In this document: positions 1-64,000 of the stretch, piece by piece
Position numbering within the stretch: the first letter of the stretch is position 1
How the letters are laid out: each line of letters opens with the position of its first letter
DNA from: Gammaproteobacteria bacterium
Lineage (GTDB): Bacteria; Pseudomonadota; Gammaproteobacteria; GCA-001735895
Assembly (NCBI GenBank): GCA_050298595.1
Contig: JBNKUM010000085.1
Span: forward strand, 226,035 to 290,034
Direction of reading: 5' to 3'
Length of the DNA: 64,000 bases
Position numbers and translations under genes: made by a program
Notes under the pieces: generated by a model
Databases searched by the model: none
The model's input: the letters and a program-made list of their open reading frames with translations, nothing else
What the model was told of the DNA's origin: nothing

Positions 1-318
1 CAGCGCACACATAGCATGAACCACAAATCCGTTGAGGCGGATTCGATGTACTCTTTGCTCCATAGTAAATGGGTAACAGCCGAGGATATTGCCGGCTTCG
101 TCCAGCGTAATCATATCCAGTTGCTCAAGCTTCTGAATACGAGCTTTGGCCTCACCATCCCATTCTATCAATTGCTGCTGAGCGGGTGCTTTGCCCTGAT
201 GATAAAAACTGGATAATACCGCCATATATATCGAAGCCGTTTCACTTTCCAGCTCGTCCAGATTCTTTTTTAACGGCAAAATCCCGTTCAAGCGAGCTAC
301 CGCTTTCTCCACTTTCAT
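1..318 (-). CDS. Organomercurial lyase (MerB)-family protein, N-terminal part (runs off the window start)
   Basis: Hand translation, absent from the ORF track: MKVEKAVARLNG...LDEAGNILGCYPFTMEQRVHRIRLNGFVVHAMCAL. The G-x-YPF, HR and AMCAL(D) pattern resembles the MerB catalytic Cys region. Confidence 0.7.
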   Translation of the reverse strand, partial: MKVEKAVARLNGILPLKKNLDELESETASIYMAVLSSFYHQGKAPAQQQLIEWDGEAKARIQKLEQLDMITLDEAGNILGCYPFTMEQRVHRIRLNGFVVHAMCAL

Positions 319-454
319 ACTTAGTCATCCTGTAAAACAACTGACTTTAGCATAGCTATGTGATTGTACTCATATAACACGCATCATTTTTTAGTTGAAT
401 TTCATCCTGACAGCCACTATCTGCTAGAATCATATTTTTCCGATTGAATTTCTT

Positions 455-721
455 ATGGCTCGCGTTACTGTTTACAGCACTGGTAGCTGCCCGATTTGCG
501 AACAGACCAAAAAACTGCTCGCTAAATGGCGCATTCCCTACAACGAAATCCGTCTCGACAACGAACCTTCTGAACAGCGTCGCTTTTTAAAGCTGACCGA
601 AGGCGCGCGTTCGGTCCCACAGATATTGATTGATGACCAATGGATAGGTGGATTTACTGAGTTGACTGAGATGCATATGGAAGACCAGCTGGATGATTTG
701 ATGGAGCCGTTAGAATCATGA
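455..721 (+). CDS. Glutaredoxin (Grx3-like)
   Basis: CPIC active site, SVPQI and IGGF motifs, 88 aa. Confidence 0.9.
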   Translation: MARVTVYSTGSCPICEQTKKLLAKWRIPYNEIRLDNEPSEQRRFLKLTEGARSVPQILIDDQWIGGFTELTEMHMEDQLDDLMEPLES

Positions 722-1059
722 CTAATAAAAAATCCAAAAGTATCTTCCGTGTCATATTCATTAACCAGAACAAGATTTATGAGCTATACGCACACGAAGT
801 CAGTCAGGCATCCATGTTGGGTTTCATTGAAATCGGGGATATTATTTTCGGTGAGCGCAGTAAGTTACTGGTAGACCCGGCAGAAGAAAAGCTTAAATCT
901 GAATTTGAAGGCGTTACAAACACCTATGTTCCACATCACTCGATCATTCGTATTGATGAAGTGGAAAAAGAAGGCAAAAATCGTATCCATGATGTAGATG
1001 GCTCCAGCATATCCATGTTTCCGGGTAGCCAGTTTTCACAACCACCTACCAACCGATAA
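718..1059 (+). CDS. DUF1820 family protein
   Basis: FINQNKIYELYA...LLVDPAEEKLKSEF...IIRIDEVEKEG pattern; ATGA overlap with the glutaredoxin gene. Confidence 0.8.
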   Translation: MTNKKSKSIFRVIFINQNKIYELYAHEVSQASMLGFIEIGDIIFGERSKLLVDPAEEKLKSEFEGVTNTYVPHHSIIRIDEVEKEGKNRIHDVDGSSISMFPGSQFSQPPTNR

Positions 1060-1075
1060 TAAGTGGTTGCGTCCG

Positions 1076-1903
1076 GTGCAAATTAGTGTAGTCATCCCTA
1101 GCCATAATCGCGCCCATACCCTTGAACGAGCATTGCTTTCAGTGCTCACACAGACGTCAGCGGCCGATGAAATAATTGTGGTTGACGATGGCTCTACCGA
1201 TCACAGCGCTACGCTGATGCAACAATACCCTGCTATCAAACTAATCCAGCAGGAGAACAAAGGGGTCAGTGCAGCGCGAAACACTGGTATTCGTGCAGCA
1301 ACCCACGAATGGATAGCACTACTTGATTCCGATGATGAATGGCTAGCCGACAAACTCTCAGCCATTAGACTGGCTCAACAGGATCACCCTGAGATAAAAT
1401 TATTCCACTCCAATGAAATCTGGATTCGAAATAGCGTTCGCGTTAACCCGATGAATAAACACAACAAATACGGTGGAGATATCTTTCATTACTGTCTGCC
1501 TTTATGTGTTATTTCCCCCTCGGCAGCAGTGCTACATCACAGCCTGTTCGATCACTGCGGGTTATTCAACGAAAATTTGCCAGCCTGCGAAGACTACGAC
1601 CTGTGGTTACGCATCTGCCACCAATATCCTGTGGTCTATCTGCCGCAGGCGTTAATCAAAAAATACGGCGGGCATGACGATCAGTTATCACGTCGATTTT
1701 GGGGGATGGACCGCTTTCGCATTCAGTCCTTGCATGAGTTAATGCAATTAAAAACCTTAAACTCCGTGCAACAACAACAGACCCGGGACATGTTGGTTAA
1801 AAAACTCAAGATTCTGATCAAGGGGGCGCTTAAACACAATAACCAGAAAGTTCTGCATCAGTTCCAGCCCCTGCTTGATCAGTACGAGGCTGAAACATGT
1901 TGA
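1076..1903 (+). CDS. Glycosyltransferase family 2
   Basis: ISVVIPSHN, VVDDGSTD, LDSDD and CEDYDLW motifs. Start moved from 998 to the in-frame GTG at 1076. Confidence 0.9.
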   Translation: MQISVVIPSHNRAHTLERALLSVLTQTSAADEIIVVDDGSTDHSATLMQQYPAIKLIQQENKGVSAARNTGIRAATHEWIALLDSDDEWLADKLSAIRLAQQDHPEIKLFHSNEIWIRNSVRVNPMNKHNKYGGDIFHYCLPLCVISPSAAVLHHSLFDHCGLFNENLPACEDYDLWLRICHQYPVVYLPQALIKKYGGHDDQLSRRFWGMDRFRIQSLHELMQLKTLNSVQQQQTRDMLVKKLKILIKGALKHNNQKVLHQFQPLLDQYEAETC

Positions 1904-2526
1904 TCTGGATGTGCGCGCTACATTGTGAAGCCAAACCTGTTATCGATTTCTATCGCCTTAAAAAGAATACTGATAGCAACGCTTTCGATCTTTATCAACT
2001 TAACGATATCGCCTGCATAGTAAGTGGTATCGGCGACCTCAACATGGCAGCTGCCTGCGCCTGGGCTGCGAGCCGTTTTGAACATGATAACCCCTGCTGG
2101 ATCAACCTCGGTATAGCCGGGCATAAATCTTTAACGCCAGGAACTACGTTGCTAGCTAACCAGGTTTACCGTAAAGATAATGCACAGGCCATATACACTG
2201 TGCCACTGGTAGAGCATAACTTTACTAGCGCCTGCGTCATATCTCTGCCAGGCGAACAGACGGATTATCACCCTGACGCTGCCTACGACATGGAAGCCTA
2301 TGCTTTTCTGAACAGTTGCAGGCATTTTACTATGCTGGAATTATGCGCAAGCATAAAAGTCATCAGTGACAATGCCGATAACCCACCCGTACGAGACAAG
2401 GCTCATATCAGTCAATTGTTCGCCGATAATATTCAGGCTATTGCTGACTATGCTACGCGCTTACAGCAAGTTGCTGACAACATATTCCTCAGTCAGCCTG
2501 TTTCCCCTGCCGCTGGTAAGCCATGA
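1897..2526 (+). CDS. Nucleoside phosphorylase / MTA-SAH nucleosidase-fold protein
   Basis: SGIG, INLGIAG, YDMEA and KVISDN motifs. Confidence 0.75.
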   Translation: MLIWMCALHCEAKPVIDFYRLKKNTDSNAFDLYQLNDIACIVSGIGDLNMAAACAWAASRFEHDNPCWINLGIAGHKSLTPGTTLLANQVYRKDNAQAIYTVPLVEHNFTSACVISLPGEQTDYHPDAAYDMEAYAFLNSCRHFTMLELCASIKVISDNADNPPVRDKAHISQLFADNIQAIADYATRLQQVADNIFLSQPVSPAAGKP

Positions 2527-3239
2527 CAACACTCGCTCATAAAACCGCCCTGATCACTGGCTCCAGTTCCGGAATTGGGCTGGCTATCGTTAATACCCTG
2601 TTACAGCAGCAATGCCGGATTATAGGCATTGCACGCAATCATCAAAAAGCCGCCATCGATAATCCATTATTTACAGCATATGATCAGGATTTGTCAGACC
2701 TAAAACAGAGCGAAACCTTGATCAAGGGCATTTGCAAAACGCATAGCATCGATATCTTTATTCATTGCGCTGGAGAGGGCCTCTTTGGGTCTATAGAACA
2801 ATTTTCAATCACCCAGATAGACCGAAATATCCGTACCAATCTGACCAGCTCACTAGTACTTGCTCACTATATAGTGCCCAACATGCGCAAGCTTGCGAGC
2901 GCAAACATGCTTTTTATTGGGTCTGAGTCATCAATAAAAGCCGGGAAAAAAGGTGCACTGTATAGCAGTGCCAAGTTTGGCCTGAGAGGGCTTGCGCTAT
3001 CTTTACGTGAAGATTGCGCGCGAGATGGTATACGTGTAACGCTAATCAATCCCGGTATGGTAGATAGCCCCTTCTTCGACAATCAAAGCTTCCGGCCCGG
3101 TAGTGATAAAAGCAACTCCATCTCAACCCAGAATATCGCCGATTGCGTGCTGTATGTATTAAACAGTAGTCCTGAGATAGTATTTGACGAAATCAATATT
3201 TCACCGCGTAATAAATCGATAGATTTCAAGCCCTCCTGA
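2523..3239 (+). CDS. Short-chain dehydrogenase/reductase
   Basis: TGSSSGIG, YSSAK and NPGMV motifs. Confidence 0.9.
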   Translation: MTTLAHKTALITGSSSGIGLAIVNTLLQQQCRIIGIARNHQKAAIDNPLFTAYDQDLSDLKQSETLIKGICKTHSIDIFIHCAGEGLFGSIEQFSITQIDRNIRTNLTSSLVLAHYIVPNMRKLASANMLFIGSESSIKAGKKGALYSSAKFGLRGLALSLREDCARDGIRVTLINPGMVDSPFFDNQSFRPGSDKSNSISTQNIADCVLYVLNSSPEIVFDEINISPRNKSIDFKPS

Positions 3240-3360
3240 TGGCCTTAACCCTTACAAATCACAATAAAATTACAAATCCATTGATTGTGTTCTATATATT
3301 CGTAGAATCGCTATATATAATTAATAGATATATCAGCCCAATCTATACCGAGAGGTTTTT

Positions 3361-4362
3361 GTGAAGCTACAACAACTACGTTTTCTGGATGCCGTTGTCA
3401 GAAACAACTTGAATGTGTCATCAGCAGCTGAAGAGTTATACACCTCACAACCCGGTGTAAGTCACCAGATAAAATTGCTGGAAGAAGAACTGGATATCAA
3501 AATATTCGAACGTTCTGGTAAAAAACTGACCGGGATTTCTCCAGCAGGATATGCTGTTCTCGAACACGTTAACGAGCTGCTGAATAATGTCAAAAGCATC
3601 AAACAGGCCGCGCGGGAATATTCGCATGCCAATCGAGGCAGTCTGAGTCTCGCGACAACTCATACACAGGCACAATTTATACTGCCTCCTATATTACAGA
3701 AATTCACCCAGAAATACCCACGTATAGATTTACAGGTACATCAGGGCAACCCCAAAGAGATGTGTAAACTCGCCGCCAATAACTCAGTCGACTTTGTTAT
3801 TGCTTCCGAAACCATCGATGAATTTGACGAATTGATTACCATCCCGGCCTATCTATGGAATCGCTATATCGTAGTCCCTAAAGGGCATAGCCTGACGCAA
3901 AAGCCTGAGGTTTCTCTGGTAGACCTGGCTGCATTTCCAATTTTAACCTATATGCTTGGCCTTACCGGCAGATCAAAACTGGATCGCACCTTTCATTCCG
4001 CCAATCTGGAACCTAATGTAGTGTTTACAGCTACCGATTCAGACGTCATTAAAACTTACGTCAAACTCGGACTTGGCGTGGGTATCATTGCCGAAATGGC
4101 GAAAGGTTCAAAACAGGATGATTACCTCACCTGCATCCCTGCCAACCATCTGTTTCCTGATAGCGTGATTAAAATCGGCTTTAGACATTCACGCCATATC
4201 TCAGCATTCCAGTACGAATTCCTGCATATGATGACGCCTTATCTGGAACTGGATACGATAAAAGAACTGGCCAATACCAAGGCGTTAAATGACCGCAACA
4301 AGATTCTGGAAAAATATAAAACCCCTAAATACTCAGACATGAATAATGAAGAACCCGTCTGA
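3361..4362 (+). CDS. cysB: CysB-family LysR regulator
   Basis: MKLQQLR...NVSSAAEELYTSQPGVS, LATTHTQA, TGRSKLD and DSDVIKTYV motifs. Confidence 0.85.
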   Translation: MKLQQLRFLDAVVRNNLNVSSAAEELYTSQPGVSHQIKLLEEELDIKIFERSGKKLTGISPAGYAVLEHVNELLNNVKSIKQAAREYSHANRGSLSLATTHTQAQFILPPILQKFTQKYPRIDLQVHQGNPKEMCKLAANNSVDFVIASETIDEFDELITIPAYLWNRYIVVPKGHSLTQKPEVSLVDLAAFPILTYMLGLTGRSKLDRTFHSANLEPNVVFTATDSDVIKTYVKLGLGVGIIAEMAKGSKQDDYLTCIPANHLFPDSVIKIGFRHSRHISAFQYEFLHMMTPYLELDTIKELANTKALNDRNKILEKYKTPKYSDMNNEEPV

Positions 4363-4469
4363 GCATGTTAGCTGAGCCTGCCGGGTAACAGAGTTTTCGA
4401 TAAGCTATTTTCGTTATATTCCTGTCGAAATTTTTCCATCTCTTTTTACCGCGTAGCTGCATTAAGACC

Positions 4470-7190
4470 TTACTCAAGCACATTGGGCAGCTCCAACAGT
4501 TCGATTGGAGCAGGTTTTCCAATCGTATAACCCTGAAGGTAATCAACCTTAGCTTCACGCAGGGTATGGAACATGTTCCTGGATTCCACAAATTCAGCGA
4601 TTACTTTCATACCAAGACAATGCCCAACCTCGGTGATCGAGCGTACAAAATCATACGACTGGGCATCGTGCAAAATATCCTTGATAAACACCCCGTCAAT
4701 CTTCAGATAATCAACTGGAAATTGTTTTAAATAGGTAAACGATGAGAGTCCGCTACCAAAGTCATCGAGAGAAAATTTAGCACCGAGACTTTTAATAATA
4801 CGAATAAACTCTATCGATTTTTCAACATCCTTAACAGCTGCTGTTTCAGTAATTTCAAAACACAGGCTGGTGACATCAACCGATTCGCTTTCCAGCAGCT
4901 GCACCAGAAACCGATGAAAGCTGGTGGAACCGACACTACGGCCGGAAAGGTTGATAGATAACTGAATCTTTCCATCCAACTGGGGGTTAGCCGCTAACCA
5001 GTGAATCACTTCAGAAACTACCCAGCGATCAATTTTCTCGATCAGGTTAAAGCGTTCTGCAGGCAGCAGAAATTCACCAGGACGGATAATGCTATCGTCT
5101 TCATCCTGATAGCGAATCAGGATCTCATAATGTTTACGCTTTTCCTGTTGCTTAAGCGGTACGATAGGCTGCGCATAAAGCTTGAATCGCTGTTCCGAAA
5201 ACCCTTTATTAATACCTGAAGCCCAGCCCATGGTCGAGTGATGCTCCTGCAGCTTTTCATCATCATCACCAATCAGGTAGTACTGGTTACCACCATTGTC
5301 TTTGGCAATGCTGCAGGCAGCGGTTAAACTCGCCAGTTTTTCAGAATAATCATCGCCCGCCAGACCAAAAGGTACCAGAGCAGCACTGGCCGTTATGGTG
5401 TATTCGCGACCATCCCAGCTGAACCCTTCCTGATTGATATAGGTAATAATTTCATTCACGGTATTGGCAGCAGTACTGGTTTCCGCATAGGGCAGCAGGA
5501 TACCGAACTCATCCCCACCGAGACGCGCCAGAAGATCGGACTTTCGCACATTGGCTTTTATCACTCTTGCGACCTGCTTAAGTAATAGATCGCCTACAGT
5601 ATTACCACAGGTATCATTCACCAGTTTGAATTGATCCAGATTCAGGTACACGAGAATATGCTGATTGCGCGTGTAATCGTTATCGGTAACCATAAAGTCA
5701 AACTTTCTTTCAAACGCGGATCGATTGAGAAAACCTGTCAACCTGTCATGACGCCCTTCGTAACTCAATTTTCGACGCAATTTGCGATCTTCGGTTACAT
5801 CCTTAAATACCAGTACATAACCGATATCTTCCGATCCCTTCTCTAGCATAGGAGATGCCATCATTTCCAGCTCTATGATATGTCCATCCTGCTGTATAAA
5901 TACATTTTCCTGATGCGGGGGACTTTTTAGTAGACGTTTTAAATTAGTTATATGAGTCGTAGAACGGTTGCTATACATGACTACCACTTCATCCAGAGTG
6001 TATAGCCGCATATTTTCTTCCGTATCCCCCAGTAATCTTTCTGCCGCTGGATTAGCCAGCTGAATCATTAATTTCGAGTTCACCACAACAACAGCATTGG
6101 TAATTGAATCGAGCGTTGTAGAGATAAAGTCACGCTCACTGATCAATTCTTTTTCAGCCAGCTTTTGAAGCTGCGAAGCCTCTTGCATTCCATACACTAG
6201 CTCATTGTAAACCTCAACCAACTCGCCTAATTCGACGGGTAATTTTTCTGTTTTGATAGGCGTGTAACTGCCTGTTAGCAGAGCACCGACAGAACTACGT
6301 ATAAGACCCATCGGGCGAAATGCAAGCCCCAGCAAAAGTATCACTAACACCAGAACTACCAGGGCAACACTCACTGTGATGATCAACAGCCTCATACTGG
6401 TTTGTTCGATCATCTGGTTGAAATTACTGAAGTCAAATAGCGCTGAAACAATTACCCCGATTGCATGATCGTCACCATATAGACTGTAGGAAACAGGCCT
6501 GACCTTGTTATCCTTATACTTAGCATTCGACCAGTTGGGCGACTGAAACAACTGACGATGGTTGGCATTACTGAGTTGAACAGGTGCCTGTATTTCCTGC
6601 GCCAGTTGTTGTAACTGGTCCTGGGTGTAGGCAATAACATGCATAAAGCCTTTTGGTTTGAGCGCTCCCATCGACAGCATTGCTTCTGCGTATAATTCTC
6701 CATCATGGCTACACAAAGCAAACCTGGGTTTCAGTTTCTGGATAGCGCTCAAGCTTTTGATCTTGTCAATAAGTACCGGGCAACCCGTGTATTGTGAATT
6801 TACATCTTCGTGTGCACTGGTGATGATTAAGCCTTGCGGATCACGAATTAAAAGGGTTTTGAAATGAATCAGGCCACTGTTGTTATAAACCTGAGAAAAA
6901 CTCTTCTGCAGAAACACAGATAATGCCGGCAAATCACCTTCAGCAAATGCCTGACGAAATTGCTCATCATTCTGCAGCTGATAGGAAAACTGTTTTTGAC
7001 GCTGATTTAACTCCCTGACCAACTGATGGGTTTTAATACTTAAAATATGAATGTTTGATTGAAGCTGATTTTCAAAAGCAAATCTTTCATAGGTGGAAGA
7101 GGAATACCAGGCCAGTCCCAAAGCCAGTAACGTTAATACAATCATGCCTATTAACGCTATTGCTCGAATACCAAAGAGACGGCTTAACAT
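4470..7190 (-). CDS. Membrane sensor with HAMP, PAS, GGDEF and EAL domains (c-di-GMP enzyme)
   Basis: Two TM segments around a periplasmic domain; RLGGDEF; EIL, FEITE, DDFGSG and KIDG motifs. Confidence 0.9.
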   Translation of the reverse strand: MLSRLFGIRAIALIGMIVLTLLALGLAWYSSSTYERFAFENQLQSNIHILSIKTHQLVRELNQRQKQFSYQLQNDEQFRQAFAEGDLPALSVFLQKSFSQVYNNSGLIHFKTLLIRDPQGLIITSAHEDVNSQYTGCPVLIDKIKSLSAIQKLKPRFALCSHDGELYAEAMLSMGALKPKGFMHVIAYTQDQLQQLAQEIQAPVQLSNANHRQLFQSPNWSNAKYKDNKVRPVSYSLYGDDHAIGVIVSALFDFSNFNQMIEQTSMRLLIITVSVALVVLVLVILLLGLAFRPMGLIRSSVGALLTGSYTPIKTEKLPVELGELVEVYNELVYGMQEASQLQKLAEKELISERDFISTTLDSITNAVVVVNSKLMIQLANPAAERLLGDTEENMRLYTLDEVVVMYSNRSTTHITNLKRLLKSPPHQENVFIQQDGHIIELEMMASPMLEKGSEDIGYVLVFKDVTEDRKLRRKLSYEGRHDRLTGFLNRSAFERKFDFMVTDNDYTRNQHILVYLNLDQFKLVNDTCGNTVGDLLLKQVARVIKANVRKSDLLARLGGDEFGILLPYAETSTAANTVNEIITYINQEGFSWDGREYTITASAALVPFGLAGDDYSEKLASLTAACSIAKDNGGNQYYLIGDDDEKLQEHHSTMGWASGINKGFSEQRFKLYAQPIVPLKQQEKRKHYEILIRYQDEDDSIIRPGEFLLPAERFNLIEKIDRWVVSEVIHWLAANPQLDGKIQLSINLSGRSVGSTSFHRFLVQLLESESVDVTSLCFEITETAAVKDVEKSIEFIRIIKSLGAKFSLDDFGSGLSSFTYLKQFPVDYLKIDGVFIKDILHDAQSYDFVRSITEVGHCLGMKVIAEFVESRNMFHTLREAKVDYLQGYTIGKPAPIELLELPNVLE

Positions 7191-7193
7191 GCA

Positions 7194-7634
7194 TTACTCC
7201 ATAAGATAAGGGTAATCCTTTAACCGCCACTCTTGAAATCCACCTTTAAACCAGTAGAGGTATTTATATCCACATTTTTGAGCAATTTTAATTGCCTTCA
7301 TACTGCGCCCACATTTAATACCATTGCAATAAAAAGCTAGCATCCGAGTTTTATCACTGGTGATTTTATTCAATGTTTTACAACTGGTTAGCTCATCAGG
7401 CAAGCTTATTGAATCTTCAATATATCCAAGCTTGCGGTCATCGCTTACTCTGGAGTCGATCACAACAAGTTCGGGACTGGCATGCGCCAGTTCGATGAGT
7501 GATTCTGCATCAAGGTTTTGAACACCCGAAATTTCACTGACCTGAGAATCCGCAACCAGTAATGGTGGAAAAAGGGCTATCACGATAGTACAAAGCGCCC
7601 CCAAATGTCTAAATCGCATCGCCCTCACATACAA
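7194..7634 (-). CDS. Exported single-domain rhodanese
   Basis: Signal peptide; VIDSR, FYCNGIKCGRS and WFKGGFQEW motifs. Confidence 0.85.
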   Translation of the reverse strand: MYVRAMRFRHLGALCTIVIALFPPLLVADSQVSEISGVQNLDAESLIELAHASPELVVIDSRVSDDRKLGYIEDSISLPDELTSCKTLNKITSDKTRMLAFYCNGIKCGRSMKAIKIAQKCGYKYLYWFKGGFQEWRLKDYPYLME

Positions 7635-7719
7635 TCAGAGAAGATAAAACTAGATTATAGAAGAGATATGGGATTTATCTGGGGCATTAGACAAATAACT
7701 GCGACTTAAATCAGAAGGT

Positions 7720-8346
7720 TCACAGGCAAGCGACGCCCGTGCCTCCGAGCCCACAATATCCCTGTGGATTTTTTGCCAGATATTGCTGATGGTACTCTTC
7801 GGCATAATAAAACGGACCTGCCGCTAATATCTCGGTAGTGATCTCAGAGTAGCCTTGCTGAGCAATCGCCTGTTGATAGCGCTCACGCGTATTAAGCGCG
7901 GCCTTCAACTGGATTTCATTTCTATAATAAATACCGGAACGGTACTGGCTACCTCTATCGTTTCCCTGCCGCATGCCCTGGGTAGGATCATGAGACTCCC
8001 AGAAAATCTTCAGCAGTTGTTCTATAGCGATTATCGCAGGCTGATAAATGACCAATACTGTTTCATTATGACCGGTAAGACCTGTGCAAACCTCCTGGTA
8101 ACTCGGGTTGGGCGTTATTCCTGCTGAGTAACCGACCGCTGTACTATAGACACCCTCCACAGGCCAGAACTTGCGTTCAACACCCCAGAAGCAGCCCATG
8201 CCGAATATGATCGATTCACAGTCATCCGGAAACGGTTCCAGCATACTGCGTCCATGTACAAAATGGCGACCTGAGATTTCTATCGACTGACTGCGTCCCG
8301 CTAGAGCATCCTTTGCTGAGGGTAACTTTATCGGTTTTCCGAACAT
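7720..8346 (-). CDS. msrA: Peptide methionine sulfoxide reductase A
   Basis: [21 protein letters not shown] and AEEYHQQY motifs. Confidence 0.95.
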
Positions 8347-8359
8347 GAGTCATTATCTC

Positions 8360-9133
8360 TCAATACAGTGAATGGACCTGAATCGATGCAGGGCTAAAAT
8401 TCGACAGCTTGCACAGGGCATCGATATCATGAATTTTCAGCGTTTTGCCAGAAATTTCCATCAGGCCTTCTTCGCGTAAGGTTCTTAAGGTGCGGTTCAC
8501 ATGGATCTTGGTAAGCCCGGTGGCATCTCCGATATCTTCCTGAGAGATAGGAAAATTGATATGGTAATCATCATTGTTATTGTAAATTGATTTCACCCTG
8601 AAAAATAACTCAGTGCAAAAGAAAGCAATCCTTGCTATTGCTGACTGCTGTCCAATGGTTAATAAGCGACTTTGACAGATATTCATATCGCGTGCGTTAA
8701 GTTCGGTCAGACGTTTGGCTACGCTCAGATTTTTACGCAGTAAATCAGGTATATCCTTACGAGGAAATGCACACACTACGGCATCATTGAGACTCATCGC
8801 AGAATGCGTCATAACCGCACCCATATTAGCCTGGAACCCCAGCATATCACCCGGCAGGGCAATCCTTAGAATCTGCCGCTTACCATTATCAAGAGTTTTG
8901 TAAACTGCAAACCAGCCATGATAGATAGTAAACATATACTCATTAACCTGCGATTCCCGGAAAATTTCCTTACGTGATTTAACGGTAAACTGATTAATTC
9001 TATAGGTCTGTGTCCAGTCCAGTTCGTTTTCGGGCACCCCGTGAAACAGTGCCAGTCGACGTATTGAACATTCAGTACAAACGGTCTGATTGTTTTCCAC
9101 CGGTAACAAATTGGCATGTCTATCTATCTTCAT
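8360..9133 (-). CDS. Crp/Fnr-family regulator
   Basis: N-terminal CxxC, cNMP fold (GKRQIL...PGD), C-terminal HTH (SQEDIGDATGLTKIHVNR). Start is 9133 or 9151. Confidence 0.88.
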   Translation of the reverse strand: MKIDRHANLLPVENNQTVCTECSIRRLALFHGVPENELDWTQTYRINQFTVKSRKEIFRESQVNEYMFTIYHGWFAVYKTLDNGKRQILRIALPGDMLGFQANMGAVMTHSAMSLNDAVVCAFPRKDIPDLLRKNLSVAKRLTELNARDMNICQSRLLTIGQQSAIARIAFFCTELFFRVKSIYNNNDDYHINFPISQEDIGDATGLTKIHVNRTLRTLREEGLMEISGKTLKIHDIDALCKLSNFSPASIQVHSLY

Positions 9134-9135
9134 TA

Positions 9136-9942
9136 TTAAATCTCTATCCATACAGGTGCATGATCGGAGGGTTTTGCCATACTTCGAATATCATAATCGA
9201 TACCAGCATCAGTTACTTTAGTTTTCAAAAGATCCGATACCATCAAATGATCAATACGCAAGCCTCTTCGAGGCTCTCGCTCAAAACCCTTACTTCGGTA
9301 ATCAAACCAGCTAAAAAGATTGTCTTCCTGCGGGTAAATCAGGCGAAAACCATCATGATAACCCAACGCACAAAGCTCAAGAAACCATTCTCTTTCTTCT
9401 GGTAAGAAACTCGTTTTACCGGTTTTTAACCAGCGCTTTGCATTATCAGCGCCGATACCGATATCTTTATCATCCGGTGCAATATTGTAGTCCCCCATGA
9501 CTACAATACGCTGTTTAGAATTATGATTATTTTTCAAAAAATGATTTAAATCCTGATAAAAGCGGGCTTTCGCTGGAAACTTGACCGCATGGTCGCGCGA
9601 TTCACCCTGTGGAAAATAACCGTTATAGATATACCACTCTTCACCATCAATTTGATAAAGACCACCAATGAAGCGCTTTTGCGCTTCGTCACCATCATCG
9701 GGAAATCCCATCTGTGCCTGTTGACAGGAATGACGTGATAGTAAGGCGACACCATAGTGTGTTTTCTGCCCCATGAAGATAGCCTGATAACCCAGCGCTT
9801 CAATATCCTTTAATGGAAACTCATGATCCTGAACCTTGGTTTCCTGCAGGCCGATAAACTCCGGATCGTGCTTTTCAATGACCGCCTCGAGCTGATGCAG
9901 CCGCAGGCGCACACTGTTTACATTAAAAGAAACGATTTTCAT
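9136..9942 (-). CDS. xthA: Exodeoxyribonuclease III
   Basis: SFNVNS, LQETK, GDYNIA, GLRID and PSDHAP motifs. Confidence 0.95.
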   Translation of the reverse strand: MKIVSFNVNSVRLRLHQLEAVIEKHDPEFIGLQETKVQDHEFPLKDIEALGYQAIFMGQKTHYGVALLSRHSCQQAQMGFPDDGDEAQKRFIGGLYQIDGEEWYIYNGYFPQGESRDHAVKFPAKARFYQDLNHFLKNNHNSKQRIVVMGDYNIAPDDKDIGIGADNAKRWLKTGKTSFLPEEREWFLELCALGYHDGFRLIYPQEDNLFSWFDYRSKGFEREPRRGLRIDHLMVSDLLKTKVTDAGIDYDIRSMAKPSDHAPVWIEI

Positions 9943-11249
9943 AACTCTATTAAATCTCTGAGCGTTTTATCTGACAACTGCTGTTGCCTTGATGACTCGA
10001 TATTCTGTTGTAGCTCGCTGACCGCAACAGATTGTTTAAGCTGGGCATGACGGTTACCGTCTTCCGCCAGGCGTGCACAGTTAAGGATATCCAGCAGTTG
10101 AATTTTTTCAACAGCCCGCGCAGGCAGATAACTCAATTTAGCCCCCTGAGTCGGCACGATTAAACCACAATCCTCCAAAGTATTTAGCATACGATCCACC
10201 ATGGATTGCGGTACCTTCAAATGCTGCGCAAGATTTTTACCCGAGGTTTCAAAACCTTTGGAGTGAAAATGTTCGTTTGCGATTTCATACATTAACTGAA
10301 GGCAGAGATTTTCACGTAATACCCCGCTCATATGCTGAGTTTCAGCCTCTTGATTCAGGCTTTCAGGATGCTGATGATAATAGGATATGCTGGCACCGAT
10401 GAGCAGGATCAACCACCCCAGATAAAGCCAGATCATAAATAGCATCATGATCGCAAAACCTGAATAGATTGCAGTATAGCTGGTTGATCCACTGGCAAAG
10501 TCAGCAAACAGTAACCCCGTCCAACGCCACAGCAAACCTGCCACTACCGCACCATATAAAGCTGACAACGGTTTAACCCGAGTATTCGGCACCAGTATAT
10601 AAACAAAGGAAAATGCCGCAATAATCAAAACATAAGGAACCAGTAAACCAAGAAACTGAATCAGGTCACCCATATAAGGCAGCGCTTCAATCTTACCCAC
10701 GATGGCATGACTGCGTAGCGATGCAGTGATTCCTATCGCTGAGAAAACCAGTACCGGGCCAACCATTACCACGCTCAGGTAATTGCTGAAACGCTGTGAT
10801 AAATTTCGTACACCGCTTAAGCGCCAGGTAAAATTGAATGCCGCTTCGATTTTCTGTACCAGAGAAATAACGGTAAACATCAGCATGCCGAGTCCGAGTG
10901 CACCCAAAACACCGATTTTCATATTCTCCACAAAACCAACTATGCTATGGGTAACTTCAACCCCTTGATCACCCAGCGATTCGAAAATATTTAACAGCAT
11001 AGGCTCGATCTGGTTATGCACACCAAAGCCTTTCAGTACCGAAAAACTCACCGCCAGCAATGGCACAAAGGAAAGCAAAGTTGTGTAAACCAGGCTCATC
11101 GAACGCAGTGTTAGCATCCCGCCCTGCAAATCACGTAATACCATCGCCATAATGCGCAGAAAACGGGTACCCTCAACCTGCCAAAAAGGCGCATTGCTCA
11201 GGTCACGCGTCCAGACGATGTATTCGAGTTGTTTCAAAATGCCCTGCAT
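9939..11249 (-). CDS. YihY/BrkB family membrane protein with C-terminal Rrf2-like winged helix
   Basis: LTLRSMSLVYTTLLSFVPL and AIYSGFA motifs; multiple TM helices; C-terminal wHTH. Confidence 0.85.
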   Translation of the reverse strand: MQGILKQLEYIVWTRDLSNAPFWQVEGTRFLRIMAMVLRDLQGGMLTLRSMSLVYTTLLSFVPLLAVSFSVLKGFGVHNQIEPMLLNIFESLGDQGVEVTHSIVGFVENMKIGVLGALGLGMLMFTVISLVQKIEAAFNFTWRLSGVRNLSQRFSNYLSVVMVGPVLVFSAIGITASLRSHAIVGKIEALPYMGDLIQFLGLLVPYVLIIAAFSFVYILVPNTRVKPLSALYGAVVAGLLWRWTGLLFADFASGSTSYTAIYSGFAIMMLFMIWLYLGWLILLIGASISYYHQHPESLNQEAETQHMSGVLRENLCLQLMYEIANEHFHSKGFETSGKNLAQHLKVPQSMVDRMLNTLEDCGLIVPTQGAKLSYLPARAVEKIQLLDILNCARLAEDGNRHAQLKQSVAVSELQQNIESSRQQQLSDKTLRDLIEL

Positions 11250-11253
11250 TTAA

Positions 11254-11811
11254 CTACCAGTTTGCGTGTTTTAAATATTCAATTTCTTCTTCGGACGATT
11301 GCCTTCCGAGCACTTCGTTTCGATGTGGAAAACGTCCAAAGCGCTTAACCACGTCTCGATGATGATGAGCAAAACGCAGGTTATCTTCCAGCCCTGCTTT
11401 CTGATACATCTCTACCGCAAAATCCTGATCCTGCAGGTTCTCGCTGTGCATATAGGGCAGGTATAGAAAAGCTTTCTGCCTGTCGCTAAGCTGTTGATCC
11501 TGCCCACTTTCGATCAAGTTTCCTGCTATGGTTCGGGCATGCGCTTCCGTGGAATACTGGCGAGCATCCTGTCGAAACATGTTGAGTGGAAATTGATCCA
11601 GAATGATAACCAATGCCAGTGCAGAAAGCGGCTCCTGAGCCCAATGGTCATAAACCCCGGCGCGTGCTCTACCCCAGGTTTGCTCATAGCGCTCACGCAG
11701 TAACGCATCGAATTCGGGCGTTGAATTAAACCACATGGGTTGCACGTGATCTGAAAACCAGAAATCAATGATTTCAGCAACCAGCTCATCGTCTTTCTGC
11801 AATGTACTCAC
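11254..11811 (-). CDS. DUF924 family protein
   Basis: DFWF, LDQFP, YLPYMHSE and FGRFPHRN motifs. Confidence 0.9.
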   Translation of the reverse strand: MSTLQKDDELVAEIIDFWFSDHVQPMWFNSTPEFDALLRERYEQTWGRARAGVYDHWAQEPLSALALVIILDQFPLNMFRQDARQYSTEAHARTIAGNLIESGQDQQLSDRQKAFLYLPYMHSENLQDQDFAVEMYQKAGLEDNLRFAHHHRDVVKRFGRFPHRNEVLGRQSSEEEIEYLKHANW

Positions 11812-11823
11812 TACTTCCCCCTG

Positions 11824-12078
11824 TTACTCATCAGCCAGCCACTCAGCTAGATAGTATAAATATTGACCTTCGGATGATTTTGATGGCCCTAACACCTTAG
11901 CGGCAAAGTATTGCTGATCGGGTTGAGCATCGCTGATAGCCTGTTCAGCGGAGTTTTTAATCACGACACAACTGGCTGAAAAACGATTTCGATTACGCCG
12001 CGGCACATACACCACAGCGTATTGACAGGTTGAAACCTCGGTTTCAGGATCAGGAGGGACAAAACCCCGCATACTCAA
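11824..12078 (-). CDS. Small hypothetical protein
   Basis: 84-aa ORF heading the co-oriented run of minus-strand genes; AGGAG near the start. Confidence 0.65.
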   Translation of the reverse strand: MSMRGFVPPDPETEVSTCQYAVVYVPRRNRNRFSASCVVIKNSAEQAISDAQPDQQYFAAKVLGPSKSSEGQYLYYLAEWLADE

Positions 12079-12182
12079 CTCCTTGACTGGCTGATATGCT
12101 TAACCAACCACTTGAAAATGCTGTATTTTAAGAATGTTGCTTAGGGTATTCTAACCGCCAAGAGAAATAAACATTAATTGAC

Positions 12183-12881
12183 ATGTCATCCATCTTTATT
12201 ACCGGTACCAGTAAAGGCCTTGGCCTGAGTCTAAGCCGCTACTATCTACAACAAAAGGCAGAAATCTACAGCGTTGGCCGTAGCCCCTGCCCGCTGCAAC
12301 ATGCTTTATTACATCATACACAGATCGATCTTGCTGAGCTGGATAGCATCCAAAACAAGCTGAAGGGCTTTCTTCCCCCACAGCTTGATCTGGTTATTCT
12401 GAATGCAGGTGTATTGGGTGAAATCAAAGATCTGTCCGACACTTCGATGTCTGAGGTCACAACGCTGATGGACATCAATGTATGGTCAAATAAAGTCATT
12501 ATCGATACATTGATCAAACAGACCATTAAGGTGCGCCAGCTGGTGATCATTTCATCCGGGGCCTCGGTCAATGGCAACCGGGGCTGGGGTGCTTACTCTA
12601 TCTCCAAGGCCAGTATTAATATGATGGCCAAACTGTATGCCGCTGAAATGCCCGACACTCACATCACCGCCTATGCACCTGGCCTGGTTCACACCGCTAT
12701 GCAGGATTATCTTTGCCATGATGTGGATACTGAGAAATTCCCCTCGATTAAACGTCTGCAACAGGCCTATCAGACCGAAGATATGCCAGACATCGATAGT
12801 GCTGCTAAAAAAATCGCCTTAAGCTTCCCGCGCTGTCTGGAATTTGCCAGCGGAAGTTTCGTCGACATCCGTCAGCTATAG
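12183..12881 (+). CDS. SDR oxidoreductase (sepiapterin/benzil reductase-like)
   Basis: TGTSKGLG, ISSGA, YSISK and APGLVHTAMQ motifs. Confidence 0.88.
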   Translation: MSSIFITGTSKGLGLSLSRYYLQQKAEIYSVGRSPCPLQHALLHHTQIDLAELDSIQNKLKGFLPPQLDLVILNAGVLGEIKDLSDTSMSEVTTLMDINVWSNKVIIDTLIKQTIKVRQLVIISSGASVNGNRGWGAYSISKASINMMAKLYAAEMPDTHITAYAPGLVHTAMQDYLCHDVDTEKFPSIKRLQQAYQTEDMPDIDSAAKKIALSFPRCLEFASGSFVDIRQL

Positions 12882-12892
12882 GCAATAGAGCC

Positions 12893-14371
12893 GTGATTTT
12901 ACTGTGTACATTAAATGCCCGTTATATTCATAGTGCGCTTGGCTTACGTTACCTGTATGCCAATATGGGTGAATTACAGGAGCAAACCCAGATACAGGAA
13001 TTCACCATCAATCAACGTCCGATTGATATTGCTGAAATCATTTTACAGCTTAATCCAGATATAATTGGTGTCGGCTGTTACATCTGGAATATCCAGCAGG
13101 TCACCGAAGTACTGGCGATACTCAAAAGTCTCAGGCCGCAATTAGTCGTCGTACTGGGTGGACCGGAAATAAGCTTTGAAAGTGAACAGTCCAGTGCTTA
13201 CCCTTACACCGATCATATTATAAGAGGACAGGGTGACTTTGCCTTTGCCAGCCTGTGTCAGGACATACTTCAACACAAAACCGGCCTGGCAAAAATCATT
13301 GATGCTGAAGCACCACAGCCAAAGCAGTTACGACTACCTTACGATTACTATAGCGATGAAGATATTCGACAACGCGTACTGTATGTAGAAGCATCGCGCG
13401 GTTGCCCTTTTAAATGTGAATTCTGTCTGTCTGCCTTAGATAAAACCTCGCTACCTTTCGAGCTGGATGACTTCTTACAGGCGATGGATAAACTCTACCA
13501 ACGTGGGGCGCGTCATTTCAAATTTGTCGACCGAACCTTTAACCTGAATATCACCACCAGTCAGAAAATTCTTGGATTTTTTCTAAGCAAACCGCTGCAT
13601 GATCTATTCCTGCATTTTGAGCTGATACCAGATCGTCTGCCCAATGAATTAAAACATCTGATCGAACAATTCCCCGATGGCGCATTGCAATTTGAAATCG
13701 GTATTCAAACCTTTAACCCAGAAATACAGCAGTTAATCAGTCGCAAGCAGGATCATCAGAAAACACTGCAGAACCTGCAATACCTGAAGTCACAAACTCA
13801 GGTGCATTTACACACCGATCTGATAGCCGGTTTACCCAGCGAAGACCTGGCCAGCTTTGCAAAAGGTTTTGACCTGATGGTTTCACTACAGCCACAGGAA
13901 ATACAGTTGGGTATCTTAAAGCGCTTACGCGGTACTCCGATCACGCGACATACGCTAGCTTATCAAATGATCTATAGCCCACTGCCACCTTACGAAATAT
14001 TGAGCACCAGCCGCATGGATGCCAACACCCTGTTTCGCATCAAGCGTTTTGCTCGCTACTGGGATATGCTTGCAAACTCAGGGCGCTTTGAGCACAGCAT
14101 CCCGAAAATTCTGGGCGAGCATCCCTTCGATAACTTTATGCAACTGTCTGACTGGCTATTTGACACTACCGCTCAGACGCATAAAATGGCTCTGCCACGT
14201 TTATTCAAACTGCTTTATGAATTCAACCCTGATTTGATCGACGCATTACAACAGGACTTCATCAAAACTGGCATAAAAAGTACTTTTCAATCAGTAACGC
14301 AGAGCGAAACAGACAGACAAAAATCAACACCATCGGCATCAACACGACAACAACGACACGTAAACACATGA
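12893..14371 (+). CDS. B12-binding-domain radical SAM protein (DUF4080-type)
   Basis: CPFKCEFC (CxxxCxxC); N-terminal LNARYIHSALG; GGPE motif. Confidence 0.9.
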   Translation: MILLCTLNARYIHSALGLRYLYANMGELQEQTQIQEFTINQRPIDIAEIILQLNPDIIGVGCYIWNIQQVTEVLAILKSLRPQLVVVLGGPEISFESEQSSAYPYTDHIIRGQGDFAFASLCQDILQHKTGLAKIIDAEAPQPKQLRLPYDYYSDEDIRQRVLYVEASRGCPFKCEFCLSALDKTSLPFELDDFLQAMDKLYQRGARHFKFVDRTFNLNITTSQKILGFFLSKPLHDLFLHFELIPDRLPNELKHLIEQFPDGALQFEIGIQTFNPEIQQLISRKQDHQKTLQNLQYLKSQTQVHLHTDLIAGLPSEDLASFAKGFDLMVSLQPQEIQLGILKRLRGTPITRHTLAYQMIYSPLPPYEILSTSRMDANTLFRIKRFARYWDMLANSGRFEHSIPKILGEHPFDNFMQLSDWLFDTTAQTHKMALPRLFKLLYEFNPDLIDALQQDFIKTGIKSTFQSVTQSETDRQKSTPSASTRQQRHVNT

Positions 14372-15510
14372 CTACAGAGATCTTCATTAATAGTAACTTC
14401 GACGCTGGCAATATCGAATGCATCGACGCAAGCAAGCCGGACAATATTCAACTCACCATCCGTAGCGATAAGCAGTCAGACTTTTATCAGTGGTTTTATT
14501 TTCGTGCGGCTAATGTTCTCGATTTATCCTGCCGTTACGTGATTATCAATGCGGCTAATGCCGCCTATCCGCGTGGCTGGGAAAACTATCAGGCAGTTGC
14601 CTCTTACGACCGGGAATACTGGTTCCGGGTTGAAACCAGTTACGAAAATGGTCAGCTAATCATTCAACATACCAGCACTCAGCCACAGATTTATTTCTCC
14701 TATTTCGCTCCCTATAGCATGGAACGCCATGCCGACCTGATTGCCTATGCACAAAGCAGCAGGGGGTGTCACATCCAGACGCTGGGCACTACCATCGATG
14801 GGCAAAGTATTGACTGTCTACAATTTGGTTCGCAAGATGAAAACAAAAAGAAACTATGGATGATTGCGCGTCAGCACCCCGGAGAAACTATGGCCGAATG
14901 GTGGATGGAAGGGATGATCAATCGACTACTGGATGAAAGCGATGCGGTGGTTAAGTCGATTCTTGAGAAAGCGGTAATTTACCTGGTGCCCAATATGAAC
15001 CCTGATGGCAGCCGTCGTGGTCACCTTCGTACCAATGCTGTCGGTGCTAACCTGAATCGTGAATGGGAGTCACCAACGCTGCAACGCAGTCCCGAGGTTT
15101 ACCATGTTTTTGAAAAGATGAAAACCAGCGGAGTCGATTTCGCACTGGATGTACACGGGGATGAATCTTTACCCTATAACTTTATCGCAGGCACTCAGGG
15201 CATCCCGAGCTGGAACCCACAGCGTCAACACAAACTCGACACTTTCAAAAACACCCTGGCAAGTATTAATCCAGACTTTCAAACTGCTCAAGGTTACCCA
15301 CCTAACCCACCGGGTACAGCCAATATGAGTTATTGCTCCAACGCAGTGGCAGAATATTTTAACTGCCCGGCGATGACGCTAGAAATGCCCTTTAAGGATA
15401 CCTGTGACAGCCCCGATCCTCTACAGGGCTGGAGTCCTGAGCGCTGTATCAAACTGGGGGAGAGTTGTCTTGATGCCATTCACCAGAGCTGGCAACAGCT
15501 TATCGACTAA
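14368..15510 (+). CDS. M14 cytosolic carboxypeptidase
   Basis: FDAGNI, ARQHPGE, NPDG, NLNR, DVHGDE and TLEMPF motifs. Confidence 0.92.
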   Translation: MTTEIFINSNFDAGNIECIDASKPDNIQLTIRSDKQSDFYQWFYFRAANVLDLSCRYVIINAANAAYPRGWENYQAVASYDREYWFRVETSYENGQLIIQHTSTQPQIYFSYFAPYSMERHADLIAYAQSSRGCHIQTLGTTIDGQSIDCLQFGSQDENKKKLWMIARQHPGETMAEWWMEGMINRLLDESDAVVKSILEKAVIYLVPNMNPDGSRRGHLRTNAVGANLNREWESPTLQRSPEVYHVFEKMKTSGVDFALDVHGDESLPYNFIAGTQGIPSWNPQRQHKLDTFKNTLASINPDFQTAQGYPPNPPGTANMSYCSNAVAEYFNCPAMTLEMPFKDTCDSPDPLQGWSPERCIKLGESCLDAIHQSWQQLID

Positions 15511-15524
15511 CTCCTGGCGCAGTA

Positions 15525-15875
15525 CTATTTGAACAAATCGTTATCAAAAAGGAATTCAGCTACCGCCTTCACCTTTGCTTCAGGATATGCCAGGGTTGGC
15601 ATTACCTTAAATCTTTGCACTGCGTGGGGCATCAGTGATTTAGAAGCATCAGGCTTATGAACATAAGACACGATAAAATTAACGAAATCATCCCGTTGCG
15701 GATGAACACGCATGACATTCCTTTTAATACCGAACATGGGCGGTGCGATAGTCGGTGGAGGCATGAGTTTATGACAGGCAGAACACAGCGTAGTATACGC
15801 AGCCTTGCCATCTTCTGCTGACGCAGAAAATGCAAAGCACAGGGAGAGTAAACAGGAAAGAATGATTTTTTTCAT
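15525..15875 (-). CDS. Periplasmic monoheme cytochrome c
   Basis: Signal peptide, CSACH, distal Met candidate (VMP). Confidence 0.9.
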   Translation of the reverse strand: MKKIILSCLLSLCFAFSASAEDGKAAYTTLCSACHKLMPPPTIAPPMFGIKRNVMRVHPQRDDFVNFIVSYVHKPDASKSLMPHAVQRFKVMPTLAYPEAKVKAVAEFLFDNDLFK

Positions 15876-15888
15876 GATGCTTTACCTT

Positions 15889-15936
15889 AAAGTAATTAAC
15901 TGCACTACCCGAAAAGTAATTAACAGCACTACCCGA
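15889..15936. repeat. Two 24-bp tandem direct repeats upstream of the cytochrome c gene
   Basis: aaagtaattaactgcactacccga followed by aaagtaattaacagcactacccga (1 mismatch). Confidence 0.9.
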
Positions 15937-16104
15937 CTCATCTATTTTCAGCAAGACTAAATCACCACTTCCTGCCTGCTTTGCAGTATAGTCTGGCCCT
16001 CAGTTAAATCAATCAGATAGATCCATCCTTTAGAGACCTTTTCCTCTCACACTGTGCAGATATTTTCTGCTATAGTGCGCCCCAGGAAAAAGGACCTAAG
16101 CATT

Positions 16105-16626
16105 ATGAAAAACTCCCAAATTCTGAAATCGCTAATGCTACTCCTGGCGATAAGCACTCAATCGGCGCAGGCCGGCACTTATATAGAGCTATCACCGGCT
16201 GTGATGGCAGTTGAAACAAAACACGATGCTACCCATCCTAAACAGGCAGATTTTCGACTTGGATATTCCAGCCAGTATCATCAGATAGAACTTGTACTGA
16301 TGACCGGCATACAGGATGGAAATCTTAATCAACTAAAGGTTGAAGCCCCTCTGGTGAGCTCGGTGCTATACCATTACATACCCCATTTCAACAGCAGTGT
16401 GAAACTACATCTCATTGCTGGCGCCAGTCAGGTCAACATTAAATCAAGCTATCCAGGCACATCGGGTACAGATGATACTTTCAGTGGTATCAGCTTTGGT
16501 TTGGGTCTGGAAGAATCATTCAAGTCCATTCCTCAGCTGAGCCTGTCTCTGGACTGGATTCAGTTATACCGAGGCAAGGATTTGAAGATCAATGCCACCA
16601 GTCTGGGAGTTCATTATGAATTTTAA
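16105..16626 (+). CDS. Small outer-membrane beta-barrel protein
   Basis: Signal peptide (AQA), alternating beta-strand pattern, C-terminal GVHYEF. Start moved to ATG 16105. Confidence 0.75.
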   Translation: MKNSQILKSLMLLLAISTQSAQAGTYIELSPAVMAVETKHDATHPKQADFRLGYSSQYHQIELVLMTGIQDGNLNQLKVEAPLVSSVLYHYIPHFNSSVKLHLIAGASQVNIKSSYPGTSGTDDTFSGISFGLGLEESFKSIPQLSLSLDWIQLYRGKDLKINATSLGVHYEF

Positions 16627-18022
16627 ACGCATTACACACTGGTTCCTGTTAAGCAGTCTACTTATGTTTCTCTTTTCCTGTAGCGATGAGGCGACCGAAA
16701 CACAGCTGGTCAATTTACACACTACCGCCGCTGAGGATGTTATTGCTATCGAGTTCCCTGCCACTACAGAAACAGTGGTACAAATCAAAAGCCTGACCGC
16801 TTTATCTGTACAGGGACTAAAATCCAATGGCATAGATAGCGTCAGCTTGTCCAGTCAGATTGACTGGTCTTTGTCGGATGGTGCTACGAGTACGATTGAT
16901 AAAAATGGTCGCCTTACAGCCGGACCAACAGCCGAGACAATTACGGTTACCGCCACACTCGGCATACTCAGCACCTCAATTGATATCCGAATCTCAGCAG
17001 CTAAATTCAACCAGGTGGTCAAGCTGAATCCGGATGATAAACTGCCTATCAACATCGAGATGTGCCAGTCGCAGACCATCACACCTTTTGGAGAATATAT
17101 CGATGATTCAGGCACGGTAGAGATTCGTAAGGTAGACAATACTGTAATTAATAAGATCTCGTGGATTATTTCTCCACCACAAAGCGCATACATTAAAACT
17201 GCAGATAACACCACCACCCTGTATAGCCTCGCCGCTGGAGACTTGATCATTCAGGCGAAGGCAACATCAGATTATAGCGGCAATGAAGTCACTTCCGATC
17301 TCAACCAGACTATCGGTAATGGCCTGAGTAGTATCAAGATTTGCTCCGGTAGCGCAACAGACTATGCAAACTGCTCCATGACGAGCACAAGTGTTGAGCA
17401 GGATAAGGAGGTTTCATTTATTGCTATAGGTCAATACACCTCGGGGAGCTATCAGAATATCTCTCGAACCAGCAAATGGGGAATCAGTGATGACAACATG
17501 TCCGCTGTTCTCAGCAATGATTTTCAACAAATCAATGTGACAGGCTTGAAAGAATCGACAAACTCTACGCTATCACTTGCCTGTGGTGACATTAATCAAA
17601 CAATCGGTGATGATATTGATATTACCCAGAGCATCATTCTAAATAGCGCTATTGACTGTAGCGCCGATACCGATTGCAAGGCCTCATCTGTAGATATTAC
17701 AATAAAAAAACTTACTGCTAAATTCTCAGAAGTAACAGCAAATGAAAACAAACTTAGCGATTCCGATACATATCAAATCAGTCCTCAACCCGATGAAATC
17801 GTACTGAAAGTTTCTGTTATCCAGTCCAATAGCAGTGAGCCTGTTGATATTACTGATAATAAGAACCTGACATACGAAATTAAAAGTGGTGACACCGTGG
17901 TTGAACAAAAAACAAACACCCCCGGTACTTACACCGTCCTTACTACGGGTACAGTTAAAATTTTACTCACTTATCTGGGCGAGAGTTTTCTTGTGGACAT
18001 AGAGATCCTTGAAACCCCTTGA
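16616..18022 (+). CDS. Lipoprotein with tandem Ig-like domains
   Basis: Lipobox LFSC; Ser/Thr-rich beta repeats such as IDWSLSDGATSTIDKNGRLTA; overlaps the barrel gene. Confidence 0.7.
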   Translation: MNFKRITHWFLLSSLLMFLFSCSDEATETQLVNLHTTAAEDVIAIEFPATTETVVQIKSLTALSVQGLKSNGIDSVSLSSQIDWSLSDGATSTIDKNGRLTAGPTAETITVTATLGILSTSIDIRISAAKFNQVVKLNPDDKLPINIEMCQSQTITPFGEYIDDSGTVEIRKVDNTVINKISWIISPPQSAYIKTADNTTTLYSLAAGDLIIQAKATSDYSGNEVTSDLNQTIGNGLSSIKICSGSATDYANCSMTSTSVEQDKEVSFIAIGQYTSGSYQNISRTSKWGISDDNMSAVLSNDFQQINVTGLKESTNSTLSLACGDINQTIGDDIDITQSIILNSAIDCSADTDCKASSVDITIKKLTAKFSEVTANENKLSDSDTYQISPQPDEIVLKVSVIQSNSSEPVDITDNKNLTYEIKSGDTVVEQKTNTPGTYTVLTTGTVKILLTYLGESFLVDIEILETP

Positions 18023-18217
18023 TACAGTTCAAGGTTTTTTCAATCTACAGGGAGAGTAAATAAACTCATAGAAAACTATAAAAACCTCTAAAATCAATAT
18101 TCAAAGGGGCTATTCAAAATAGCCCCGAATTTTCCGCGACAATATGTCACATACCTTCGATAATTAACGCCCCCTATACTCGCGGCTTTCGTATTAACAA
18201 TATCCACGGGCGTTCGG

Positions 18218-20254
18218 ATGAAAAAAACAAACTTACTTACTCTCAGTGTTTGTGCCAGCTTAAGCTGTTTAAGCGCAAGCGCAGAGGAAAACAGCAACGA
18301 AAATACAGCAGATGTCTTACCTGTCATTCTGGTTGAAGGCAAAAAGATCAAACAGGTCAGCGTTAATGAAGTTAAATCTGCCGATTTAGCTGAAGCTTTA
18401 AGCAAAAAAATCCCTAACATCTCACTGGTACGTCGTAGCGGCATTGCTAATGACATCATTCTGCGCGGCCAGAAAAAAGATAATATCAATATCCTGATCG
18501 ACAATGCCAAAATCCACGGTGCCTGTCCGAACAGAATGGATCCACCCACTTCACACATTCTGACCAACAATATCGAAGATGTTGAAGTCACTGAAGGACC
18601 CTATGATGTCGAGAACTTTGGCACCTTAAGTGGTGCGGTAAAAGTCACCACCAAAATGCCTGAAGCAGGATTTCGCGGTGAAGTAAATCTCAACATGGGC
18701 AGCTGGGAGTATCAGAAATTTTCCACAACCTTAAGTGGTGGAAGTGAAAAGATACGCGCTATGTTAAGCCTTTCTCAGGAAACCGGCGGTCAGTATAAGG
18801 ATGGTGATGGCAATGACTTTTCACAACAGATTGAAGCCAATAGCGTCCCCTCTATGATGAATTACAAACCAGAATACGCTGACCATGACGCTTATAAGAA
18901 AAGCACCTTAATGGCTAAGGTATATGCATTCATCGCTGATAATCAGGAACTGGAACTGAGTTACACGGCCAATCGAAGTGATGACATCTTCTACCCGTCA
19001 ACACCTATGGACGCGATATATGATGACTCTGATCTTTTCAATATCAACTACCGCTTTATGGATCTTGGTGACTATTCCAGCAAACTGGAAATTCAGGCTT
19101 ACAACTCAACAGTTGATCACCCCATGTCTACATATTATCGCATGTCATCTGGAACCAATGCTGTTAATGAAAAAATAAGCGCGCTTGAAACTCATTCAAC
19201 CGGTATCAAAATCATCAATACAGCAGACCTTTCTGCGCTAGCTGATATTAAATATGGTTTAGATATCAACAGCCGTAACTGGGATGGAAAATATACCGGT
19301 TTTGGCACAGGTGCAGGAATCACCGGAATCGTCAGCATCCCTGATGTAGATACCGAAAACACGGCATTATTTATTGAATATGATCGTGACCTGAGCGATA
19401 GCGTTAATTTCAAGATGGGTGCACGCTACGACGATACCAGCATCACCACCGCCGACAGCAGCTTAAAAAACAATGATTACAGCGCATTTAGTGCTTTCGT
19501 CTTCAGCAGCTATCAAATGAATGAGCAGCACAAACTGTTTGGCGGGCTGGGTAAAGGATCACGCGTACCTGACGCACGTGAACTCTATTTTCGTTCTTCT
19601 ATGATGGGAGGTATGTTACTGGGTACTCCAGACCTGGATGACACAAGTAATACCGAACTGGATTTAGGTGTAGAAAGCCAACTCGGTGACCTGTCGATGA
19701 AAAGCAAAATCTTCTACAGCAAACTGGACAACTACATATATTTTAATTCCAGTAAATCAATGAATAAATTCGAAAACATAGATGCCACAATATATGGCCT
19801 GGATATCAGTGGGCAATATATAATCAATCCCAGTTTCGATATTGATTTTGGACTTGCCTTACAAAAAGGTAGCAAAGACAATCCATTAGTTGGACAAACC
19901 GATACCGACCTGGCTGAAATCCCACCTATGAAATTAACCAGTGCTTTAAACTATCACTACCAGAAAGATAGTAGTGCGATGGTTGAGCTGATTTCATCAA
20001 GCAGTTGGGACGATTATGATGCCGATAACGGTGAACAGGCGCTGGAAAGCTGGACAGTGATGAACCTGAAGGTTAAACACCGTTTTAACGATCAATTTGG
20101 TCTCACCGTTGGTGTGGATAATGTGTTTGACAAAGCCTATGCCGTCAGTAACACCTACAAAGATCTAACACTGCTAGCCGATGGCAGTGGTGAAGTAATG
20201 CTGATCAATGAACCTGGTCGATACTTCTATGTAAATGGCACCTACTCCTTCTAG
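18218..20254 (+). CDS. TonB-dependent receptor, OprC/NosA-like copper receptor
   Basis: Plug GACPNRMDPP (CxxxM) plus DHPM (HxM), matching the OprC copper-site pattern; Met-rich loops; C-terminal YSF. Confidence 0.8.
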   Translation: MKKTNLLTLSVCASLSCLSASAEENSNENTADVLPVILVEGKKIKQVSVNEVKSADLAEALSKKIPNISLVRRSGIANDIILRGQKKDNINILIDNAKIHGACPNRMDPPTSHILTNNIEDVEVTEGPYDVENFGTLSGAVKVTTKMPEAGFRGEVNLNMGSWEYQKFSTTLSGGSEKIRAMLSLSQETGGQYKDGDGNDFSQQIEANSVPSMMNYKPEYADHDAYKKSTLMAKVYAFIADNQELELSYTANRSDDIFYPSTPMDAIYDDSDLFNINYRFMDLGDYSSKLEIQAYNSTVDHPMSTYYRMSSGTNAVNEKISALETHSTGIKIINTADLSALADIKYGLDINSRNWDGKYTGFGTGAGITGIVSIPDVDTENTALFIEYDRDLSDSVNFKMGARYDDTSITTADSSLKNNDYSAFSAFVFSSYQMNEQHKLFGGLGKGSRVPDARELYFRSSMMGGMLLGTPDLDDTSNTELDLGVESQLGDLSMKSKIFYSKLDNYIYFNSSKSMNKFENIDATIYGLDISGQYIINPSFDIDFGLALQKGSKDNPLVGQTDTDLAEIPPMKLTSALNYHYQKDSSAMVELISSSSWDDYDADNGEQALESWTVMNLKVKHRFNDQFGLTVGVDNVFDKAYAVSNTYKDLTLLADGSGEVMLINEPGRYFYVNGTYSF

Positions 20255-20302
20255 CACCACCGTTTAAATGAGCAATCACCTGATGCAGCAATGCGTCAGC
20301 CT

Positions 20303-20328
20303 GGGCACAGGGAAGTGTCTGTTTTTTT
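20303..20328 (+). terminator. Possible rho-independent terminator
   Basis: gggcac-agggaa-gtgtct stem with G-T pairs, followed by a T7 run. Confidence 0.4.
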
Positions 20329-20717
20329 AATTCCGCTGCGCTTATCGTCAATAGAATAGTAGGTGCCTGACATTCTCAGCCATAGTAATAGCTTCAAGTT
20401 GAGAGATTAACTTTTGTTACCCCTTGTTGATGAAATCGATCGGCAGCAGATTGTCATTCAGCACAACTCCGGCCACGGTGCCGATCATGGCGACAAAACT
20501 GTTTAGTATTCAAACTTTTGGGGCAATTAACTAACTCAGACTTTACAACCTGCCTTACAGATAGCGGTCATTCAAGAAATTAGTGTGTACGGACGCTGTC
20601 GACCCGAACCTGCCATTCCTTACAGGTCGTAGGGATCGCTAGATCCTTGGCGATACCAGTTGTTCATAAAGCTTCAATAAATAATTATGGTGTCCCCAGA
20701 ATACCGTGCCGATCGTC

Positions 20718-20999
20718 CTATGAATGCCTTTGTTTGGCATGCTTTCTCTTACGTGCTGGCTTTCTAAACTCTGAAACCGGAAACTTTTCTTTTGGGGCCT
20801 TAATTTCATCTTGCTCTTCTAATGGATTTCCAATGTCATTGTGGAACCTGTAACCATACTCGAATAAGGCCTTCAGTTTTTCCCATGCTTTTATATCTTT
20901 TTCTTTCGGTGCTTTGAAAGCTGACCCTGCTTCATGCATAGCGGAGCCGCATTCAGGGCAATTGAATTTATTTTGTACTTCTGTCCAGTTACAACGCAC
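20718..20999 (-). CDS. Cassette-type hypothetical protein with CPECG zinc knuckle, probably 5'-eroded
   Basis: CPECG..M...G..FKAPK pattern; begins inside the degenerate attC. Confidence 0.6.
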   Translation of the reverse strand: MRCNWTEVQNKFNCPECGSAMHEAGSAFKAPKEKDIKAWEKLKALFEYGYRFHNDIGNPLEEQDEIKAPKEKFPVSEFRKPARKRKHAKQRHS

Positions 21000-21058
21000 A
21001 TTTTGGAGGGAAACCGATGCGTAGCGTAGTTTTTTCCTACTGGCTGTACTTGTTAAAT
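20989..21058 (-). mobile_element. Degenerate attC site
   Basis: On the minus strand, ATTTAAC lies about 20 bp after the stop codon, then AGGAAAAAAC...GTTTCCCT and GCGTT. The L' box no longer pairs. Confidence 0.55.
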
Positions 21059-21077
21059 GCCTTTTTCTTTACTATTT

Positions 21078-21443
21078 TCATTCTCTGAACTCATGAACCA
21101 ATTTTGTGACAATAAATTTTTTAACCTCTGGAGCAACATCACCAAAATTTTTATATATGAGATACATGAGTCTAGGCAAATTAGGCAAACCATCAGTAAT
21201 AAGCAATGGTGTTCCAGGGTGCTTTCCTGGCTTTGCGTCATCATCAACTCCATGATGACTAAACCCAGACTCTATTTTCCATGTTAACGCCTTCTCTGCA
21301 TTCGGTTTGTCATAGGTAATTTGATAACAAACTATCTGATCGTCACTATTTACCCAAACGTAGACATCCATTTTTGACCCAGAAAACCATCGTCGTTTAG
21401 GTTGATCGGATTTTTGAGATGTCTTTAAAATTTCCCGTAACAC
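21078..21443 (-). CDS. Integron cassette hypothetical protein
   Basis: AT-rich ORF bounded by GTTAAGT (21452-21458) and ATTTAAC; RRWF...QITYDK...EKALTW motif. Confidence 0.75.
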   Translation of the reverse strand: MLREILKTSQKSDQPKRRWFSGSKMDVYVWVNSDDQIVCYQITYDKPNAEKALTWKIESGFSHHGVDDDAKPGKHPGTPLLITDGLPNLPRLMYLIYKNFGDVAPEVKKFIVTKLVHEFRE

Positions 21444-21458
21444 TTGTTAGCACTTAAC

Positions 21459-21635
21459 CAGGGTGCAGAAAAATTAAAACATTAAAAGTAACATGGTTTA
21501 CGACGCGCTTCTACACTTATAGAACTGTACTTTTAGAGCATAGCCGCAAGAATATTTACTTATGATCGCATTTTGTTCAGAATTATTAATCATTTATTAC
21601 CCTTCAAAATATCACCTTAATTTTTCTACAGCCTG
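21459..21635. mobile_element. MITE-1 (177 bp) inserted at an attC R' core
   Basis: Terminal IRs cagggtgcagaaaaatta and taatttttctacagcctg (16/18 match), flanked by an AAC direct repeat; no coding capacity. Confidence 0.8.
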
Positions 21636-21700
21636 AACGCCGAGCTCAGCGGGAAAATCGACCACAGGGAGATTTTATCCGTTGCAGCACATTGTTAGGC
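21636..21700 (-). mobile_element. attC site (interrupted by MITE-1)
   Basis: Minus strand: GCCTAAC-aatgt-GCT[G]CAAC-gg...cc-GCTGAGC-tcggc-GTT, with canonical spacing and the extrahelical G. Confidence 0.85.
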
Positions 21701-21706
21701 TTTGGG

Positions 21707-22249
21707 CTATTGCCAATATTGATATAGCCTCCATTGGCCCCCGCATGAACCATTTCTACCAAATTCACTTACGGTAATCTTTCCATAGGATGATTTCTCT
21801 TCATTATTTAGAATAATTTCTCCGCTTACATCTAGATAAAAATCTTCTTTTCCATATTCAGTTTGTTTTAAAACGTAGACCCTATAATCTTTAAATGAGA
21901 AGCCTCCCTTTGCATTTAATGGCTCTTCAATTTCAACTATTTGCCCAGCCAGCAGGATATAACCATAAGCTTTTCTATTTATGACCCAGAAGGTTGCTTT
22001 TAAACGGTGACCGCTTGAAGTTCTCTTTTTACTATTTAGATCTGTACACTTTAGTCGAAACTCCTCAAAAGGTTGAAAAGCAATTTCAAAATGTACCTCA
22101 CCACCCCATTTACCGTTTAGTGAATTAAGAAATTTATCATCTAGTGTTTCTTTAATTGATGTATTTACTGAGCTTATGGAACAAGCTGAATGGAATAATG
22201 TAATCAAAAAAATGTAGATAAATTTCATAGTTCTGTAAGTCACGTCCAT
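21707..22249 (-). CDS. Integron cassette putative lipoprotein
   Basis: MKFIYIFLITLFHSAC lipobox-like start; bounded by complementary GTTAGGC and GCCTAAC cores. Confidence 0.75.
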   Translation of the reverse strand: MDVTYRTMKFIYIFLITLFHSACSISSVNTSIKETLDDKFLNSLNGKWGGEVHFEIAFQPFEEFRLKCTDLNSKKRTSSGHRLKATFWVINRKAYGYILLAGQIVEIEEPLNAKGGFSFKDYRVYVLKQTEYGKEDFYLDVSGEIILNNEEKSSYGKITVSEFGRNGSCGGQWRLYQYWQ

Positions 22250-22259
22250 TATTTTTCAA

Positions 22260-22279
22260 GCCTAACAGCTTGATTATGT
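22260..22279 (-). mobile_element. Cassette entry junction, attI-like or secondary site
   Basis: ACATAAT-caagct-GTTAGGC, with no attC hairpin upstream. Confidence 0.45.
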
Positions 22280-22354
22280 GACACGCACAAATATTGACTT
22301 ATGTTGCATTATATTCTCACTCATAGGTAAATTAATCAATGACCGCTCCTGGCA

Positions 22355-22524
22355 CAGGCTATATGAAAACTCGCTTCAATTTGATGACACCAAAAACATT
22401 TCCCACTACGGGATAATTTTTCAGGATTATTTAGAACTCAATTACCACAAATCACACAAAATTGATCCTATATAAGCCCGCATATTCCACTTGAAAAATT
22501 GGAAAAAAGTTTTCACACAGCCTG
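22355..22524. mobile_element. MITE-2 (170 bp)
   Basis: IRs caggctatatgaaaact and agttttcacacagcctg (15/17 match); GGCA direct repeat at 22351-22354 and 22525-22528. Confidence 0.8.
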
Positions 22525-22715
22525 GGCACATTCCAGCCTATTGCACCGCACAATACGAATGTCTGCTTTCAGGAAAAGGAGCCACTCAGCTTCCCATATT
22601 TCGGAAAATGATCGCTAACAAACTGCGCCATCAAATATTTACCCTATTATCCCCCTCATAAAAATATTTCTACTATACTCAGCAATCGACAATTCAAATC
22701 AGAGGCACGGAAGTT

Positions 22716-25700
22716 ATGAAAAAGAAAATCAAGGGAGTATCCAATACGCTGTATCCCATCATTGCACTGCTTGTATACCTGTTTTCCTGGGCAGTTACGG
22801 ATGTGTTCGCCGCCGATACGACCGATGACTATCTGACCACCAACGGTAGCATTATCTACGACGATGTCGGCAATTCGGTCAGGATAACCGGCATCGCCTG
22901 GTTCGGGTTCGAAACAGAAAACCAGGTTTATCATGGTCTGTGGAGTGTGAAGATGGAGACCGTTCTCGACCAGATAGCCAACCTGGGATTCAACGTAGTG
23001 CGGATTCCCCTGAGTGTCCAACTGGTCAATCAGTGGCGTAACGGCAACGGCGGAGAACCCAATAGCATCAACTACACTGCCAACCCTGCCCTGGAGGGCA
23101 TGACCAGCCTGCAAATCCTCGACGCTTCGATTGCCTACTGCAAACAGATCGGCCTGAAGGTCATGCTGGATATGCACCGTGTAGTCAATACGCAGATGTT
23201 GAACACCTGGTATGCGGACGGCTATCCGAGCAGTGACTTCGAAGCTAACTGGCAATGGCTGGCCAGCCATTACATCAACGACGATACGGTCATCGCCGCG
23301 GATCTGTTTAACGAACCGCATGGCAGCCCTGGCGATACCAACATAGCGAAATGGGACAGTTCCACAGATCAAAACAACTGGAAATACGAGGCCGAAAGGG
23401 TCGCCAATCTGATACTGGATGTAAACCCCAGGCTTTTGATCGTTGTCGAGGGAGTCGAAGCCACACCCAAAGATGGATACACATATACTGAAACGAACAG
23501 CGCTAACTATGACTCCACTTGGTGGGGCGGAAATCTGAGGCGTGCCCGGGATTATCCTATCAATCTGGGAAGCCGCCAGCGCCAGCTTGTCTATTCTCCC
23601 CATGATTACGGTCCCAGTGTCTTTGCCCAGCCCTGGTTTCATTCCGGTTTTACCAAAGAGACCCTGACCGCTGAGTGCTGGGAACCCAACTGGCTCTACA
23701 TCGCCACGCAGAGCCAGGCGCCGATACTCGTGGGGGAGTGGGGTGGAAGGTTAGATGGTGGAGACAACGAGAAATGGATGGGCGCACTGGCTGAAACCAT
23801 TGTTGAACACGACTTGAACCATACGTTTTGGTGCGTCAATCCCAACTCTGGTGATACCGGTGGCATACTGCTGGATGATTGGCAAAGCGTGGATACTGCC
23901 AAGTACAACCTGATCAAACCCACGCTCTGGCAGCAGAGCAACGGTAAATACATCGGGCTCGATCATCAAGTCAACCTGGGAGCCAATGGCACACACGTCG
24001 GTGCAGACACGATCCCAGGTGACGAAGTGTCGGTAACCGGCGTATCAGTCACGCCGACAACCACAACAGTCGAGGTGGGCGCCAGCGTGATGCTGAGTGC
24101 CACCGTGGCGCCGAGTGATGCTACCAACAAGGACGTTACCTGGGCATCGAGCGACAGCAGTGTCGCGATAGTAAGTACCGGAGGCGTCGTAACCGGTATA
24201 GCAACAGGCAATGCCGGGATCACTGTGACCACAGAGGATGGAGGCTACAGTAAGACCAGCGCAGTGACGGTGACGGTCACCGAAACAGGTGATGTGGCGA
24301 CACTGCCCCTCGTCATCAATGGAGAAGGTGATTTCTACCGCGTCACTTCGGGCGACATCACGAACATCAATTCATGGAACACGCAACTGGTGGAGATCAA
24401 TAGCGTCAACTTTACCAACACCTGGTCTAACCAGATGCCGCCCAGAATCGATGGAAACTACTATATCCACTATGTGGGCCTGGAACCCTGGTCTCATCTC
24501 GAAGTAAATGGGAGCAGTCAGGAGACACCGGTCACCGGCGTGGCGCTTACACTTGCCAGCGCATCGATCATGGTGGGAGATAGCACGACGTTCGTCGCCA
24601 CCGTCTCACCAGACAATGCGACGAATAAGCTCGTCGTTTGGAGTTCGAGCGATAACGATGTCGCAACAGTCAGTTCTACCGGTATAGTGACTGGTGTATC
24701 GATCGGCAGTTCCGTTATTACAGCAACAACGCAGGACGGTGGATTTACATCCACCGGCAATATCACCGTGAGCGATGAAACGGCCAACTTCACCCTGACT
24801 CTGGCGGCAATCGGTAACGGGACGACGAATCCCGTGTTGGGCTCACACATATATACCGCGGGCACCTCGCTCAGCGTGACGGCGATTCCCGCAACGGGTG
24901 CGACGTTTATGGGGTGGAGCGGCGCCGTCACCGGCACGACAAATCCCATAACTATCACGCTGGATGCGAACAAGACCCTGACCGCCAACTTCTCGGATGA
25001 TTTGAGTGGTCTCCCTGATGAATGTAGCAGTAGTGCGTGCAATTCGGCGACGCCCGTCTATCCAACGCTGTTCAACGATGGTGGGCTAGGAAACGTTACC
25101 ATGTACAGCACTGCATCCAGCAACGGCGGTGCCTGCAATTACGGCGCAACCAATGTCATGTATTACGCGGCGATCAACGTCAACGTCACGCCGGGTGACC
25201 TCGCGGGGCAATGGCAGAATGGAAAGATCTGTGGTCAGTGTGCAGAGGTTACCGTGCTGACCTCTCAGGGCCCTAAAACCGTAGTGGCCCGAATCATGGA
25301 CAAATGTTTCGATACCAACTGCGGCATTGATCTGGGCGGCGCCGCGCCCGCAACCGTAATGCTGGACGGCAGTGGTCGCTATGAGGGCAAATGGCGATTT
25401 GTCTCCTGCGACGGACATCCTGAAGTGTCCGATGGAGCAACGACCCTCTATGTGTTCCCTGGCAGCAACCTCTGGTGGTCCCGTGTTCATGTACGCAATG
25501 CTCCCATGGCCATTGAGACCATCGAATGGCAAGACGCTGCCGGCTCCGCAAAAGGCTTCATGCCTTATGCCAGCGATCCGGAGAATGCTTTTGAGGTACC
25601 GACCTCTGAAGTGCTTCAGTCCGGGATGTCGTCAGTTCTAATCACGGTGCACTATGTTGACGGGAGCACGATGTCGGTGACTCTCACGCCAGCTGAGTTG

Positions 25701-25736
25701 GGAACGGGGTCAGCCACGTATCCCCTGATCGATTGA
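22716..25736 (+). CDS. Secreted multimodular endoglucanase: GH5 + Ig-like + CBM64-like + Ig-like + B-repeat + expansin-like
   Basis: Signal peptide (VFA); GH5 motifs WFGFE, FNEPHG, YSPHDYG, VGEWGG; two Big_2-like repeats; INSWN...EIN...YYIHY..WSHLE module; C-terminal GGACNYG, CGQC, DKC, IDLG and WWSRVHVRN. Confidence 0.88.
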   Translation: MKKKIKGVSNTLYPIIALLVYLFSWAVTDVFAADTTDDYLTTNGSIIYDDVGNSVRITGIAWFGFETENQVYHGLWSVKMETVLDQIANLGFNVVRIPLSVQLVNQWRNGNGGEPNSINYTANPALEGMTSLQILDASIAYCKQIGLKVMLDMHRVVNTQMLNTWYADGYPSSDFEANWQWLASHYINDDTVIAADLFNEPHGSPGDTNIAKWDSSTDQNNWKYEAERVANLILDVNPRLLIVVEGVEATPKDGYTYTETNSANYDSTWWGGNLRRARDYPINLGSRQRQLVYSPHDYGPSVFAQPWFHSGFTKETLTAECWEPNWLYIATQSQAPILVGEWGGRLDGGDNEKWMGALAETIVEHDLNHTFWCVNPNSGDTGGILLDDWQSVDTAKYNLIKPTLWQQSNGKYIGLDHQVNLGANGTHVGADTIPGDEVSVTGVSVTPTTTTVEVGASVMLSATVAPSDATNKDVTWASSDSSVAIVSTGGVVTGIATGNAGITVTTEDGGYSKTSAVTVTVTETGDVATLPLVINGEGDFYRVTSGDITNINSWNTQLVEINSVNFTNTWSNQMPPRIDGNYYIHYVGLEPWSHLEVNGSSQETPVTGVALTLASASIMVGDSTTFVATVSPDNATNKLVVWSSSDNDVATVSSTGIVTGVSIGSSVITATTQDGGFTSTGNITVSDETANFTLTLAAIGNGTTNPVLGSHIYTAGTSLSVTAIPATGATFMGWSGAVTGTTNPITITLDANKTLTANFSDDLSGLPDECSSSACNSATPVYPTLFNDGGLGNVTMYSTASSNGGACNYGATNVMYYAAINVNVTPGDLAGQWQNGKICGQCAEVTVLTSQGPKTVVARIMDKCFDTNCGIDLGGAAPATVMLDGSGRYEGKWRFVSCDGHPEVSDGATTLYVFPGSNLWWSRVHVRNAPMAIETIEWQDAAGSAKGFMPYASDPENAFEVPTSEVLQSGMSSVLITVHYVDGSTMSVTLTPAELGTGSATYPLID

Positions 25737-25987
25737 TCTTTTTAAGGCAGGCCCTGTTGTACCTGCCTGCAGACTTTGTTGTCAAAACTTGCTGTGGTGC
25801 GTGGCTACAGCAATGTTTTGATGCCTTGCTGCAGCGTATAGAAGCATAAACGCTCCTTTCACCAAAGGCGAAAAGTATCAATACCCCTACTCTTGCACAT
25901 AGCAAGGAGCGCATTATGCCTAAAGCCAGGAAGACTCAGGTTTCTCTCGCGGCCACCCCTTATTACCACTGCACCTCTCGCTGCGTA

Positions 25988-26015
25988 CCCAAAGCGCTTC
26001 GCGGGGCAGGCTCTT
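25988..26015. repeat. 28-bp hairpin insertion in the transposase
   Basis: cccaaagcgcttcgcggggcaggctctt splits the SRCV|RRAF motif. Confidence 0.75.
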
Positions 26016-26378
26016 CGACGTGCCTTTCTCTGCGGCAAAGATAATCAGACTGGACATGATTACGAATCATCGAAGGCAGTGGATTCAGGATCGTATGCTT
26101 GAATTAGCAACCATCTTTTCTATCGACATTGCTGCCTATGCCATCATGAATAATCACTACCATGTTGTAGTGCATATCAATCAGAAAAATACAGCTAAAT
26201 GGTCTGACCGTGAAGTCTGTAACCGATGGCATAAACTCTTTTCGGGTAATGACCTGTCCCGTCGCTATCTCAAGAATGAAGAACTTAATACTTCAAAGAA
26301 AAAAATCCTGGCTGAATGAGTTTAACTATGGCGTACTCGATTGATCGACCTTAGTTGGTTCATGCGTTGTCTTAATGA

Positions 26379-26450
26379 CAAAATCATCGGGAATGATTTT
26401 GAACAACTCTGCTGGCCCTGAAAGGGTGAATATCATGGATGATACGAATA
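26379..26450. repeat. 72-bp multi-hairpin insertion in the transposase
   Basis: caaaatcat-cggga-atgattttg...ccctgaaaggg...gaata splits CLN(D)|PIAR. Confidence 0.75.
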
Positions 26451-27224
26451 TCCGATTGCCCGTGATGCGAATAAGGAAGATAAAGTCACTGGTCGATTTT
26501 GGGAAGGGCGCTACACGTCTCAAGCACTTCTGGATGAAAGGGCACTAGCTGCTTGCATGGCCTATGTAGATCTAAACCCCATTCGTTCCCGTATGGCAGA
26601 AAAACCTGAAAAATCGGATCACACCTCTGTTAAGAAGCGTATCGAACACCAAGACCAGACTAGCCCGGATAACCCAGAAGCAATACGCACACAACCTAAT
26701 GATTTATTACCATTCGCAGGCTATCCTCGTAACAAAATGCCAAAAGGTTTACCCTTTCGCTACACTGATTATCTTGAGCTGGTGGATTCATTCCTGAACA
26801 TCTTCCTGACATACTCACCCGACTGAATATCGATCCCAGGCACTGGGTTTACCTGACAAAGGATTTCGAAAGTCCGTTTATACCACTCGTTTGTAGCGCG
26901 TATAAAATCAGACAAACCTGTGAGCAAATGGGCAAGAACTGGGTGCACGGTGTGAAGCGCTGCGCTGAAGTTTTTCCTGCCACATAACCCCAACAACCCT
27001 CTAAAAATTCTTTCAAACACCAACCTTGTATCAAAGGTTGCAGGATCATTTTGTCCTTTTGAACCCAGCCGAAGTAAAAACCTCCATTAAGGTAAAACAA
27101 AAATCTATTTTTAACTTAATGCCCCCTTCATTTAACTGAAACTATAGCTGAATAGTTGAAGTTTAATTTCCTTTCCAATCGCTGGGTGTCTATAAAGATG
27201 AGTCTATAAAGATTATAAAGATTT

Positions 27225-27329
27225 CCTGAACGCCGCAATCACTTGCCGGAGGTGTTTGGCGCTTTGTTTGCGGGGTTTTCGCAAAAAAAGTGACAAATAT
27301 CGGAGGTCATCTGCATTGCCTTGTTATGT
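27225..27329 (-). mobile_element. attC site (long type)
   Basis: Minus strand: ACATAAC-aag-GCAAT[G]CA...tttttgcg-aaaaccc-cgcaaacaaa...TGATTGC-ggc-GTT, starting 4 bp after the stop codon. Confidence 0.88.
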
Positions 27330-27333
27330 GATT

Positions 27334-27711
27334 TTATAAATTATTACCTGCGTAATAAACTATTGCATCACCTAAATAATCAACAATTTCTGGGTGGTAA
27401 GAGTTATGGAATTTTTTCATGTCTTCATTTTCTTTATAAAATATCCCCATACCTATATATGCTTCTTTAGATGGGATATAAAAACGACAAGCGATTTCAA
27501 AGTGCTCTTTCATTAATGCTTGAACATTTGCGTTATCAACCGCTGTTTCATCGACGTATTCTGCTAATTTTTTATATAAAACATCCCAGTCCTGATGGAC
27601 AAGTTCTCTATTAACATGCGCACAATTATCAGTGGTTGATAAACTCTGAGCCTGTTCTACCTCAAGGGCATTTTTACATTCAGTTAAATACTCTTTACTC
27701 AATTTATTCAT
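27334..27711 (-). CDS. Integron cassette: standalone TipAS antibiotic-recognition domain protein
   Basis: VQALMKEHF...FY.PSKEAYIGMG.FY...YL.DAIVYYA pattern; bounded by 11-bp complementary ends GTTATGTGATT and AATCACATAAC. Confidence 0.8.
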   Translation of the reverse strand: MNKLSKEYLTECKNALEVEQAQSLSTTDNCAHVNRELVHQDWDVLYKKLAEYVDETAVDNANVQALMKEHFEIACRFYIPSKEAYIGMGIFYKENEDMKKFHNSYHPEIVDYLGDAIVYYAGNNL

Positions 27712-27761
27712 TTATAGATATTACATTAATTTAGATTTATAAGTGCCAAACTTGGCGAATC

Positions 27762-27802
27762 ACATAACAGATATATTAACGAGGCCCCATGTCTCGTTAT
27801 AC
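27762..27802 (-). mobile_element. Collapsed attC or attI-like junction
   Basis: GTATAAC-gagacatggggcctc-GTTAATA mini-hairpin, then tatct-GTTATGT. Confidence 0.45.
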
Positions 27803-27818
27803 ATTTTTAGCTGTGATT

Positions 27819-28172
27819 TCAGCACAGGAACTCCTTAACTTTTTTGGTTTGTAGCAGTTTCTCTTTTAAGCGAGCCCTTGCTTGATTCAAGGACTCGTGA
27901 TTTGCACCACCCTCGTATGAAGGTTCACGAACCTGTACCTCATCATCTTCCCAGCTGCATACTGAACAGATCTCCCAAGAACCACTATTCCAATCGGAGA
28001 GTTTTAAGTAACCACAACAGGGGCAAGCTCTAGGTATTACCAAGAATTCTGTAGGTTTATTCGTTTCTTTTCGCTCTTCGATACATGACCAGAATAACTT
28101 GGCATCTCTCGGGTACTCGCTTATAAAAACATCCCACCCAAATATGATAATTCTCATCGGAGGGTTCGACAC
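27819..28172 (-). CDS. CPCC cysteine-rich domain protein (probable cassette)
   Basis: CPCCGY, EICSVCSWEDD and GGANHESLNQAR motifs; start uncertain. Confidence 0.75.
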   Translation of the reverse strand: MSNPPMRIIIFGWDVFISEYPRDAKLFWSCIEERKETNKPTEFLVIPRACPCCGYLKLSDWNSGSWEICSVCSWEDDEVQVREPSYEGGANHESLNQARARLKEKLLQTKKVKEFLC

Positions 28173-28389
28173 CTCGACGCATGGCGTCGATCAGTTGAAC
28201 CTGGATTCAGAACTTTGTCGCTAATTTATCACGACATAAAAAAAGCCCAGGAACCTTGTTACACCGTCTGGCTTGAGGTAACTTCCTGTAATTTACCTGG
28301 TATCTCACTATAATCAAACGACAGGAATTCAAACTTAGAGCATCTCTAGTCCTTAGATAAACTCACTGCTGAATGATCAGGGAAACCCA

Positions 28390-29331
28390 ATGAAAATTGT
28401 AAATTTTAAAGACCTATCGATGAATAACTTTTCAGAGGTAGAAGTAGATTTTTCTGTATTACAATGGGTTGATATCAACCGACCGGTGGATAAATACATT
28501 CAGCATACTGAAAAATCCTTCCACAGCCGTCATAAAATCGACCTGGGTAATAGCTCTCATCCTCCATCATTTGAACAAACGCAAGATTATGAAATCCTGA
28601 TTTTTCGAAACATTGATAGGCGTTTTGAGGTCATTCATCCCAAAACACGATCAATAGCTTTTCTCATTATCGGCAACACGATTACTTCAGTACATGACGA
28701 GGGGGATAACGTTTTTTCAGGTCTATACGAAAAATGGGTGGATAAATTTATCAAGAAACCCTCTGATGTCGTTTCTTTACTACATATCCTGCTAGATGAA
28801 ATAGGTAACTCCTTTTTAGCTATCAGAGAGCCGTTGGTTAACCAGGTGTCAGAATGGCAAACAAGGTTATTAGACCCTAACGACCCATTTAATGACTGGC
28901 AAGTTATCATGAAAGCCAAATCCAGTTTGAGATCACTGAATACGAACCTGGAATTACAAAGAGAAGCTCTATTACGCTGGCGGGAAAATACTCGCTTTGA
29001 ACTATCTCCTTCCAATAACATCCGATTCAATGACCTGGATAACCATCTGGCACGTATAGAAAGATTAGCCTCGGGCATCAGCTCTGACCTCGATTCCCTG
29101 ACCCAGATTTACTTTGCTTCAACAGGGCAAAGAACCAATAGCACCATGCAAATACTGGCTGTGCTATCAGCTATTTTTTTACCCTTAAATCTCATTGCAG
29201 GAATATTTGGCATGAACTTTGAATTCATCCCGCTGCTGAAAAACCCCTGGGGTGTGGTCATAGCAATAGGCTTGATGCTGGTTATTTCTATCACTCTGCT
29301 GTGGTGGTTCAAGAAGAAAAACTGGTTTTAA
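28390..29331 (+). CDS. CorA-family divalent cation transporter
   Basis: FLPLNLIAGIFGMNF signature and two C-terminal TM helices. Confidence 0.92.
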   Translation: MKIVNFKDLSMNNFSEVEVDFSVLQWVDINRPVDKYIQHTEKSFHSRHKIDLGNSSHPPSFEQTQDYEILIFRNIDRRFEVIHPKTRSIAFLIIGNTITSVHDEGDNVFSGLYEKWVDKFIKKPSDVVSLLHILLDEIGNSFLAIREPLVNQVSEWQTRLLDPNDPFNDWQVIMKAKSSLRSLNTNLELQREALLRWRENTRFELSPSNNIRFNDLDNHLARIERLASGISSDLDSLTQIYFASTGQRTNSTMQILAVLSAIFLPLNLIAGIFGMNFEFIPLLKNPWGVVIAIGLMLVISITLLWWFKKKNWF

Positions 29332-29334
29332 CTC

Positions 29335-30516
29335 TCATGAGAGATTCGTCGCTTCATGCGAAATATAAGGTGTTAAAATCTTTCTGGATATCTGTATCCA
29401 TACTGGACTGGCAAGTAGGCTTAAAGCAATTAATGCAATCGTTGTCTGATAACCAAAGGTATTAATTAAACCAACCTGTAAACCCACCGTAGCCAGTATA
29501 AAACTGAACTCTCCAACCTGAGAAAGCAAGGCACCGGAGTACAGGCTTACTGCCCATTTATTACCCAGAATTTTTAATATAATGGCATTGATAAACGTAT
29601 TCGTCACTAACACCCCCAGCAACAGACTTGCCAATAGAGCCCAGTTTTCGCCGATAAATGTTATATCAATAATCATACCCATGGATACAAATAGCACAGC
29701 CACAAAAATAACCTTTAAAGGTTCCAGAGCATGCGTTACCCAGTCTGTCTCCTTAGCCGACGCAACAACCAACCCTGCGACAAACGCACCTAATGCAGCA
29801 GACAAGCCCAGCACACCAGTGATAAAGGCAAAGCCAAAGCAGATCAACAGTGCAGAAAACAGCTGCAACTCATGATCCTTCTTAATTATTTTTGCAAAAG
29901 GAAGCTTGAGGTGTTTACGCGACGCTACCCAGATAGCGAAGACCGTAATGACCATACCACCGACCAGTTGTTTATAAATTAACGCCTGCTCTGGTGACTC
30001 TCCGGATAACATGGAAATGATGATCAGCATGGGCACTACCGCTAAATCCTGCGCTAAAAGAATCAGCAATACATTCTGACCCGCTGCAGTTTTCAGTTCA
30101 TCGCTATCTTTGAGTAGCTTAAGCACAACAGCTGTGCTTGACAGGCTAATAACAAAACCCAAAAGCACTATCCTTGACAGACTCCAGTCCAGTAACACAC
30201 CGATTAGCCAGGTCGTTGCAACGCTCACAGCAATTTGAAAAAAGGTGCCAAAGGTAGCAATTCGCCAACCTCTTGCCAGTTGGTACGGAGAAACTTCCAT
30301 ACCAATAAAGAACAATAAAAGCGTCACACCTATGGCTCCCAGATGTTCAATCAAGGTCACATCACTGACTATACCCATACCCTCTGGTCCTATGACGATA
30401 CCGGTTATGATGTAACCGACTAGCTGAGGTTGTCTAAAAAACTGCAACAGCATGCCAATAGCTAGCACTACTGCGACGACACCAACGATCAACGGTAATA
30501 AAGGATCCAGATGCAT
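29335..30516 (-). CDS. CPA2 cation:proton antiporter
   Basis: LLFFIGME, SLSSTAVV, QDL and SQVGEF motifs. Confidence 0.9.
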   Translation of the reverse strand: MHLDPLLPLIVGVVAVVLAIGMLLQFFRQPQLVGYIITGIVIGPEGMGIVSDVTLIEHLGAIGVTLLLFFIGMEVSPYQLARGWRIATFGTFFQIAVSVATTWLIGVLLDWSLSRIVLLGFVISLSSTAVVLKLLKDSDELKTAAGQNVLLILLAQDLAVVPMLIIISMLSGESPEQALIYKQLVGGMVITVFAIWVASRKHLKLPFAKIIKKDHELQLFSALLICFGFAFITGVLGLSAALGAFVAGLVVASAKETDWVTHALEPLKVIFVAVLFVSMGMIIDITFIGENWALLASLLLGVLVTNTFINAIILKILGNKWAVSLYSGALLSQVGEFSFILATVGLQVGLINTFGYQTTIALIALSLLASPVWIQISRKILTPYISHEATNLS

Positions 30517-30525
30517 GACTTTTTG

Positions 30526-31122
30526 TTATTCAGCTTTTGGATGAATGTTAAAATTCGGATTAAATTCCTGGATTTTTCCAACTCCAGAATAATGGATTTT
30601 CGGGTTTATCATCGTCGGCCTCGCGATCAATAAATTATTTGGATAAATAATATATTCCCGATTATCACTAATCAGTCGGGTGTTAAATAAATTGATATCA
30701 GATATCACACCTTCGACATAATTATCCGCTTCCAGAATACGAATAAATGTGCCTCTTTTATAGGATTGATGAGAGAGCAGGATGAAAAATGCAGTAATGT
30801 TACTAAGTATCGACCAACTGGCGAATAGTGCCACACCAGTTAATGCAATAATGCCTGAGGATGCTGCCAGCAGCCATTGAAAGTCAAACCCCCAGATAAA
30901 TAATATAAGCACCAATACTACTACACCATTCAACAGTCTGAAAACAGCAACAGACTGTTTAAGCACTTTATTTTTGAGTGATCCCTGCTCGACCATGGCT
31001 TCAAGCCTGGGTATTGCCATTCTCTGCAAAACAACATAAAGCAGCAGAATAAATAAACTCAACACAACATTAACCTTGTACAGAGACAGCCAGTACAGTA
31101 TTTGTTCAAGAAACGGTTGCAC
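30526..31122 (-). CDS. MscS-family small mechanosensitive channel
   Basis: Three TM helices, GVALFASWSILSN and YPNN motifs. Confidence 0.85.
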   Translation of the reverse strand: MQPFLEQILYWLSLYKVNVVLSLFILLLYVVLQRMAIPRLEAMVEQGSLKNKVLKQSVAVFRLLNGVVVLVLILFIWGFDFQWLLAASSGIIALTGVALFASWSILSNITAFFILLSHQSYKRGTFIRILEADNYVEGVISDINLFNTRLISDNREYIIYPNNLLIARPTMINPKIHYSGVGKIQEFNPNFNIHPKAE

Positions 31123-31240
31123 AATTAATTCCTCATAAAGACTTTGTAAGACCCTATAATGAAACCATGAAAAATAGAGAAGTATATAACTGCAATATCA
31201 GGAGCAGCTCAATAAACACTCACATTAACCTGTTGTCCAT

Positions 31241-31270
31241 AAAAAAGCCCGGAATGATCCAGGCTTTTTT
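31241..31270. terminator. Bidirectional rho-independent terminator ending the sulfur operon
   Basis: aaaaaagcccgga-atga-tccaggctttttt. Confidence 0.8.
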
Positions 31271-31305
31271 ACTGCATTTGATTAAATCAGTTAATAGAAT
31301 ATATC

Positions 31306-32283
31306 TTAATTCAACTTCGCAGGGTTGCTAGTTTCTCCGCCCAGCAGGCTGTATTCAACCAGTGAACCGTCATACAGACTTACATGCTTATTACCTATCA
31401 ATTCATGAGCCACAAACCAGACACCGGATGCCTGATGACCTGTATTACAGTAAGCAATGGTGCGGCCTTCAGGATTTAAGCCTTTAGCTTTCATAATCGA
31501 TTTATAGCTTGCAACGGGTAGAAAACGAGCTGAAGCACCATCTGCTCTGGTAATCAAATCTGGTGACAGATCTTTCGCACCCTCAAGATGTCCAGACAAT
31601 TCACCTTTCTTGGTGAATACGCCCATGTACTGATTCTGAGGACGCGCATCAGCAAACTGTACGTTCTTTCTTTTCAATCCATTTTTAACGTCTTCATAGG
31701 TGGCAAGAATACTTTTAATTTCCGTAGTTGCTACCCAGTTACCAGCTTTAACGGCTGGGGCATCTGTAGCCGCCGGCAAACCTGCTGCCAGCCATGCAGC
31801 CATACCGCCATCCAGAATCGCCATATTCTTTTGACCGTAATATTTAAACTGCCAGTACAGGCGAGCTGCTTCATTAACATCACCAGTACTCAAACCCGCT
31901 GGTACCAGAACAATAGTATCCCCCTTGTTAACACCCCAGGACTGAGCTAGCTTTTCAAAATCAGCTTTTAAAGGGATTAATTTTTTGACCTTTTTGCCTT
32001 CGACGGTACGATTAACACGAACCTTGCCGAAGTCAACCAGCCTGGCTCCAGGTACATGACCTGCAACAGTCTTGACCACAGTTTTCCCCTTTTCTGTTTT
32101 GACAACAGGGGCCTGGGTAAAAGTGGCAACCTTACCTGTTACCTGCAGAATAGTAACCTGATCCTTATGGGCATTTAGCCAGGTGGTATCAACCAGTGGT
32201 GAAACTGCTGATGAGGCCGAAGCGCTCTGTAATAACGCAGCTCCCAACAGCAAAACTGCAGGGATAGATTTTGTAAATTTCAT
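31306..32283 (-). CDS. Periplasmic tandem-domain sulfurtransferase (rhodanese/SseA-type)
   Basis: Signal peptide; GHVPGA, ILDGG, DARP, YCNTGH and LYDGS motifs. Confidence 0.9.
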   Translation of the reverse strand: MKFTKSIPAVLLLGAALLQSASASSAVSPLVDTTWLNAHKDQVTILQVTGKVATFTQAPVVKTEKGKTVVKTVAGHVPGARLVDFGKVRVNRTVEGKKVKKLIPLKADFEKLAQSWGVNKGDTIVLVPAGLSTGDVNEAARLYWQFKYYGQKNMAILDGGMAAWLAAGLPAATDAPAVKAGNWVATTEIKSILATYEDVKNGLKRKNVQFADARPQNQYMGVFTKKGELSGHLEGAKDLSPDLITRADGASARFLPVASYKSIMKAKGLNPEGRTIAYCNTGHQASGVWFVAHELIGNKHVSLYDGSLVEYSLLGGETSNPAKLN

Positions 32284-32333
32284 TCTTTACTCCTTAATAT
32301 ATTTTTGTTTAAAGATTATGTAACAACTAGAAA

Positions 32334-33062
32334 TCAACACGAAACTGCCGCCCCCTGCAGATCTGGATTCATCCGGATATGGGCTTCAGATTGCACTGAT
32401 TCAAGTATTTCTGACCAATCGAACGGCAACTCACTCAGGACATGGGTATCCCGGTCATCCAGAATGCCTGTTGACGACTGCCCTTGCTGCGTCCAGCCAA
32501 TTACCTGATCACGTCGCAGTAATAATTCTTCGATAAAAGGCCGCAGTAATGTCAGTAGTGCATCCAGCCATTGCAACACCTGCCAGGAAGGCCGTGCCCG
32601 ATTAATCTGCCAAAACCCATCATCCAGCAGCCGTAATACTTCTTCAGACGGTAACATTTGTTCATCAGTCACCCAGCCATTCGTTGCAAACAGGGCAACG
32701 GGTATTCCATAAGCTGACATTGATACTGCTGCCACATGGGTAAAAGCCTGCTCAGGAGCTGACCTTACAAACAAATGAAAATGCCCGTGTTCCTCCCGAC
32801 CCCATTCATCTGGGTCGTGAGCATGATAGTAAACCATGGCTCCGGTTTCAGGGTCACAACAATCATCATCGGGATAATGCGCCCAGGCCTGTATGGGTTT
32901 ATCCGCTTTATCGCGCAGCCATTCACTCACGATAGAAAGCTTATCATTTGCCAATGACTGATGAATCAAAGCAACAGACTCCGCAGCTGCAGCAACCTCA
33001 TCAAATGAACACTCATCGAGAGTCGTCAACCAGTAAGAGTAATCGGTGGAAACCTGATTCAC
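32334..33062 (-). CDS. DUF6969-like His-rich protein
   Basis: HYPDDD, YYHAH, EHGHFHLF and FATNGWVT motifs; no signal peptide. Confidence 0.7.
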   Translation of the reverse strand: MNQVSTDYSYWLTTLDECSFDEVAAAAESVALIHQSLANDKLSIVSEWLRDKADKPIQAWAHYPDDDCCDPETGAMVYYHAHDPDEWGREEHGHFHLFVRSAPEQAFTHVAAVSMSAYGIPVALFATNGWVTDEQMLPSEEVLRLLDDGFWQINRARPSWQVLQWLDALLTLLRPFIEELLLRRDQVIGWTQQGQSSTGILDDRDTHVLSELPFDWSEILESVQSEAHIRMNPDLQGAAVSC

Positions 33063-33080
33063 AGTGCGAATAATAATTGC

Positions 33081-33410
33081 TCAGCGTCGAACCGGTGCAC
33101 AGGGATTTTCGCCACGCTGTGCTGGAGCACAGGGGTTTTCACCGCGTGCCACTGGAGCACAGGGGTTTTCGCCGCGTGCCACTGGAGCGCATGGATTTTC
33201 TCCGCGTACCAACGGAGCACAGGGGTTTTCACCTCGCGCAGTGGGGGCACAGGGGTTTTCACCGCGTGCCATGGCCACCGGAATAAGCAGAGATGCGGCC
33301 GGTTCTGGCAACGGTGCCACACCCAGCATACCCATAGCCAGTGTTGGAATAGACAACGCGAGTAAATATTTACGTTTATTGCCAGAACGAGAAGATGATG
33401 TTTGTTTCAT
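33081..33410 (-). CDS. Secreted Cys-repeat peptide (6 x RGENPCAP)
   Basis: Basic N-terminus, hydrophobic stretch and AMA site followed by six 10-aa repeats; co-oriented in the operon. ATG 33410 has GGAG upstream; alternative start 33446. Confidence 0.85.
   Translation of the reverse strand: MKQTSSSRSGNKRKYLLALSIPTLAMGMLGVAPLPEPAASLLIPVAMARGENPCAPTARGENPCAPLVRGENPCAPVARGENPCAPVARGENPCAPAQRGENPCAPVRR
33091..33270. repeat. Six 30-bp coding tandem repeats
   Basis: Units such as actggagcacaggggttttcgccgcgtgcc. Variation within the RGENPCAP core is synonymous on the minus strand. Confidence 0.95.
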
Positions 33411-33460
33411 GATATTAAAAGTGACTCCATAATTGCATGCCGGCATAGCCGACGATAAAG

Positions 33461-34060
33461 CTAAATCCCAGCGTTTGTTTGTTCGTTAATATCGTCCTGA
33501 TTAAGATAACTTAAACGCTTTTCGAAGCGGCTACCCATCACAAATCCCGCAACCGCCAGCACCGTCAACGCTAACAAAACGGCCCACGGTGAAACACCGA
33601 GTAATTGAGGCAGGGTTTTTTCTGTCAACTTTCCAGCATTCAAAATATCCTGCATCCATTGCGCATCAAAATTTAGCGAAAAAACCCAGATACCGATCAC
33701 CATCCCGACTGCAAAAACAACCCCATCCATGCGTCCAGTCATAGCACCAACCACGGATGTACCGGGGCAGTAACCGCCCACTGCAAATCCAGCACCGACG
33801 AATGCGCCACCAAGCGCGGTAGCCGCGAGCATGGCAGGTGAAACATAAAAGCCATTCGAACCAAAGGTATTGTTTAACTGTAATAACTGTATGCCTAAAG
33901 ATGCCACCAGAATAGCGGTGAACATAACCTTGAAAACAGACCAGTCGCTGAAGCGAAATTGCGCGGTTAATTTACAGGGCGAACCAAAACCAGCCTGCTC
34001 AAGCACAAAACCAAATAACAACCCTGAAGCCAGTGCTGTTCCTGCAGTACCATAATCCAT
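33461..34060 (-). CDS. YeeE/YedE sulfur-compound transporter subunit
   Basis: GLLFGFVL, SPCK and GYCPGT motifs; hydrophobic. Confidence 0.88.
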   Translation of the reverse strand: MDYGTAGTALASGLLFGFVLEQAGFGSPCKLTAQFRFSDWSVFKVMFTAILVASLGIQLLQLNNTFGSNGFYVSPAMLAATALGGAFVGAGFAVGGYCPGTSVVGAMTGRMDGVVFAVGMVIGIWVFSLNFDAQWMQDILNAGKLTEKTLPQLLGVSPWAVLLALTVLAVAGFVMGSRFEKRLSYLNQDDINEQTNAGI

Positions 34061-34584
34061 TACCAGGCCCTCTTCATTAATACGCTAACCCCTAGACCAA
34101 CTAGAAAGAAGGTCAGTAAAAAAACAAATCCGCTAATGCCCAGCATCGCAGCTCCTGATAAACCAATACCGCTGGTACAGCCTGACGCTATGCGCGATCC
34201 TATACCTGCAAGAATGCCACCAAACAGCGCAAGCAGGAGACGGGGGGAGCGCCCAATTTTATGAGCACCTTCAAGCATGAGTTTAAATCTTCCCGAAGCA
34301 ACTGCGGCAAGTAAAGCGCCAATGGCGATACCCAAAACCTCGAAAACGATCCAGGATAATAGAGGGTTAGCTCCTTTTTTTAGCATAGGGCCAAGATATG
34401 CGTTTGCTTCTGTGACTTGAGGTGCAATTTCATCACCCAGTACAGCAGCAAAACGAGCAAACATACCTGACGCGCCAACACCATTCCCAACCAGAACAAA
34501 GGTCAGAATCAATACCAGACCCAGTACCACACCAGCAATATATGGCGGCCATAATGGCCGTTCAGAATCACCCATAAGTTTCAC
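34060..34584 (-). CDS. YeeE/YedE sulfur-compound transporter subunit
   Basis: WPPYIAG, GASG and GSRIASGCTSG motifs; TAATG overlap with its partner. Confidence 0.88.
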   Translation of the reverse strand: MKLMGDSERPLWPPYIAGVVLGLVLILTFVLVGNGVGASGMFARFAAVLGDEIAPQVTEANAYLGPMLKKGANPLLSWIVFEVLGIAIGALLAAVASGRFKLMLEGAHKIGRSPRLLLALFGGILAGIGSRIASGCTSGIGLSGAAMLGISGFVFLLTFFLVGLGVSVLMKRAW

Positions 34585-35070
34585 CCCATTTAAAAAACGT
34601 ATAAGTTCTTAATACCAAATCTCAGAAACTGCTACAGCCCATGCTAACCGGACAGGAAGTAGCAGTAGATATTATGGATAAGTCTTCAATATGACATTTA
34701 ACGGTGCAAGAGAATAGCACCAAGAATCAAGCTTAGAAAGTAAAAAGGGCCATTAAAGCCTCATCAGTTTTTTATATACATGCTCTATGTCAAGTTGATG
34801 AAATATTCACAGTTTTCGTGCATCAAAAAAGATTATAGGCAGATAAATTATTATTTGATTCTTTTAGAAAAATTTGTTTCATTTTAAAACTTATGGACGA
34901 GAATTTTATTAGTCAAAGTTACTTAGGTCCGTATTGAATTGAACCAGAGCTAAAAACACCGTAAAACATCTGCTTTTTTAGAAAGAAGGACTCCCTCCCC
35001 TTTGCGTAGAAAAAATACCACTGATTAATATACAGAAGAGTTCTAAAAGCAGGATAGTCAATGCTTTTTC

Positions 35071-37905
35071 TTATGCTAACACCTCGCCGCCTACACAAGT
35101 CTCAAAAGGCACTGGTTTACCGATAAAATACCCTTGACCATGAGTTACACCAAGCTCATTGATCATGCCTAACGTCTGCTGGTCACCCACAAATTCTGCA
35201 ATAACTTCCATACCAAACGCACTAATCATAGCCGACAGGCTTTTGACAAAAATTTGATCGTCGGGGTTACTAGTCAGATTTTTGATATAAGACCCGTCCA
35301 GTTTCACATAACTTAGTGGTAACTTTTTAAGGTAGGTAAACGAAGAAAAGCCAACCCCAAAATCATCAATTGCAACTCTGACTCCATTATTGGTTATCTG
35401 ATTCAGATTTTTTAACACTTGCTGAAAGTTTTCAATATACGCAGTTTCCGTCAACTCGATGATTAGCCGATTGCTATCTATTTTGTATTTATCAAGAGCC
35501 CCAAACACTAGCTCTGGAAAATTATCTGCCTGCATAGTAGGAGCAGATATATTGATAGCAATAGTTAGATCTTCACCCTTTGATAATCTATCATGTAATT
35601 TAGCTAAGGTATGTTCCAGCACCCATACATCGATATTACGAATTTCCCCAGTCTTTTCGGCCAAAGGAATAAAGATAGCAGGCGAAATATTAGTTCCACT
35701 TTCATCCTTTAGTCGAATCAACACCTCATGGTGCGATATCTGGTTTTTCTGGATATCTATTATCGGCTGATATACCAGCTTGAACGAACTGGTTTCGAGC
35801 GCATGTTTAATTGCCAGACTCAGGTTATGATCCTGTTTGATTTGGCATACTCGTTCATCACTAGAATCAAAAATATGCCACTGCCCTGCTCCTTTCTTTT
35901 TGGCATGATACATTGCCAGATCTGCATTGACGATCAGGCTTTGAGGATCATTCCCCTGTTCAGGAAAAAGAGAAGCGCCGATGCTGACGGTATATTGAAC
36001 ACGACGTCCTCCTCCAAGCTGAATACTACTGCTTAACTCTGTAGATAGTTTCTTCAATACTGCGCTCAAATCATCATGTTTGATATTCACCATTAGAATA
36101 GTAAATTCATCCCCAGCGAAACGACTTATCGTATCGGATGCACGAGTTAATTTACGCAGCTTACTGGCAATATCGACAAGCACCTGATCGCCTGCATTAT
36201 GACCATAAATATCATTGATTTGCTTAAACCGATTAACATCGATAAAAACTAAAGCTCCTCTGACACCACTTTCCAGCATTTGCGTAATCGTGGTATTAAA
36301 TGATCTTCGATTGCCAATACTGGTTAGACCATCGTTATTCGCCATCCAGCGCAGTTCATTTTCGGCCGCTTTCTGGTTCGTCTGATCAATTCCAATTGAA
36401 AGTATAATGGGACTCCCCAGCTCATCTTCTACTAAAGCGTGTGTCCAGGTAATAATTAAATTTTTATTATTTTTATCTACCAGATTATTCTCATGCTGAA
36501 ACACATCAGTTTTGTTGTGAATCAGCTTCTCAACCATTATTCTGAACTCTTCTATCTCGTGATCATGATAGATCAGGTCGGCAAAATTTAATGGGGGTTC
36601 ATCATGCAGGGTATCGAATTTTTTATTGGTGGAATAAATATTGAAGTCAAAATCTTGTGTAATAATAAAAATTTGCGAGTTATCAAATAGACGAGTCAGG
36701 AAAGACCTGGAGCGTGTTAAGGCAGCAACCTGTTCCTCCAGTGATTCATTTTTAAGGTGTACCTCCCTATGTAGTTTATCGAGTTCCCTGGCAACATACA
36801 CCGTACTGTGTTCTAGCGTACTTAGCTCATCCATGAAAAGACATTTCCTGCCAGACATTTTTTTTACTGCCTGGGAGAAGTTTTGCTGGGGTAACAGGTG
36901 CAAAGCCTCGGTGATTTTACTCAGTTTATTCATCGGTGTGTGTATTAGCAACAACATGATGAGTTCAGCTGACAGCAAACCCAGGCTGACTGTAGAGAAA
37001 ACGCGCCTGATATTGCTATTTAACGACTCATAAGCTGATGACCTGTCATCAACAGAAACGAACATAGTACGCTCACCCAAAATACTAACATCAGATAATT
37101 GCAGCCTGGAGATCAGATATTGCCTGCTGTCATTGATAAATAGTTCTTTCTGCGTGCTGCCATCTAATGTATTTCTATCCGAATATTTTTTAACAATGGG
37201 GAATATTCGATCAAAGTCAGTCACCGCCCAGGCATAAACCTTCCATTCAGGCAGATAACGCTCCGGATGCGGATTTCCAACGATTTCTTCAGCACCAAGC
37301 AGAATGCCGACAGCTGAATGTGAGAAGTTATAAAAGGCTCTGACTATATCAGCCATATTTTGCGCCAGTACAATCGTACCCGACTCCCCCTGTTCACTAA
37401 AAAATGGCTGAAGAACGATCATCAAACAGGATTGCTTACAGTAAATCAGGTTTGCAGGTTCATCCGATAATGAATTTTTATCAAGAACTCCCAAAATGGC
37501 ATGCTGCAGGTCAGCATTAAAAACCAGATCGGGTGTATTTACTGCTCCCAAAACCTGCTGCTCACTGTCATAGATTGCAAGATAATCTAGCCCAAGGTTG
37601 ATATGGTAAGAAAACCAGTCCTCCTCCAATGATCTCTTCAGGCTACCTGTATTACTGGTCAAACCATCTAGACTCTGCTGGACTATAGGCTTATCAGATA
37701 TCAATTCAGCAAACTGAGATAGCCTTAAGAAGCTTTCATTGACCAACTCATTTAATAAAACAGTTTGATTCGTATGCGACCGTTCGAGTCCAATATTAAA
37801 TTCTTTATGCTGTTCATCTATGAACTGCCAGATCCAGATAGCGGATATGCCTATAAGCACAAGACTTAGGAATACGACGGCTTTCCATTTAAGGCTAATA
37901 TACAT
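35071..37905 (-). CDS. Membrane sensor with PAS, GGDEF and EAL domains
   Basis: Two TM segments; RFAGDEF; EVL, ELTE, DDFGVG and KLDG motifs. Confidence 0.9.
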   Translation of the reverse strand: MYISLKWKAVVFLSLVLIGISAIWIWQFIDEQHKEFNIGLERSHTNQTVLLNELVNESFLRLSQFAELISDKPIVQQSLDGLTSNTGSLKRSLEEDWFSYHINLGLDYLAIYDSEQQVLGAVNTPDLVFNADLQHAILGVLDKNSLSDEPANLIYCKQSCLMIVLQPFFSEQGESGTIVLAQNMADIVRAFYNFSHSAVGILLGAEEIVGNPHPERYLPEWKVYAWAVTDFDRIFPIVKKYSDRNTLDGSTQKELFINDSRQYLISRLQLSDVSILGERTMFVSVDDRSSAYESLNSNIRRVFSTVSLGLLSAELIMLLLIHTPMNKLSKITEALHLLPQQNFSQAVKKMSGRKCLFMDELSTLEHSTVYVARELDKLHREVHLKNESLEEQVAALTRSRSFLTRLFDNSQIFIITQDFDFNIYSTNKKFDTLHDEPPLNFADLIYHDHEIEEFRIMVEKLIHNKTDVFQHENNLVDKNNKNLIITWTHALVEDELGSPIILSIGIDQTNQKAAENELRWMANNDGLTSIGNRRSFNTTITQMLESGVRGALVFIDVNRFKQINDIYGHNAGDQVLVDIASKLRKLTRASDTISRFAGDEFTILMVNIKHDDLSAVLKKLSTELSSSIQLGGGRRVQYTVSIGASLFPEQGNDPQSLIVNADLAMYHAKKKGAGQWHIFDSSDERVCQIKQDHNLSLAIKHALETSSFKLVYQPIIDIQKNQISHHEVLIRLKDESGTNISPAIFIPLAEKTGEIRNIDVWVLEHTLAKLHDRLSKGEDLTIAINISAPTMQADNFPELVFGALDKYKIDSNRLIIELTETAYIENFQQVLKNLNQITNNGVRVAIDDFGVGFSSFTYLKKLPLSYVKLDGSYIKNLTSNPDDQIFVKSLSAMISAFGMEVIAEFVGDQQTLGMINELGVTHGQGYFIGKPVPFETCVGGEVLA

Positions 37906-37928
37906 AACTACGATTCACATTTTTATAA

Positions 37929-39182
37929 TTAGAAGTGATAGGAAAGCTGTAACACTAAAAGATCCCTGCTTTCCTTTATTTGGGAGTAATCAATGATATC
38001 AGAATCATTTATATATGCCGAACCATGATTATGGCTATATTCTCCAGTAAGCGACAGATTCGTTGTGTAATACCATCGTACACCTATAGTTTTGGTTTTG
38101 TTATACTGACTTACTGGATTTGCCCTGGTGCGTGAGGCAAACTCTTTACCATCTTTATCGTTTTCATTGTAATAAAGATTTTCGTGGCGCACATAGAGTG
38201 TGAATTGTTCCCAGCCGAGCCATTCTGCCTGAAAATAGTATGCCCTGGATGTAGCATCGTACGAAGGGACGGCCTGATGCAAAACTTCAAGACTGGAAAT
38301 ATTAGAATTAATATCAAGATATTCACCTGTTAACACCCAGCTTTGTAAATTGTATTGTAAAGATATCAGTGTCAGCAACGAATCGACATGCTGACTGGTG
38401 ATATAGTCGGTATAGGCGCGTGGATCAGCAGCGAGAATAGCATCGGCAGCAAGCTGCTCTGTAGCAGTAAAAGAGGGCGCATCCTGCAGATCTATTGAAA
38501 CATTCAGAAAGGTCAGGGCAATAGTCAGATTAGGCTGATTTTTCGGGACAAGTCCAAGCTTAAGTCCGAGCTTTTCGACATCTCTAAACTCGCCAGCAAC
38601 ATCTTTCTGATAGACCTGATATTCAATAGCCGCGTTATCAAGTTGGGTCTCACCTGCATACAGATCAAAACTGATATCGCCTAGTGAATTGCGACTATTG
38701 AGATACAGGTCTACACCATCCACAGATAATAGTGGATCCCAGTATGCTTCGAAATAAACCGACTGCGGCACTATTACTCCAGGTCGTGCATGAGGTACAT
38801 CTCGAGTGGTATTATAAATACCATATGGACTCTTCACCCGGCCAAGGCGAACACCCGATATACTATCATCTGTAACAGACAAACTGTAATCCAGTAACAG
38901 AAAATCGACTCTGGGATCACCATCATCCAGATCACCAGCCTTACACGAAAGCAACTGTCCGGCTGCGCGCAGCTCATCTGATATCTGCCAGGAACTATTC
39001 AGGCCTATTTCTCGAAAGTTAAAATGTGTTCTCGTTTCACTCACATAAAACGGATTGTCTTCGGAAGAGATCATAGCCTGGCTAATATAACCATGGAATT
39101 GCAGATCATCGGCAAATACGCTTGCGCTAAAAAGTGCGGACATACGGGCTGATGCCAAACACCTTAACGTATACTTACTCAT
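37929..39182 (-). CDS. Outer-membrane porin-like beta-barrel
   Basis: QFHGYISQ, FREIGLN and RLGRVK.PYG.YN.TRDV motifs; C-terminal LSYHF. Confidence 0.75.
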   Translation of the reverse strand: MSKYTLRCLASARMSALFSASVFADDLQFHGYISQAMISSEDNPFYVSETRTHFNFREIGLNSSWQISDELRAAGQLLSCKAGDLDDGDPRVDFLLLDYSLSVTDDSISGVRLGRVKSPYGIYNTTRDVPHARPGVIVPQSVYFEAYWDPLLSVDGVDLYLNSRNSLGDISFDLYAGETQLDNAAIEYQVYQKDVAGEFRDVEKLGLKLGLVPKNQPNLTIALTFLNVSIDLQDAPSFTATEQLAADAILAADPRAYTDYITSQHVDSLLTLISLQYNLQSWVLTGEYLDINSNISSLEVLHQAVPSYDATSRAYYFQAEWLGWEQFTLYVRHENLYYNENDKDGKEFASRTRANPVSQYNKTKTIGVRWYYTTNLSLTGEYSHNHGSAYINDSDIIDYSQIKESRDLLVLQLSYHF

Positions 39183-39627
39183 GAGAAATCTCTGTCATCA
39201 TGCCTTTACCACTATGGTCTATTACCGAACTATCAACATACCCGATTACACCCGGCGTATTTTTTACTGTCTCAAGCATTTGCCGGGATGAAGATAACTG
39301 TTCTGGAGATGAACCTGTACCACTAAAAACCAGTCTGTGCCATAAACGGTTCAACTGGTAGGACTGCATACGAAGATACTCATTGACGAATGATTTATGG
39401 ATGGCACTATCATTTTTCAGAGTATATACCTTAACGGCTGTACCATCAGACCACACCTTTTTATGCATGGAATAAATACGTAGCAACGTATTGCTTGAGA
39501 AATCTTCACCTTTCAACTGAGGCTGGTGAATAACTACTGCCTCAGCTAGCGAAAGGCCTGGAATTAAACATAGCAACAATAAGGAGGCTTTATTGAGAAT
39601 ATTTTCAAGTCTAGACAAATTCGTCAC
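39175..39627 (-). CDS. Small periplasmic PBP-like (PstS-like) protein
   Basis: Signal peptide; LRIYS, WSDG, VFSGTG..P and PGVIGYV motifs. Confidence 0.75.
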   Translation of the reverse strand: MTNLSRLENILNKASLLLLCLIPGLSLAEAVVIHQPQLKGEDFSSNTLLRIYSMHKKVWSDGTAVKVYTLKNDSAIHKSFVNEYLRMQSYQLNRLWHRLVFSGTGSSPEQLSSSRQMLETVKNTPGVIGYVDSSVIDHSGKGMMTEISHE

Positions 39628-40038
39628 TAATCGAAGACATTATAATAATGAGATAATTCGAAATACTTAGACTTCGAGAACTCTGCCTGGGCAGACACGC
39701 AACAAACCTTAGGAGTTTATAGTTTAAAAGTAAATGGAAATATTTATCAGACCCACTTTATGAAATTAATAAATAAAAACAATTTCTTATGGAAGAAAAT
39801 CTGAGATAGAGGCGCAACATTACTCATCGCGAAAAAACCAGGCTTAAGCCTATCCAGTCGAGAATTATTCAAACTCAAAAAAAATTAACAGCTCCTGCAC
39901 TCGGGGAAAACTTAAATTTTAGATAATTAAAAAGTATGAAAAGCGAAGATGTTCTGCATGCTATCAATTGAAAGATTGATAGCCTCCGAAACAATAGTGA
40001 AAACCCATCATAGCAGCTGTGAAAGCTTATTTTCAGGG

Positions 40039-41286
40039 CTATAGTGTGGAACCTATAACCGTTAACTCTGCCTCACCATTCACAGCCTCTTCATCAACCA
40101 GGCAATGAGTTGCATCCTCTATGGTCGGCATTTCAAACATCACCTTGCGCAACAGACCTTCCATCACACCGCGTAATCCACGTGCACCCGTTCCTCTCTT
40201 AATTGCCAGTAACGCGATGGCAGTTAAAGCATCAGAGGTAAATTCAAGTTCTACGCCTTCAAACTCGAACAGGCGCTTGTATTGTTTGACCAGTGCATTT
40301 TTTGGTTCGGTAAGTATTTTTACCAACGCATGCTCATCCAGATCGTGTAAAGCGGTAATCACTGGAAAGCGCCCGATAAATTCCGGAATCAGTCCAAAAT
40401 GACGGAGGTCATCAGGTTGCACCTCCTCCAACAACTTAAGCTGGTCGTAGGCCTTTCTGGGTTCGGATAAATCAACATTGAATCCGATACCTCGATTTGC
40501 CCCACCCAACCTGGATTGAAGAATCTTCTCTATACCAGAGAAAGCGCCTCCAGCAATAAACAGAATATTTCGAGTATCAATCAGTTGATCACCTTGCTGG
40601 TCTTTTCTCCCCTTACCAGAAAGTTTAATTTTAGTGCCTTCGATAAGTTTCAGTAAGGCCTGCTGTACACCTTCGCCCGATACATCGCGTGTCCCATGTG
40701 ATGATTCACCTGCTTTGGCTAGCTTATCTATTTCATCGATGTAGACAATCCCCCATTCAGCTAACTCTTTATTACCTTCCGCGCTGTCCATCAACCTTGT
40801 GAGAATTGATTCTACATCTTCACCCACATAACCCGCCTGGGTTAGCGTGGTAGCATCAGCAATTACAAAGGGCACACCTACTATTCGTGCCAAAGTGCTA
40901 GCAAGTAGTGTTTTACCTGTACCGGAAGGACCCAGCAACAGGATATTTGATTTATCAATCTCAATCTCTACCTTCTTAACATCCATACTGTCAGGCTGAT
41001 TTTCCATCTGCAGGCGTTTGTAGTGGTTATAAACCGCAACTGCCAGCGTTTCCTTACCCAGATCCTGACCGATAATATACTCATCAAGCTTGCTTTTAAG
41101 CTCAGCTGGTTTTAACAGATTCTGTAAGGGTTTAGATGCTGCGCGTTTTCTACCCCAGCTACCTACTACCTGCGAAGCAAGGCGCACACATTCTTCACAG
41201 ATATGACCTTCTTCTCCGGCAATAAGCGGAATATTTGGCCCCTGTTCCTGACCACAAAAAGAGCAATGTGCTTTTTGATTTTTCAT
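40039..41286 (-). CDS. clpX: nif-associated ATP-dependent Clp protease ATPase (ClpX2)
   Basis: CSFC zinc finger, GPSGTGKT, YIDEIDK, RDVSGEGVQQ and GARGLR motifs; follows nifM. Confidence 0.92.
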   Translation of the reverse strand: MKNQKAHCSFCGQEQGPNIPLIAGEEGHICEECVRLASQVVGSWGRKRAASKPLQNLLKPAELKSKLDEYIIGQDLGKETLAVAVYNHYKRLQMENQPDSMDVKKVEIEIDKSNILLLGPSGTGKTLLASTLARIVGVPFVIADATTLTQAGYVGEDVESILTRLMDSAEGNKELAEWGIVYIDEIDKLAKAGESSHGTRDVSGEGVQQALLKLIEGTKIKLSGKGRKDQQGDQLIDTRNILFIAGGAFSGIEKILQSRLGGANRGIGFNVDLSEPRKAYDQLKLLEEVQPDDLRHFGLIPEFIGRFPVITALHDLDEHALVKILTEPKNALVKQYKRLFEFEGVELEFTSDALTAIALLAIKRGTGARGLRGVMEGLLRKVMFEMPTIEDATHCLVDEEAVNGEAELTVIGSTL

Positions 41287-41323
41287 ATCAATCTCACTTT
41301 TAACCAGGGTAAACTCAATACGT

Positions 41324-42181
41324 TTATTTTTTCTGCAAACCAGCTAGCCAGACTTTCTGACAGTTCCTGCGATTACGCTCTAGCAGGATCTCATTGATAC
41401 GGGTTTTGACTTTATTGTAGGGAATGCGTTTCGCCGGTTTAACCTGCTCACAGTAAAGTATATGAAAACCCATTTCAGATTCGACAACAGGGCTTATTTC
41501 ATTCTCTGACATATTGAATAATATTTCATCCAGTTCAGGATATAACTGTCCACGCGTGACTTCTCCCAACTTCCCACCTTCTATCGCCGTGGGACATTCT
41601 GAATATTGTCTGGCAAATTGAGGGAAGCGATTGGTTCTACTACCTAACTTAGAGGCAATCTCGGATATTTTTTTCCTGGACTCGACTTCTGTATTTTCAG
41701 CAAAATCATCATTAATAGTGATTAATATGTGGCGCGCCATACGGCTTTCTGGCTGTTCGAAACGATCATGATGCATTTCATAGAACAACATAATATCCAG
41801 CTCAGTCACATCAGCAGCTTTAGCACCGATAATCTGCATCACACCGTCGAAAGTCAGCTCCCGATATAGCGCTGCACTGAGCGTTTCACGATTCAGGCCA
41901 TTTGCATCTAAATCCTGCAGGAATTCATCCTCGTCCACATAGCGAGAAGCAATAGCGTTTATAGACTGTTCAATCTGTTCAGGGGGAACGATAAATGAAC
42001 GAGCCTCATCGCTGTTAAGAACCAGTGACTCCATATCAAAACTTTTATAGGCGCTCTGCAAAACTTTTTCGTACTCATCAGATTTTAATTGAGCAAGATT
42101 CTTACTGAATTTATTCAGAGAATTACGCAGCAAATGGTAATTAAACTCTGGAATTTCATACCCCTGTTTCATAGCCAACAT
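41324..42181 (-). CDS. nifM: NifM peptidyl-prolyl isomerase-like protein
   Basis: ARHILITIN, SECPTA.EGG.LG and ESEMGFH motifs; nif context. Confidence 0.9.
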   Translation of the reverse strand: MLAMKQGYEIPEFNYHLLRNSLNKFSKNLAQLKSDEYEKVLQSAYKSFDMESLVLNSDEARSFIVPPEQIEQSINAIASRYVDEDEFLQDLDANGLNRETLSAALYRELTFDGVMQIIGAKAADVTELDIMLFYEMHHDRFEQPESRMARHILITINDDFAENTEVESRKKISEIASKLGSRTNRFPQFARQYSECPTAIEGGKLGEVTRGQLYPELDEILFNMSENEISPVVESEMGFHILYCEQVKPAKRIPYNKVKTRINEILLERNRRNCQKVWLAGLQKK

Positions 42182-42182
42182 C

Positions 42183-42638
42183 TCATTCTTCCGCAAGTTC
42201 CAGATCCATGAATTCAAGAGCTGTCTCAGGCACCTTTACAACACGTCCCATAAAACGGGCATGATAAAATGGTCCACCCTCCTCTTCTCTTAAGACTTTT
42301 TCAATCTCACCTTCATCACCAGGATGAGCAATCACGTCGCCCTTAATGCCCAGTGGGATTTTTGGTGTGACCTTATCCCTGAATTCATAACGTGTATGAA
42401 CATAAGGATCTGATTCTAGTATCAGTTCCTGTTCACGACAACCGACCATGATACCTAACTCAAAAAAATCAACCTTATAGATCAACTGATCCTGCAGGTA
42501 GGTACCCACATCGCGCACATAACCCACATTGCCTCTGCGCACCAGTAGCTTACCGGTATCCTGCCCCGGATAGGTACCATCGTTGCGCAGGTTTCGAATT
42601 ACTCGAACCGCTTCACCATATTCATACCTGGGGAGCAC
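42183..42638 (-). CDS. nifZ: NifZ
   Basis: RNDGTYPG, GYVRDVGTYLQDQ and VGCREQEL motifs. Confidence 0.92.
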   Translation of the reverse strand: MLPRYEYGEAVRVIRNLRNDGTYPGQDTGKLLVRRGNVGYVRDVGTYLQDQLIYKVDFFELGIMVGCREQELILESDPYVHTRYEFRDKVTPKIPLGIKGDVIAHPGDEGEIEKVLREEEGGPFYHARFMGRVVKVPETALEFMDLELAEE

Positions 42639-42969
42639 TGAACATTCCTCCCGGCATCAGGTCTGACAATGGCACCATTATCTCTACCGGCTCCAGCATC
42701 CTGAAAACCTTGAATACTTTTTCGGTAGCGGCATCTGAATCCACAAAATCAGAATAAGCCTTTAATAGCAAGGCGCCATAAATTGTACGCATCTGATCTT
42801 CGTCTTCAGGCATATCTTCAACTTTCGCAATATAGTCATGAAAACGCTGTAGAATATGCAAGCGGTTTACATGAACAATTGATGGCTCGTATTCAACATC
42901 AAAATATTCAAGAAAGTCCTCAGCACTACTTAATTCGTCCAGATCCAGTTCAAATTCACTTTCACTCAT
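42622..42969 (-). CDS. nifW: NifW
   Basis: LSSAEDF, VNRLHILQRFHDY and EKVFKVF motifs. Confidence 0.92.
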   Translation of the reverse strand: MSESEFELDLDELSSAEDFLEYFDVEYEPSIVHVNRLHILQRFHDYIAKVEDMPEDEDQMRTIYGALLLKAYSDFVDSDAATEKVFKVFRMLEPVEIMVPLSDLMPGGMFSAPQV

Positions 42970-42984
42970 GCTTATTCTCCTGCT

Positions 42985-43515
42985 TTAAAATCTGAGCCGA
43001 TAGATACCGGCCTGTCTGTTAACCTCATCCTCAGCGATCTGTAATAATGAACTCACGCTGAGCCTGTCTTTTGTATCGGTTTCAACTATTTTCCGTAGCC
43101 GTTCTATCGCGCCCTGATAATTTTCCAGCCGCATTTCCAGATAGCCTGCACCTTTTAATGCCAGCAGATAAAACCGCAGCTCTGTCATCGATTCTTTTGC
43201 TGCATCATCAATCTGCTGCTCTGTAATGTCCTGCCAGTTTTCAGGCAAACCCAGTCGCACGGAAAAAATCCTGAGTACCCGTTCTGCCAGCCTCAATGCA
43301 TCTGTACAACGGTGCTGGTAGTAGTAATAGCGGTATAAAGCGACCAGTACCATTGGATGCTCCGGCTCCAGAAAGTACGCACGCAACAACAGATTTTCTG
43401 AATTTTTGCCGCCATAATTTTCTGCCGCTTTTTCAATACATTGCTCGGTTTCAGACTGCATTGCTTCATCGAAATAAAGCTCCTCGCCTGCAAAGTCGAG
43501 CAAATCCACGCTCAT
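42985..43515 (-). CDS. nif-associated hypothetical protein (position of Azotobacter orf8)
   Basis: LLDF...LYF, ALYRYYYY and RFYLLALKG motifs; lies between cysE and nifW. Confidence 0.75.
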   Translation of the reverse strand: MSVDLLDFAGEELYFDEAMQSETEQCIEKAAENYGGKNSENLLLRAYFLEPEHPMVLVALYRYYYYQHRCTDALRLAERVLRIFSVRLGLPENWQDITEQQIDDAAKESMTELRFYLLALKGAGYLEMRLENYQGAIERLRKIVETDTKDRLSVSSLLQIAEDEVNRQAGIYRLRF

Positions 43516-44309
43516 TACACGACCTTCTTTAAATCGATACTGACCGGTTGACACACCTGCTTTGCATCACAATCGTCACACTCATCTTCGGGTGATTGAC
43601 CATCCGGCAGACAGCCATGTACACCTACAGCCTGTTCCAGTAATCGTATCCGATCCAGTAGACAGGTAATGGCTTCAGCAACAGGATCAGGGATGAGATG
43701 ATGATTTAAATCTATATCTTCCAGATCTGAGGTATTTATGCTGTTGCGGTTACTGACCACTTTTCCAGGAATACCGACTACCGTTTTACCCATGGGTACC
43801 GATGAAATAACCACCGAATTGGCACCGACTCGGGCATGCGCTCCAAGCGTGATCGGCCCAAGAATTTTGGCTCCGGCCCCTACAATCACATGATTTTCCA
43901 GCGTGGGATGGCGTTTTCCTTTATTCCAGGAAACTCCACCCAGAGTCACCCCATGATAAATAGTCACATCGTTTTTAACCTCTGCGGTTTCACCGATTAC
44001 GACACCTGCACCATGGTCTATAAAAAAGCGTCGTCCGATAGTCGCACCAGGATGAATATCAACACTGGTCCAGATACGTGCAATATACGAAATCAGGCGC
44101 GGCAAATAACGCAACCCTCTGCACCAAAGTCGATTAGCTATGCGATACATCATGACCGCGTGTACACCGGGATAGGTGGTGATAATCTCTGCTCGCGTTC
44201 TGGCAGCAGGGTCACGATGAAAAACACAGTCGATATCCTCACGCACCATCTGAAACCAGGATAAGCGGGTTTCAGTTTCAGTTAGCTGCTCTGAGCCATG
44301 CGAGCTCAT
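43515..44309 (-). CDS. cysE: nif-specific serine O-acetyltransferase (CysE1/NifP)
   Basis: RDPAAR, DIHPGA, FIDHG and KRHPT motifs; ATGA overlap with nifV. Confidence 0.92.
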
Positions 44310-45451
44310 TGATACTGCCATTGTTCACTGCCAGGATAATTTATCTGCTGATAAAACAGTCTCAAAACGTCACCAGCGGGTGCGGATTTATGCTCTGTAG
44401 CAAACTGTCTAACCAGTAATAATAACTTCTCGGCCTGATCACGCGTGAGCTGATACCCCATATCCGCATACACCTGGGTAATAGAATGAGTACCAGAGTG
44501 CTTACCTAACACAAACTGATGCTCTCTGCCCAGATCGGCTGGATTAACCCCTTCATAATTGAGTCGATCCTTCATCAGTCCATCGACATGAATGCCCGCT
44601 TCGTGAGTAAACACACCACCTCCGACCAGACTCTTCTGCCAGTTCACATAGCGTCCTGAGGCCTTCTCTACCAATGAAGAAACCTGTGCATAGTTCGACA
44701 TATCAATGCCGTCCTGCTGAGGATAAAACTTGCGTACCCCCATAATAACCTCTTCCAGAGCGGCATTACCTGCGCGCTCACCCAGACCATGTACCGTCGT
44801 ATTCACATGCGTAGCACCACCACGAATAGCCGCCAGGGTATTCGCCGTTGCCAGACCCAGATCGTCATGAGCATGCATCTCAAGCTGCAACCCGGATATA
44901 CTGCGCAGCGTCTTAAATGTTTCGTATACCTGAAAAGGTTCCATAATGCCGACCGTATCTGCAAAGCGGAAACGGCATGCACCCACCGACTCAACAGCAT
45001 CCACTACGCGCATCAGAAAATCCAGATCGGCACGAGAGGAATCTTCACCGCCGACACAAACCTCAAGGCCCAGTTCTGACGCAGCAAGAACATGTTTTGG
45101 AATTTGTTTTAATACCCACTCACGGTCACGCTTGAGCTTGTTTTTGATTTGCTGATCAGAAACAGGAATAGAAAGATCAATGCTATGCACCCCCAGATCT
45201 TTACATAAAGACAGGTCTGCCATATTCATACGCGACCACACCATCAGACGTGAACGCTTGACCACCAGGGATACCGCGCGGATAGAATCGCGCTCAATCT
45301 CGCCCATGGCAGGAATACCTATCTCCAGCTCTGGAATACCGATGGCATCCAGCGCTTCAGCTATGGCAATTTTTTCATCCAGTGAAAATGCGACCCCGGC
45401 TGATTGCTCGCCATCTCTCAGGGTCGTATCGTTAATAATTGTGTTATGCAT
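44306..45451 (-). CDS. nifV: Homocitrate synthase
   Basis: [28 protein letters not shown] and LGKHSG motifs. Confidence 0.95.
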
Positions 45452-45487
45452 TGCTACACTCGTTTCAAAATCCTTATACAGAGTAAT

Positions 45488-45503
45488 AGCAAGCTCTATG
45501 TCA
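45488..45503 (-). promoter_or_regulatory. Sigma-54-like promoter of nifV with non-canonical -24
   Basis: TGACAT-agagc-TTGCT compared with consensus TGGCAC-N5-TTGCW. Confidence 0.6.
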
Positions 45504-45576
45504 TTGTGGACTTACTCTTAACAATCAATAAGTTATGTATAATTACTTTGAATACTAATGCTACAGGAATTACTTT

Positions 45577-45592
45577 TGTAGCAAACCTTACA
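45577..45592. promoter_or_regulatory. NifA upstream activator sequence
   Basis: TGT-agcaaacctt-ACA (TGT-N10-ACA). Confidence 0.75.
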
Positions 45593-46181
45593 CTGTCGAA
45601 AGCACTGATAGTGCTTTCACTGAAAGCTTCCCTACATTTACCCTATAGACAGTTGGAATATACTGATAAAAGAAGCTGCAGTGTAGTTGCGGAAAAAAAG
45701 AAGAAAGCAAAATCGTCTGCTTGATGCCAGCAAACTATCAACCAGGCATAGATCGGTGAAAACGCCTTTTCCGAGGCTTAGACAGAACCTTGCCCACCCA
45801 GGCAGGTAAGAAAATTGGGAGTTAAGTAAAATACCGTTATCCCAGAAAAGAATCGCATCAGCAGAAAATTCTTACGCAGCAACTGTTAAGACTGGCTCTG
45901 TATCAAATTTTGCGACTATTCAACAAAAACCATTGGGGACTAGCCTAAGCCAGCATGAGCTGGACCACCCCCGGCATGGCTCAACCTTCCAAATCTATCA
46001 GGATAGTACTCCTAAAGATGTGTGCCCTTGTTTGCTTTAAGGAATACTTGATAAAAAAAGAAACCCAATATAAAAATGTAGTGCTCAAGATTAAAAGTGT
46101 AGTAAATAGATCAATTGTTTATTAGGTATTTTGAAATTGAAATTGCTTTAACTTTCAGATTACTTCTAAAGGGGACAGGCT

Positions 46182-46577
46182 ATGATAAAATTACTTTCAA
46201 AAAAATTTGCCGGGACTATTTTAATCGCTTCCTTAATATTTCTGATGTTTTTTCATCTATTAGTTGTTTTCAATGTTTTACCAGGTGATATCGTTTGGGG
46301 TGGAACCGTGGATGAAAATTCCGTTGTAAAATATGAATTAATTGCTTTATTTATAACGAGCTTTTTATTGTTTATTGCCATTGTGAAAGCCGGGTATATC
46401 AACAATACTCTTCTTAAAAAAACAGCTAATATTTTTATCTGGCTAATGGTTGTGTATTTTGCATTTATGATCTTTGGAAATTTGATCGCCAAAAGTATAA
46501 TAGAAAAAAGTGTTTTTATACCCTTATCCGCTCTTATGTTTATTTCTTCTCTAAGGTTGGCGATTGAAAAAGATTAA
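46182..46577 (+). CDS. Small four-TM membrane protein
   Basis: AT-rich hydrophobic ORF with a P.DIVWGG motif; GGGGA RBS. Confidence 0.75.
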   Translation: MIKLLSKKFAGTILIASLIFLMFFHLLVVFNVLPGDIVWGGTVDENSVVKYELIALFITSFLLFIAIVKAGYINNTLLKKTANIFIWLMVVYFAFMIFGNLIAKSIIEKSVFIPLSALMFISSLRLAIEKD

Positions 46578-46794
46578 ATAGTTGCATCAGAAATTATTTT
46601 TTAATGGTATCTATAGCCATTAGAAATAATCGAAGTAATTTGGGTCAGGTCAAATTAAAATATTAGATAGGTCTGGACACGGCAGCTTTGTAACTCCTTG
46701 ATCTACACCACCTCAACCTACGGTTCTGGGTTATTACTGGTTAAACAGGAAACCCTGCATTGTGTCGCAGCTCTGCTACCGGAGCAGGAGTGAT

Positions 46795-49700
46795 TTATAC
46801 CTCCATCTCTGTCTCATAACGACACACCCGGTTGCGCCCACCCTGCTTGGCGGCATATAGAGCAAGGTCTGCAGCTTTGACCAGCGCCTGCAGCGAGTTC
46901 GCTTGTTGCGGAAAGGTCGCCACACCAATACTCACACTGATTTTGATAGTCTTCCCGTCGCCGATATCGAAGGACTGAAGCTCTACCGACGCGCGTAAGC
47001 GCTCGGCAATTTTCATGGCCAGGGTCGCAACCGTCTCTGGCAGGATCAGCGTGATTTCCTCACCGCCGTAGCGGCACACGCGGTCGATGGAACGCGCCTG
47101 TTTCACCAGTAATTCGCTGATACCCTTGAGGATGGTATCACCGGCCTGGTGTCCGTAGGTATCGTTGACTTGTTTGAAGTAGTCGATGTCGAGCATCAGC
47201 AGCGACAGCTGGTGCTGGAAACGCTGTGTGCGGAAAATTTCGTCTTTCAGCAATGCATGAAACGTGCGATGGTTATACAGCTCGGTGAGGCCATCACGTC
47301 GCGCCTCTTCCTCTGCCAGTTCCGCACGCAAGCGCTCGCTAATGTCGCGCGCCACAGCAAGAACTCCCGCCATTTCACCCTTCTCATTGCGGTACACGCT
47401 GGCGTTGTAGAGCACCTTCGTCAGTGCCCCTGACGCATGCTTCATGGTGAGTGGATAATCTCTGACAGATCCCTTGGCGAACGCTTCCTGATAGCCCGCG
47501 AGCGCCCTGTCCGGCTCGGTGAAATATATCGAGAAATCGCTGCCTATCAGCAACTCGCGCTGCACGCCTGTCATCTGAATCGCCGCCTCGTTGACGTCCA
47601 TGATCCTGCCCTCCATGTTGATCGTTACCAGTGGATCCATGTCTGCCTCGATCAGGCTGCGTGCATACAGCAGTGCCTGGCGCTGCTGTTCTTCCGCCTG
47701 CTTGCGCTCTGTGATATCACGCACCGTGGCTAGCACTGAGGCCTGTCCCGTCTCAATGCGGGTCAGAAACACATCGGAGGGAAATGGTTCACCATTCAGG
47801 CGCTGATGTTCCCACTCGAAAAAGCTGTAACCCTCGCGCATGGCGGTCGCGATCAACTTCTGCGCGGCCTCGGCCGAGGAGCTTCCGTCGGGTTGTCGTT
47901 CAGTCGAAATATCCCATGGCCCAAGTGCGGTAAAGTCGGCCTTACTGGTGGCGCCGAACATTTGCAGTGTTGCCTGGTTGACGTCGGTGAAGCGCCAGGA
48001 CGGCGACTTTAGCACCATCAAGGCATCGCGCGAACTCTCGAACAACTGTCGGTATTTCTTCTCGCTTTCCAGCAATTCCAGTTCAGTCTGCTTTTCTTTG
48101 CTGATATCACGTATTGTGGCCTGCAGGAATGTCTGTCCTTTCGGCCCCATGCGGGTTCCCATCACACTGGCGGTGAATGTCTCACCGTTCAGGCGCCGAA
48201 GCTCCCACTCGAAAAGGAGAGAGCCTTCGCGCAAGGTAATCATCCCCAATTCCTGCGCTTTCTCTTTCGAAGAGCGCCCGTCCGGTTGTCGCTCGGGTGA
48301 AATATCCCATGGCCCCAGTGCGGTGAAATCAGCCTTGCTGGTGGCGCCAAACAGTTTCAGCGCGGCTTGATTCACCTCCGTGAAGTGCCAGGACGGTGGC
48401 CTGGCCACCATCAGGGCATCGCGTGAGCCCTCGAATAACTGCCGGAAATTCTCCTCGCCTTCGCGCAGCTCCTGTTCCGCCTGCTTGCGCTCGGTGATAT
48501 CCGTGAAAACGGCTAGCAGGAAGGATGTTTTCTTCACCATCATGACCCGACCATTGATGTCCGCATAGAAAATCGAGCCATCCTTTCTTTTCACAGGAGT
48601 ATCGGGTACATAGCTGATTTCGCCCTTGATATTCTGCTCGATCTGGCGATTGATGTTGTCCATCTCTTCTCTGGGGAGAATGTCCTCTACCCCCAACCCG
48701 AGAATCTCGTCGGGAGTATAGTTGAGCATGCGCTGTAACGAGGCATTGCTCATGCAGAATTGCCGGGTTTCGGTATCCATGAGGACGATTCCGTCCTTTA
48801 CCGAATCGAAAACCGTGCTAAGCAGCGCCTGAGATTCCTCCAGTTGCTGTGTGCGTGCCTGAACCCTGTCTTCCAGCTCATCATTCAACTGGCGGATTTT
48901 TTCTTCAATCTGCTTGCGCTCGGTAACGTCATGAAAAACGCCTACCAGTATGGGTCGTCCTGCTAGCACCATGGTGGTCGTGTTGACATCGGCATAAAAT
49001 ACCGATCCGTCCTTGCGTTGCACTGGCAGGTCAGGCGCCAGATGGATCTCACCTTTTGCCTGGCGTTCGACTTGTTGCAGCACTTCAGGAAAAGCTGCTG
49101 CTGGGTGAATGTCTTCGATGCCAAGACAACTCAATTCCTCCAACTGGTAACCCAGCATGTCACAAATTGCGCTATTCCCCATTACAAACTTCCTGGTTTG
49201 CGCATCTGCCACCAGGATACCGTCTATGGTGGCATTGAATACGGCCTTGAATCTGAGTTCAGCCTCTTCAAGATCCTGGGCCGCCTGCTTACGCTCCTCA
49301 ATTTCTCGCTTCAGTCCGAAATTAGCCTTTTCCAGGTCCTCCGTCATGTTGGCCAGAGACAGGGCCTGGTTGCGCGACCTTGTCAACGGCAGGAGCACGT
49401 AAAAAAGCAGCAGACTGATAGCCGTGCCAAGCAACAGGATGCTGTTCACCTTACCGGCATCGATGGTTTCTTCAAAATAGGGTGAGGACTTGAAAACCAG
49501 CAGCCAACGACGACCGGCATATTCCAGGATGGACTGGTAGGTGGCAAAATGTGCGTGACCGGGATGGGAGAGGTTCGACTCCATGTCCCCGCTGGGATAA
49601 AGTAAGGCCTCTTGAAGCGGTTCACCCCCATCGAAAATCTGAAGATCAACATACTCCCGCTTATCTATCAGAAGCCCCTGCATCAGATCATTCATGCGGA

Positions 49701-50505
49701 AGGGACTGTAAACATATCCCATTAAGGCCTCACGCCTCTGTTCAGGGGTATCTGCGACTTCTCCATTACGGTAAACCGGCAGATACATAAGAAAGCCCGC
49801 CTGAACATCTTTTTCTGTTTCCTGAAGCAGGGTCACCTTGCCACTCAGAGCGGGTAAACCGGTGTCCCTGGCCATCATCATGGCTTCTCTACGCGTGGCT
49901 TCGGAGAACATGTCATAACCAAAAGCCCGCTGGTTTCGCCAGTCAAAAGGCTCCAGGAAAATAATGGAGGTGTATTCCGGGCGTTCTCCATCGGGGCGGA
50001 TCTCATATTCGGGAAAACCCTCATCCCGAATTTGACGGATATGAGTACTCTTTTCTGCAGCAAGAATTCTTCTGGAAAAGCCAAGCCCTTGAACACCTTG
50101 ATAGTGTTTATCAATCTGCAGTGCGGTTACATAGGTCCGCCATTTAGCCCGAGTCACTTCCTCGGAGCCTGCGAAAAGACCTGCGCCGCTTTGCAGCAGA
50201 AATGCACAGGTATGCAGACGGTCGCGAAGGGCCATTTCAATTGTCTGACTGCGAAAAACAAAATGCTCATTGGCGCTTTGCATCACGGCACTCCTGGCGA
50301 TATACCAGGAGAAAAAAGTGACCACCAGAGACGCCAACAGGACTATCCAGGCTATAGCTTTACCCTGAAAAATGGATGGCAGCGGTGAAGTATCCTCGTC
50401 AGACGTTTGGGCAGCAGAGAAAGCGGGCTGCGAAGCAGTCGATTCCTGGATATCCTGGTTTTTCATATTATGCTCATTCTTATCCATGATGATCACGTCC
50501 GGCAC
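46795..50505 (-). CDS. CHASE + multi-PAS diguanylate cyclase
   Basis: CHASE (NQRAFGYDM, SGKVTLLQE), five PAS-like repeats, DIDYFK.VND and RYGGEEI; GC-rich compared with its neighbours. Confidence 0.92.
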   Translation of the reverse strand: MPDVIIMDKNEHNMKNQDIQESTASQPAFSAAQTSDEDTSPLPSIFQGKAIAWIVLLASLVVTFFSWYIARSAVMQSANEHFVFRSQTIEMALRDRLHTCAFLLQSGAGLFAGSEEVTRAKWRTYVTALQIDKHYQGVQGLGFSRRILAAEKSTHIRQIRDEGFPEYEIRPDGERPEYTSIIFLEPFDWRNQRAFGYDMFSEATRREAMMMARDTGLPALSGKVTLLQETEKDVQAGFLMYLPVYRNGEVADTPEQRREALMGYVYSPFRMNDLMQGLLIDKREYVDLQIFDGGEPLQEALLYPSGDMESNLSHPGHAHFATYQSILEYAGRRWLLVFKSSPYFEETIDAGKVNSILLLGTAISLLLFYVLLPLTRSRNQALSLANMTEDLEKANFGLKREIEERKQAAQDLEEAELRFKAVFNATIDGILVADAQTRKFVMGNSAICDMLGYQLEELSCLGIEDIHPAAAFPEVLQQVERQAKGEIHLAPDLPVQRKDGSVFYADVNTTTMVLAGRPILVGVFHDVTERKQIEEKIRQLNDELEDRVQARTQQLEESQALLSTVFDSVKDGIVLMDTETRQFCMSNASLQRMLNYTPDEILGLGVEDILPREEMDNINRQIEQNIKGEISYVPDTPVKRKDGSIFYADINGRVMMVKKTSFLLAVFTDITERKQAEQELREGEENFRQLFEGSRDALMVARPPSWHFTEVNQAALKLFGATSKADFTALGPWDISPERQPDGRSSKEKAQELGMITLREGSLLFEWELRRLNGETFTASVMGTRMGPKGQTFLQATIRDISKEKQTELELLESEKKYRQLFESSRDALMVLKSPSWRFTDVNQATLQMFGATSKADFTALGPWDISTERQPDGSSSAEAAQKLIATAMREGYSFFEWEHQRLNGEPFPSDVFLTRIETGQASVLATVRDITERKQAEEQQRQALLYARSLIEADMDPLVTINMEGRIMDVNEAAIQMTGVQRELLIGSDFSIYFTEPDRALAGYQEAFAKGSVRDYPLTMKHASGALTKVLYNASVYRNEKGEMAGVLAVARDISERLRAELAEEEARRDGLTELYNHRTFHALLKDEIFRTQRFQHQLSLLMLDIDYFKQVNDTYGHQAGDTILKGISELLVKQARSIDRVCRYGGEEITLILPETVATLAMKIAERLRASVELQSFDIGDGKTIKISVSIGVATFPQQANSLQALVKAADLALYAAKQGGRNRVCRYETEMEV

Positions 50506-50821
50506 AATAGCCAGTATAGTTTCTCAGGGGAATAAGTGTGAACAGTTCCTGTTTCTACAGACAGTCTTTGGCTGCACGGATGGTCAGGGTACTATCCTCG
50601 GCCATGGCTTCAACACGGTTAATGCTAACTCTCCCATACACTTTCCCTGATCACTAAAGAACCTTTGGTTATTCAGACAGAGTTTGCGGAATGCATAGGA
50701 GCATGAAAATACAAAGCAACTGTAATGGTTTACGAAACAGTGGGTCACCCTCTAATACGAGCGGTCAAATGCGGAATCCAGGTTCAATGTAATAAACCGA
50801 CTGTTTCTAACAAGCATTTTC

Positions 50822-50986
50822 TGTCTCTATCTAGCTACAGTGTTAAACGCCCACACCTAACCATTAATCAAAAAGTTTTCAATTTAACTGTCTCAGATTT
50901 GCGACAGTTAAATCTATCAAAAACAAATCATAGAATTATAAGTAATTGATTTAACGAACAAATTATGAATTGGATCAAGAAGTGCT
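50822..50986 (+). promoter_or_regulatory. Candidate sigma-54 promoter with two TGT-N12-ACA enhancer-like sites
   Basis: Sites at 50822-50839 and 50889-50906; TGGatcaagaagtGC (GG-N10-GC) at 50971-50985. Confidence 0.5.
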
Positions 50987-51056
50987 CTATCCGTACTGTT
51001 GGAAGGATTCACAATCCTGTCCATTTGTTTAATCACACACTTTTAGGAGAATATTT

Positions 51057-51287
51057 ATGTTTAAAAAATTAACCCTTGCAGCACTAGTACTTATTTTTTC
51101 AGGCGCGACAGTTGCTGCTGAACAAGATCTGTATACAAAAATTGACACCGATCAAGATGGTACCATTAATAAAGAAGAGGCCTCTCCATATCCTATTTTG
51201 ACGGATAAGTGGAGTGAGCTGGATGCAAATTCCGATGGAGTGCTAGACCAGGCTGAATTTGCTAAATTCGAAACTATTACCGAATAG
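51057..51287 (+). CDS. Small secreted EF-hand protein
   Basis: Signal peptide; loops DTDQDGTINKEE and DANSDGVLDQAE. Confidence 0.88.
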   Translation: MFKKLTLAALVLIFSGATVAAEQDLYTKIDTDQDGTINKEEASPYPILTDKWSELDANSDGVLDQAEFAKFETITE

Positions 51288-51711
51288 CGATCCCTCTGGG
51301 GTCTTTGGTAATTTCTTAAACCGGTATTCAACCTGGAATCCGCAGTTGTACGAGCTGTAGTGCGTTTGCGGTGGTGTAGATCAAGGCGTGACGACGCACA
51401 ATAGCGGGCTATTCCAGGGAGTTACAAGGCTTCCGCGTCCTGCTCACACCCCTTACCTATGTCCTTATTGGCAAAGTAGAGAAACACCGACTCAAACGTG
51501 CAATTCAGCTCGTAGCGGAATTCACCTGCCAGGTTTTCAGCATGGATGCTGTTTCATTATGGAAAGTTTTTCAGATATTAGCGGTCAACTGCAAAATCTA
51601 GGTTTAAAATTCACCATCCTTCACAATTCTCCCGAAAAAGAGCGATTACCGGCATGTTAACTTTACACGGTATGCCTCTTTCTATCGTTCTATATAAGCT
51701 GTACCGGACGC

Positions 51712-52458
51712 ATGCACAACAGACATCAAATGATCATCCTGGCACTTTGCTCATTCACCGCAATCCCCCTTCCCCTGGCAGCGGACGATTCAGTCGTTCA
51801 GGGCATCACCTGGGAACATGGCGTGGACGCAGGCATCAACGGCTCTACCGGAAATTCGGACAGCCGTTGCGTACATCTGGGCTATACCGCCTCTCGCAAG
51901 GATGACCAGGATGGTTGGAAATTCACCAGCAACTACGACAAGGCGCAGACCAACAATATCGAATCCAGGAATCAGTTCTTTGCCGATCTGAAGAAGGATT
52001 GGTACCGGAATGGCACCCCCTGGTTCGCGTTCATACAGGGCCGTTACAACTGGGACAAATACAAAGAGTGGGACTACCGACTCTCGACTACCGCAGGTAC
52101 AGGTTACGAGTTCATTAAAAACAACACCTGGGATCTTTCCGGGCGCTTCGGTCTGGGCGGCAACAAGACCGAAGGAGGCACAAATGAAGAATTTACCTCA
52201 GAGGCACAGATTACCTGGGATTCATCCTGGACCATCTCCGAGAGAGAGGCCCTTGACTTCACCAGCACCTTCTATCACAACCTGGAAGAGAACAACGAGT
52301 ACCGCAATATCACCACTTTTAACTGGAAGATGAAGATGACCGAAACCGGCAAACTGGCCATGAAGATCGGTATCATCAGTGAGTACGACTCCCTGGCCGA
52401 TGACGGGACTGAAAAGAAAGAGTTCAAATACAATATCTCGCTGGCGTGGTGGTTTTGA
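51712..52458 (+). CDS. DUF481-like outer-membrane beta-barrel
   Basis: Signal peptide, GSTGNS and aromatic alternation, C-terminal AWWF. Confidence 0.8.
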   Translation: MHNRHQMIILALCSFTAIPLPLAADDSVVQGITWEHGVDAGINGSTGNSDSRCVHLGYTASRKDDQDGWKFTSNYDKAQTNNIESRNQFFADLKKDWYRNGTPWFAFIQGRYNWDKYKEWDYRLSTTAGTGYEFIKNNTWDLSGRFGLGGNKTEGGTNEEFTSEAQITWDSSWTISEREALDFTSTFYHNLEENNEYRNITTFNWKMKMTETGKLAMKIGIISEYDSLADDGTEKKEFKYNISLAWWF

Positions 52459-52651
52459 CCTATATTACCGCAGACCTTGCCAAAATATGGCGAGTGATGA
52501 AACCGAATGGTCAGTCGGTGATCATCGCTTGTTTGTACCCAGGGTCGATAGCGATAGCTCAGTCCCTACATGAATGACCGGTTTATTATTTGAGTTGCCA
52601 AGTAGGCAAATAAGGTGCAGATTCCGATTTTGACATCACAGGTTTACAGAC

Positions 52652-52684
52652 AAAAAATCGCCGCAGTCTAGCTGCGGCAAAAAA
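52652..52684 (-). terminator. Rho-independent terminator after nifS
   Basis: Minus strand: gccgcag-ctaga-ctgcggc followed by gatttttt. Confidence 0.7.
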
Positions 52685-52727
52685 TGAGGAAAACAAAATC
52701 GTTAGCTTGCTACCAGCAAGCCATTAT

Positions 52728-53939
52728 CTAGGCATAAGTCGGTGCAAACACCTTTTCGGGTTCTTCCACCGGACCATCACCATCCCAGTAGGGTGATAAC
52801 TTGCGTAACTGAGCTACAATCGGTGGCACTGCCTCAATCACCTTTTCTACTTCTTCCATGGTGTTGTAACGTGATAAAGAAAAGCGCGTTGAACCATGAG
52901 CTGCAGTGTAGGGAATATCCATCGCACGCATCACATGCGAGGGTTCCAGAGAACCAGAGGTACAGGCTGAACCACTGGATGCCGCTATGCCCATTTTATT
53001 CAACAGCAATAGAATGGCTTCACCTTCAATATATTCAAACGCAATATTGCAGGTATTGGGTAAGCGATTATTCGGATCACCAGTCACGAAACAATGCGAA
53101 ACCTGATCAAGGATGCCCTGCTCCAGACGATCACGCATCGACTTAACAAAGGTCTTTTCAAATTCCATTGACTCCTGCGCCATTTCACAGGCTTTACCCA
53201 GTGCAACTATAGAAGCAGCATTTTCAGTTCCGGCACGACGACCACGCTCCTGATGACCACCCCTGAGCAGAGGACGGAAACGCACACCACGTTTCAGGTA
53301 AAGCACACCTATACCTTTGGGCGCATGTAATTTATGCCCGGACAGTGACAGCATATCAATTTCTGAATTCTTAAGATCCATCGGTATCTTGCCCACTGCC
53401 TGTACCGCATCGGTATGAAACATAACTCCGGCAGATTTAGCCAGCTCTGACATTTCTTCAACCGGGAATAAGGTACCCGTTTCATTATTCGCCCACATCA
53501 CTGATACGATGGCGACATTGTCTGACAGTAGTTTCATGTACTCGTTAATATTCAGTCGACCTTTTTTATCAACCTTCAGGTAATGCACCTTATAGCCATC
53601 TTTTTCCAGGTATTCGCAAAGTGTTAGTATCGCAGGATGCTCAACCACAGTGGTAATAATTTCCTTACGCTCAGGCTGTGCTCTGAGTGCTGACAGGATA
53701 GCGGTTGAATCAGACTCGGTACCGCATGAGGTAAAGATAATCTCAGATTCATGCTCGGCACCCAACAGCTCCTGCACCTGTTGCCGGGCTTTTTTAATCG
53801 CTCGCCCCACTTTGTCCCCAAATTGATGCAAAGACGATGGATTACCGAACTGTTCGGTAAAATAAGGTAGCATTTCCTCAACTACCTGCGGGTCAACCAT
53901 AGTGGTTGCATTATTATCCAGATAGATACCTTCAGACAT
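52728..53939 (-). CDS. nifS: Cysteine desulfurase NifS
   Basis: YLDNNATT, SGHKLH and SSGSACTSGSLEPSHV motifs. Confidence 0.95.
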   Translation of the reverse strand: MSEGIYLDNNATTMVDPQVVEEMLPYFTEQFGNPSSLHQFGDKVGRAIKKARQQVQELLGAEHESEIIFTSCGTESDSTAILSALRAQPERKEIITTVVEHPAILTLCEYLEKDGYKVHYLKVDKKGRLNINEYMKLLSDNVAIVSVMWANNETGTLFPVEEMSELAKSAGVMFHTDAVQAVGKIPMDLKNSEIDMLSLSGHKLHAPKGIGVLYLKRGVRFRPLLRGGHQERGRRAGTENAASIVALGKACEMAQESMEFEKTFVKSMRDRLEQGILDQVSHCFVTGDPNNRLPNTCNIAFEYIEGEAILLLLNKMGIAASSGSACTSGSLEPSHVMRAMDIPYTAAHGSTRFSLSRYNTMEEVEKVIEAVPPIVAQLRKLSPYWDGDGPVEEPEKVFAPTYA

Positions 53940-53941
53940 GA

Positions 53942-54838
53942 TTAACTCCCAGCCTGTGCGCGACGCGCCAGTTCTTCTGCAGGCAATACCTGAATAAACT
54001 CATTCAAACCTTCAGCTAGATGCTGCTGTATGCCACCTAAGGTAGTCGCTGCCATCGAACAACCAGAACAGGCACCTGTCATATTCACATAGATGTATTT
54101 TCCATCCACCTCAACCAGCTCTACATCGCCATGATCACGTTGCAGGTTAGGACGAATCTCTTCCAGTAACTCTTCAATGCGCCTCATACGCTGAAGATTG
54201 GTCAGACCAGAACTTGGTTTTAGCTTTGCTTGCCCGATCGCAACGGCAGAGGGGTCAAACTTTTCACCAGACTCGGCCAGCACCATTTCGAGAATTTCTT
54301 CTATGCCTTCATGGCAGGAAGAACAACCACCACCCGCCTTGGTATAGTTGGTCACATCTTCAACGGTTTTCAGTCCATTAGCACGAATTGTATCTTCAAT
54401 CATCACAGCATCTATCGCAAAACACTTACAGATCAGTGCGCCTTCTTCATGATCATCGCTCCATACCTCACCACGATAGTTGGCAACCGCAGCCTGCAGC
54501 GCTTCACGACCCATTACCGAGCAATGCATTTTTTCTGGTGGCAGGCCATCCAGATAATCAGCGATATCCTGATTACTAACCTTCAGGGCTTCATCGATGG
54601 TCATGCCCTTGATGATCTCGGTTAAAGCAGAACTTGACGCAATCGCTGATCCACAACCAAAGGTTTGAAATCCTGCCTCCAGAATAATCTCTGTTTCAGG
54701 CTCTACCTTTAGCGTTAATCTAAGCGCATCACCACAGGATAAAGATCCTACATCACCGGTCCCATTTGCACCTTCAACATTTCCTGCATTACGCGGTGCA
54801 AAAAAATGTTCTTTAACTTTTTCAGAATAATCCCACAT
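53942..54838 (-). CDS. nifU: Fe-S scaffold NifU
   Basis: [34 protein letters not shown] and GACSGC motifs. Confidence 0.95.
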
Positions 54839-54851
54839 GTTTTTTCACCCC

Positions 54852-55175
54852 CTAACAGGAAAAAGATTTACCACAACCACAGCTTTTGGTTGCGTTTGGA
54901 TTTTCAAATTTGAATCCACTTCCTTCCATAGAATCGAGAAAATCAACGGTCACACCGTCGAGCATTGGAAAGCTTTCCGGATCGATAAAGACCTTGATCT
55001 CCCCCAGATCCAGTACCTTATCGTCACCATTAGGATTCGCTTCAAGCATCATTCCGTATTGCAGGCCGGAACAACCGCCATCGTTTACCGAAACGCGCAG
55101 ACCCTGCACAGGGGTTTCTGAATTCTTAATAAAGCGGCTTACTGCATTTTGTGCACTTTCTGTCAGTATCAACAT
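54852..55175 (-). CDS. iscA: nif-specific A-type Fe-S carrier (IscA-nif)
   Basis: GGCSGLQY and SCGCGKSF motifs; directly upstream of nifU. Confidence 0.9.
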   Translation of the reverse strand: MLILTESAQNAVSRFIKNSETPVQGLRVSVNDGGCSGLQYGMMLEANPNGDDKVLDLGEIKVFIDPESFPMLDGVTVDFLDSMEGSGFKFENPNATKSCGCGKSFSC

Positions 55176-55226
55176 AACTTATTGTCTCCATGGCAAGTGT
55201 TTTGCTAGATAGTTAATATCAGTTAC

Positions 55227-55242
55227 AGCAAAGGTTGTGCCA
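55227..55242 (-). promoter_or_regulatory. Sigma-54 promoter of iscA-nifUS
   Basis: TGGCAC-aacct-TTGCT, an exact consensus match. Confidence 0.9.
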
Positions 55243-55305
55243 TTTTGCAGCCAATGATCTTAGTGGCTGATTTTATTAGTTATTTTTGATTGTCGGATAG
55301 ACGCT

Positions 55306-55321
55306 TGTAGCTATTACGACA
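55306..55321. promoter_or_regulatory. NifA upstream activator sequence
   Basis: TGT-agctattacg-ACA. Confidence 0.8.
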
Positions 55322-55355
55322 ACTCAATCATTCATCAAAGCTTACGAATGTAGCA

Positions 55356-55619
55356 ATGGAGACAAAAATGAATTTAGATCAATTATCGAAAGGTGACCGG
55401 GTGTATGCAGCCTGTCATATTTTTAATGATGGTAGTATTCCTGATGTTGAAGAGGGCTTATTACTGGCAGAACCGGGTACGCGCGGCATGATTATTGAGA
55501 CCGGTCATCTGGAAGAATCCCCGGAACGTAAAATCTTCCTGGTGCGATTCGAGGATAAAGATTTAAACCTGGGTCCTGCGACTGGTTGTTGGCCTGAAGA
55601 GCTGTCTATCAGTCAGTAA
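55356..55619 (+). CDS. Second, short NifZ-family protein
   Basis: IFNDGS.P, LL..PGTRG, LVRFE and GCWPEEL motifs align with NifZ. Confidence 0.75.
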   Translation: METKMNLDQLSKGDRVYAACHIFNDGSIPDVEEGLLLAEPGTRGMIIETGHLEESPERKIFLVRFEDKDLNLGPATGCWPEELSISQ

Positions 55620-55816
55620 AGACTTATTTGATGTAGCCTGCAGAGATGCAGGCAATCATCACCATTAACATGCCTTTCTGTCAGGGAGTAGCCCTGTGTT
55701 CCAAACCGACCAGCTTCCTAATATAAAAAAATAATATAAGTTCGATGAGTTGGAGATAGTTACAGCGTATAATCCAGCGCCACAATCAAAATTTTATTTT
55801 CTCAGGGAATAGTACT

Positions 55817-56677
55817 TTGTCACAAATTGACCAGTTTGAAAGTGTTTTTCGATCCGCAGTCAAGGCGGTATTCGAATACAGCCAGATCGATATCCAGAAT
55901 GTTTTAGTAGTCACCGACCTTAATAAGGAAACCAGTCAGCCGTTGATGACTAACCTGAAGCTTTTTCTACAGCACCCAGTAGCAGAAGTTGAACGCGATT
56001 TTTTTATTATTACGGGTGATGAGTTTCAATCTACCAATGATCTGCTGGAATTACTCGGCCAATATAGCCCTGATCTGATTTGTACCTATAGAAACCTGCA
56101 TAGTAATGCCTGGCGTTACCCTCACTCGTTAGGGGAGCATCTGGATGTGATGCTACAGAAAACTGATATCCCGATTATGATATTACCGCATCCTGAAGCA
56201 GGCTATAAGGCAGAACATGCCTTAAAGAACACCACTGACGTCATGGTTGTTACCGATTTACAGGCGGTCAATGACCGATTAATTAATTACGCCGCAGCCT
56301 TCACCAAACCCGATGGCAATCTTTACCTGACCCATGTAGAAGACGAGCGGGTATTCGAACGCTATATGGATGCTATATCCAAGATCGATGTCATCGATAC
56401 CGAAGTCGCGCGCAAACGCCTGGCAGAACAGTTACTCAAAGAACCAGAAGATTACTTCAATTCCTGTGCCCAGTTACTGAAACAGCATTACCCTCAACTA
56501 AAGGTCAGCTCGCTAGTGCTATTTAGCCAACTGGTCGCCGAATATCGTCACCAGATTGAATCACGTAAACTCGACCTGCTGCTACTCAGTGCCAAAGATG
56601 AACGCCAGCATGCCATGCATAGCGTAGCTTATCCGCTGGCTGTTGAATTACGTCAAATACCTTTGCTTCTACTCTGA
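55817..56677 (+). CDS. Universal-stress-protein-like tandem-domain protein
   Basis: Two VVTDL-initiated repeats, LTHVE and C-terminal IPLLLL; upstream of a transporter. Confidence 0.6.
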   Translation: MSQIDQFESVFRSAVKAVFEYSQIDIQNVLVVTDLNKETSQPLMTNLKLFLQHPVAEVERDFFIITGDEFQSTNDLLELLGQYSPDLICTYRNLHSNAWRYPHSLGEHLDVMLQKTDIPIMILPHPEAGYKAEHALKNTTDVMVVTDLQAVNDRLINYAAAFTKPDGNLYLTHVEDERVFERYMDAISKIDVIDTEVARKRLAEQLLKEPEDYFNSCAQLLKQHYPQLKVSSLVLFSQLVAEYRHQIESRKLDLLLLSAKDERQHAMHSVAYPLAVELRQIPLLLL

Positions 56678-56686
56678 GATTACTCC

Positions 56687-58063
56687 ATGGAAAGTATGCA
56701 TCACTCTGTTCCGGCAGTTGTCACCTATTTATTCGCATTCCTTTTGGCCGGCATGATTATCACGCTGGCGATGGAAGAAAAGCTACATGCAAAAAAATCC
56801 ATCATTGTTGGCGTTTTTGCAATCAGTACTTTGCTGCTGGCATCCATTATTGGATTCATTCCATTCGGCGATGTGATTATCCCCGGCGGATTATCACTAC
56901 ACCTGCCTGTGTATATCGAAGCGGTTGACTGGGAAGTCATTGCCATTATTATCGGCTCCAGTCTGTTCGTCGATGTCACCTCACGCTCAGGATTGTTTAG
57001 CTGGATCGCAATCAAACTCACCAAAGCCTCCGCCGGGGATCCACTAAAACTGCTGTGGTATTACGGTGCCATGACTGTCGCTTTTTCTGCGGTTTTAAAT
57101 AATGTAACCGCCATGATTATTGTCGGCTCACTAACAGGGGTTTCGTTAAACAAACTGGGACGCAACAACCTGCTGTTAGGCTTTTTATTGATTGAAGGAT
57201 TGCTCACCAATATCGGAGGCCTGCTCACCCTGATCAGCTCAGTACCCAATATCATCATCGGCAATGCCGCCAACATCAGCTTCGTGAGTTTCTTTCTCAA
57301 GTCCAGTCCTTATGTACTGGTCGCCACCATCGCCACACTGACGCTGGGCGCAAAACTCTTCAAAATCCACTCCTTAAAATCCGCTAGCGAACGCCACAAC
57401 GCGGCCGAGCTAATCAAGAGCTTTGATGAAAATGACGGTATTCGTAGTCAGCAGTTTTTCTGGTTTTCATCCATTGTGCTGGTTGCCTTCATTCTTGCCA
57501 TCGCCACCACATCCATTACGCCGGTGATTCAGGATCTGGGGATGGGCTTTGTCGCGATGGCTTTTGCCGTCATCGTACTGATTCGTTTTAAACATGATGT
57601 AAGCGAGTTTTACCAGGCCATCGACTGGGATCTGATTCTGTTTTTCATGTCCCTGTTCGTCGTCATCAACGTGATGGAACATGCTCAGGTACTTAGCCTG
57701 ATCGGTGAAGGAGTAGCCTGGCTGATTGGCGATGGTAGCAGCGGTATAGGAACCGCAACCTTACTTCTGTCATCATCCCTGTTCAGTTCCGTCACCGACA
57801 ATATTCCACTGGCGGCCATGCTGGCAAAAATACTCGCTAACCTGAATATACCCGAACAATCCCCCTTATGGTGGTCAGTGGTATTCGGTGCCAATCTGGG
57901 CGGTAATATTACACCGATTGGTAGCGCCTCCACTCTGGTTGCCACCACTATCATCCACAAATACCATCTACAACTTTCCTTTGTTGGTTTCGTCAAAGCC
58001 GCACTGCCATTTGCGCTGATGCAGATTGTATTGGGTATGGTTTATGTGCTGGTATTTTTGTAA
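56687..58063 (+). CDS. ArsB/NhaD (SLC13-like) ion transporter
   Basis: LNNVT, NIGG, VPNIIIG, TDNIP and NLGGNITPIGSA motifs. Confidence 0.88.
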   Translation: MESMHHSVPAVVTYLFAFLLAGMIITLAMEEKLHAKKSIIVGVFAISTLLLASIIGFIPFGDVIIPGGLSLHLPVYIEAVDWEVIAIIIGSSLFVDVTSRSGLFSWIAIKLTKASAGDPLKLLWYYGAMTVAFSAVLNNVTAMIIVGSLTGVSLNKLGRNNLLLGFLLIEGLLTNIGGLLTLISSVPNIIIGNAANISFVSFFLKSSPYVLVATIATLTLGAKLFKIHSLKSASERHNAAELIKSFDENDGIRSQQFFWFSSIVLVAFILAIATTSITPVIQDLGMGFVAMAFAVIVLIRFKHDVSEFYQAIDWDLILFFMSLFVVINVMEHAQVLSLIGEGVAWLIGDGSSGIGTATLLLSSSLFSSVTDNIPLAAMLAKILANLNIPEQSPLWWSVVFGANLGGNITPIGSASTLVATTIIHKYHLQLSFVGFVKAALPFALMQIVLGMVYVLVFL

Positions 58064-58575
58064 TGTGGTCACTGCTAAAAAGAGCTATTTATTTGTTAAG
58101 TTACATCATTCGAATGCACCTGCTTCTTCCATTCCTTATAGACCGTATAAGCAGAGGCATAGATCAGCCTGGGTACACGGGTTTTAACATACCTGTCTGT
58201 ATCGCCGATCTGGGTATTACCTACTCTACTGAAATTTATTAATGTTTTTAAATCGAAACTCTACTGTCTTCTGCAATCACTGATAAAGCAGTTTTACTTG
58301 ACAGCAGATATACCGCCTAAATCTAAATTGGATGAGAAAAATTCTCAGGGCTAACAGGAAATATGTCGCAAGCTGAAATAAAAGCAATTATGCTAGGATT
58401 AGATATAAATGCCTGCTAAGCCGGATAGAAAATAATTATGTTCAACATTTTTTGAGAGTTATTCATCATCAACAAAATTTTATCCTTAAAACGCTATATC
58501 TTAAACGACAATACCATTCCAAAACAATATAGAGAACGGGTTATACAGGGTCAGATAGATTACGTTTTTGATACT

Positions 58576-60240
58576 ATGCCCATTCAGTTAGTTATTAATC
58601 CAATTCTAGGATTGATGATTTTTATTGTCCTTTATGAAATAAAGCCCCTGTCTTTATTAATAACCTGGTATAGCTTTTATTTACTAATATTCATTGAACG
58701 GGGATTTATTTGGCACAAATATAAAAAAAGTAATAAAGCAGAGGGCTCATATAAATTATGGGGGAATCATTTTATCTGGAATGTAACTGCTTTCGCTATA
58801 TCCTGGGGAATATTTTTCAATCTATTTTTTGAACCCACTCAGGTCCAATATAATTCATTTTTAATCGTTGTTGTCGCTGGTTTTACGGCAGGTGCTTTTG
58901 CTTTTTACTCGGCCTATTATAAGGCTTTTTTTTATTCTACTATTTTAGCGCTCTTCCCAATGATTATTCGGTTAATAATAGAAGGCGGGAAATTTAATAT
59001 TATGCTTAGCTTGATGTGCTTGCTATACATCATGATTTTACTTTTGCATGCTAAAAAAGCGCATAAAAATTATCAGTTGGCGATGATATCAAATTTCAAA
59101 TATCAAGATATAAATATTGAACTTAAAAAACAAAAAAACAAAGTACTTGAAGCCTATGAAGCAAAATCTCGATTCATATCAACAGCAAGTCACGATGTCA
59201 GGCAACCTTTACACGCTTTACAATTATTTAGCCAGGCATTGAAACGTCAAAATAATAATCGTGATTTAGATTCGATAGTTAACAATATTTCAGTTACCAC
59301 TCGATCTTTAAGTGACTTTTTTAACCAGCTTCTTGATTTCTCGAGAATCGAAACAAAATCTATTGAACCAGACTATAAGGTTTTTCCAATATCAGAAATC
59401 ATAGAAAGACTATTTATAGAATATGAAATGAAAGCAATTACTAAAGGATTGGAGTTACATATAGTCACTTCAACCGCAATTGTAGATTCAGACCCCCATT
59501 TTCTGGAAAGAATAATTCGCAATTTATTATCCAATGCGATTCGATATACTGATAAAGGTAAGATTTTAATTGGCTGCAGGAGGACGAAAAGAACGATAAT
59601 TATCGAGGTGCATGATACCGGCATAGGTATTTCACTTAAAGAACAGAAAAAAATATTTGATGATTTTTACCAGGTCAAAAACCAGCATAAAAAACTGGGC
59701 CGTGGTGTAGGCCTAGGTTTATCGATAGCGTTTGGTTTAGCAAAATTATTAAATACTGAATTAAAGGTACGATCCAGGCCTGGAGCTGGATGCTGCTTCT
59801 CAATAGAGATACCTATCATTAATAATAAAAATAATCCTGAAAACAGGGATATAGAAGATCTGACAGATAGCAGTCTTTTAAATTGTAAAATTGAATTTTA
59901 CTGCTCTAAGGAAATTGATAAATCATTATTGACTGCAGTCAAACTGTGGTGCCCGGATGGAATAGTCAGTGATGATCTATCACGGATTATTAATTACAAG
60001 TATGGGAAGAATCCGAAGTCTGATGTTATATTGATAGATGAAAATCTATTTACTGACAAGCTGACACAAATTGATTACTTATTTAGAACTCTTGAAAAGA
60101 CGAATTCATCAGCTCAGATCATTTTAATCACCGATAACTTATCTGAGTTTCAAGATTATATCGGGAAGTATCAACTAGATATTCGAGGGGTTCAGAAACC
60201 AGTTAAACCTGCAATGCTGAGGTTAATGATCGAAAAATAA
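58576..60240 (+). CDS. Membrane histidine kinase with degenerate C-terminal receiver
   Basis: ASHDVRQP, NLLSNAIRY, DTGIG and GVGLGL motifs; AT-rich. Confidence 0.9.
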   Translation: MPIQLVINPILGLMIFIVLYEIKPLSLLITWYSFYLLIFIERGFIWHKYKKSNKAEGSYKLWGNHFIWNVTAFAISWGIFFNLFFEPTQVQYNSFLIVVVAGFTAGAFAFYSAYYKAFFYSTILALFPMIIRLIIEGGKFNIMLSLMCLLYIMILLLHAKKAHKNYQLAMISNFKYQDINIELKKQKNKVLEAYEAKSRFISTASHDVRQPLHALQLFSQALKRQNNNRDLDSIVNNISVTTRSLSDFFNQLLDFSRIETKSIEPDYKVFPISEIIERLFIEYEMKAITKGLELHIVTSTAIVDSDPHFLERIIRNLLSNAIRYTDKGKILIGCRRTKRTIIIEVHDTGIGISLKEQKKIFDDFYQVKNQHKKLGRGVGLGLSIAFGLAKLLNTELKVRSRPGAGCCFSIEIPIINNKNNPENRDIEDLTDSSLLNCKIEFYCSKEIDKSLLTAVKLWCPDGIVSDDLSRIINYKYGKNPKSDVILIDENLFTDKLTQIDYLFRTLEKTNSSAQIILITDNLSEFQDYIGKYQLDIRGVQKPVKPAMLRLMIEK

Positions 60241-60258
60241 AAAACTGGGAAAATTGAA

Positions 60259-60903
60259 TTATTCTAAGAGGCCGTTTTTTCTAGCCTTCGCGGCAGCCTC
60301 GGTTCGGTTGCCGACACCTAGCGCCTTAAATATCGCGGTGATATGGACTCGTACAGTGCTTTCAGTGCAGCCCAGGTACTCAGCAATCATTTTATTGGGT
60401 TTACCCTGGCCAACCAGTAATAAGACCTGTTGCTGTCTTGGAGTTAAAGAAACATCGACAGGGTTAACTTGATTTAGATTCTTCTGCGTTTTAATGCCGG
60501 AAATGAGCGCAGGAGGTATATATTTCCCACCAGATAAAACCAGTTTAATGGCATTAATCATGATTTCTTCGTCTTCAGATTTATGAATAAATCCACAAGC
60601 GCCGTTTTCCATCGCATGAAATATATCAGAAGAATTATCACTAGCAGAAACTATGATCACAGGAACTAAGGATAGCGATTGCTTAATATACTGAAGAATT
60701 AGAAAACCATTCTTATCGGGCAAATTTATATCCAGTAGCACCAAATCCAAATCACTTTGGCTGGATAAAATATTCATCGCGTCAGAATAAGATTCTGCTT
60801 CATAGATGATGATTTTTTTACTCAGGTTTTGTAATGCTAACTTTGTTCCCGCTCTAACGAGACTATGATCATCAACAATAAGTATCCTTAATACACCATC
60901 CAT
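60259..60903 (-). CDS. NarL/LuxR-family response regulator
   Basis: IVDDH and LLDINLP receiver motifs; LTPRQQQVL HTH. Confidence 0.92.
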   Translation of the reverse strand: MDGVLRILIVDDHSLVRAGTKLALQNLSKKIIIYEAESYSDAMNILSSQSDLDLVLLDINLPDKNGFLILQYIKQSLSLVPVIIVSASDNSSDIFHAMENGACGFIHKSEDEEIMINAIKLVLSGGKYIPPALISGIKTQKNLNQVNPVDVSLTPRQQQVLLLVGQGKPNKMIAEYLGCTESTVRVHITAIFKALGVGNRTEAAAKARKNGLLE

Positions 60904-61632
60904 TTTTTTGACCTATAACTACATTAGCTATTATTGTAATACAGATTAAAAATGAATAGCTATGGTTTTCTTTGGGACATAGTTTAGAAAACTATGAGTG
61001 TCGTACGCTAAAAAGCTTATATGCCTTTCTTATCTACGCTATTTTACTAATTGTAAGGCGCCCGCCTATCATCTACATTCATATTGTAAATATTTTACTT
61101 CTCAGGATGATTTTGTTCAGAAGCCTTATTACTTGATAAATGTTGGAATATTTGTGCTTTTTTATGTTCGGTTTCCAATAATTTAATAAATGGCCTTTTA
61201 TTAAAAATTTTTTATCCTCTCGAAGTATGGAACTGAATGTTTTCCGATGATGGGATCAGGATTTTCTTTTGTGGTAGAAAAGGTAACCGGACTAAAAGCT
61301 TCGATCAATCGCTGTATCAACGGCATACTTAAAGAAATTATTTCTCTTTTGGCTTTATTTCCTGTTACTCAGTTAGCTACAGAAATTTTTTTCCGTGTTC
61401 TTCTCAGGATTGATTCATTAAATCCTGTAGTTGATTACAATCTTTCTGTAACGGACTACTCCTTCTTAAAATTATTTGAGAATGATAAATAAAGTGAAAA
61501 AAATAAAATTTATAATGATATTACTTATTGCAGGGATGCTGATAAAGGGAATCTGGATTGTAAAAACAATTGCACAAATGATTTTAGAATGAGAAATAAA
61601 ATGAAGAAATATTTATTAGTAAACAATATTAT

Positions 61633-61669
61633 TCAATGTATGAATAAATACAGCTTATTCATACATTGA
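61633..61669. repeat. Perfect 15-bp inverted repeat with 7-nt loop
   Basis: tcaatgtatgaataa-atacagc-ttattcatacattga. Confidence 0.85.
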
Positions 61670-61990
61670 TGTAAACGATGTGACAGCAACCCTTAATGTT
61701 AGCGATATTAATAAATCAGAATTTGACGCTTACCAAACTTGTAAAAACATCAGCATGCAATATTTAATCAACATCTTGAAAGACAAACATTGAGCGAAGG
61801 TATTGAACAGAATTTCGATGAGAGCACTCGGCTGACTACTGAAGCTGAACTTGCTGAGTTCAAATATCAGATGGACTTTATTCGGTATTTCTAAAACACC
61901 TTAAAGAAACTATAACTGATCAAAACATTCACTACTATTATGCAACAAATAGTAATCAATACTCTGTTATAAACACAAAAGAGAAAACCG

Positions 61991-62350
61991 ATGAGTAAAA
62001 ATTTTCTGGAGATCCAAAAAAGGCCAGCACCATCCCATTACGCGACTGGAAAAGTCGATTTATCTCAAACCTCGAATCCTCCAGACCTTAAGAACAAAGA
62101 TGATTTTTTCGAGAGGGTCGTAATACCACCAAAAACGTCAATGAGTTACCATAAGCATGGTCAAGATGAAGAGATGTACATAATCCTGGAAGGTACGGGA
62201 ACTGTTACAATAGAAGGAAAAGAACATGTGGTAAAAAAAGGTGACCTGATCAAAAATCCACCATATAGCTCCTATGATCTTGTTAATGATTCAGATGTTG
62301 ATCTGGAATTAATGATACTTAACTTGAGAATCGAGAATTCAAGTTTATAG
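61991..62350 (+). CDS. Cupin domain protein
   Basis: YHKH..DEEMYIILEG.G motif. Confidence 0.85.
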   Translation: MSKNFLEIQKRPAPSHYATGKVDLSQTSNPPDLKNKDDFFERVVIPPKTSMSYHKHGQDEEMYIILEGTGTVTIEGKEHVVKKGDLIKNPPYSSYDLVNDSDVDLELMILNLRIENSSL

Positions 62351-62751
62351 CAAAATCATTAAGCCTGACTGCAAACGCCCGCATGGCAGACAAGAACAAT
62401 ATTTATAGCAAAATTACAACTTAATTGAAATTCTGTACGGCAGCCTCTTATGGCTTACAATACAAAAGTTCAGGTTTCACATGCTCTATTTCTTTTAAAC
62501 TGGAAATGACTAAAGCCTAACGCAAGGCAAATTTATCGATGGCTACCGAAGCCTGATCCAACCTGAAAGATATAGAGGATTTTTCAAAACCTGTTTTGGG
62601 TATCATCTGGTCAAGATTATTGAAGAACCTCAAGCTGTTTTTCACAGCTTAAGTGGCCGCGAAATAATATTACCTGTCATTTTTCTATTGCTCTTGATTA
62701 AACCGCCATTCATGGTATTTTTCACACCTTTCTATCTCAGGACACAATCAA

Positions 62752-63327
62752 ATGCCAAAAGCCAGTGAAATCAAGAAAAACGCTGCGATCGACTATAACG
62801 GTAGAGTCTTTATTGTGAAAGATATCGAGCGCTCTGTACCGCAGGGTCGGGCTGGCGGCAGCCTGTATCGTATGCGCATGTATGATCTTGTCACCGGCGC
62901 TAAGGTTGACGAGACCTTTAAAGACTCAGATATGCTGAACCTCGCTGACCTGAGCAAACGCCCGGTAAAGTTTTCCTACATTGATGGCGACGAGTATGTC
63001 TTTATGGATAATGAAGACTACACCCTGTACAACATCAATAAAGAGTCTATTACCGAAGAAATTCTGTTTATCGATGAGAGCACTGAAGGCATGCAGGTCA
63101 TCATTGTTGAAGATAACCCTGTGGCACTGGATATGCCTTCGACTGTTGATCTGGTGATCACTGAAACCGACCCTTCACTAAAAGGTGGCTCGGCTACGGC
63201 GAGAACCAAGCCGGCGATTCTGTCAACCGGCCTGACGGTTCAGGTACCTGAACATATATCTACCGGCGATAGAATCAAGATCAATATTGAAGAGCGTAAG
63301 TTTATGAGTCGGGCAGACTCAAAATAA
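62752..63327 (+). CDS. efpL: Elongation factor P-like protein EfpL (YeiP)
   Basis: [16 protein letters not shown] loop, SATARTKPA and VQVPE motifs. Confidence 0.88.
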
Positions 63328-63391
63328 ACGCACTACTCTACTGAGTTTGCACTGGATGCAACATTCCAGGCAAACTCCAGTCCTCTCAATA

Positions 63392-64000
63392 TCAAACCAG
63401 CGTAGTTCGAGACTTCATAGCATCAGTCATTTCTGAATGACCATGCTGATCGACTATCATCGCATACTCTATGCCCATTGATTGCGCAGTCTCTCTCCAG
63501 TTGTTTAGGCCATTGACGACCAGAGCCGTTGCAGATGCATCGGCTATAGCTCCATTTTTATGAATAACGCTGGCTGAGGCAACTTCTGTTACTGGCCTGC
63601 CGGTTTGCGGGTGGATGATATGAGTATAGCGAACGCCATCTTTTTCATGAAAGCGCTCGTAGTTACCTGAGGTAAAAACCGCTTCGCGATCCTCCGTTTC
63701 TACCCAGGCTATCTCTCCCTGTTGTTGTGGATGTCGTATGCCGATATGCCATGGCCTGGACCCCTGGCTGCCCAACGTCACCAAATCGCCCCCGGCATTG
63801 ATCAGCGCATTTTCGATACCCGTTGACTGCAACACATCCAGACCCAGTTCGAGTGCATAGCCCTTGGCATAACCACCCAGGTCGAGCTGTACAGAAGGGT
63901 TGCTACTAGATAATATTCCATCTGTCAGCAGCAGATCATCAGCCGTGGGATGCTGCGCCAACCAGGCTGTTATCGCCTGCTGTGCTGGTGGAGCCCAATT
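63392..64000 (-). CDS. apbE: FAD:protein FMN transferase, C-terminal part (starts beyond the window)
   Basis: DLGGYAKG, NAGGD, TSGNYER, HIIHP.TG and ADASATA motifs. Confidence 0.9.
   Translation of the reverse strand, partial: NWAPPAQQAITAWLAQHPTADDLLLTDGILSSSNPSVQLDLGGYAKGYALELGLDVLQSTGIENALINAGGDLVTLGSQGSRPWHIGIRHPQQQGEIAWVETEDREAVFTSGNYERFHEKDGVRYTHIIHPQTGRPVTEVASASVIHKNGAIADASATALVVNGLNNWRETAQSMGIEYAMIVDQHGHSEMTDAMKSRTTLV

Follow-up and report, generated by a model that had tools for sequence, protein, structure and literature searches.

A 177-bp MITE with the ends of an IS1182-family insertion sequence at the R' core of an integron attC site

As far as we searched, homing to integron attC sites is known in print for two classes of element, the IS1111-attC group of insertion sequences and the group IIC-attC introns. 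The former have a seekRNA-guided DEDD transposase and subterminal inverted repeats (available part of PMC11187229). The latter are retroelements that home to attC, between one cassette and the next, and insert into the bottom strand, opposite to cassette transcription; in some of them, an outward promoter drives the next cassette (available part of PMC3001079). In the IS1182 family, all new insertions of the staphylococcal element IS1272 were in inverted-repeat, potential stem-loop targets (available part of PMC5678879). Titles and abstract openings in the literature returned nothing on IS1182- or MITE-type targeting of attC; a named IS may exist in ISfinder or TnPedia. IS1182 elements are about 1.3-2 kb long, and MITE-like structures reportedly, by the title of Gillings et al. 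2009, flank a class 1 integron and mobilise it.

The locus described here lies in a 64,000-nt stretch of DNA from a gammaproteobacterium (the window). The first-pass annotation had placed a non-autonomous element bounded by inverted repeats at the R' core of an attC, with GTT on both sides, and this proved correct to the base. We consider it highly probable that the element is a 177-bp MITE of an IS1182-family IS, moved in trans by a DDE transposase and inserted one way at the GTT of the attC R' box, which was duplicated. As far as the cited texts describe them, the known systems differ from the present lineage in several respects. Members of the IS1111-attC group (ISPa21, ISPst6 and ISKpn4; IS110/IS1111) have a DEDD transposase, whereas the present transposase is not of this IS110/IS1111 type but an IS1182-type DDE enzyme; their repeats are subterminal, whereas the present lineage has terminal repeats, a 3-bp GTT duplication and a MITE derivative. 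Like the group IIC-attC introns, the present element sits between cassettes at an attC; unlike them, it has neither ribozyme nor reverse transcriptase, and the transposase gene of the IS runs with the cassettes. The MITE-like pair of Gillings et al. is said in the title to flank a whole integron, whereas the present MITE targets the attC core; both are short, non-autonomous, bounded by inverted repeats and associated with integrons. IS1272 replaces the target inverted repeat and makes no duplication (available part of PMC5678879), whereas the present lineage keeps the attC hairpin intact and inserts at one fixed triplet of its 3' arm, with GTT duplicated.

The MITE in the window and its attC target

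On the minus strand, a 180-aa ORF ends in a stop codon that is followed by an attC, a GTT, the MITE, a second GTT, and then AAGT and the leader of the next ORF (Table 1). The 3' end of the attC reads ...GCTGAGCTCGGC immediately before the first GTT. Taking out the 177 bp and one GTT restores R' = GTTAAGT, as the first-pass annotation had stated and the sequence confirms, and leaves R'' (RYYYAAC) and R' (GTTRRRY) in inverted order. The arrangement is not due to chance, because the 22-nt attC end was expected 0 times in shuffled sequences and the 19-nt end pattern, with up to 3 mismatches allowed, had 22 matches in the source genome versus 2 for a reversed control.

Short and bounded by 19-nt terminal inverted repeats, the MITE has no transposase and no selected coding capacity. 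Its sole ORF has 31 codons and is preceded by a Shine-Dalgarno-like AAGGG; the frame stays open in only 7 of 11 copies and shows no coding signature across all 11, with 13, 14 and 12 variable columns at codon positions 1, 2 and 3. An Rfam search of 20200-22700 with E up to 1 gave zero matches, and a bottom-strand fold across the attC and the MITE gave two separate hairpins with a z-score of -1.65, which is not significant. The suggestion of the first-pass annotation that the MITE could supply a promoter to a promoterless cassette found no support in a consensus scan, a weak test, which returned no sigma-70-like site on the cassette strand of the MITE; in this, the element differs from those group IIC-attC introns described as having an outward promoter.

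Table 1. Features of the window, and integron integrase genes elsewhere in the source genome (G000)
Feature	Position	Strand	Remarks
MITE, 177 bp, non-autonomous IS1182-type element	21459..21635	-	between two GTT triplets at attC 3' end
Left terminal inverted repeat of MITE	21617..21635	-	CAGGCTGTAG...; 19 nt; adjoins attC
Right terminal inverted repeat of MITE	21459..21477	-	17/19 (89%) complementary to left repeat
Left GTT	21636..21638	-	final 3 bases of attC and left copy of target duplication
Right GTT	21456..21458	-	with 21452-21455, original R' GTTAAGT
attC site of cassette 1	21636..21700	-	R'' GCCTAAC, L boxes, GGCGTT
R'' GCCTAAC of cassette 1 attC	21700-21694	-	
Cassette 1 ORF, 180 aa	21707..22249	-	without Pfam family; preceded by GTTAGGC at 22266-22260
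Cassette 2 ORF, up to 121 aa	21078..21443	-	without Pfam family; MITE within its 5' leader
Candidate attC after cassette 2	20993..21058	-	weak, possibly decayed; 8.5 bits, E 1.8
Second attC of window	27229..27329	-	27.7 bits, E about 2e-6
Multi-copy unit at start of cassette cluster (head of array)	22264..22354	-	ends ...GCTGTT
Integron integrase genes, G000	C89:72502-73446, C75:87838-88698, C99:136-1020		two open frames, one with two stops

The attC of cassette 1 spans from R'' GCCTAAC to ...GAGCTCGGCGTT, including the final GTT, and folds with an R box (AAC:GTT), 3-nt spacers and an L-box stem with single bulged bases. Cassette 1 starts with TTAGGC right after the GTT at 22266-22264, the exact complement of its own R'', as expected of a cassette that was formerly circular. 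Searches by nhmmer with attC seeds, which gave 1 and then 10 hits, were too insensitive for attCs and were replaced by a covariance model built from an alignment of eight left flanks of related insertions; the window site scores 69.8 bits in this model and is among its 8 training sequences. The RNAalifold consensus of the eight flanks has 13 pairs, 8 of them with compensatory changes, in a shape made up of an AAC:GTT R box, 3-nt unpaired spacers and an L-box stem with two single-base bulges, that is, a conserved structure with extrahelical bases and variable sequence. About half of the flanks are recognised by the model, which misses those with long loops. Six independent sites outside the training set end exactly at IS or MITE left ends (L003, L007, L039, L040, L041 and L064), and further co-oriented attCs were found in the loci with model-recognised flanks. 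Contig C93 has six co-oriented attCs by the model, one of them a training site, and is a real cassette array. The core ends in AAC in 16/16 flanks, most of which fit RYYYAAC, with a few off by one base. Two energy-based hairpin tests were weak discriminators, with 5/24 and 9/24 flanks below the 5th percentile of controls at random GCGTTA sites, and an automatic R'' detector that called 12/25 flanks had too strict criteria and was dropped.

The window locus is a small attC cluster without an integrase, comprising two sites and one weak candidate, and is flanked by genes for a TonB-dependent receptor and a GH5 cellulase. Three integron integrase genes of the source genome exceed the curated cut-off, none of them on the contig of the window; several congeners likewise carry more than one such gene. 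The two confident attCs of the window are 5.5 kb apart, which is not a normal cassette-sized interval, and 21636-27329 contains cassette 1, several repeat units and, on the opposite strand, the gene for a 1006-aa GH5 cellulase with Big_2 and CBM64 domains.

The window also has several repeats. The unit at the head of the array is about 90-100 nt long and ends exactly at the start of cassette 1. It is present in at least 9 copies in the source genome at 86-97% identity (BLAST), with more in congeners; the copies elsewhere in the source genome are on contigs C31, C22, C86, C101, C100, C64, C35 and C8. The GTT of each copy is followed by differing sequence with an ORF 10-51 nt downstream, and a co-oriented attC follows the unit in 4 of the 8 other loci, three times within ~0.8-1.2 kb and once at 3.7 kb. 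The unit has internal direct repeats and adjoins no integrase gene, and metagenome contigs diverge at 22259-22264, by its end. By this behaviour, it is a candidate for a dispersed, attI-like head of cassette clusters. A second MITE family, about 171 bp long (about 22355-22525, minus strand; ends CAGGCTGTGTGAAAAC.../...GTTTTCACACAGCCTG), has about 20 matching places in the source genome; here, TGCC flanks it on both sides, and its first 8 nt are the same as those of the attC-targeting element. Its parent is probably an IS on contig C64 (about 12073-13745), the transposase of which is only 23% identical to the attC-targeting one. Instead of attCs, this second family seems to target REP-like hairpin repeats. 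A repeat of ~300-430 nt (about 25941-26369) lies immediately downstream of the cellulase gene and has matches on at least 9 other contigs of the source genome; a copy directly precedes a 44-nt MITE right-end remnant in G075:C42, and another, on contig C15 of the source genome, is separated by about 340 nt from a remnant of the IS right end. At 33077-33271, a 30-bp unit is repeated in tandem about six times, its copies being 69-79% identical to the reference copy.

Further copies, the parent IS and its lineage

The first-pass reading implied that the MITE has copies elsewhere, that these have attC targets and that an autonomous IS shares its ends, and all three expectations were borne out. Altogether, 13 copies or remnants, 12 of them beyond the window, are present in 4 of the 14 genomes of the genus (two in the source genome and eleven in three congeners), and none was found in 65 other genomes of the family. 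The 10 longer of the 12 others are 78-91% identical to the window MITE, and 2 short remnants are 75-89% identical; the second, older copy of the source genome, on contig C101, shows 78% identity. All 10 copies that keep the left end directly follow an attC 3' end. Nine of them have GTT at the left junction and one has GGT, the context being GGCGTT or GGTGTT in 8, AACGTT in 1 and GGTGGT in the old C101 copy. On the right, GTTA comes after 10 of the 13 copies, with ATT, GTG and one case of a missing base as exceptions. Orientation relative to the attC is the same in 10/10 full-length copies. As the neighbouring attCs and cassettes vary among the copies, these represent separate insertions.

In metagenome contigs from four runs, the MITE is covered roughly 10-20 times more deeply than its flanks. 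Contigs with copies in other contexts depart from the window sequence at 21455 and 21636-21641, consistent with the boundaries of the element. The first-pass annotation had also proposed looking for the empty site in relatives, and here nothing was found for the window copy in its own genome, 13 congeners or the metagenome contigs. BLAST of the flanks of 12 copies against the source genome, and of the window cassettes against the 13 congeners, gave matches through attC similarity only and no empty site for any copy, and no contig of the four metagenome runs joined across the MITE. G073, the genome with the largest number of MITE copies (6), shows only the transposase clade with 46% identity, but its assembly is in 550 contigs.

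The source genome (G000:C93:142-258 and G000:C15:26692-26736) and G075 (C95:2880-3004, with more on C42 and C92) also contain isolated remnants of IS or MITE right ends, all of which still have GTT and a cassette after them. The remnant at C93:142-258 comes directly after a CPCC-domain cassette ORF whose attC is missing, which suggests that deletions took out the IS body plus the upstream attC.

The IS with MITE-type ends is 1810 bp long and lies on the minus strand of contig C93 (G000:C93:635-2444), flanked by an attC ending GGCGTT on one side and by GTTATATG on the other. It is the only close IS in the source genome, in which the end-pattern search also had exact matches outside the MITE copies. 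Over 19 nt, the left inverted repeat of the window MITE is identical to the right inverted repeat of this IS, so that the MITE has the ends of an IS of autonomous type. Only the terminal ~19-20 nt of each end are common to both, and the parentage of the MITE therefore rests on the ends and the common target. The C93 transposase matches NF033551 (IS1182) and the Pfam families DUF772, DDE_Tnp_1 and DDE_Tnp_1_6. Its frame is split into 397 + 112 aa, compared with 517-534 aa in relatives, and the two parts score 201 and 65.6 bits on the IS1182 profile (cut-off 270); intact relatives exceed this curated cut-off with 311.2 and 273.5 versus 270 bits.

A transposase scan of species-representative genomes returned 23 loci at 49-82% identity, in Marinomonas, Zhongshania, Bermanella, Colwellia, Agarilytica, Oleiphilaceae, Cellvibrionaceae, Alcanivoracaceae, Granulosicoccaceae, Spongiibacteraceae and others. 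Eight complete ISs of 1758-1816 bp have one long DDE transposase ORF between terminal inverted repeats, the frame being 506-534 aa long where it is intact, and GTT is present on both sides in 7/7 complete ISs with visible flanks. The end pattern has 63 matches in 40 loci. GTT precedes 24 of these (GGCGTT in 19) and AAC precedes 29, which is GTT on the other strand because these are right ends; the remaining 10 are mutated variants, at a contig edge, or chance matches. In every locus, the IS end upstream of the transposase gene adjoins the attC, and the gene therefore runs with the cassettes. A second transposase clade in the same genus, with 42-49% identity and ends GAGGCTGTAG, has the same junctions, which also recur at the right end of a copy with 45% identity carried by a Pseudoalteromonas chromid. 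Overall, related transposases of 42-82% identity fall into two clades and occur with these junctions in at least ten marine gammaproteobacterial lineages.

At the left junctions of ISs and MITEs of both clades, GTT is followed by one base (C or G) and AGGC, for example at 21629-21638 of the window. This GTT-N-AGGC matches the common R' box GTTAGGC apart from one extra base, and could reflect target mimicry or preservation of attC function.

Target duplication and other routes to the same junctions

GTT stands on both sides of the window MITE, and the duplication itself is demonstrated only for a related IS. A clade-1 IS of Zhongshania marina (G079) has a clade-2 IS within its transposase gene. 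The left junction, at the end of one contig, reads ...GAAACC GTT and then the left end of the clade-2 IS; the right junction, on another contig, passes from the right end of that IS into GTT GCAAAGCAT.... In two intact clade-1 copies, the sequence is ...GAAACC GTT GCAAAGCAT..., with a single GTT. This empty and filled pair, a single case whose junctions are on separate contigs of a draft assembly, shows that insertion truly duplicated a 3-bp target, GTT, where no attC exists, and there is therefore no role for an integron integrase there. The GTT of this insertion is within the 3' arm of a small predicted stem-loop.

The Zhongshania insertion bears directly on a hybrid route, which we regard as unlikely, in which the transposase would excise a GTT-joined circle and the integron integrase would recombine its junction with the G/TT of a folded attC. 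Such a route would account for the exact position, the fixed orientation and both GTTs without any target choice by the transposase. Its predicted G/TT recombination product is the observed product, its abutted ends would resemble an R-box duplex enlarged by one base pair, and 3 of the 4 MITE-bearing genomes have an integrase gene over the cut-off, with a partial one in the fourth. However, the related IS duplicated GTT inside a transposase gene, where no attC partner was available. Moreover, the congener G071 (completeness 100) has no integron integrase at E <= 1e-40, yet has three matches to the attC-targeting transposase, one of them flanked by ...AACGTT before and GTTAGC after the IS. IS1182 elements are also not known to form circles, which counts against the hybrid route.

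Less probable still, and in our view very doubtful, is that the unit is itself an ORF-less integron cassette moved by the integron integrase, with the GTTs as G/TT boundaries and its 3' part as its own attC. Every cassette is G/TT-bounded, and the order of attC, GTT, unit, GTT and next cassette fits; ORF-less cassettes are likewise short non-coding units between two such boundaries in arrays, and the source genome encodes integron integrases. By eye, an internal 11-nt stretch is complementary at 9/11 positions to the junction of the circularised unit, but it is conserved no better than the rest of the unit. An ORF-less cassette ends in its own attC, whereas the attC model had no hit within 21459-21635 at E up to 10 with filters off. 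The unit has transposon ends instead, and these long terminal inverted repeats are those of the transposase-bearing 1.8-kb IS with the same junctions.

That no mobile element is involved, the unit being a chance inverted repeat or a lineage-specific long variant of an attC or cassette leader, would fit its single copy in the window and the failure of a plain repeat search to find an attC repeat family there, but is scarcely credible beside the 12 further copies or remnants next to varied attCs and cassettes in 4 genomes, the raised metagenome depth and the ends in common with an IS.

A proposed mechanism and its meaning for integrons

Direct insertion of a MITE by an IS1182-type DDE transposase is thus the explanation that we prefer, on the anatomy of the element, its family, the common ends, the attC targets, the fixed position and orientation, and the 3-bp duplication of a related IS. 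From the sequence of the ends, the transposase of this IS lineage presumably moves the window MITE. It would bind the 19-nt ends and capture the 3' end of an attC, as the pattern of junctions suggests, make a 3-bp staggered cut around the GTT, as in the Zhongshania relative, and insert the element in the one orientation seen across the copies. This would be ordinary DDE transposition with an unusually strict target. The target may be the folded hairpin or a duplex motif around C-GTT-A; a folded structure is favoured by IS1272, of the same family, which is reported to insert into inverted-repeat targets. In that case, the transposase would recognise the GTT as part of the 3' arm of a stem-loop instead of simply as a short motif. 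Selection, as opposed to the way in which insertion proceeds, could account for part of the fixed orientation. Once the element is in place, GTT-C-AGGC adjoins the attC and amounts to an R' box with one extra base; folding and recombination of the site may thus persist, and the attC upstream of the MITE may stay usable.

A broader proposal is more tentative, and we rate it as possible but doubtful: a deep subgroup of IS1182 may read the 3' arm of stem-loops, chiefly the attC R box, with ends that would rebuild an R'-like box so that the attC stays recombinogenic and the IS and its MITEs ride cassettes between genomes. This subgroup would comprise the two clades, which are <50% identical within one genus, and their relatives in at least ten marine gammaproteobacterial lineages. 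If true, it would be a third class of attC parasite, one that is based on a transposase and uses the integron for transport.

In many bacteria, mobile genes are stored chiefly in integron arrays, whose cassettes can be blocked, split, re-wired or spread by attC-homing elements. A DDE lineage with an attC habit and MITE offspring would be a third, independent solution. It would provide a natural system in which to study how a classical enzyme of the cut-and-paste type finds one triplet in a structured recombination site, and would account for the non-coding 'cassettes' and decayed junctions encountered by annotation pipelines in chromosomal integrons.

What the first reader, a model, noticed from the sequence alone, without database searches (positions are those of the whole stretch)
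31306..34584. Candidate new sulfur-linked peptide system: secreted (RGENPCAP)6 precursor + DUF6969-like His enzyme + periplasmic rhodanese + split YeeE transporter
Seen: five tightly packed minus-strand genes (gaps of about 50 bp or less) ending at a strong terminator. The third gene is a signal peptide ending in AMA, followed only by six xxRGENPCAP repeats. The core is invariant while its codons vary synonymously, which points to selection on the peptide. The next gene has HYP, YYHAH and EHGHFH motifs and no signal peptide. Known: YeeE/YedE proteins transport thiosulfate and related sulfur compounds through conserved Cys residues; rhodaneses transfer sulfane sulfur; some RiPPs have a signal peptide plus repeated Cys cores modified by an adjacent metalloenzyme (Haemophilus HvfA EGKCG repeats with a DUF692 enzyme). 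Inference: DUF6969 may be an unrecognised RiPP maturase acting on the NPC core before export. The product could be a multivalent periplasmic persulfide/polysulfide carrier or a metal chelator, loaded by the rhodanese and coupled to YeeE. I know of no characterised system with this composition.
Basis: partly seen in the sequence, partly recalled or inferred. Interest (0 to 1): 0.88.

Follow-up and report, generated by a model that had tools for sequence, protein, structure and literature searches.

The report
Cysteine-repeat peptide paired with DUF6969
A small exported protein made of repeated cysteine motifs sits beside an uncharacterised histidine-rich protein (DUF6969) in many bacteria, here joined to sulfur-transfer and sulfur-transport genes, and this pairing looks like an undescribed system for handling sulfur or metals outside the cell membrane.

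Summary
Window 31306-34584 holds five packed minus-strand genes: split YeeE, a 109-aa signal-peptide protein with six RGENPCAP units, DUF6969, and a periplasmic rhodanese, followed by a strong terminator. The repeat core shows 58 synonymous and 0 nonsynonymous pairwise codon differences.

38 of 40 assessable DUF6969 loci from the genus and a 401-genome class sample carry an adjacent exported Cys-repeat ORF. So do 50 of 80 loci from named Alpha-, Beta- and Gammaproteobacteria. The window's own 5.49-Mb genome has one such segment.

Motifs differ by lineage (RGxNPCAP, KNPCAA, xPC[GS]L, CSGC), and DUF6969 clades track them. Arrays also occur as tails on periplasmic cytochromes.

A signal-peptide rhodanese follows DUF6969 in 19 of 41 loci, and YeeE-type genes are the commonest other neighbour.

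DUF6969 has six invariant His and one Glu. Its confident model has no clear PDB match, it is unrelated to MNIO or DUF2063, and I found no paper on it.

Enzymatic modification of the peptide is not shown. About 25 mostly alphaproteobacterial loci lack an adjacent array, and four genomes have arrays without DUF6969.

My best reading is a new periplasm-to-cytoplasm sulfur module built around a Cys-array/DUF6969 pair. The main rival is metal buffering.

The parts
34585..35070 (-). Upstream intergenic region (486 nt) that should hold the operon's promoter or operator. Nothing was recognised in it.
   Evidence: One search shows no ORF of the operon strand here. One search found no sigma-70-like site upstream of 34584 on the minus strand. 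One search found no Rfam family.
34060..34584 (-). YeeE/YedE-family membrane protein, 174 aa, equivalent to the C-terminal half of full-length YeeE (PmpA-like). Carries a GCTSG cysteine motif.
   Evidence: PF04143 E 1.9e-22, profile positions 176-306 of 310. TsuA models score 44 and 42.5 bits, far below their cut-offs of 400 and 645.
33461..34060 (-). YeeE/YedE-family membrane protein, 199 aa, equivalent to the N-terminal half (PmpB-like). Carries a GGYCPGT cysteine motif. Its start overlaps the previous gene's stop.
   Evidence: PF04143 E 6.6e-18, profile positions 3-150 of 310, plus DUF6691 at 1.4e-07; gap of -1 nt.
33081..33410 (-). Cys-array precursor, 109 aa (an alternative upstream ATG at 33446 gives 121 aa). 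It has a basic n-region, a hydrophobic segment, a PLPEP motif, an A-M-A site, and then the repeat array.
   Evidence: No Pfam or NCBIfam family. Six database relatives, named 'hypothetical protein' where named at all.
33087..33266 (-). Array of six 10-residue units, RGENPCAP plus two variable residues.
   Evidence: period 30, 5.8 copies; 58 synonymous and 0 nonsynonymous pairwise codon differences in the 8-codon core. Relatives carry 6-11 copies.
32334..33062 (-). DUF6969 protein, 242 aa, with no signal peptide. Invariant residues are H80 H82 E91 H92 G93 H94 F95 H96 F98 H109 G119 N128 W130 V131 W165.
   Evidence: PF22308 E 8.3e-57; alignment of 36 homologs. AF2 model pLDDT 91.5; no clear PDB relative.
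31306..32283 (-). Periplasmic-type tandem-domain rhodanese, 325 aa, with a signal-like N-terminus and active-site loop CNTGHQA at residue 279.
   Evidence: PF00581, two stretches; all 19 of 19 DUF6969-linked rhodaneses have a signal-like N-terminus and a CN[ST]G loop. ExtH model 81.9 bits against a cut-off of 200.
31241..31270 (-). Intrinsic terminator: a 13-bp hairpin followed by a U-run.
   Evidence: -21.5 kcal/mol, z -5.59, and 0 of 200 shuffles fold as well.

Best explanation
The window encodes one version of a conserved, so far undescribed two-gene core. One gene is a Sec-exported or membrane-tethered protein whose working part is an array of short cysteine motifs. The gene immediately downstream is the cytoplasmic His-cluster protein DUF6969.

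Here, and in its closest relatives, the core is built into a five-gene operon with a periplasmic rhodanese and a split YeeE/PmpAB-type sulfur transporter.

The most likely working (inferred, not shown) is this. DUF6969 is a metal-dependent protein that acts on the array cysteines in the cytoplasm before export. The exported array, held near the inner membrane by its N-terminal hydrophobic segment, then serves as a multivalent thiol-based carrier. The rhodanese loads it with sulfane sulfur from thiosulfate-type donors, or unloads it. The array hands the sulfur to, or takes it from, the YeeE channel.

What is shown: the gene partnership, its breadth, the purifying selection on the motif, the compartment logic (signal-like peptides on the array protein and the rhodanese, none on DUF6969), and the invariant His/Glu cluster.

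What is inferred: metal binding, catalysis, contact with the peptide, and the identity of the cargo.
For: (1) Adjacency.
- 38 of 40 assessable DUF6969 loci carry a same-strand exported Cys-repeat ORF, usually directly upstream. These loci are the window, 3 same-genus genomes and 37 matches from a 401-genome class sample. One further locus lies at a contig end.
- The two remaining same-genus loci, seen only at +-1.5 kb, also carry arrays.
- Under one uniform criterion, 50 of 80 loci from named species genomes are positive. Three more are positive by eye.
- The same criterion finds 1 segment in the 5.49-Mb host genome.

(2) Reverse test.
- A DNA pattern for three NPCA motifs hits 14 of 401 class genomes, and its backwards control hits 0 of 401.
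- 9 of the 14 are DUF6969-positive, against 36 of 401 overall.

(3) Non-adjacent cases.
- In 3 of 5 tested genomes whose DUF6969 has no adjacent array, NPCA arrays lie elsewhere in the genome.

(4) Cassette evolution.
- DUF6969 clades track the peptide motif type: 5 label changes on the tree against 20.7 for shuffled labels, with 0 of 200 shuffles as low.
- Hosts come from many different taxonomic families, and one genome holds two paralogs, each with its own peptide type.

(5) Selection on the peptide.
- 58 synonymous and 0 nonsynonymous core codon differences.
- The motif is invariant across 7 relatives while copy number runs from 6 to 11.

(6) DUF6969 features.
- Six invariant His and one invariant Glu lie on adjacent strands of a confidently modelled sheet.
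- There is no conserved Cys and no signal peptide.
- A rare fusion places the domain before a TM helix and a periplasmic-type SH3 domain.

(7) Sulfur link.
- A signal-peptide rhodanese with a conserved CN[ST]G loop lies directly downstream in 19 of 41 loci and in all 5 type-A loci of the second set.
- PF04143 is the commonest upstream family, at 22 of 110 ORFs. YeeE-like genes lie within 3.5 kb in 17 of 80 loci.
- Some arrays are fused to SoxA/TsdA-like cytochrome c domains.
- The host carries two SoxY genes.
- The closest relatives are Thiohalomonadaceae, Ca. Thiodiazotropha and Halothiobacillus.

(8) Precedents.
- PMC11582611 (passages read) proposes transfer of sulfane sulfur from the periplasmic Cys carrier SoxYZ through a YeeE-like SoxT into the cytoplasm.
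- PMC12452194 (passages read) describes Sec-signal Cys-repeat precursors modified in the cytoplasm before export.
Against: - No result shows that DUF6969 binds metal, binds the peptide, or changes any residue.
- 28 of 80 loci in the second set fail the uniform criterion. About 25 of them, mostly Alphaproteobacteria, have no array within 3.5 kb. They are flanked instead by FGE-sulfatase-like or TAXI genes and DUF2336 genes.
- L046 and L071 in the first set have no adjacent array.
- Four genomes (G104, G205, G216, G409; 90-99% complete) have NPC arrays but no DUF6969 was found, so arrays do not strictly need it.
- If the rhodanese uses the array cysteines as acceptors they must remain thiols, which sits badly with heterocycle-type modification.
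- Thioredoxin-family neighbours also fit free, redox-cycling thiols.
- Some arrays are Met- and His-rich (L040, L137, G104), which points to Cu(I) rather than sulfur.
- Relatives are not independent, so the tree and the counts overstate the support.
- Signal peptides were judged by eye only.
Confidence: 0.45

Rival explanations
1. A relay without peptide modification. The array is an unmodified periplasmic thiol carrier, the rhodanese and YeeE move the cargo inward, and DUF6969 is the cytoplasmic enzyme or acceptor that receives or oxidises the imported sulfur species. Its place would match that of TsuB/YeeD or a persulfide dioxygenase. In this reading it never touches the peptide.
For: - DUF6969 is cytoplasmic, while the arrays and the rhodanese carry signal-like N-termini.
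- No TusA-like gene is among the five operon genes.
- YeeE-type genes recur with arrays even where no DUF6969 was found: 2 of 4 such genomes.
- YeeE-like genes lie near DUF6969 in 17 of 80 loci.
- Free thiols fit the rhodanese and thioredoxin neighbours.
- The published model of periplasmic carrier to YeeE-like importer to cytoplasmic sulfur proteins is a precedent (PMC11582611, passages read).
Against: - The tightest and most widespread link is peptide-DUF6969, not transporter-DUF6969. Many loci are two-gene cassettes with no YeeE or rhodanese nearby (types C and D).
- DUF6969 has no conserved Cys for sulfur relay.
- It shows no likeness to known sulfur dioxygenases in sequence or fold searches, though weak or missing matches are not proof.
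Confidence: 0.25
2. Metal buffering. The arrays are periplasmic metallothionein-like or bufferin-like chelators of Cu(I) or other thiophilic metals, and DUF6969 prepares or escorts them. The rhodanese and YeeE in this window would be add-ons that supply or remove sulfur.
For: - Met/His-rich arrays: L040 has MMDAHPCMPE units, L137 has MPMM spacers, and G104 has NPCAMG..KKGMG units.
- Type-D peptides are almost pure Cys/Gly/Ser, like metallothioneins.
- A bufferin operon (DUF2282, MNIO, DUF2063, DoxX) directly follows DUF6969 in L041 and L093, which are close kin.
- A YHS-domain gene lies beside one array. An NrsF-like gene, named by eye only, lies beside another.
- Bufferins and oxazolins set the precedent of Sec-signal Cys precursors that bind copper in the periplasm (PMC12452194, passages read; PMC11626156, abstract in search listing only).
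Against: - The window's array has no Met or His.
- Its accessory genes are sulfur genes.
- No copper-resistance families reach the top of the neighbour tallies.
- The closest relatives are sulfur oxidisers.
Confidence: 0.18
3. Selenium or tellurium handling. The array thiols capture selenite as selenotrisulfides, the rhodanese carries perselenide, and the YedE-like halves import it.
For: The best NCBIfam hits are selenium-linked models: ExtH rhodanese at 4.7e-23, and YedE/FdhT and seleno_YedE for the membrane halves.
Against: - All these scores are far below the curated cut-offs: 81.9 against 200, 37 against 350, and 28.7 against 200. They show superfamily membership only.
- No selenoprotein or selD context was seen among the neighbours tallied.
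Confidence: 0.05
4. The repeat ORF is not a real gene (it would be a DNA repeat read in frame), and the neighbourhood is coincidental.
For: - A mirror ORF of 122 aa lies on the opposite strand.
- Low-complexity repeats often create open frames, as in the G247 hit and many segments.
Against: - 58 synonymous and 0 nonsynonymous differences.
- A signal-like N-terminus.
- The same reading frame and motif are conserved across many taxonomic families in the class sample and in named Alpha-, Beta- and Gammaproteobacteria.
- Operon spacing of 18-50 nt.
Confidence: 0.02

Closest known systems
Bufferins and oxazolins (BufA/HvfA precursors with the MNIO enzyme BufB/HvfB and the DUF2063 partner BufC/HvfC)
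   Same: - Precursors carry Sec signal peptides instead of classical leaders.
- Their working residues are cysteines, often in repeated short motifs (EGKCG).
- Precursors range from small peptides to large multi-repeat or multi-domain proteins.
- The associated metalloenzyme is cytoplasmic and acts before export.
- The products act in the periplasm.
(PMC12452194, passages read.)
   Different: - The partner here is DUF6969. It has no detectable relation to MNIO or DUF2063 (hhalign probability 0.3%) and no PF05114 gene lies in the operon.
- The motifs are NPCA(P/A), PC[GS]L or CSGC, not EGKCG, and no NCBIfam or Pfam model hits them.
- The accessory genes are rhodanese and YeeE, not DoxX or sigma/anti-sigma pairs.
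- No modification has been shown.
SoxYZ carrier with YeeE-like SoxT importers in sulfur oxidisers
   Same: A periplasmic protein carries sulfur on a cysteine of a flexible arm. A YeeE-family membrane protein is proposed to pass sulfane sulfur to cytoplasmic sulfur proteins (PMC11582611, passages read). Some arrays here are fused to SoxA/TsdA-like cytochrome c domains.
   Different: - The array protein has no SoxY domain, whereas the host has two separate SoxY genes.
- It has six or more cysteines in tandem motifs rather than one C-terminal GGCGG (that motif is recalled, not from a call).
- The cytoplasmic partner is DUF6969, not rhodanese, DsrE or TusA.
TsuA-TsuB (YeeE-YeeD) thiosulfate uptake and split PmpA/PmpB
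   Same: The two membrane genes are PF04143 halves. They match the C-terminal and N-terminal halves of full-length YeeE, as described for PmpA and PmpB, and each has a cysteine motif (PMC11582611).
   Different: - TsuA equivalog models are far below cut-off (44 against 400 bits).
- The halves are 174 and 199 aa, against about 130 aa reported for PmpAB.
- No TusA-like TsuB gene is in the operon.
- No periplasmic Cys-array partner is described for TsuA or PmpAB in the passages read.
PspE-type periplasmic rhodanese
   Same: A periplasmic sulfurtransferase that moves sulfur from thiosulfate to thiophilic acceptors (PMC2593051, abstract in search listing only).
   Different: The protein here is a 325-aa tandem-domain rhodanese forming its own subfamily, always next to DUF6969 cassettes (19 of 19 share the CN[ST]G loop). 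Its physiological acceptor would be the co-encoded array.

Membership tests
Pfam DUF6969 (PF22308) | HMM score above the gathering cut-off over the whole domain | tested here: met
   192.5 bits against a cut-off of 27, profile positions 2-200 of 201.
YeeE/YedE (PF04143), split PmpA/PmpB type | Two short proteins that match the C-terminal and N-terminal halves of the family profile above the cut-off | tested here: met
   80.7 bits (profile 176-306 of 310) and 65.7 bits (profile 3-150 of 310), cut-off 27.
YeeE/YedE (PF04143), split PmpA/PmpB type | One conserved cysteine per half at the positions of TsuA Cys91 and Cys293 (PMC11582611) | tested here: inconclusive
   GCTSG and GGYCPGT motifs are visible, but no alignment to a reference TsuA was made.
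TsuA thiosulfate transporter (NCBIfam NF052577 / NF041049) | Score above the curated equivalog cut-off | tested here: not met
   44 bits against 400, and 42.5 bits against 645.
Rhodanese (PF00581), catalytically active, periplasmic | Rhodanese domain above cut-off, active-site Cys loop present, N-terminal signal peptide | tested here: met
   68.2 bits against 22.2, two stretches. CNTGHQA loop at residue 279. The signal peptide was judged by eye (MKFTKSIPAVLLLGAALLQSASA); no predictor was run.
ExtH selenite/tellurite rhodanese (NF040901) | Score above the curated equivalog cut-off | tested here: not met
   81.9 bits against 200.
MNIO-dependent RiPP systems (bufferin / oxazolin) | MNIO enzyme (PF05114) encoded with the precursor | tested here: not met
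   none of the five operon genes matches. The host's three PF05114 genes lie on other contigs. hhalign of DUF6969 against an MNIO gives probability 0.35%.
MNIO-dependent RiPP systems (bufferin / oxazolin) | DUF2063-type partner protein | tested here: not met
   absent from the operon. hhalign of DUF6969 against a DUF2063 protein gives probability 0.31%.
MNIO-dependent RiPP systems (bufferin / oxazolin) | Precursor with a Sec signal peptide and cysteine motifs | tested here: met
   (signal peptide judged by eye). The motif is NPCAP, not EGKCG. No NCBIfam or Pfam model matches.
RiPP (generic) | A ribosomal precursor that is post-translationally modified by a co-encoded enzyme | not testable with these tools
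   Needs mass spectrometry of the co-expressed precursor. Only genetic linkage is shown here.
SoxY sulfur carrier (PF13501) | SoxY domain with a C-terminal carrier cysteine | tested here: not met
   the peptide has no family. The host's SoxY genes are elsewhere.
Known metalloenzyme folds (cupin, MBL, VOC, carbonic anhydrase and others) | Structural match of the DUF6969 model to a solved member | tested here: inconclusive
   Foldseek found no hit at E <= 1e-3 for the full model or the core. The best VIA Z scores are 5.8 (helical ribosomal proteins) and 5.5 (generic sheets). A missing match does not prove a new fold.

The most novel reading that the evidence does not exclude
DUF6969 founds a new class of metal-dependent enzymes, unrelated to MNIO, YcaO, LanC or radical-SAM families. 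It installs a so far unknown cysteine-derived group on tandem (N/S)PC or CSGC motifs of Sec-exported peptides and of tails on periplasmic cytochromes.

This would create a new RiPP/PTM family present in at least 590 species of Alpha-, Beta- and Gammaproteobacteria. Its products would be multivalent periplasmic carriers that feed sulfane sulfur, or thiophilic metals, to YeeE-type channels.
Probability: 0.35. Interest if true: 0.92.

Novelty: categorically new. Interest (0 to 1): 0.82.

Why it matters
If the pairing works as proposed, three things follow.

First, an uncharacterised family would gain a function. DUF6969 has 1130 clusters among 1.84 billion representatives and occurs in at least 590 species.

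Second, it would define a second, unrelated enzyme family for signal-peptide cysteine precursors, besides the MNIO enzymes.

Third, it would give a testable answer to an open question in sulfur oxidisers: how sulfur is handed from periplasmic proteins to YeeE-type importers.

The arrays also occur on SoxA/TsdA-like and P460-like cytochromes. This would add a new accessory module to periplasmic redox enzymes in sulfur, iron and ammonia oxidisers.

The small array genes are easily missed or read on the wrong strand, so genome annotation would benefit as well.

Tried and rejected
1. **Complex prediction** of DUF6969 (A1) with the precursor (A5): no verdict, ipSAE 0.02 and 0.01, below the mark. 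This is not used as evidence either way.

2. **RNA evidence:** no RNA holder was listed for window 31306-34584.

3. **Fold searches.**
- Full model against PDB: Foldseek found nothing at E <= 1e-3. VIA wide gave a best Z of 5.8 on helical ribosomal proteins.
- Core-only model: best Z 5.5 (7rag_A, rmsd 3.8, 61 residues aligned), and Foldseek again found nothing at E <= 1e-3.
- No cupin, MBL, VOC or frataxin-like relation could be claimed.

4. **Sequence searches.**
- PDB sequence search with the profile: 0 hits at E <= 10.
- ESM Atlas: only DUF6969 clusters, and nothing once PF22308 was skipped.
- Fusion search: the search for homologous proteins with 'longer' found none (weak evidence). The representative search showed only a tandem DUF6969 and a DUF6969-TM-SH3 form.

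5. **Literature.**
- 'DUF6969' and 'PF22308' each returned 0 papers.
- Five motif strings returned 1 irrelevant paper.
- Supplements were not opened. Those of PMC12452194 and PMC11582611 could list such genes.

6. **Rfam and tRNA scans** of the window found nothing, so no riboswitch was found in the 486-nt leader.

7. **Considered and set aside.**
- Heme-regulatory CP motifs: the order here is PC, not CP.
- The sulfatase CxPxR motif: only occasional CAPxR units.
- A PEP-CTERM-like signal: the order is reversed. This is recorded as unexplained.

Full report
**1. The observation**

Window 31306-34584 contains five minus-strand ORFs with gaps of -1, 50, 18 and 50 nt.

Pfam assigns the first two to PF04143 (Sulf_transp, the YeeE/YedE family).
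- The 174-aa protein matches profile positions 176-306 of 310.
- The 199-aa protein matches positions 3-150 of 310.
- They are therefore the C-terminal and N-terminal halves of a split transporter.

The third ORF has no family in Pfam or NCBIfam. The fourth is DUF6969 (PF22308, E 8.3e-57, 192.5 bits against a cut-off of 27). The fifth is a two-domain rhodanese.

The third ORF, read from ATG 33410, has four parts:
- a basic n-region;
- a hydrophobic segment;
- the sequence PLPEPAASLLIPVAMA;
- six units of RGENPCAP plus two variable residues, with TRF period 30 and 5.8 copies.

Seven of the eight core codons vary among the six units. All 58 pairwise differences are synonymous.

A hairpin with a U-run at 31241-31270 folds at -21.5 kcal/mol, z -5.6. 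The consensus scan missed it.

A 122-aa mirror ORF on the plus strand is an artefact of the repeat.

**2. Is the DUF6969-peptide neighbourhood more than chance?**

*Distribution.* DUF6969 is single-copy in the host genome. It is patchy in the host's relatives:
- 5 of 13 other genomes of the genus;
- 0 of 11 genomes in other genera of the family;
- 0 of 16 genomes from other families of the class.

In an even sample of the class it occurs in 36 of 401 genomes.

*First set.* I fetched +-7 kb around all 37 non-window matches and around 3 same-genus matches. I called ORFs with priority to those conserved between loci.
- Counting the window, 41 loci were examined and one (L036) lies at a contig end.
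- Of the other 40, 38 carry an exported Cys-repeat ORF on the same strand.
- The array ORF is usually directly upstream. It lies two genes upstream in L038 and downstream in L042.
- L045, L050, L062 and L064 are weak cases, with only two motifs or irregular ones.
- L046 and L071 have none.
- The two remaining same-genus loci (L002, L004), seen only at +-1.5 kb, also carry NPCAP arrays.

*Control.* In the host's whole 5.49-Mb genome, 62 small stop-to-stop segments have any Cys-tripeptide three or more times. Most are frames of DNA microsatellites. Exactly one has three or more PC[AGS][APL] motifs, and it is the window peptide.

Of these, 590 were confirmed as relatives, and the best 80 were kept as loci. 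They are named Alpha-, Beta- and Gammaproteobacteria.
- The closest to the window are a Thiohalomonadaceae MAG (59% identity), Ca. Thiodiazotropha (55%) and Halothiobacillaceae (48%).
- I applied one uniform rule: three or more PC[AGSMNK] within 80 residues, same strand, within 2.5 kb.
- Under it, 50 of the 80 are positive, 28 are negative and 2 have too little upstream sequence. The same rule finds 1 segment in the host genome.
- Three of the negatives have arrays by eye: L097 and L147 on the opposite strand, and L122 with KCAP units.
- The remaining 25 or so are mostly Alphaproteobacteria. Their DUF6969 is flanked by FGE-sulfatase-like or TAXI-type genes upstream and DUF2336 downstream. One example of each was verified by Pfam; the rest were judged by eye.

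*Reverse test.* A DNA pattern for three NPCA motifs hits 14 of the same 401 class genomes. Its backwards control hits 0.
- Nine of the 14 are DUF6969-positive, against 36 of 401 overall.
- One (G247) is a non-coding repeat with an in-frame stop.
- Four (G104, G205, G216, G409) have real arrays, but no DUF6969 was found.

*Non-adjacent cases.* Of five genomes whose DUF6969 has no adjacent array, three have NPCA arrays elsewhere.

**3. What the arrays look like**

Four motif types recur.
- **Type A** has RG[EGA]NPCAPxx units in 6-11 copies. It occurs in the window's genus and in Thiohalomonadaceae, Thiodiazotropha and Halothiobacillus.
- **Type B** has an N-terminal hydrophobic segment, then a strongly conserved DHTRH(R/K)LPEP motif, then 2-9 (S/N/A)PC(G/S)L units.
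- **Type C** has (K/A)NPCAA hexamers and CNPCNP units. Some arrays are Met- and His-rich, such as MMDAHPCMPE in L040.
- **Type D** has almost pure Cys/Gly/Ser stretches, such as CSGCSGC and GCCGCC.

The arrays are not only small peptides. The same motifs form long N-terminal and/or C-terminal tails on signal-peptide proteins. The fused domains are:
- SoxA/TsdA-like cytochrome c (PF21342);
- cytochrome P460-like (at or near the cut-off);
- DSP/BLH-phosphatase-like.

None of the 9 array peptides tested matches an NCBIfam model. Of the 10 tested in Pfam, one gave a spurious amelogenin hit at E 0.031. The window peptide has 6 database relatives, called 'hypothetical protein' where named.

**4. Accessory genes**

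In the first set:
- A rhodanese lies directly downstream of DUF6969 in 19 of 41 loci.
- All 19 have a signal-like N-terminus and a CN[ST]G[HNQ]xA loop near residue 280.
- PF04143 is the commonest family among the three upstream ORFs, at 22 of 110 ORFs. Split pairs count twice. It is full-length (about 400 aa) in type B and split in type A.
- Thioredoxin-family proteins come next.

In the second set:
- Rhodanese is found only in the five type-A loci.
- YeeE-like genes are found in 17 of 80 loci, spread over several types.

The four genomes with arrays but no DUF6969 carry other neighbours beside the arrays:
- multihaem c554/MtrC-like cytochromes;
- PF04143 genes (2 of the 4);
- an FGE-sulfatase-like gene;
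- a thioredoxin fusion;
- a YHS-domain gene and a DUF302 gene.

A complete bufferin operon (DUF2282, MNIO, DUF2063, DoxX) directly follows DUF6969 in L041 and L093, which are close kin. The host genome has two SoxY genes and three MNIO genes elsewhere.

**5. DUF6969 itself**

*Conservation.* An alignment of 36 of the 41 sequences has these invariant residues: H80, H82, E91, H92, G93, H94, F95, H96, F98, H109, G119, N128, W130, V131 and W165. No cysteine is conserved.

*Model.* The AlphaFold2 model is confident (pLDDT 91.5, pTM 0.89).
- It has an N-terminal helix, a five-stranded antiparallel sheet and C-terminal helices.
- The HxH, HxHxH and H motifs lie on three neighbouring strands at alternating positions. 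By inference they share one face of the sheet, which is enough for one or two metal ions. I could not inspect coordinates.

*Searches.*
- The profile finds nothing in PDB sequences.
- Foldseek finds nothing at E <= 1e-3 for the full model or for a separately predicted core (pLDDT 89.6).
- The best VIA Z scores are 5.8 and 5.5, on unrelated helical or generic sheet proteins. This does not prove a new fold.
- hhalign against an MNIO and a DUF2063 protein gives probabilities of 0.35% and 0.31%.

*Family size and architecture.* The family has 1130 clusters at E <= 1e-3 among 1.84 billion representatives, and 509 at E <= 1e-30. Almost all are single-domain proteins of 200-290 aa. The only other architectures seen are a tandem duplication and a DUF6969-coiled-coil-TM-SH3 protein.

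*Tree.* A maximum-likelihood tree of the 36 sequences groups them by peptide type.
- It needs 5 label changes, where 4 is the minimum possible. Shuffled labels need 20.7 on average, and 0 of 200 shuffles are as low.
- Hosts come from different taxonomic families.
- One genome carries two paralogs, each with its own peptide type.
- Relatedness inflates such measures.

**6. How it most likely works**

*Shown:*
- the partnership and its breadth;
- purifying selection on the motif;
- the compartment logic, with signal-like N-termini on the array protein and the rhodanese and none on DUF6969;
- an invariant His/Glu cluster.

*Inferred:* DUF6969 is a metalloprotein that meets the array protein in the cytoplasm before Sec export.

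The published precedent is the bufferin/oxazolin logic. There, Sec-signal cysteine precursors, including large multi-repeat proteins, are modified by a cytoplasmic iron enzyme and then act in the periplasm (PMC12452194, passages read).

For this window, the accessory genes and the sulfur-oxidising relatives point to sulfane sulfur as the cargo.
- The rhodanese would load or unload the array cysteines.
- The split YeeE would pass sulfur across the membrane.
- This parallels the proposed route from SoxYZ through SoxT to the cytoplasm (PMC11582611, passages read).

I put this combined reading at 0.45.

The main tension is that a rhodanese acceptor should be a free thiol. The modification, if there is one, may therefore not consume the sulfur atom. 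Alternatively, DUF6969 may be an escort rather than an enzyme.

*Rivals:*
- DUF6969 acts on the imported cargo and never on the peptide (0.25).
- The arrays buffer Cu(I) or other soft metals (0.18). Met/His-rich arrays, metallothionein-like type-D peptides and the adjacent bufferin operon support this.
- Selenium handling (0.05). Only sub-threshold model hits support it.
- The ORF is not a gene (0.02).

**7. Comparison with known systems, and novelty**

The system works like the bufferin/oxazolin systems and like the SoxYZ-SoxT relay, but it is a member of neither.
- No MNIO gene, no DUF2063 gene and no SoxY domain lies in the operon.
- The TsuA and ExtH equivalog cut-offs are not met.

The searched libraries hold no paper with 'DUF6969' or 'PF22308', and none that discusses the motif strings. 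The passages shown from my term searches of the MNIO survey and the YeeE/SoxT paper mention neither. Supplements were not opened.

I therefore rate the Cys-array/DUF6969 partnership as a new kind of system. Its chemistry is unknown. I rate the window's five-gene form as its sulfur-linked version.

**8. Limits**

- Signal peptides were judged by eye.
- ORF calling in GC-rich loci was heuristic.
- The second locus set was biased by the two search patterns used (EHGHFH[TL]F and F[AT][TV]N[RG]WVT[GDA]).
- Counts include related genomes.
- No expression or biochemical data were available.

Noticed in passing
L081:2486-3364, L101:2530-3411, L116:2023-3285, L037:5438-6208 and similar: Signal-peptide proteins with a SoxA/TsdA-like monohaem cytochrome c domain carry long NPCAA(K) or CNPCNP arrays at both ends. 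L116 has 52 PC motifs. They lie directly upstream of DUF6969.
   Followed up: partly
L142:1584-2645, L097:968-2035, L137:4366-5460, L147:2177-3346, L169:1240-2346: Cytochrome P460-like proteins (Pfam at or just under the cut-off for the three tested; L147 and L169 judged by eye) with N-terminal NPCA, DPCA or GPCG arrays. They occur near DUF6969, or elsewhere in DUF6969-positive genomes.
   Followed up: partly
L115:2472-3356, L112:2583-3464 (also L108, L130): Periplasmic DSP/BLH-phosphatase-like (DUF442-type) proteins with 4-6 NPCA(P/A) motifs after the signal peptide, upstream of DUF6969. Seen in Thioclava and Marinobacteraceae.
   Followed up: partly
L061-L070, L059, L060, L072 (type-B peptides): A strongly conserved juxtamembrane motif, DHTRH(R/K)LPEP, follows the N-terminal hydrophobic segment. 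Type A has PLPEP at the same place. The order (basic region, TM, PEP) mirrors a PEP-CTERM signal. Its role is unknown.
   Followed up: no
L041:7824-10520 and L093 (about 2232-3017): In L041 a complete bufferin-type operon (DUF2282 precursor, MNIO, DUF2063, DoxX-like) lies immediately downstream of the DUF6969 cassette. In L093, from a closely related genome, only the MNIO gene was located, by tblastn.
   Followed up: partly
L161 (G104), L162 (G409), L163 (G205), L164 (G216): NPC arrays occur in genomes where no DUF6969 was found. They sit beside multihaem c554/MtrC-like cytochromes, full-length YeeE-like genes, an FGE-sulfatase-like gene, a thioredoxin fusion, and YHS and DUF302 genes. This may be a related periplasmic redox module.
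   Followed up: partly
L083-L155, about 25 mostly alphaproteobacterial loci (e.g. L127, L129, L143): This DUF6969 branch has no adjacent array. Its conserved neighbours are a signal-peptide FGE-sulfatase-like protein or a TAXI-type solute receptor upstream, and DUF2336 downstream.
   Followed up: partly
window 33064-33432 (+): A 122-aa mirror ORF (GAQGFSPR repeats) lies on the strand opposite the array gene and is one residue longer than the real ORF. Gene callers could pick it. Database protein P0022 shows an N-terminal extension of this kind.
   Followed up: partly
G000 contigs C94, C8 (L156, L157) and C115, C78, C22 (L158-L160): The host genome has two SoxY genes and three MNIO (PF05114) genes outside the window. 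It is therefore a sulfur oxidiser with its own MNIO-type systems.
   Followed up: no
window 24001-26000, 48001-50000 and 58001-62000: Composition outliers: GC 0.552, 0.529 and 0.336, against about 0.40-0.47 elsewhere. The operon block 32001-34000 is also raised, at 0.489. No tRNA or Rfam family was found in the window.
   Followed up: no
P0001 (497 aa) and P0040 (625 aa): Rare DUF6969 architectures: a tandem duplication, and a DUF6969 - coiled-coil - TM helix - bacterial SH3 protein.
   Followed up: partly
window 29335-31122 (-) and 35071-37905 (-): Flanking genes are a Na+/H+ exchanger-family protein, a small MscS-like channel, and a 944-aa protein that shares a cluster with same-genus flank genes. 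GGDEF and EAL domains each match 3 of 110 upstream neighbour ORFs; by eye the 944-aa protein is one of them. Part of this flank is syntenic in the other genomes of the genus that carry the operon.
   Followed up: no
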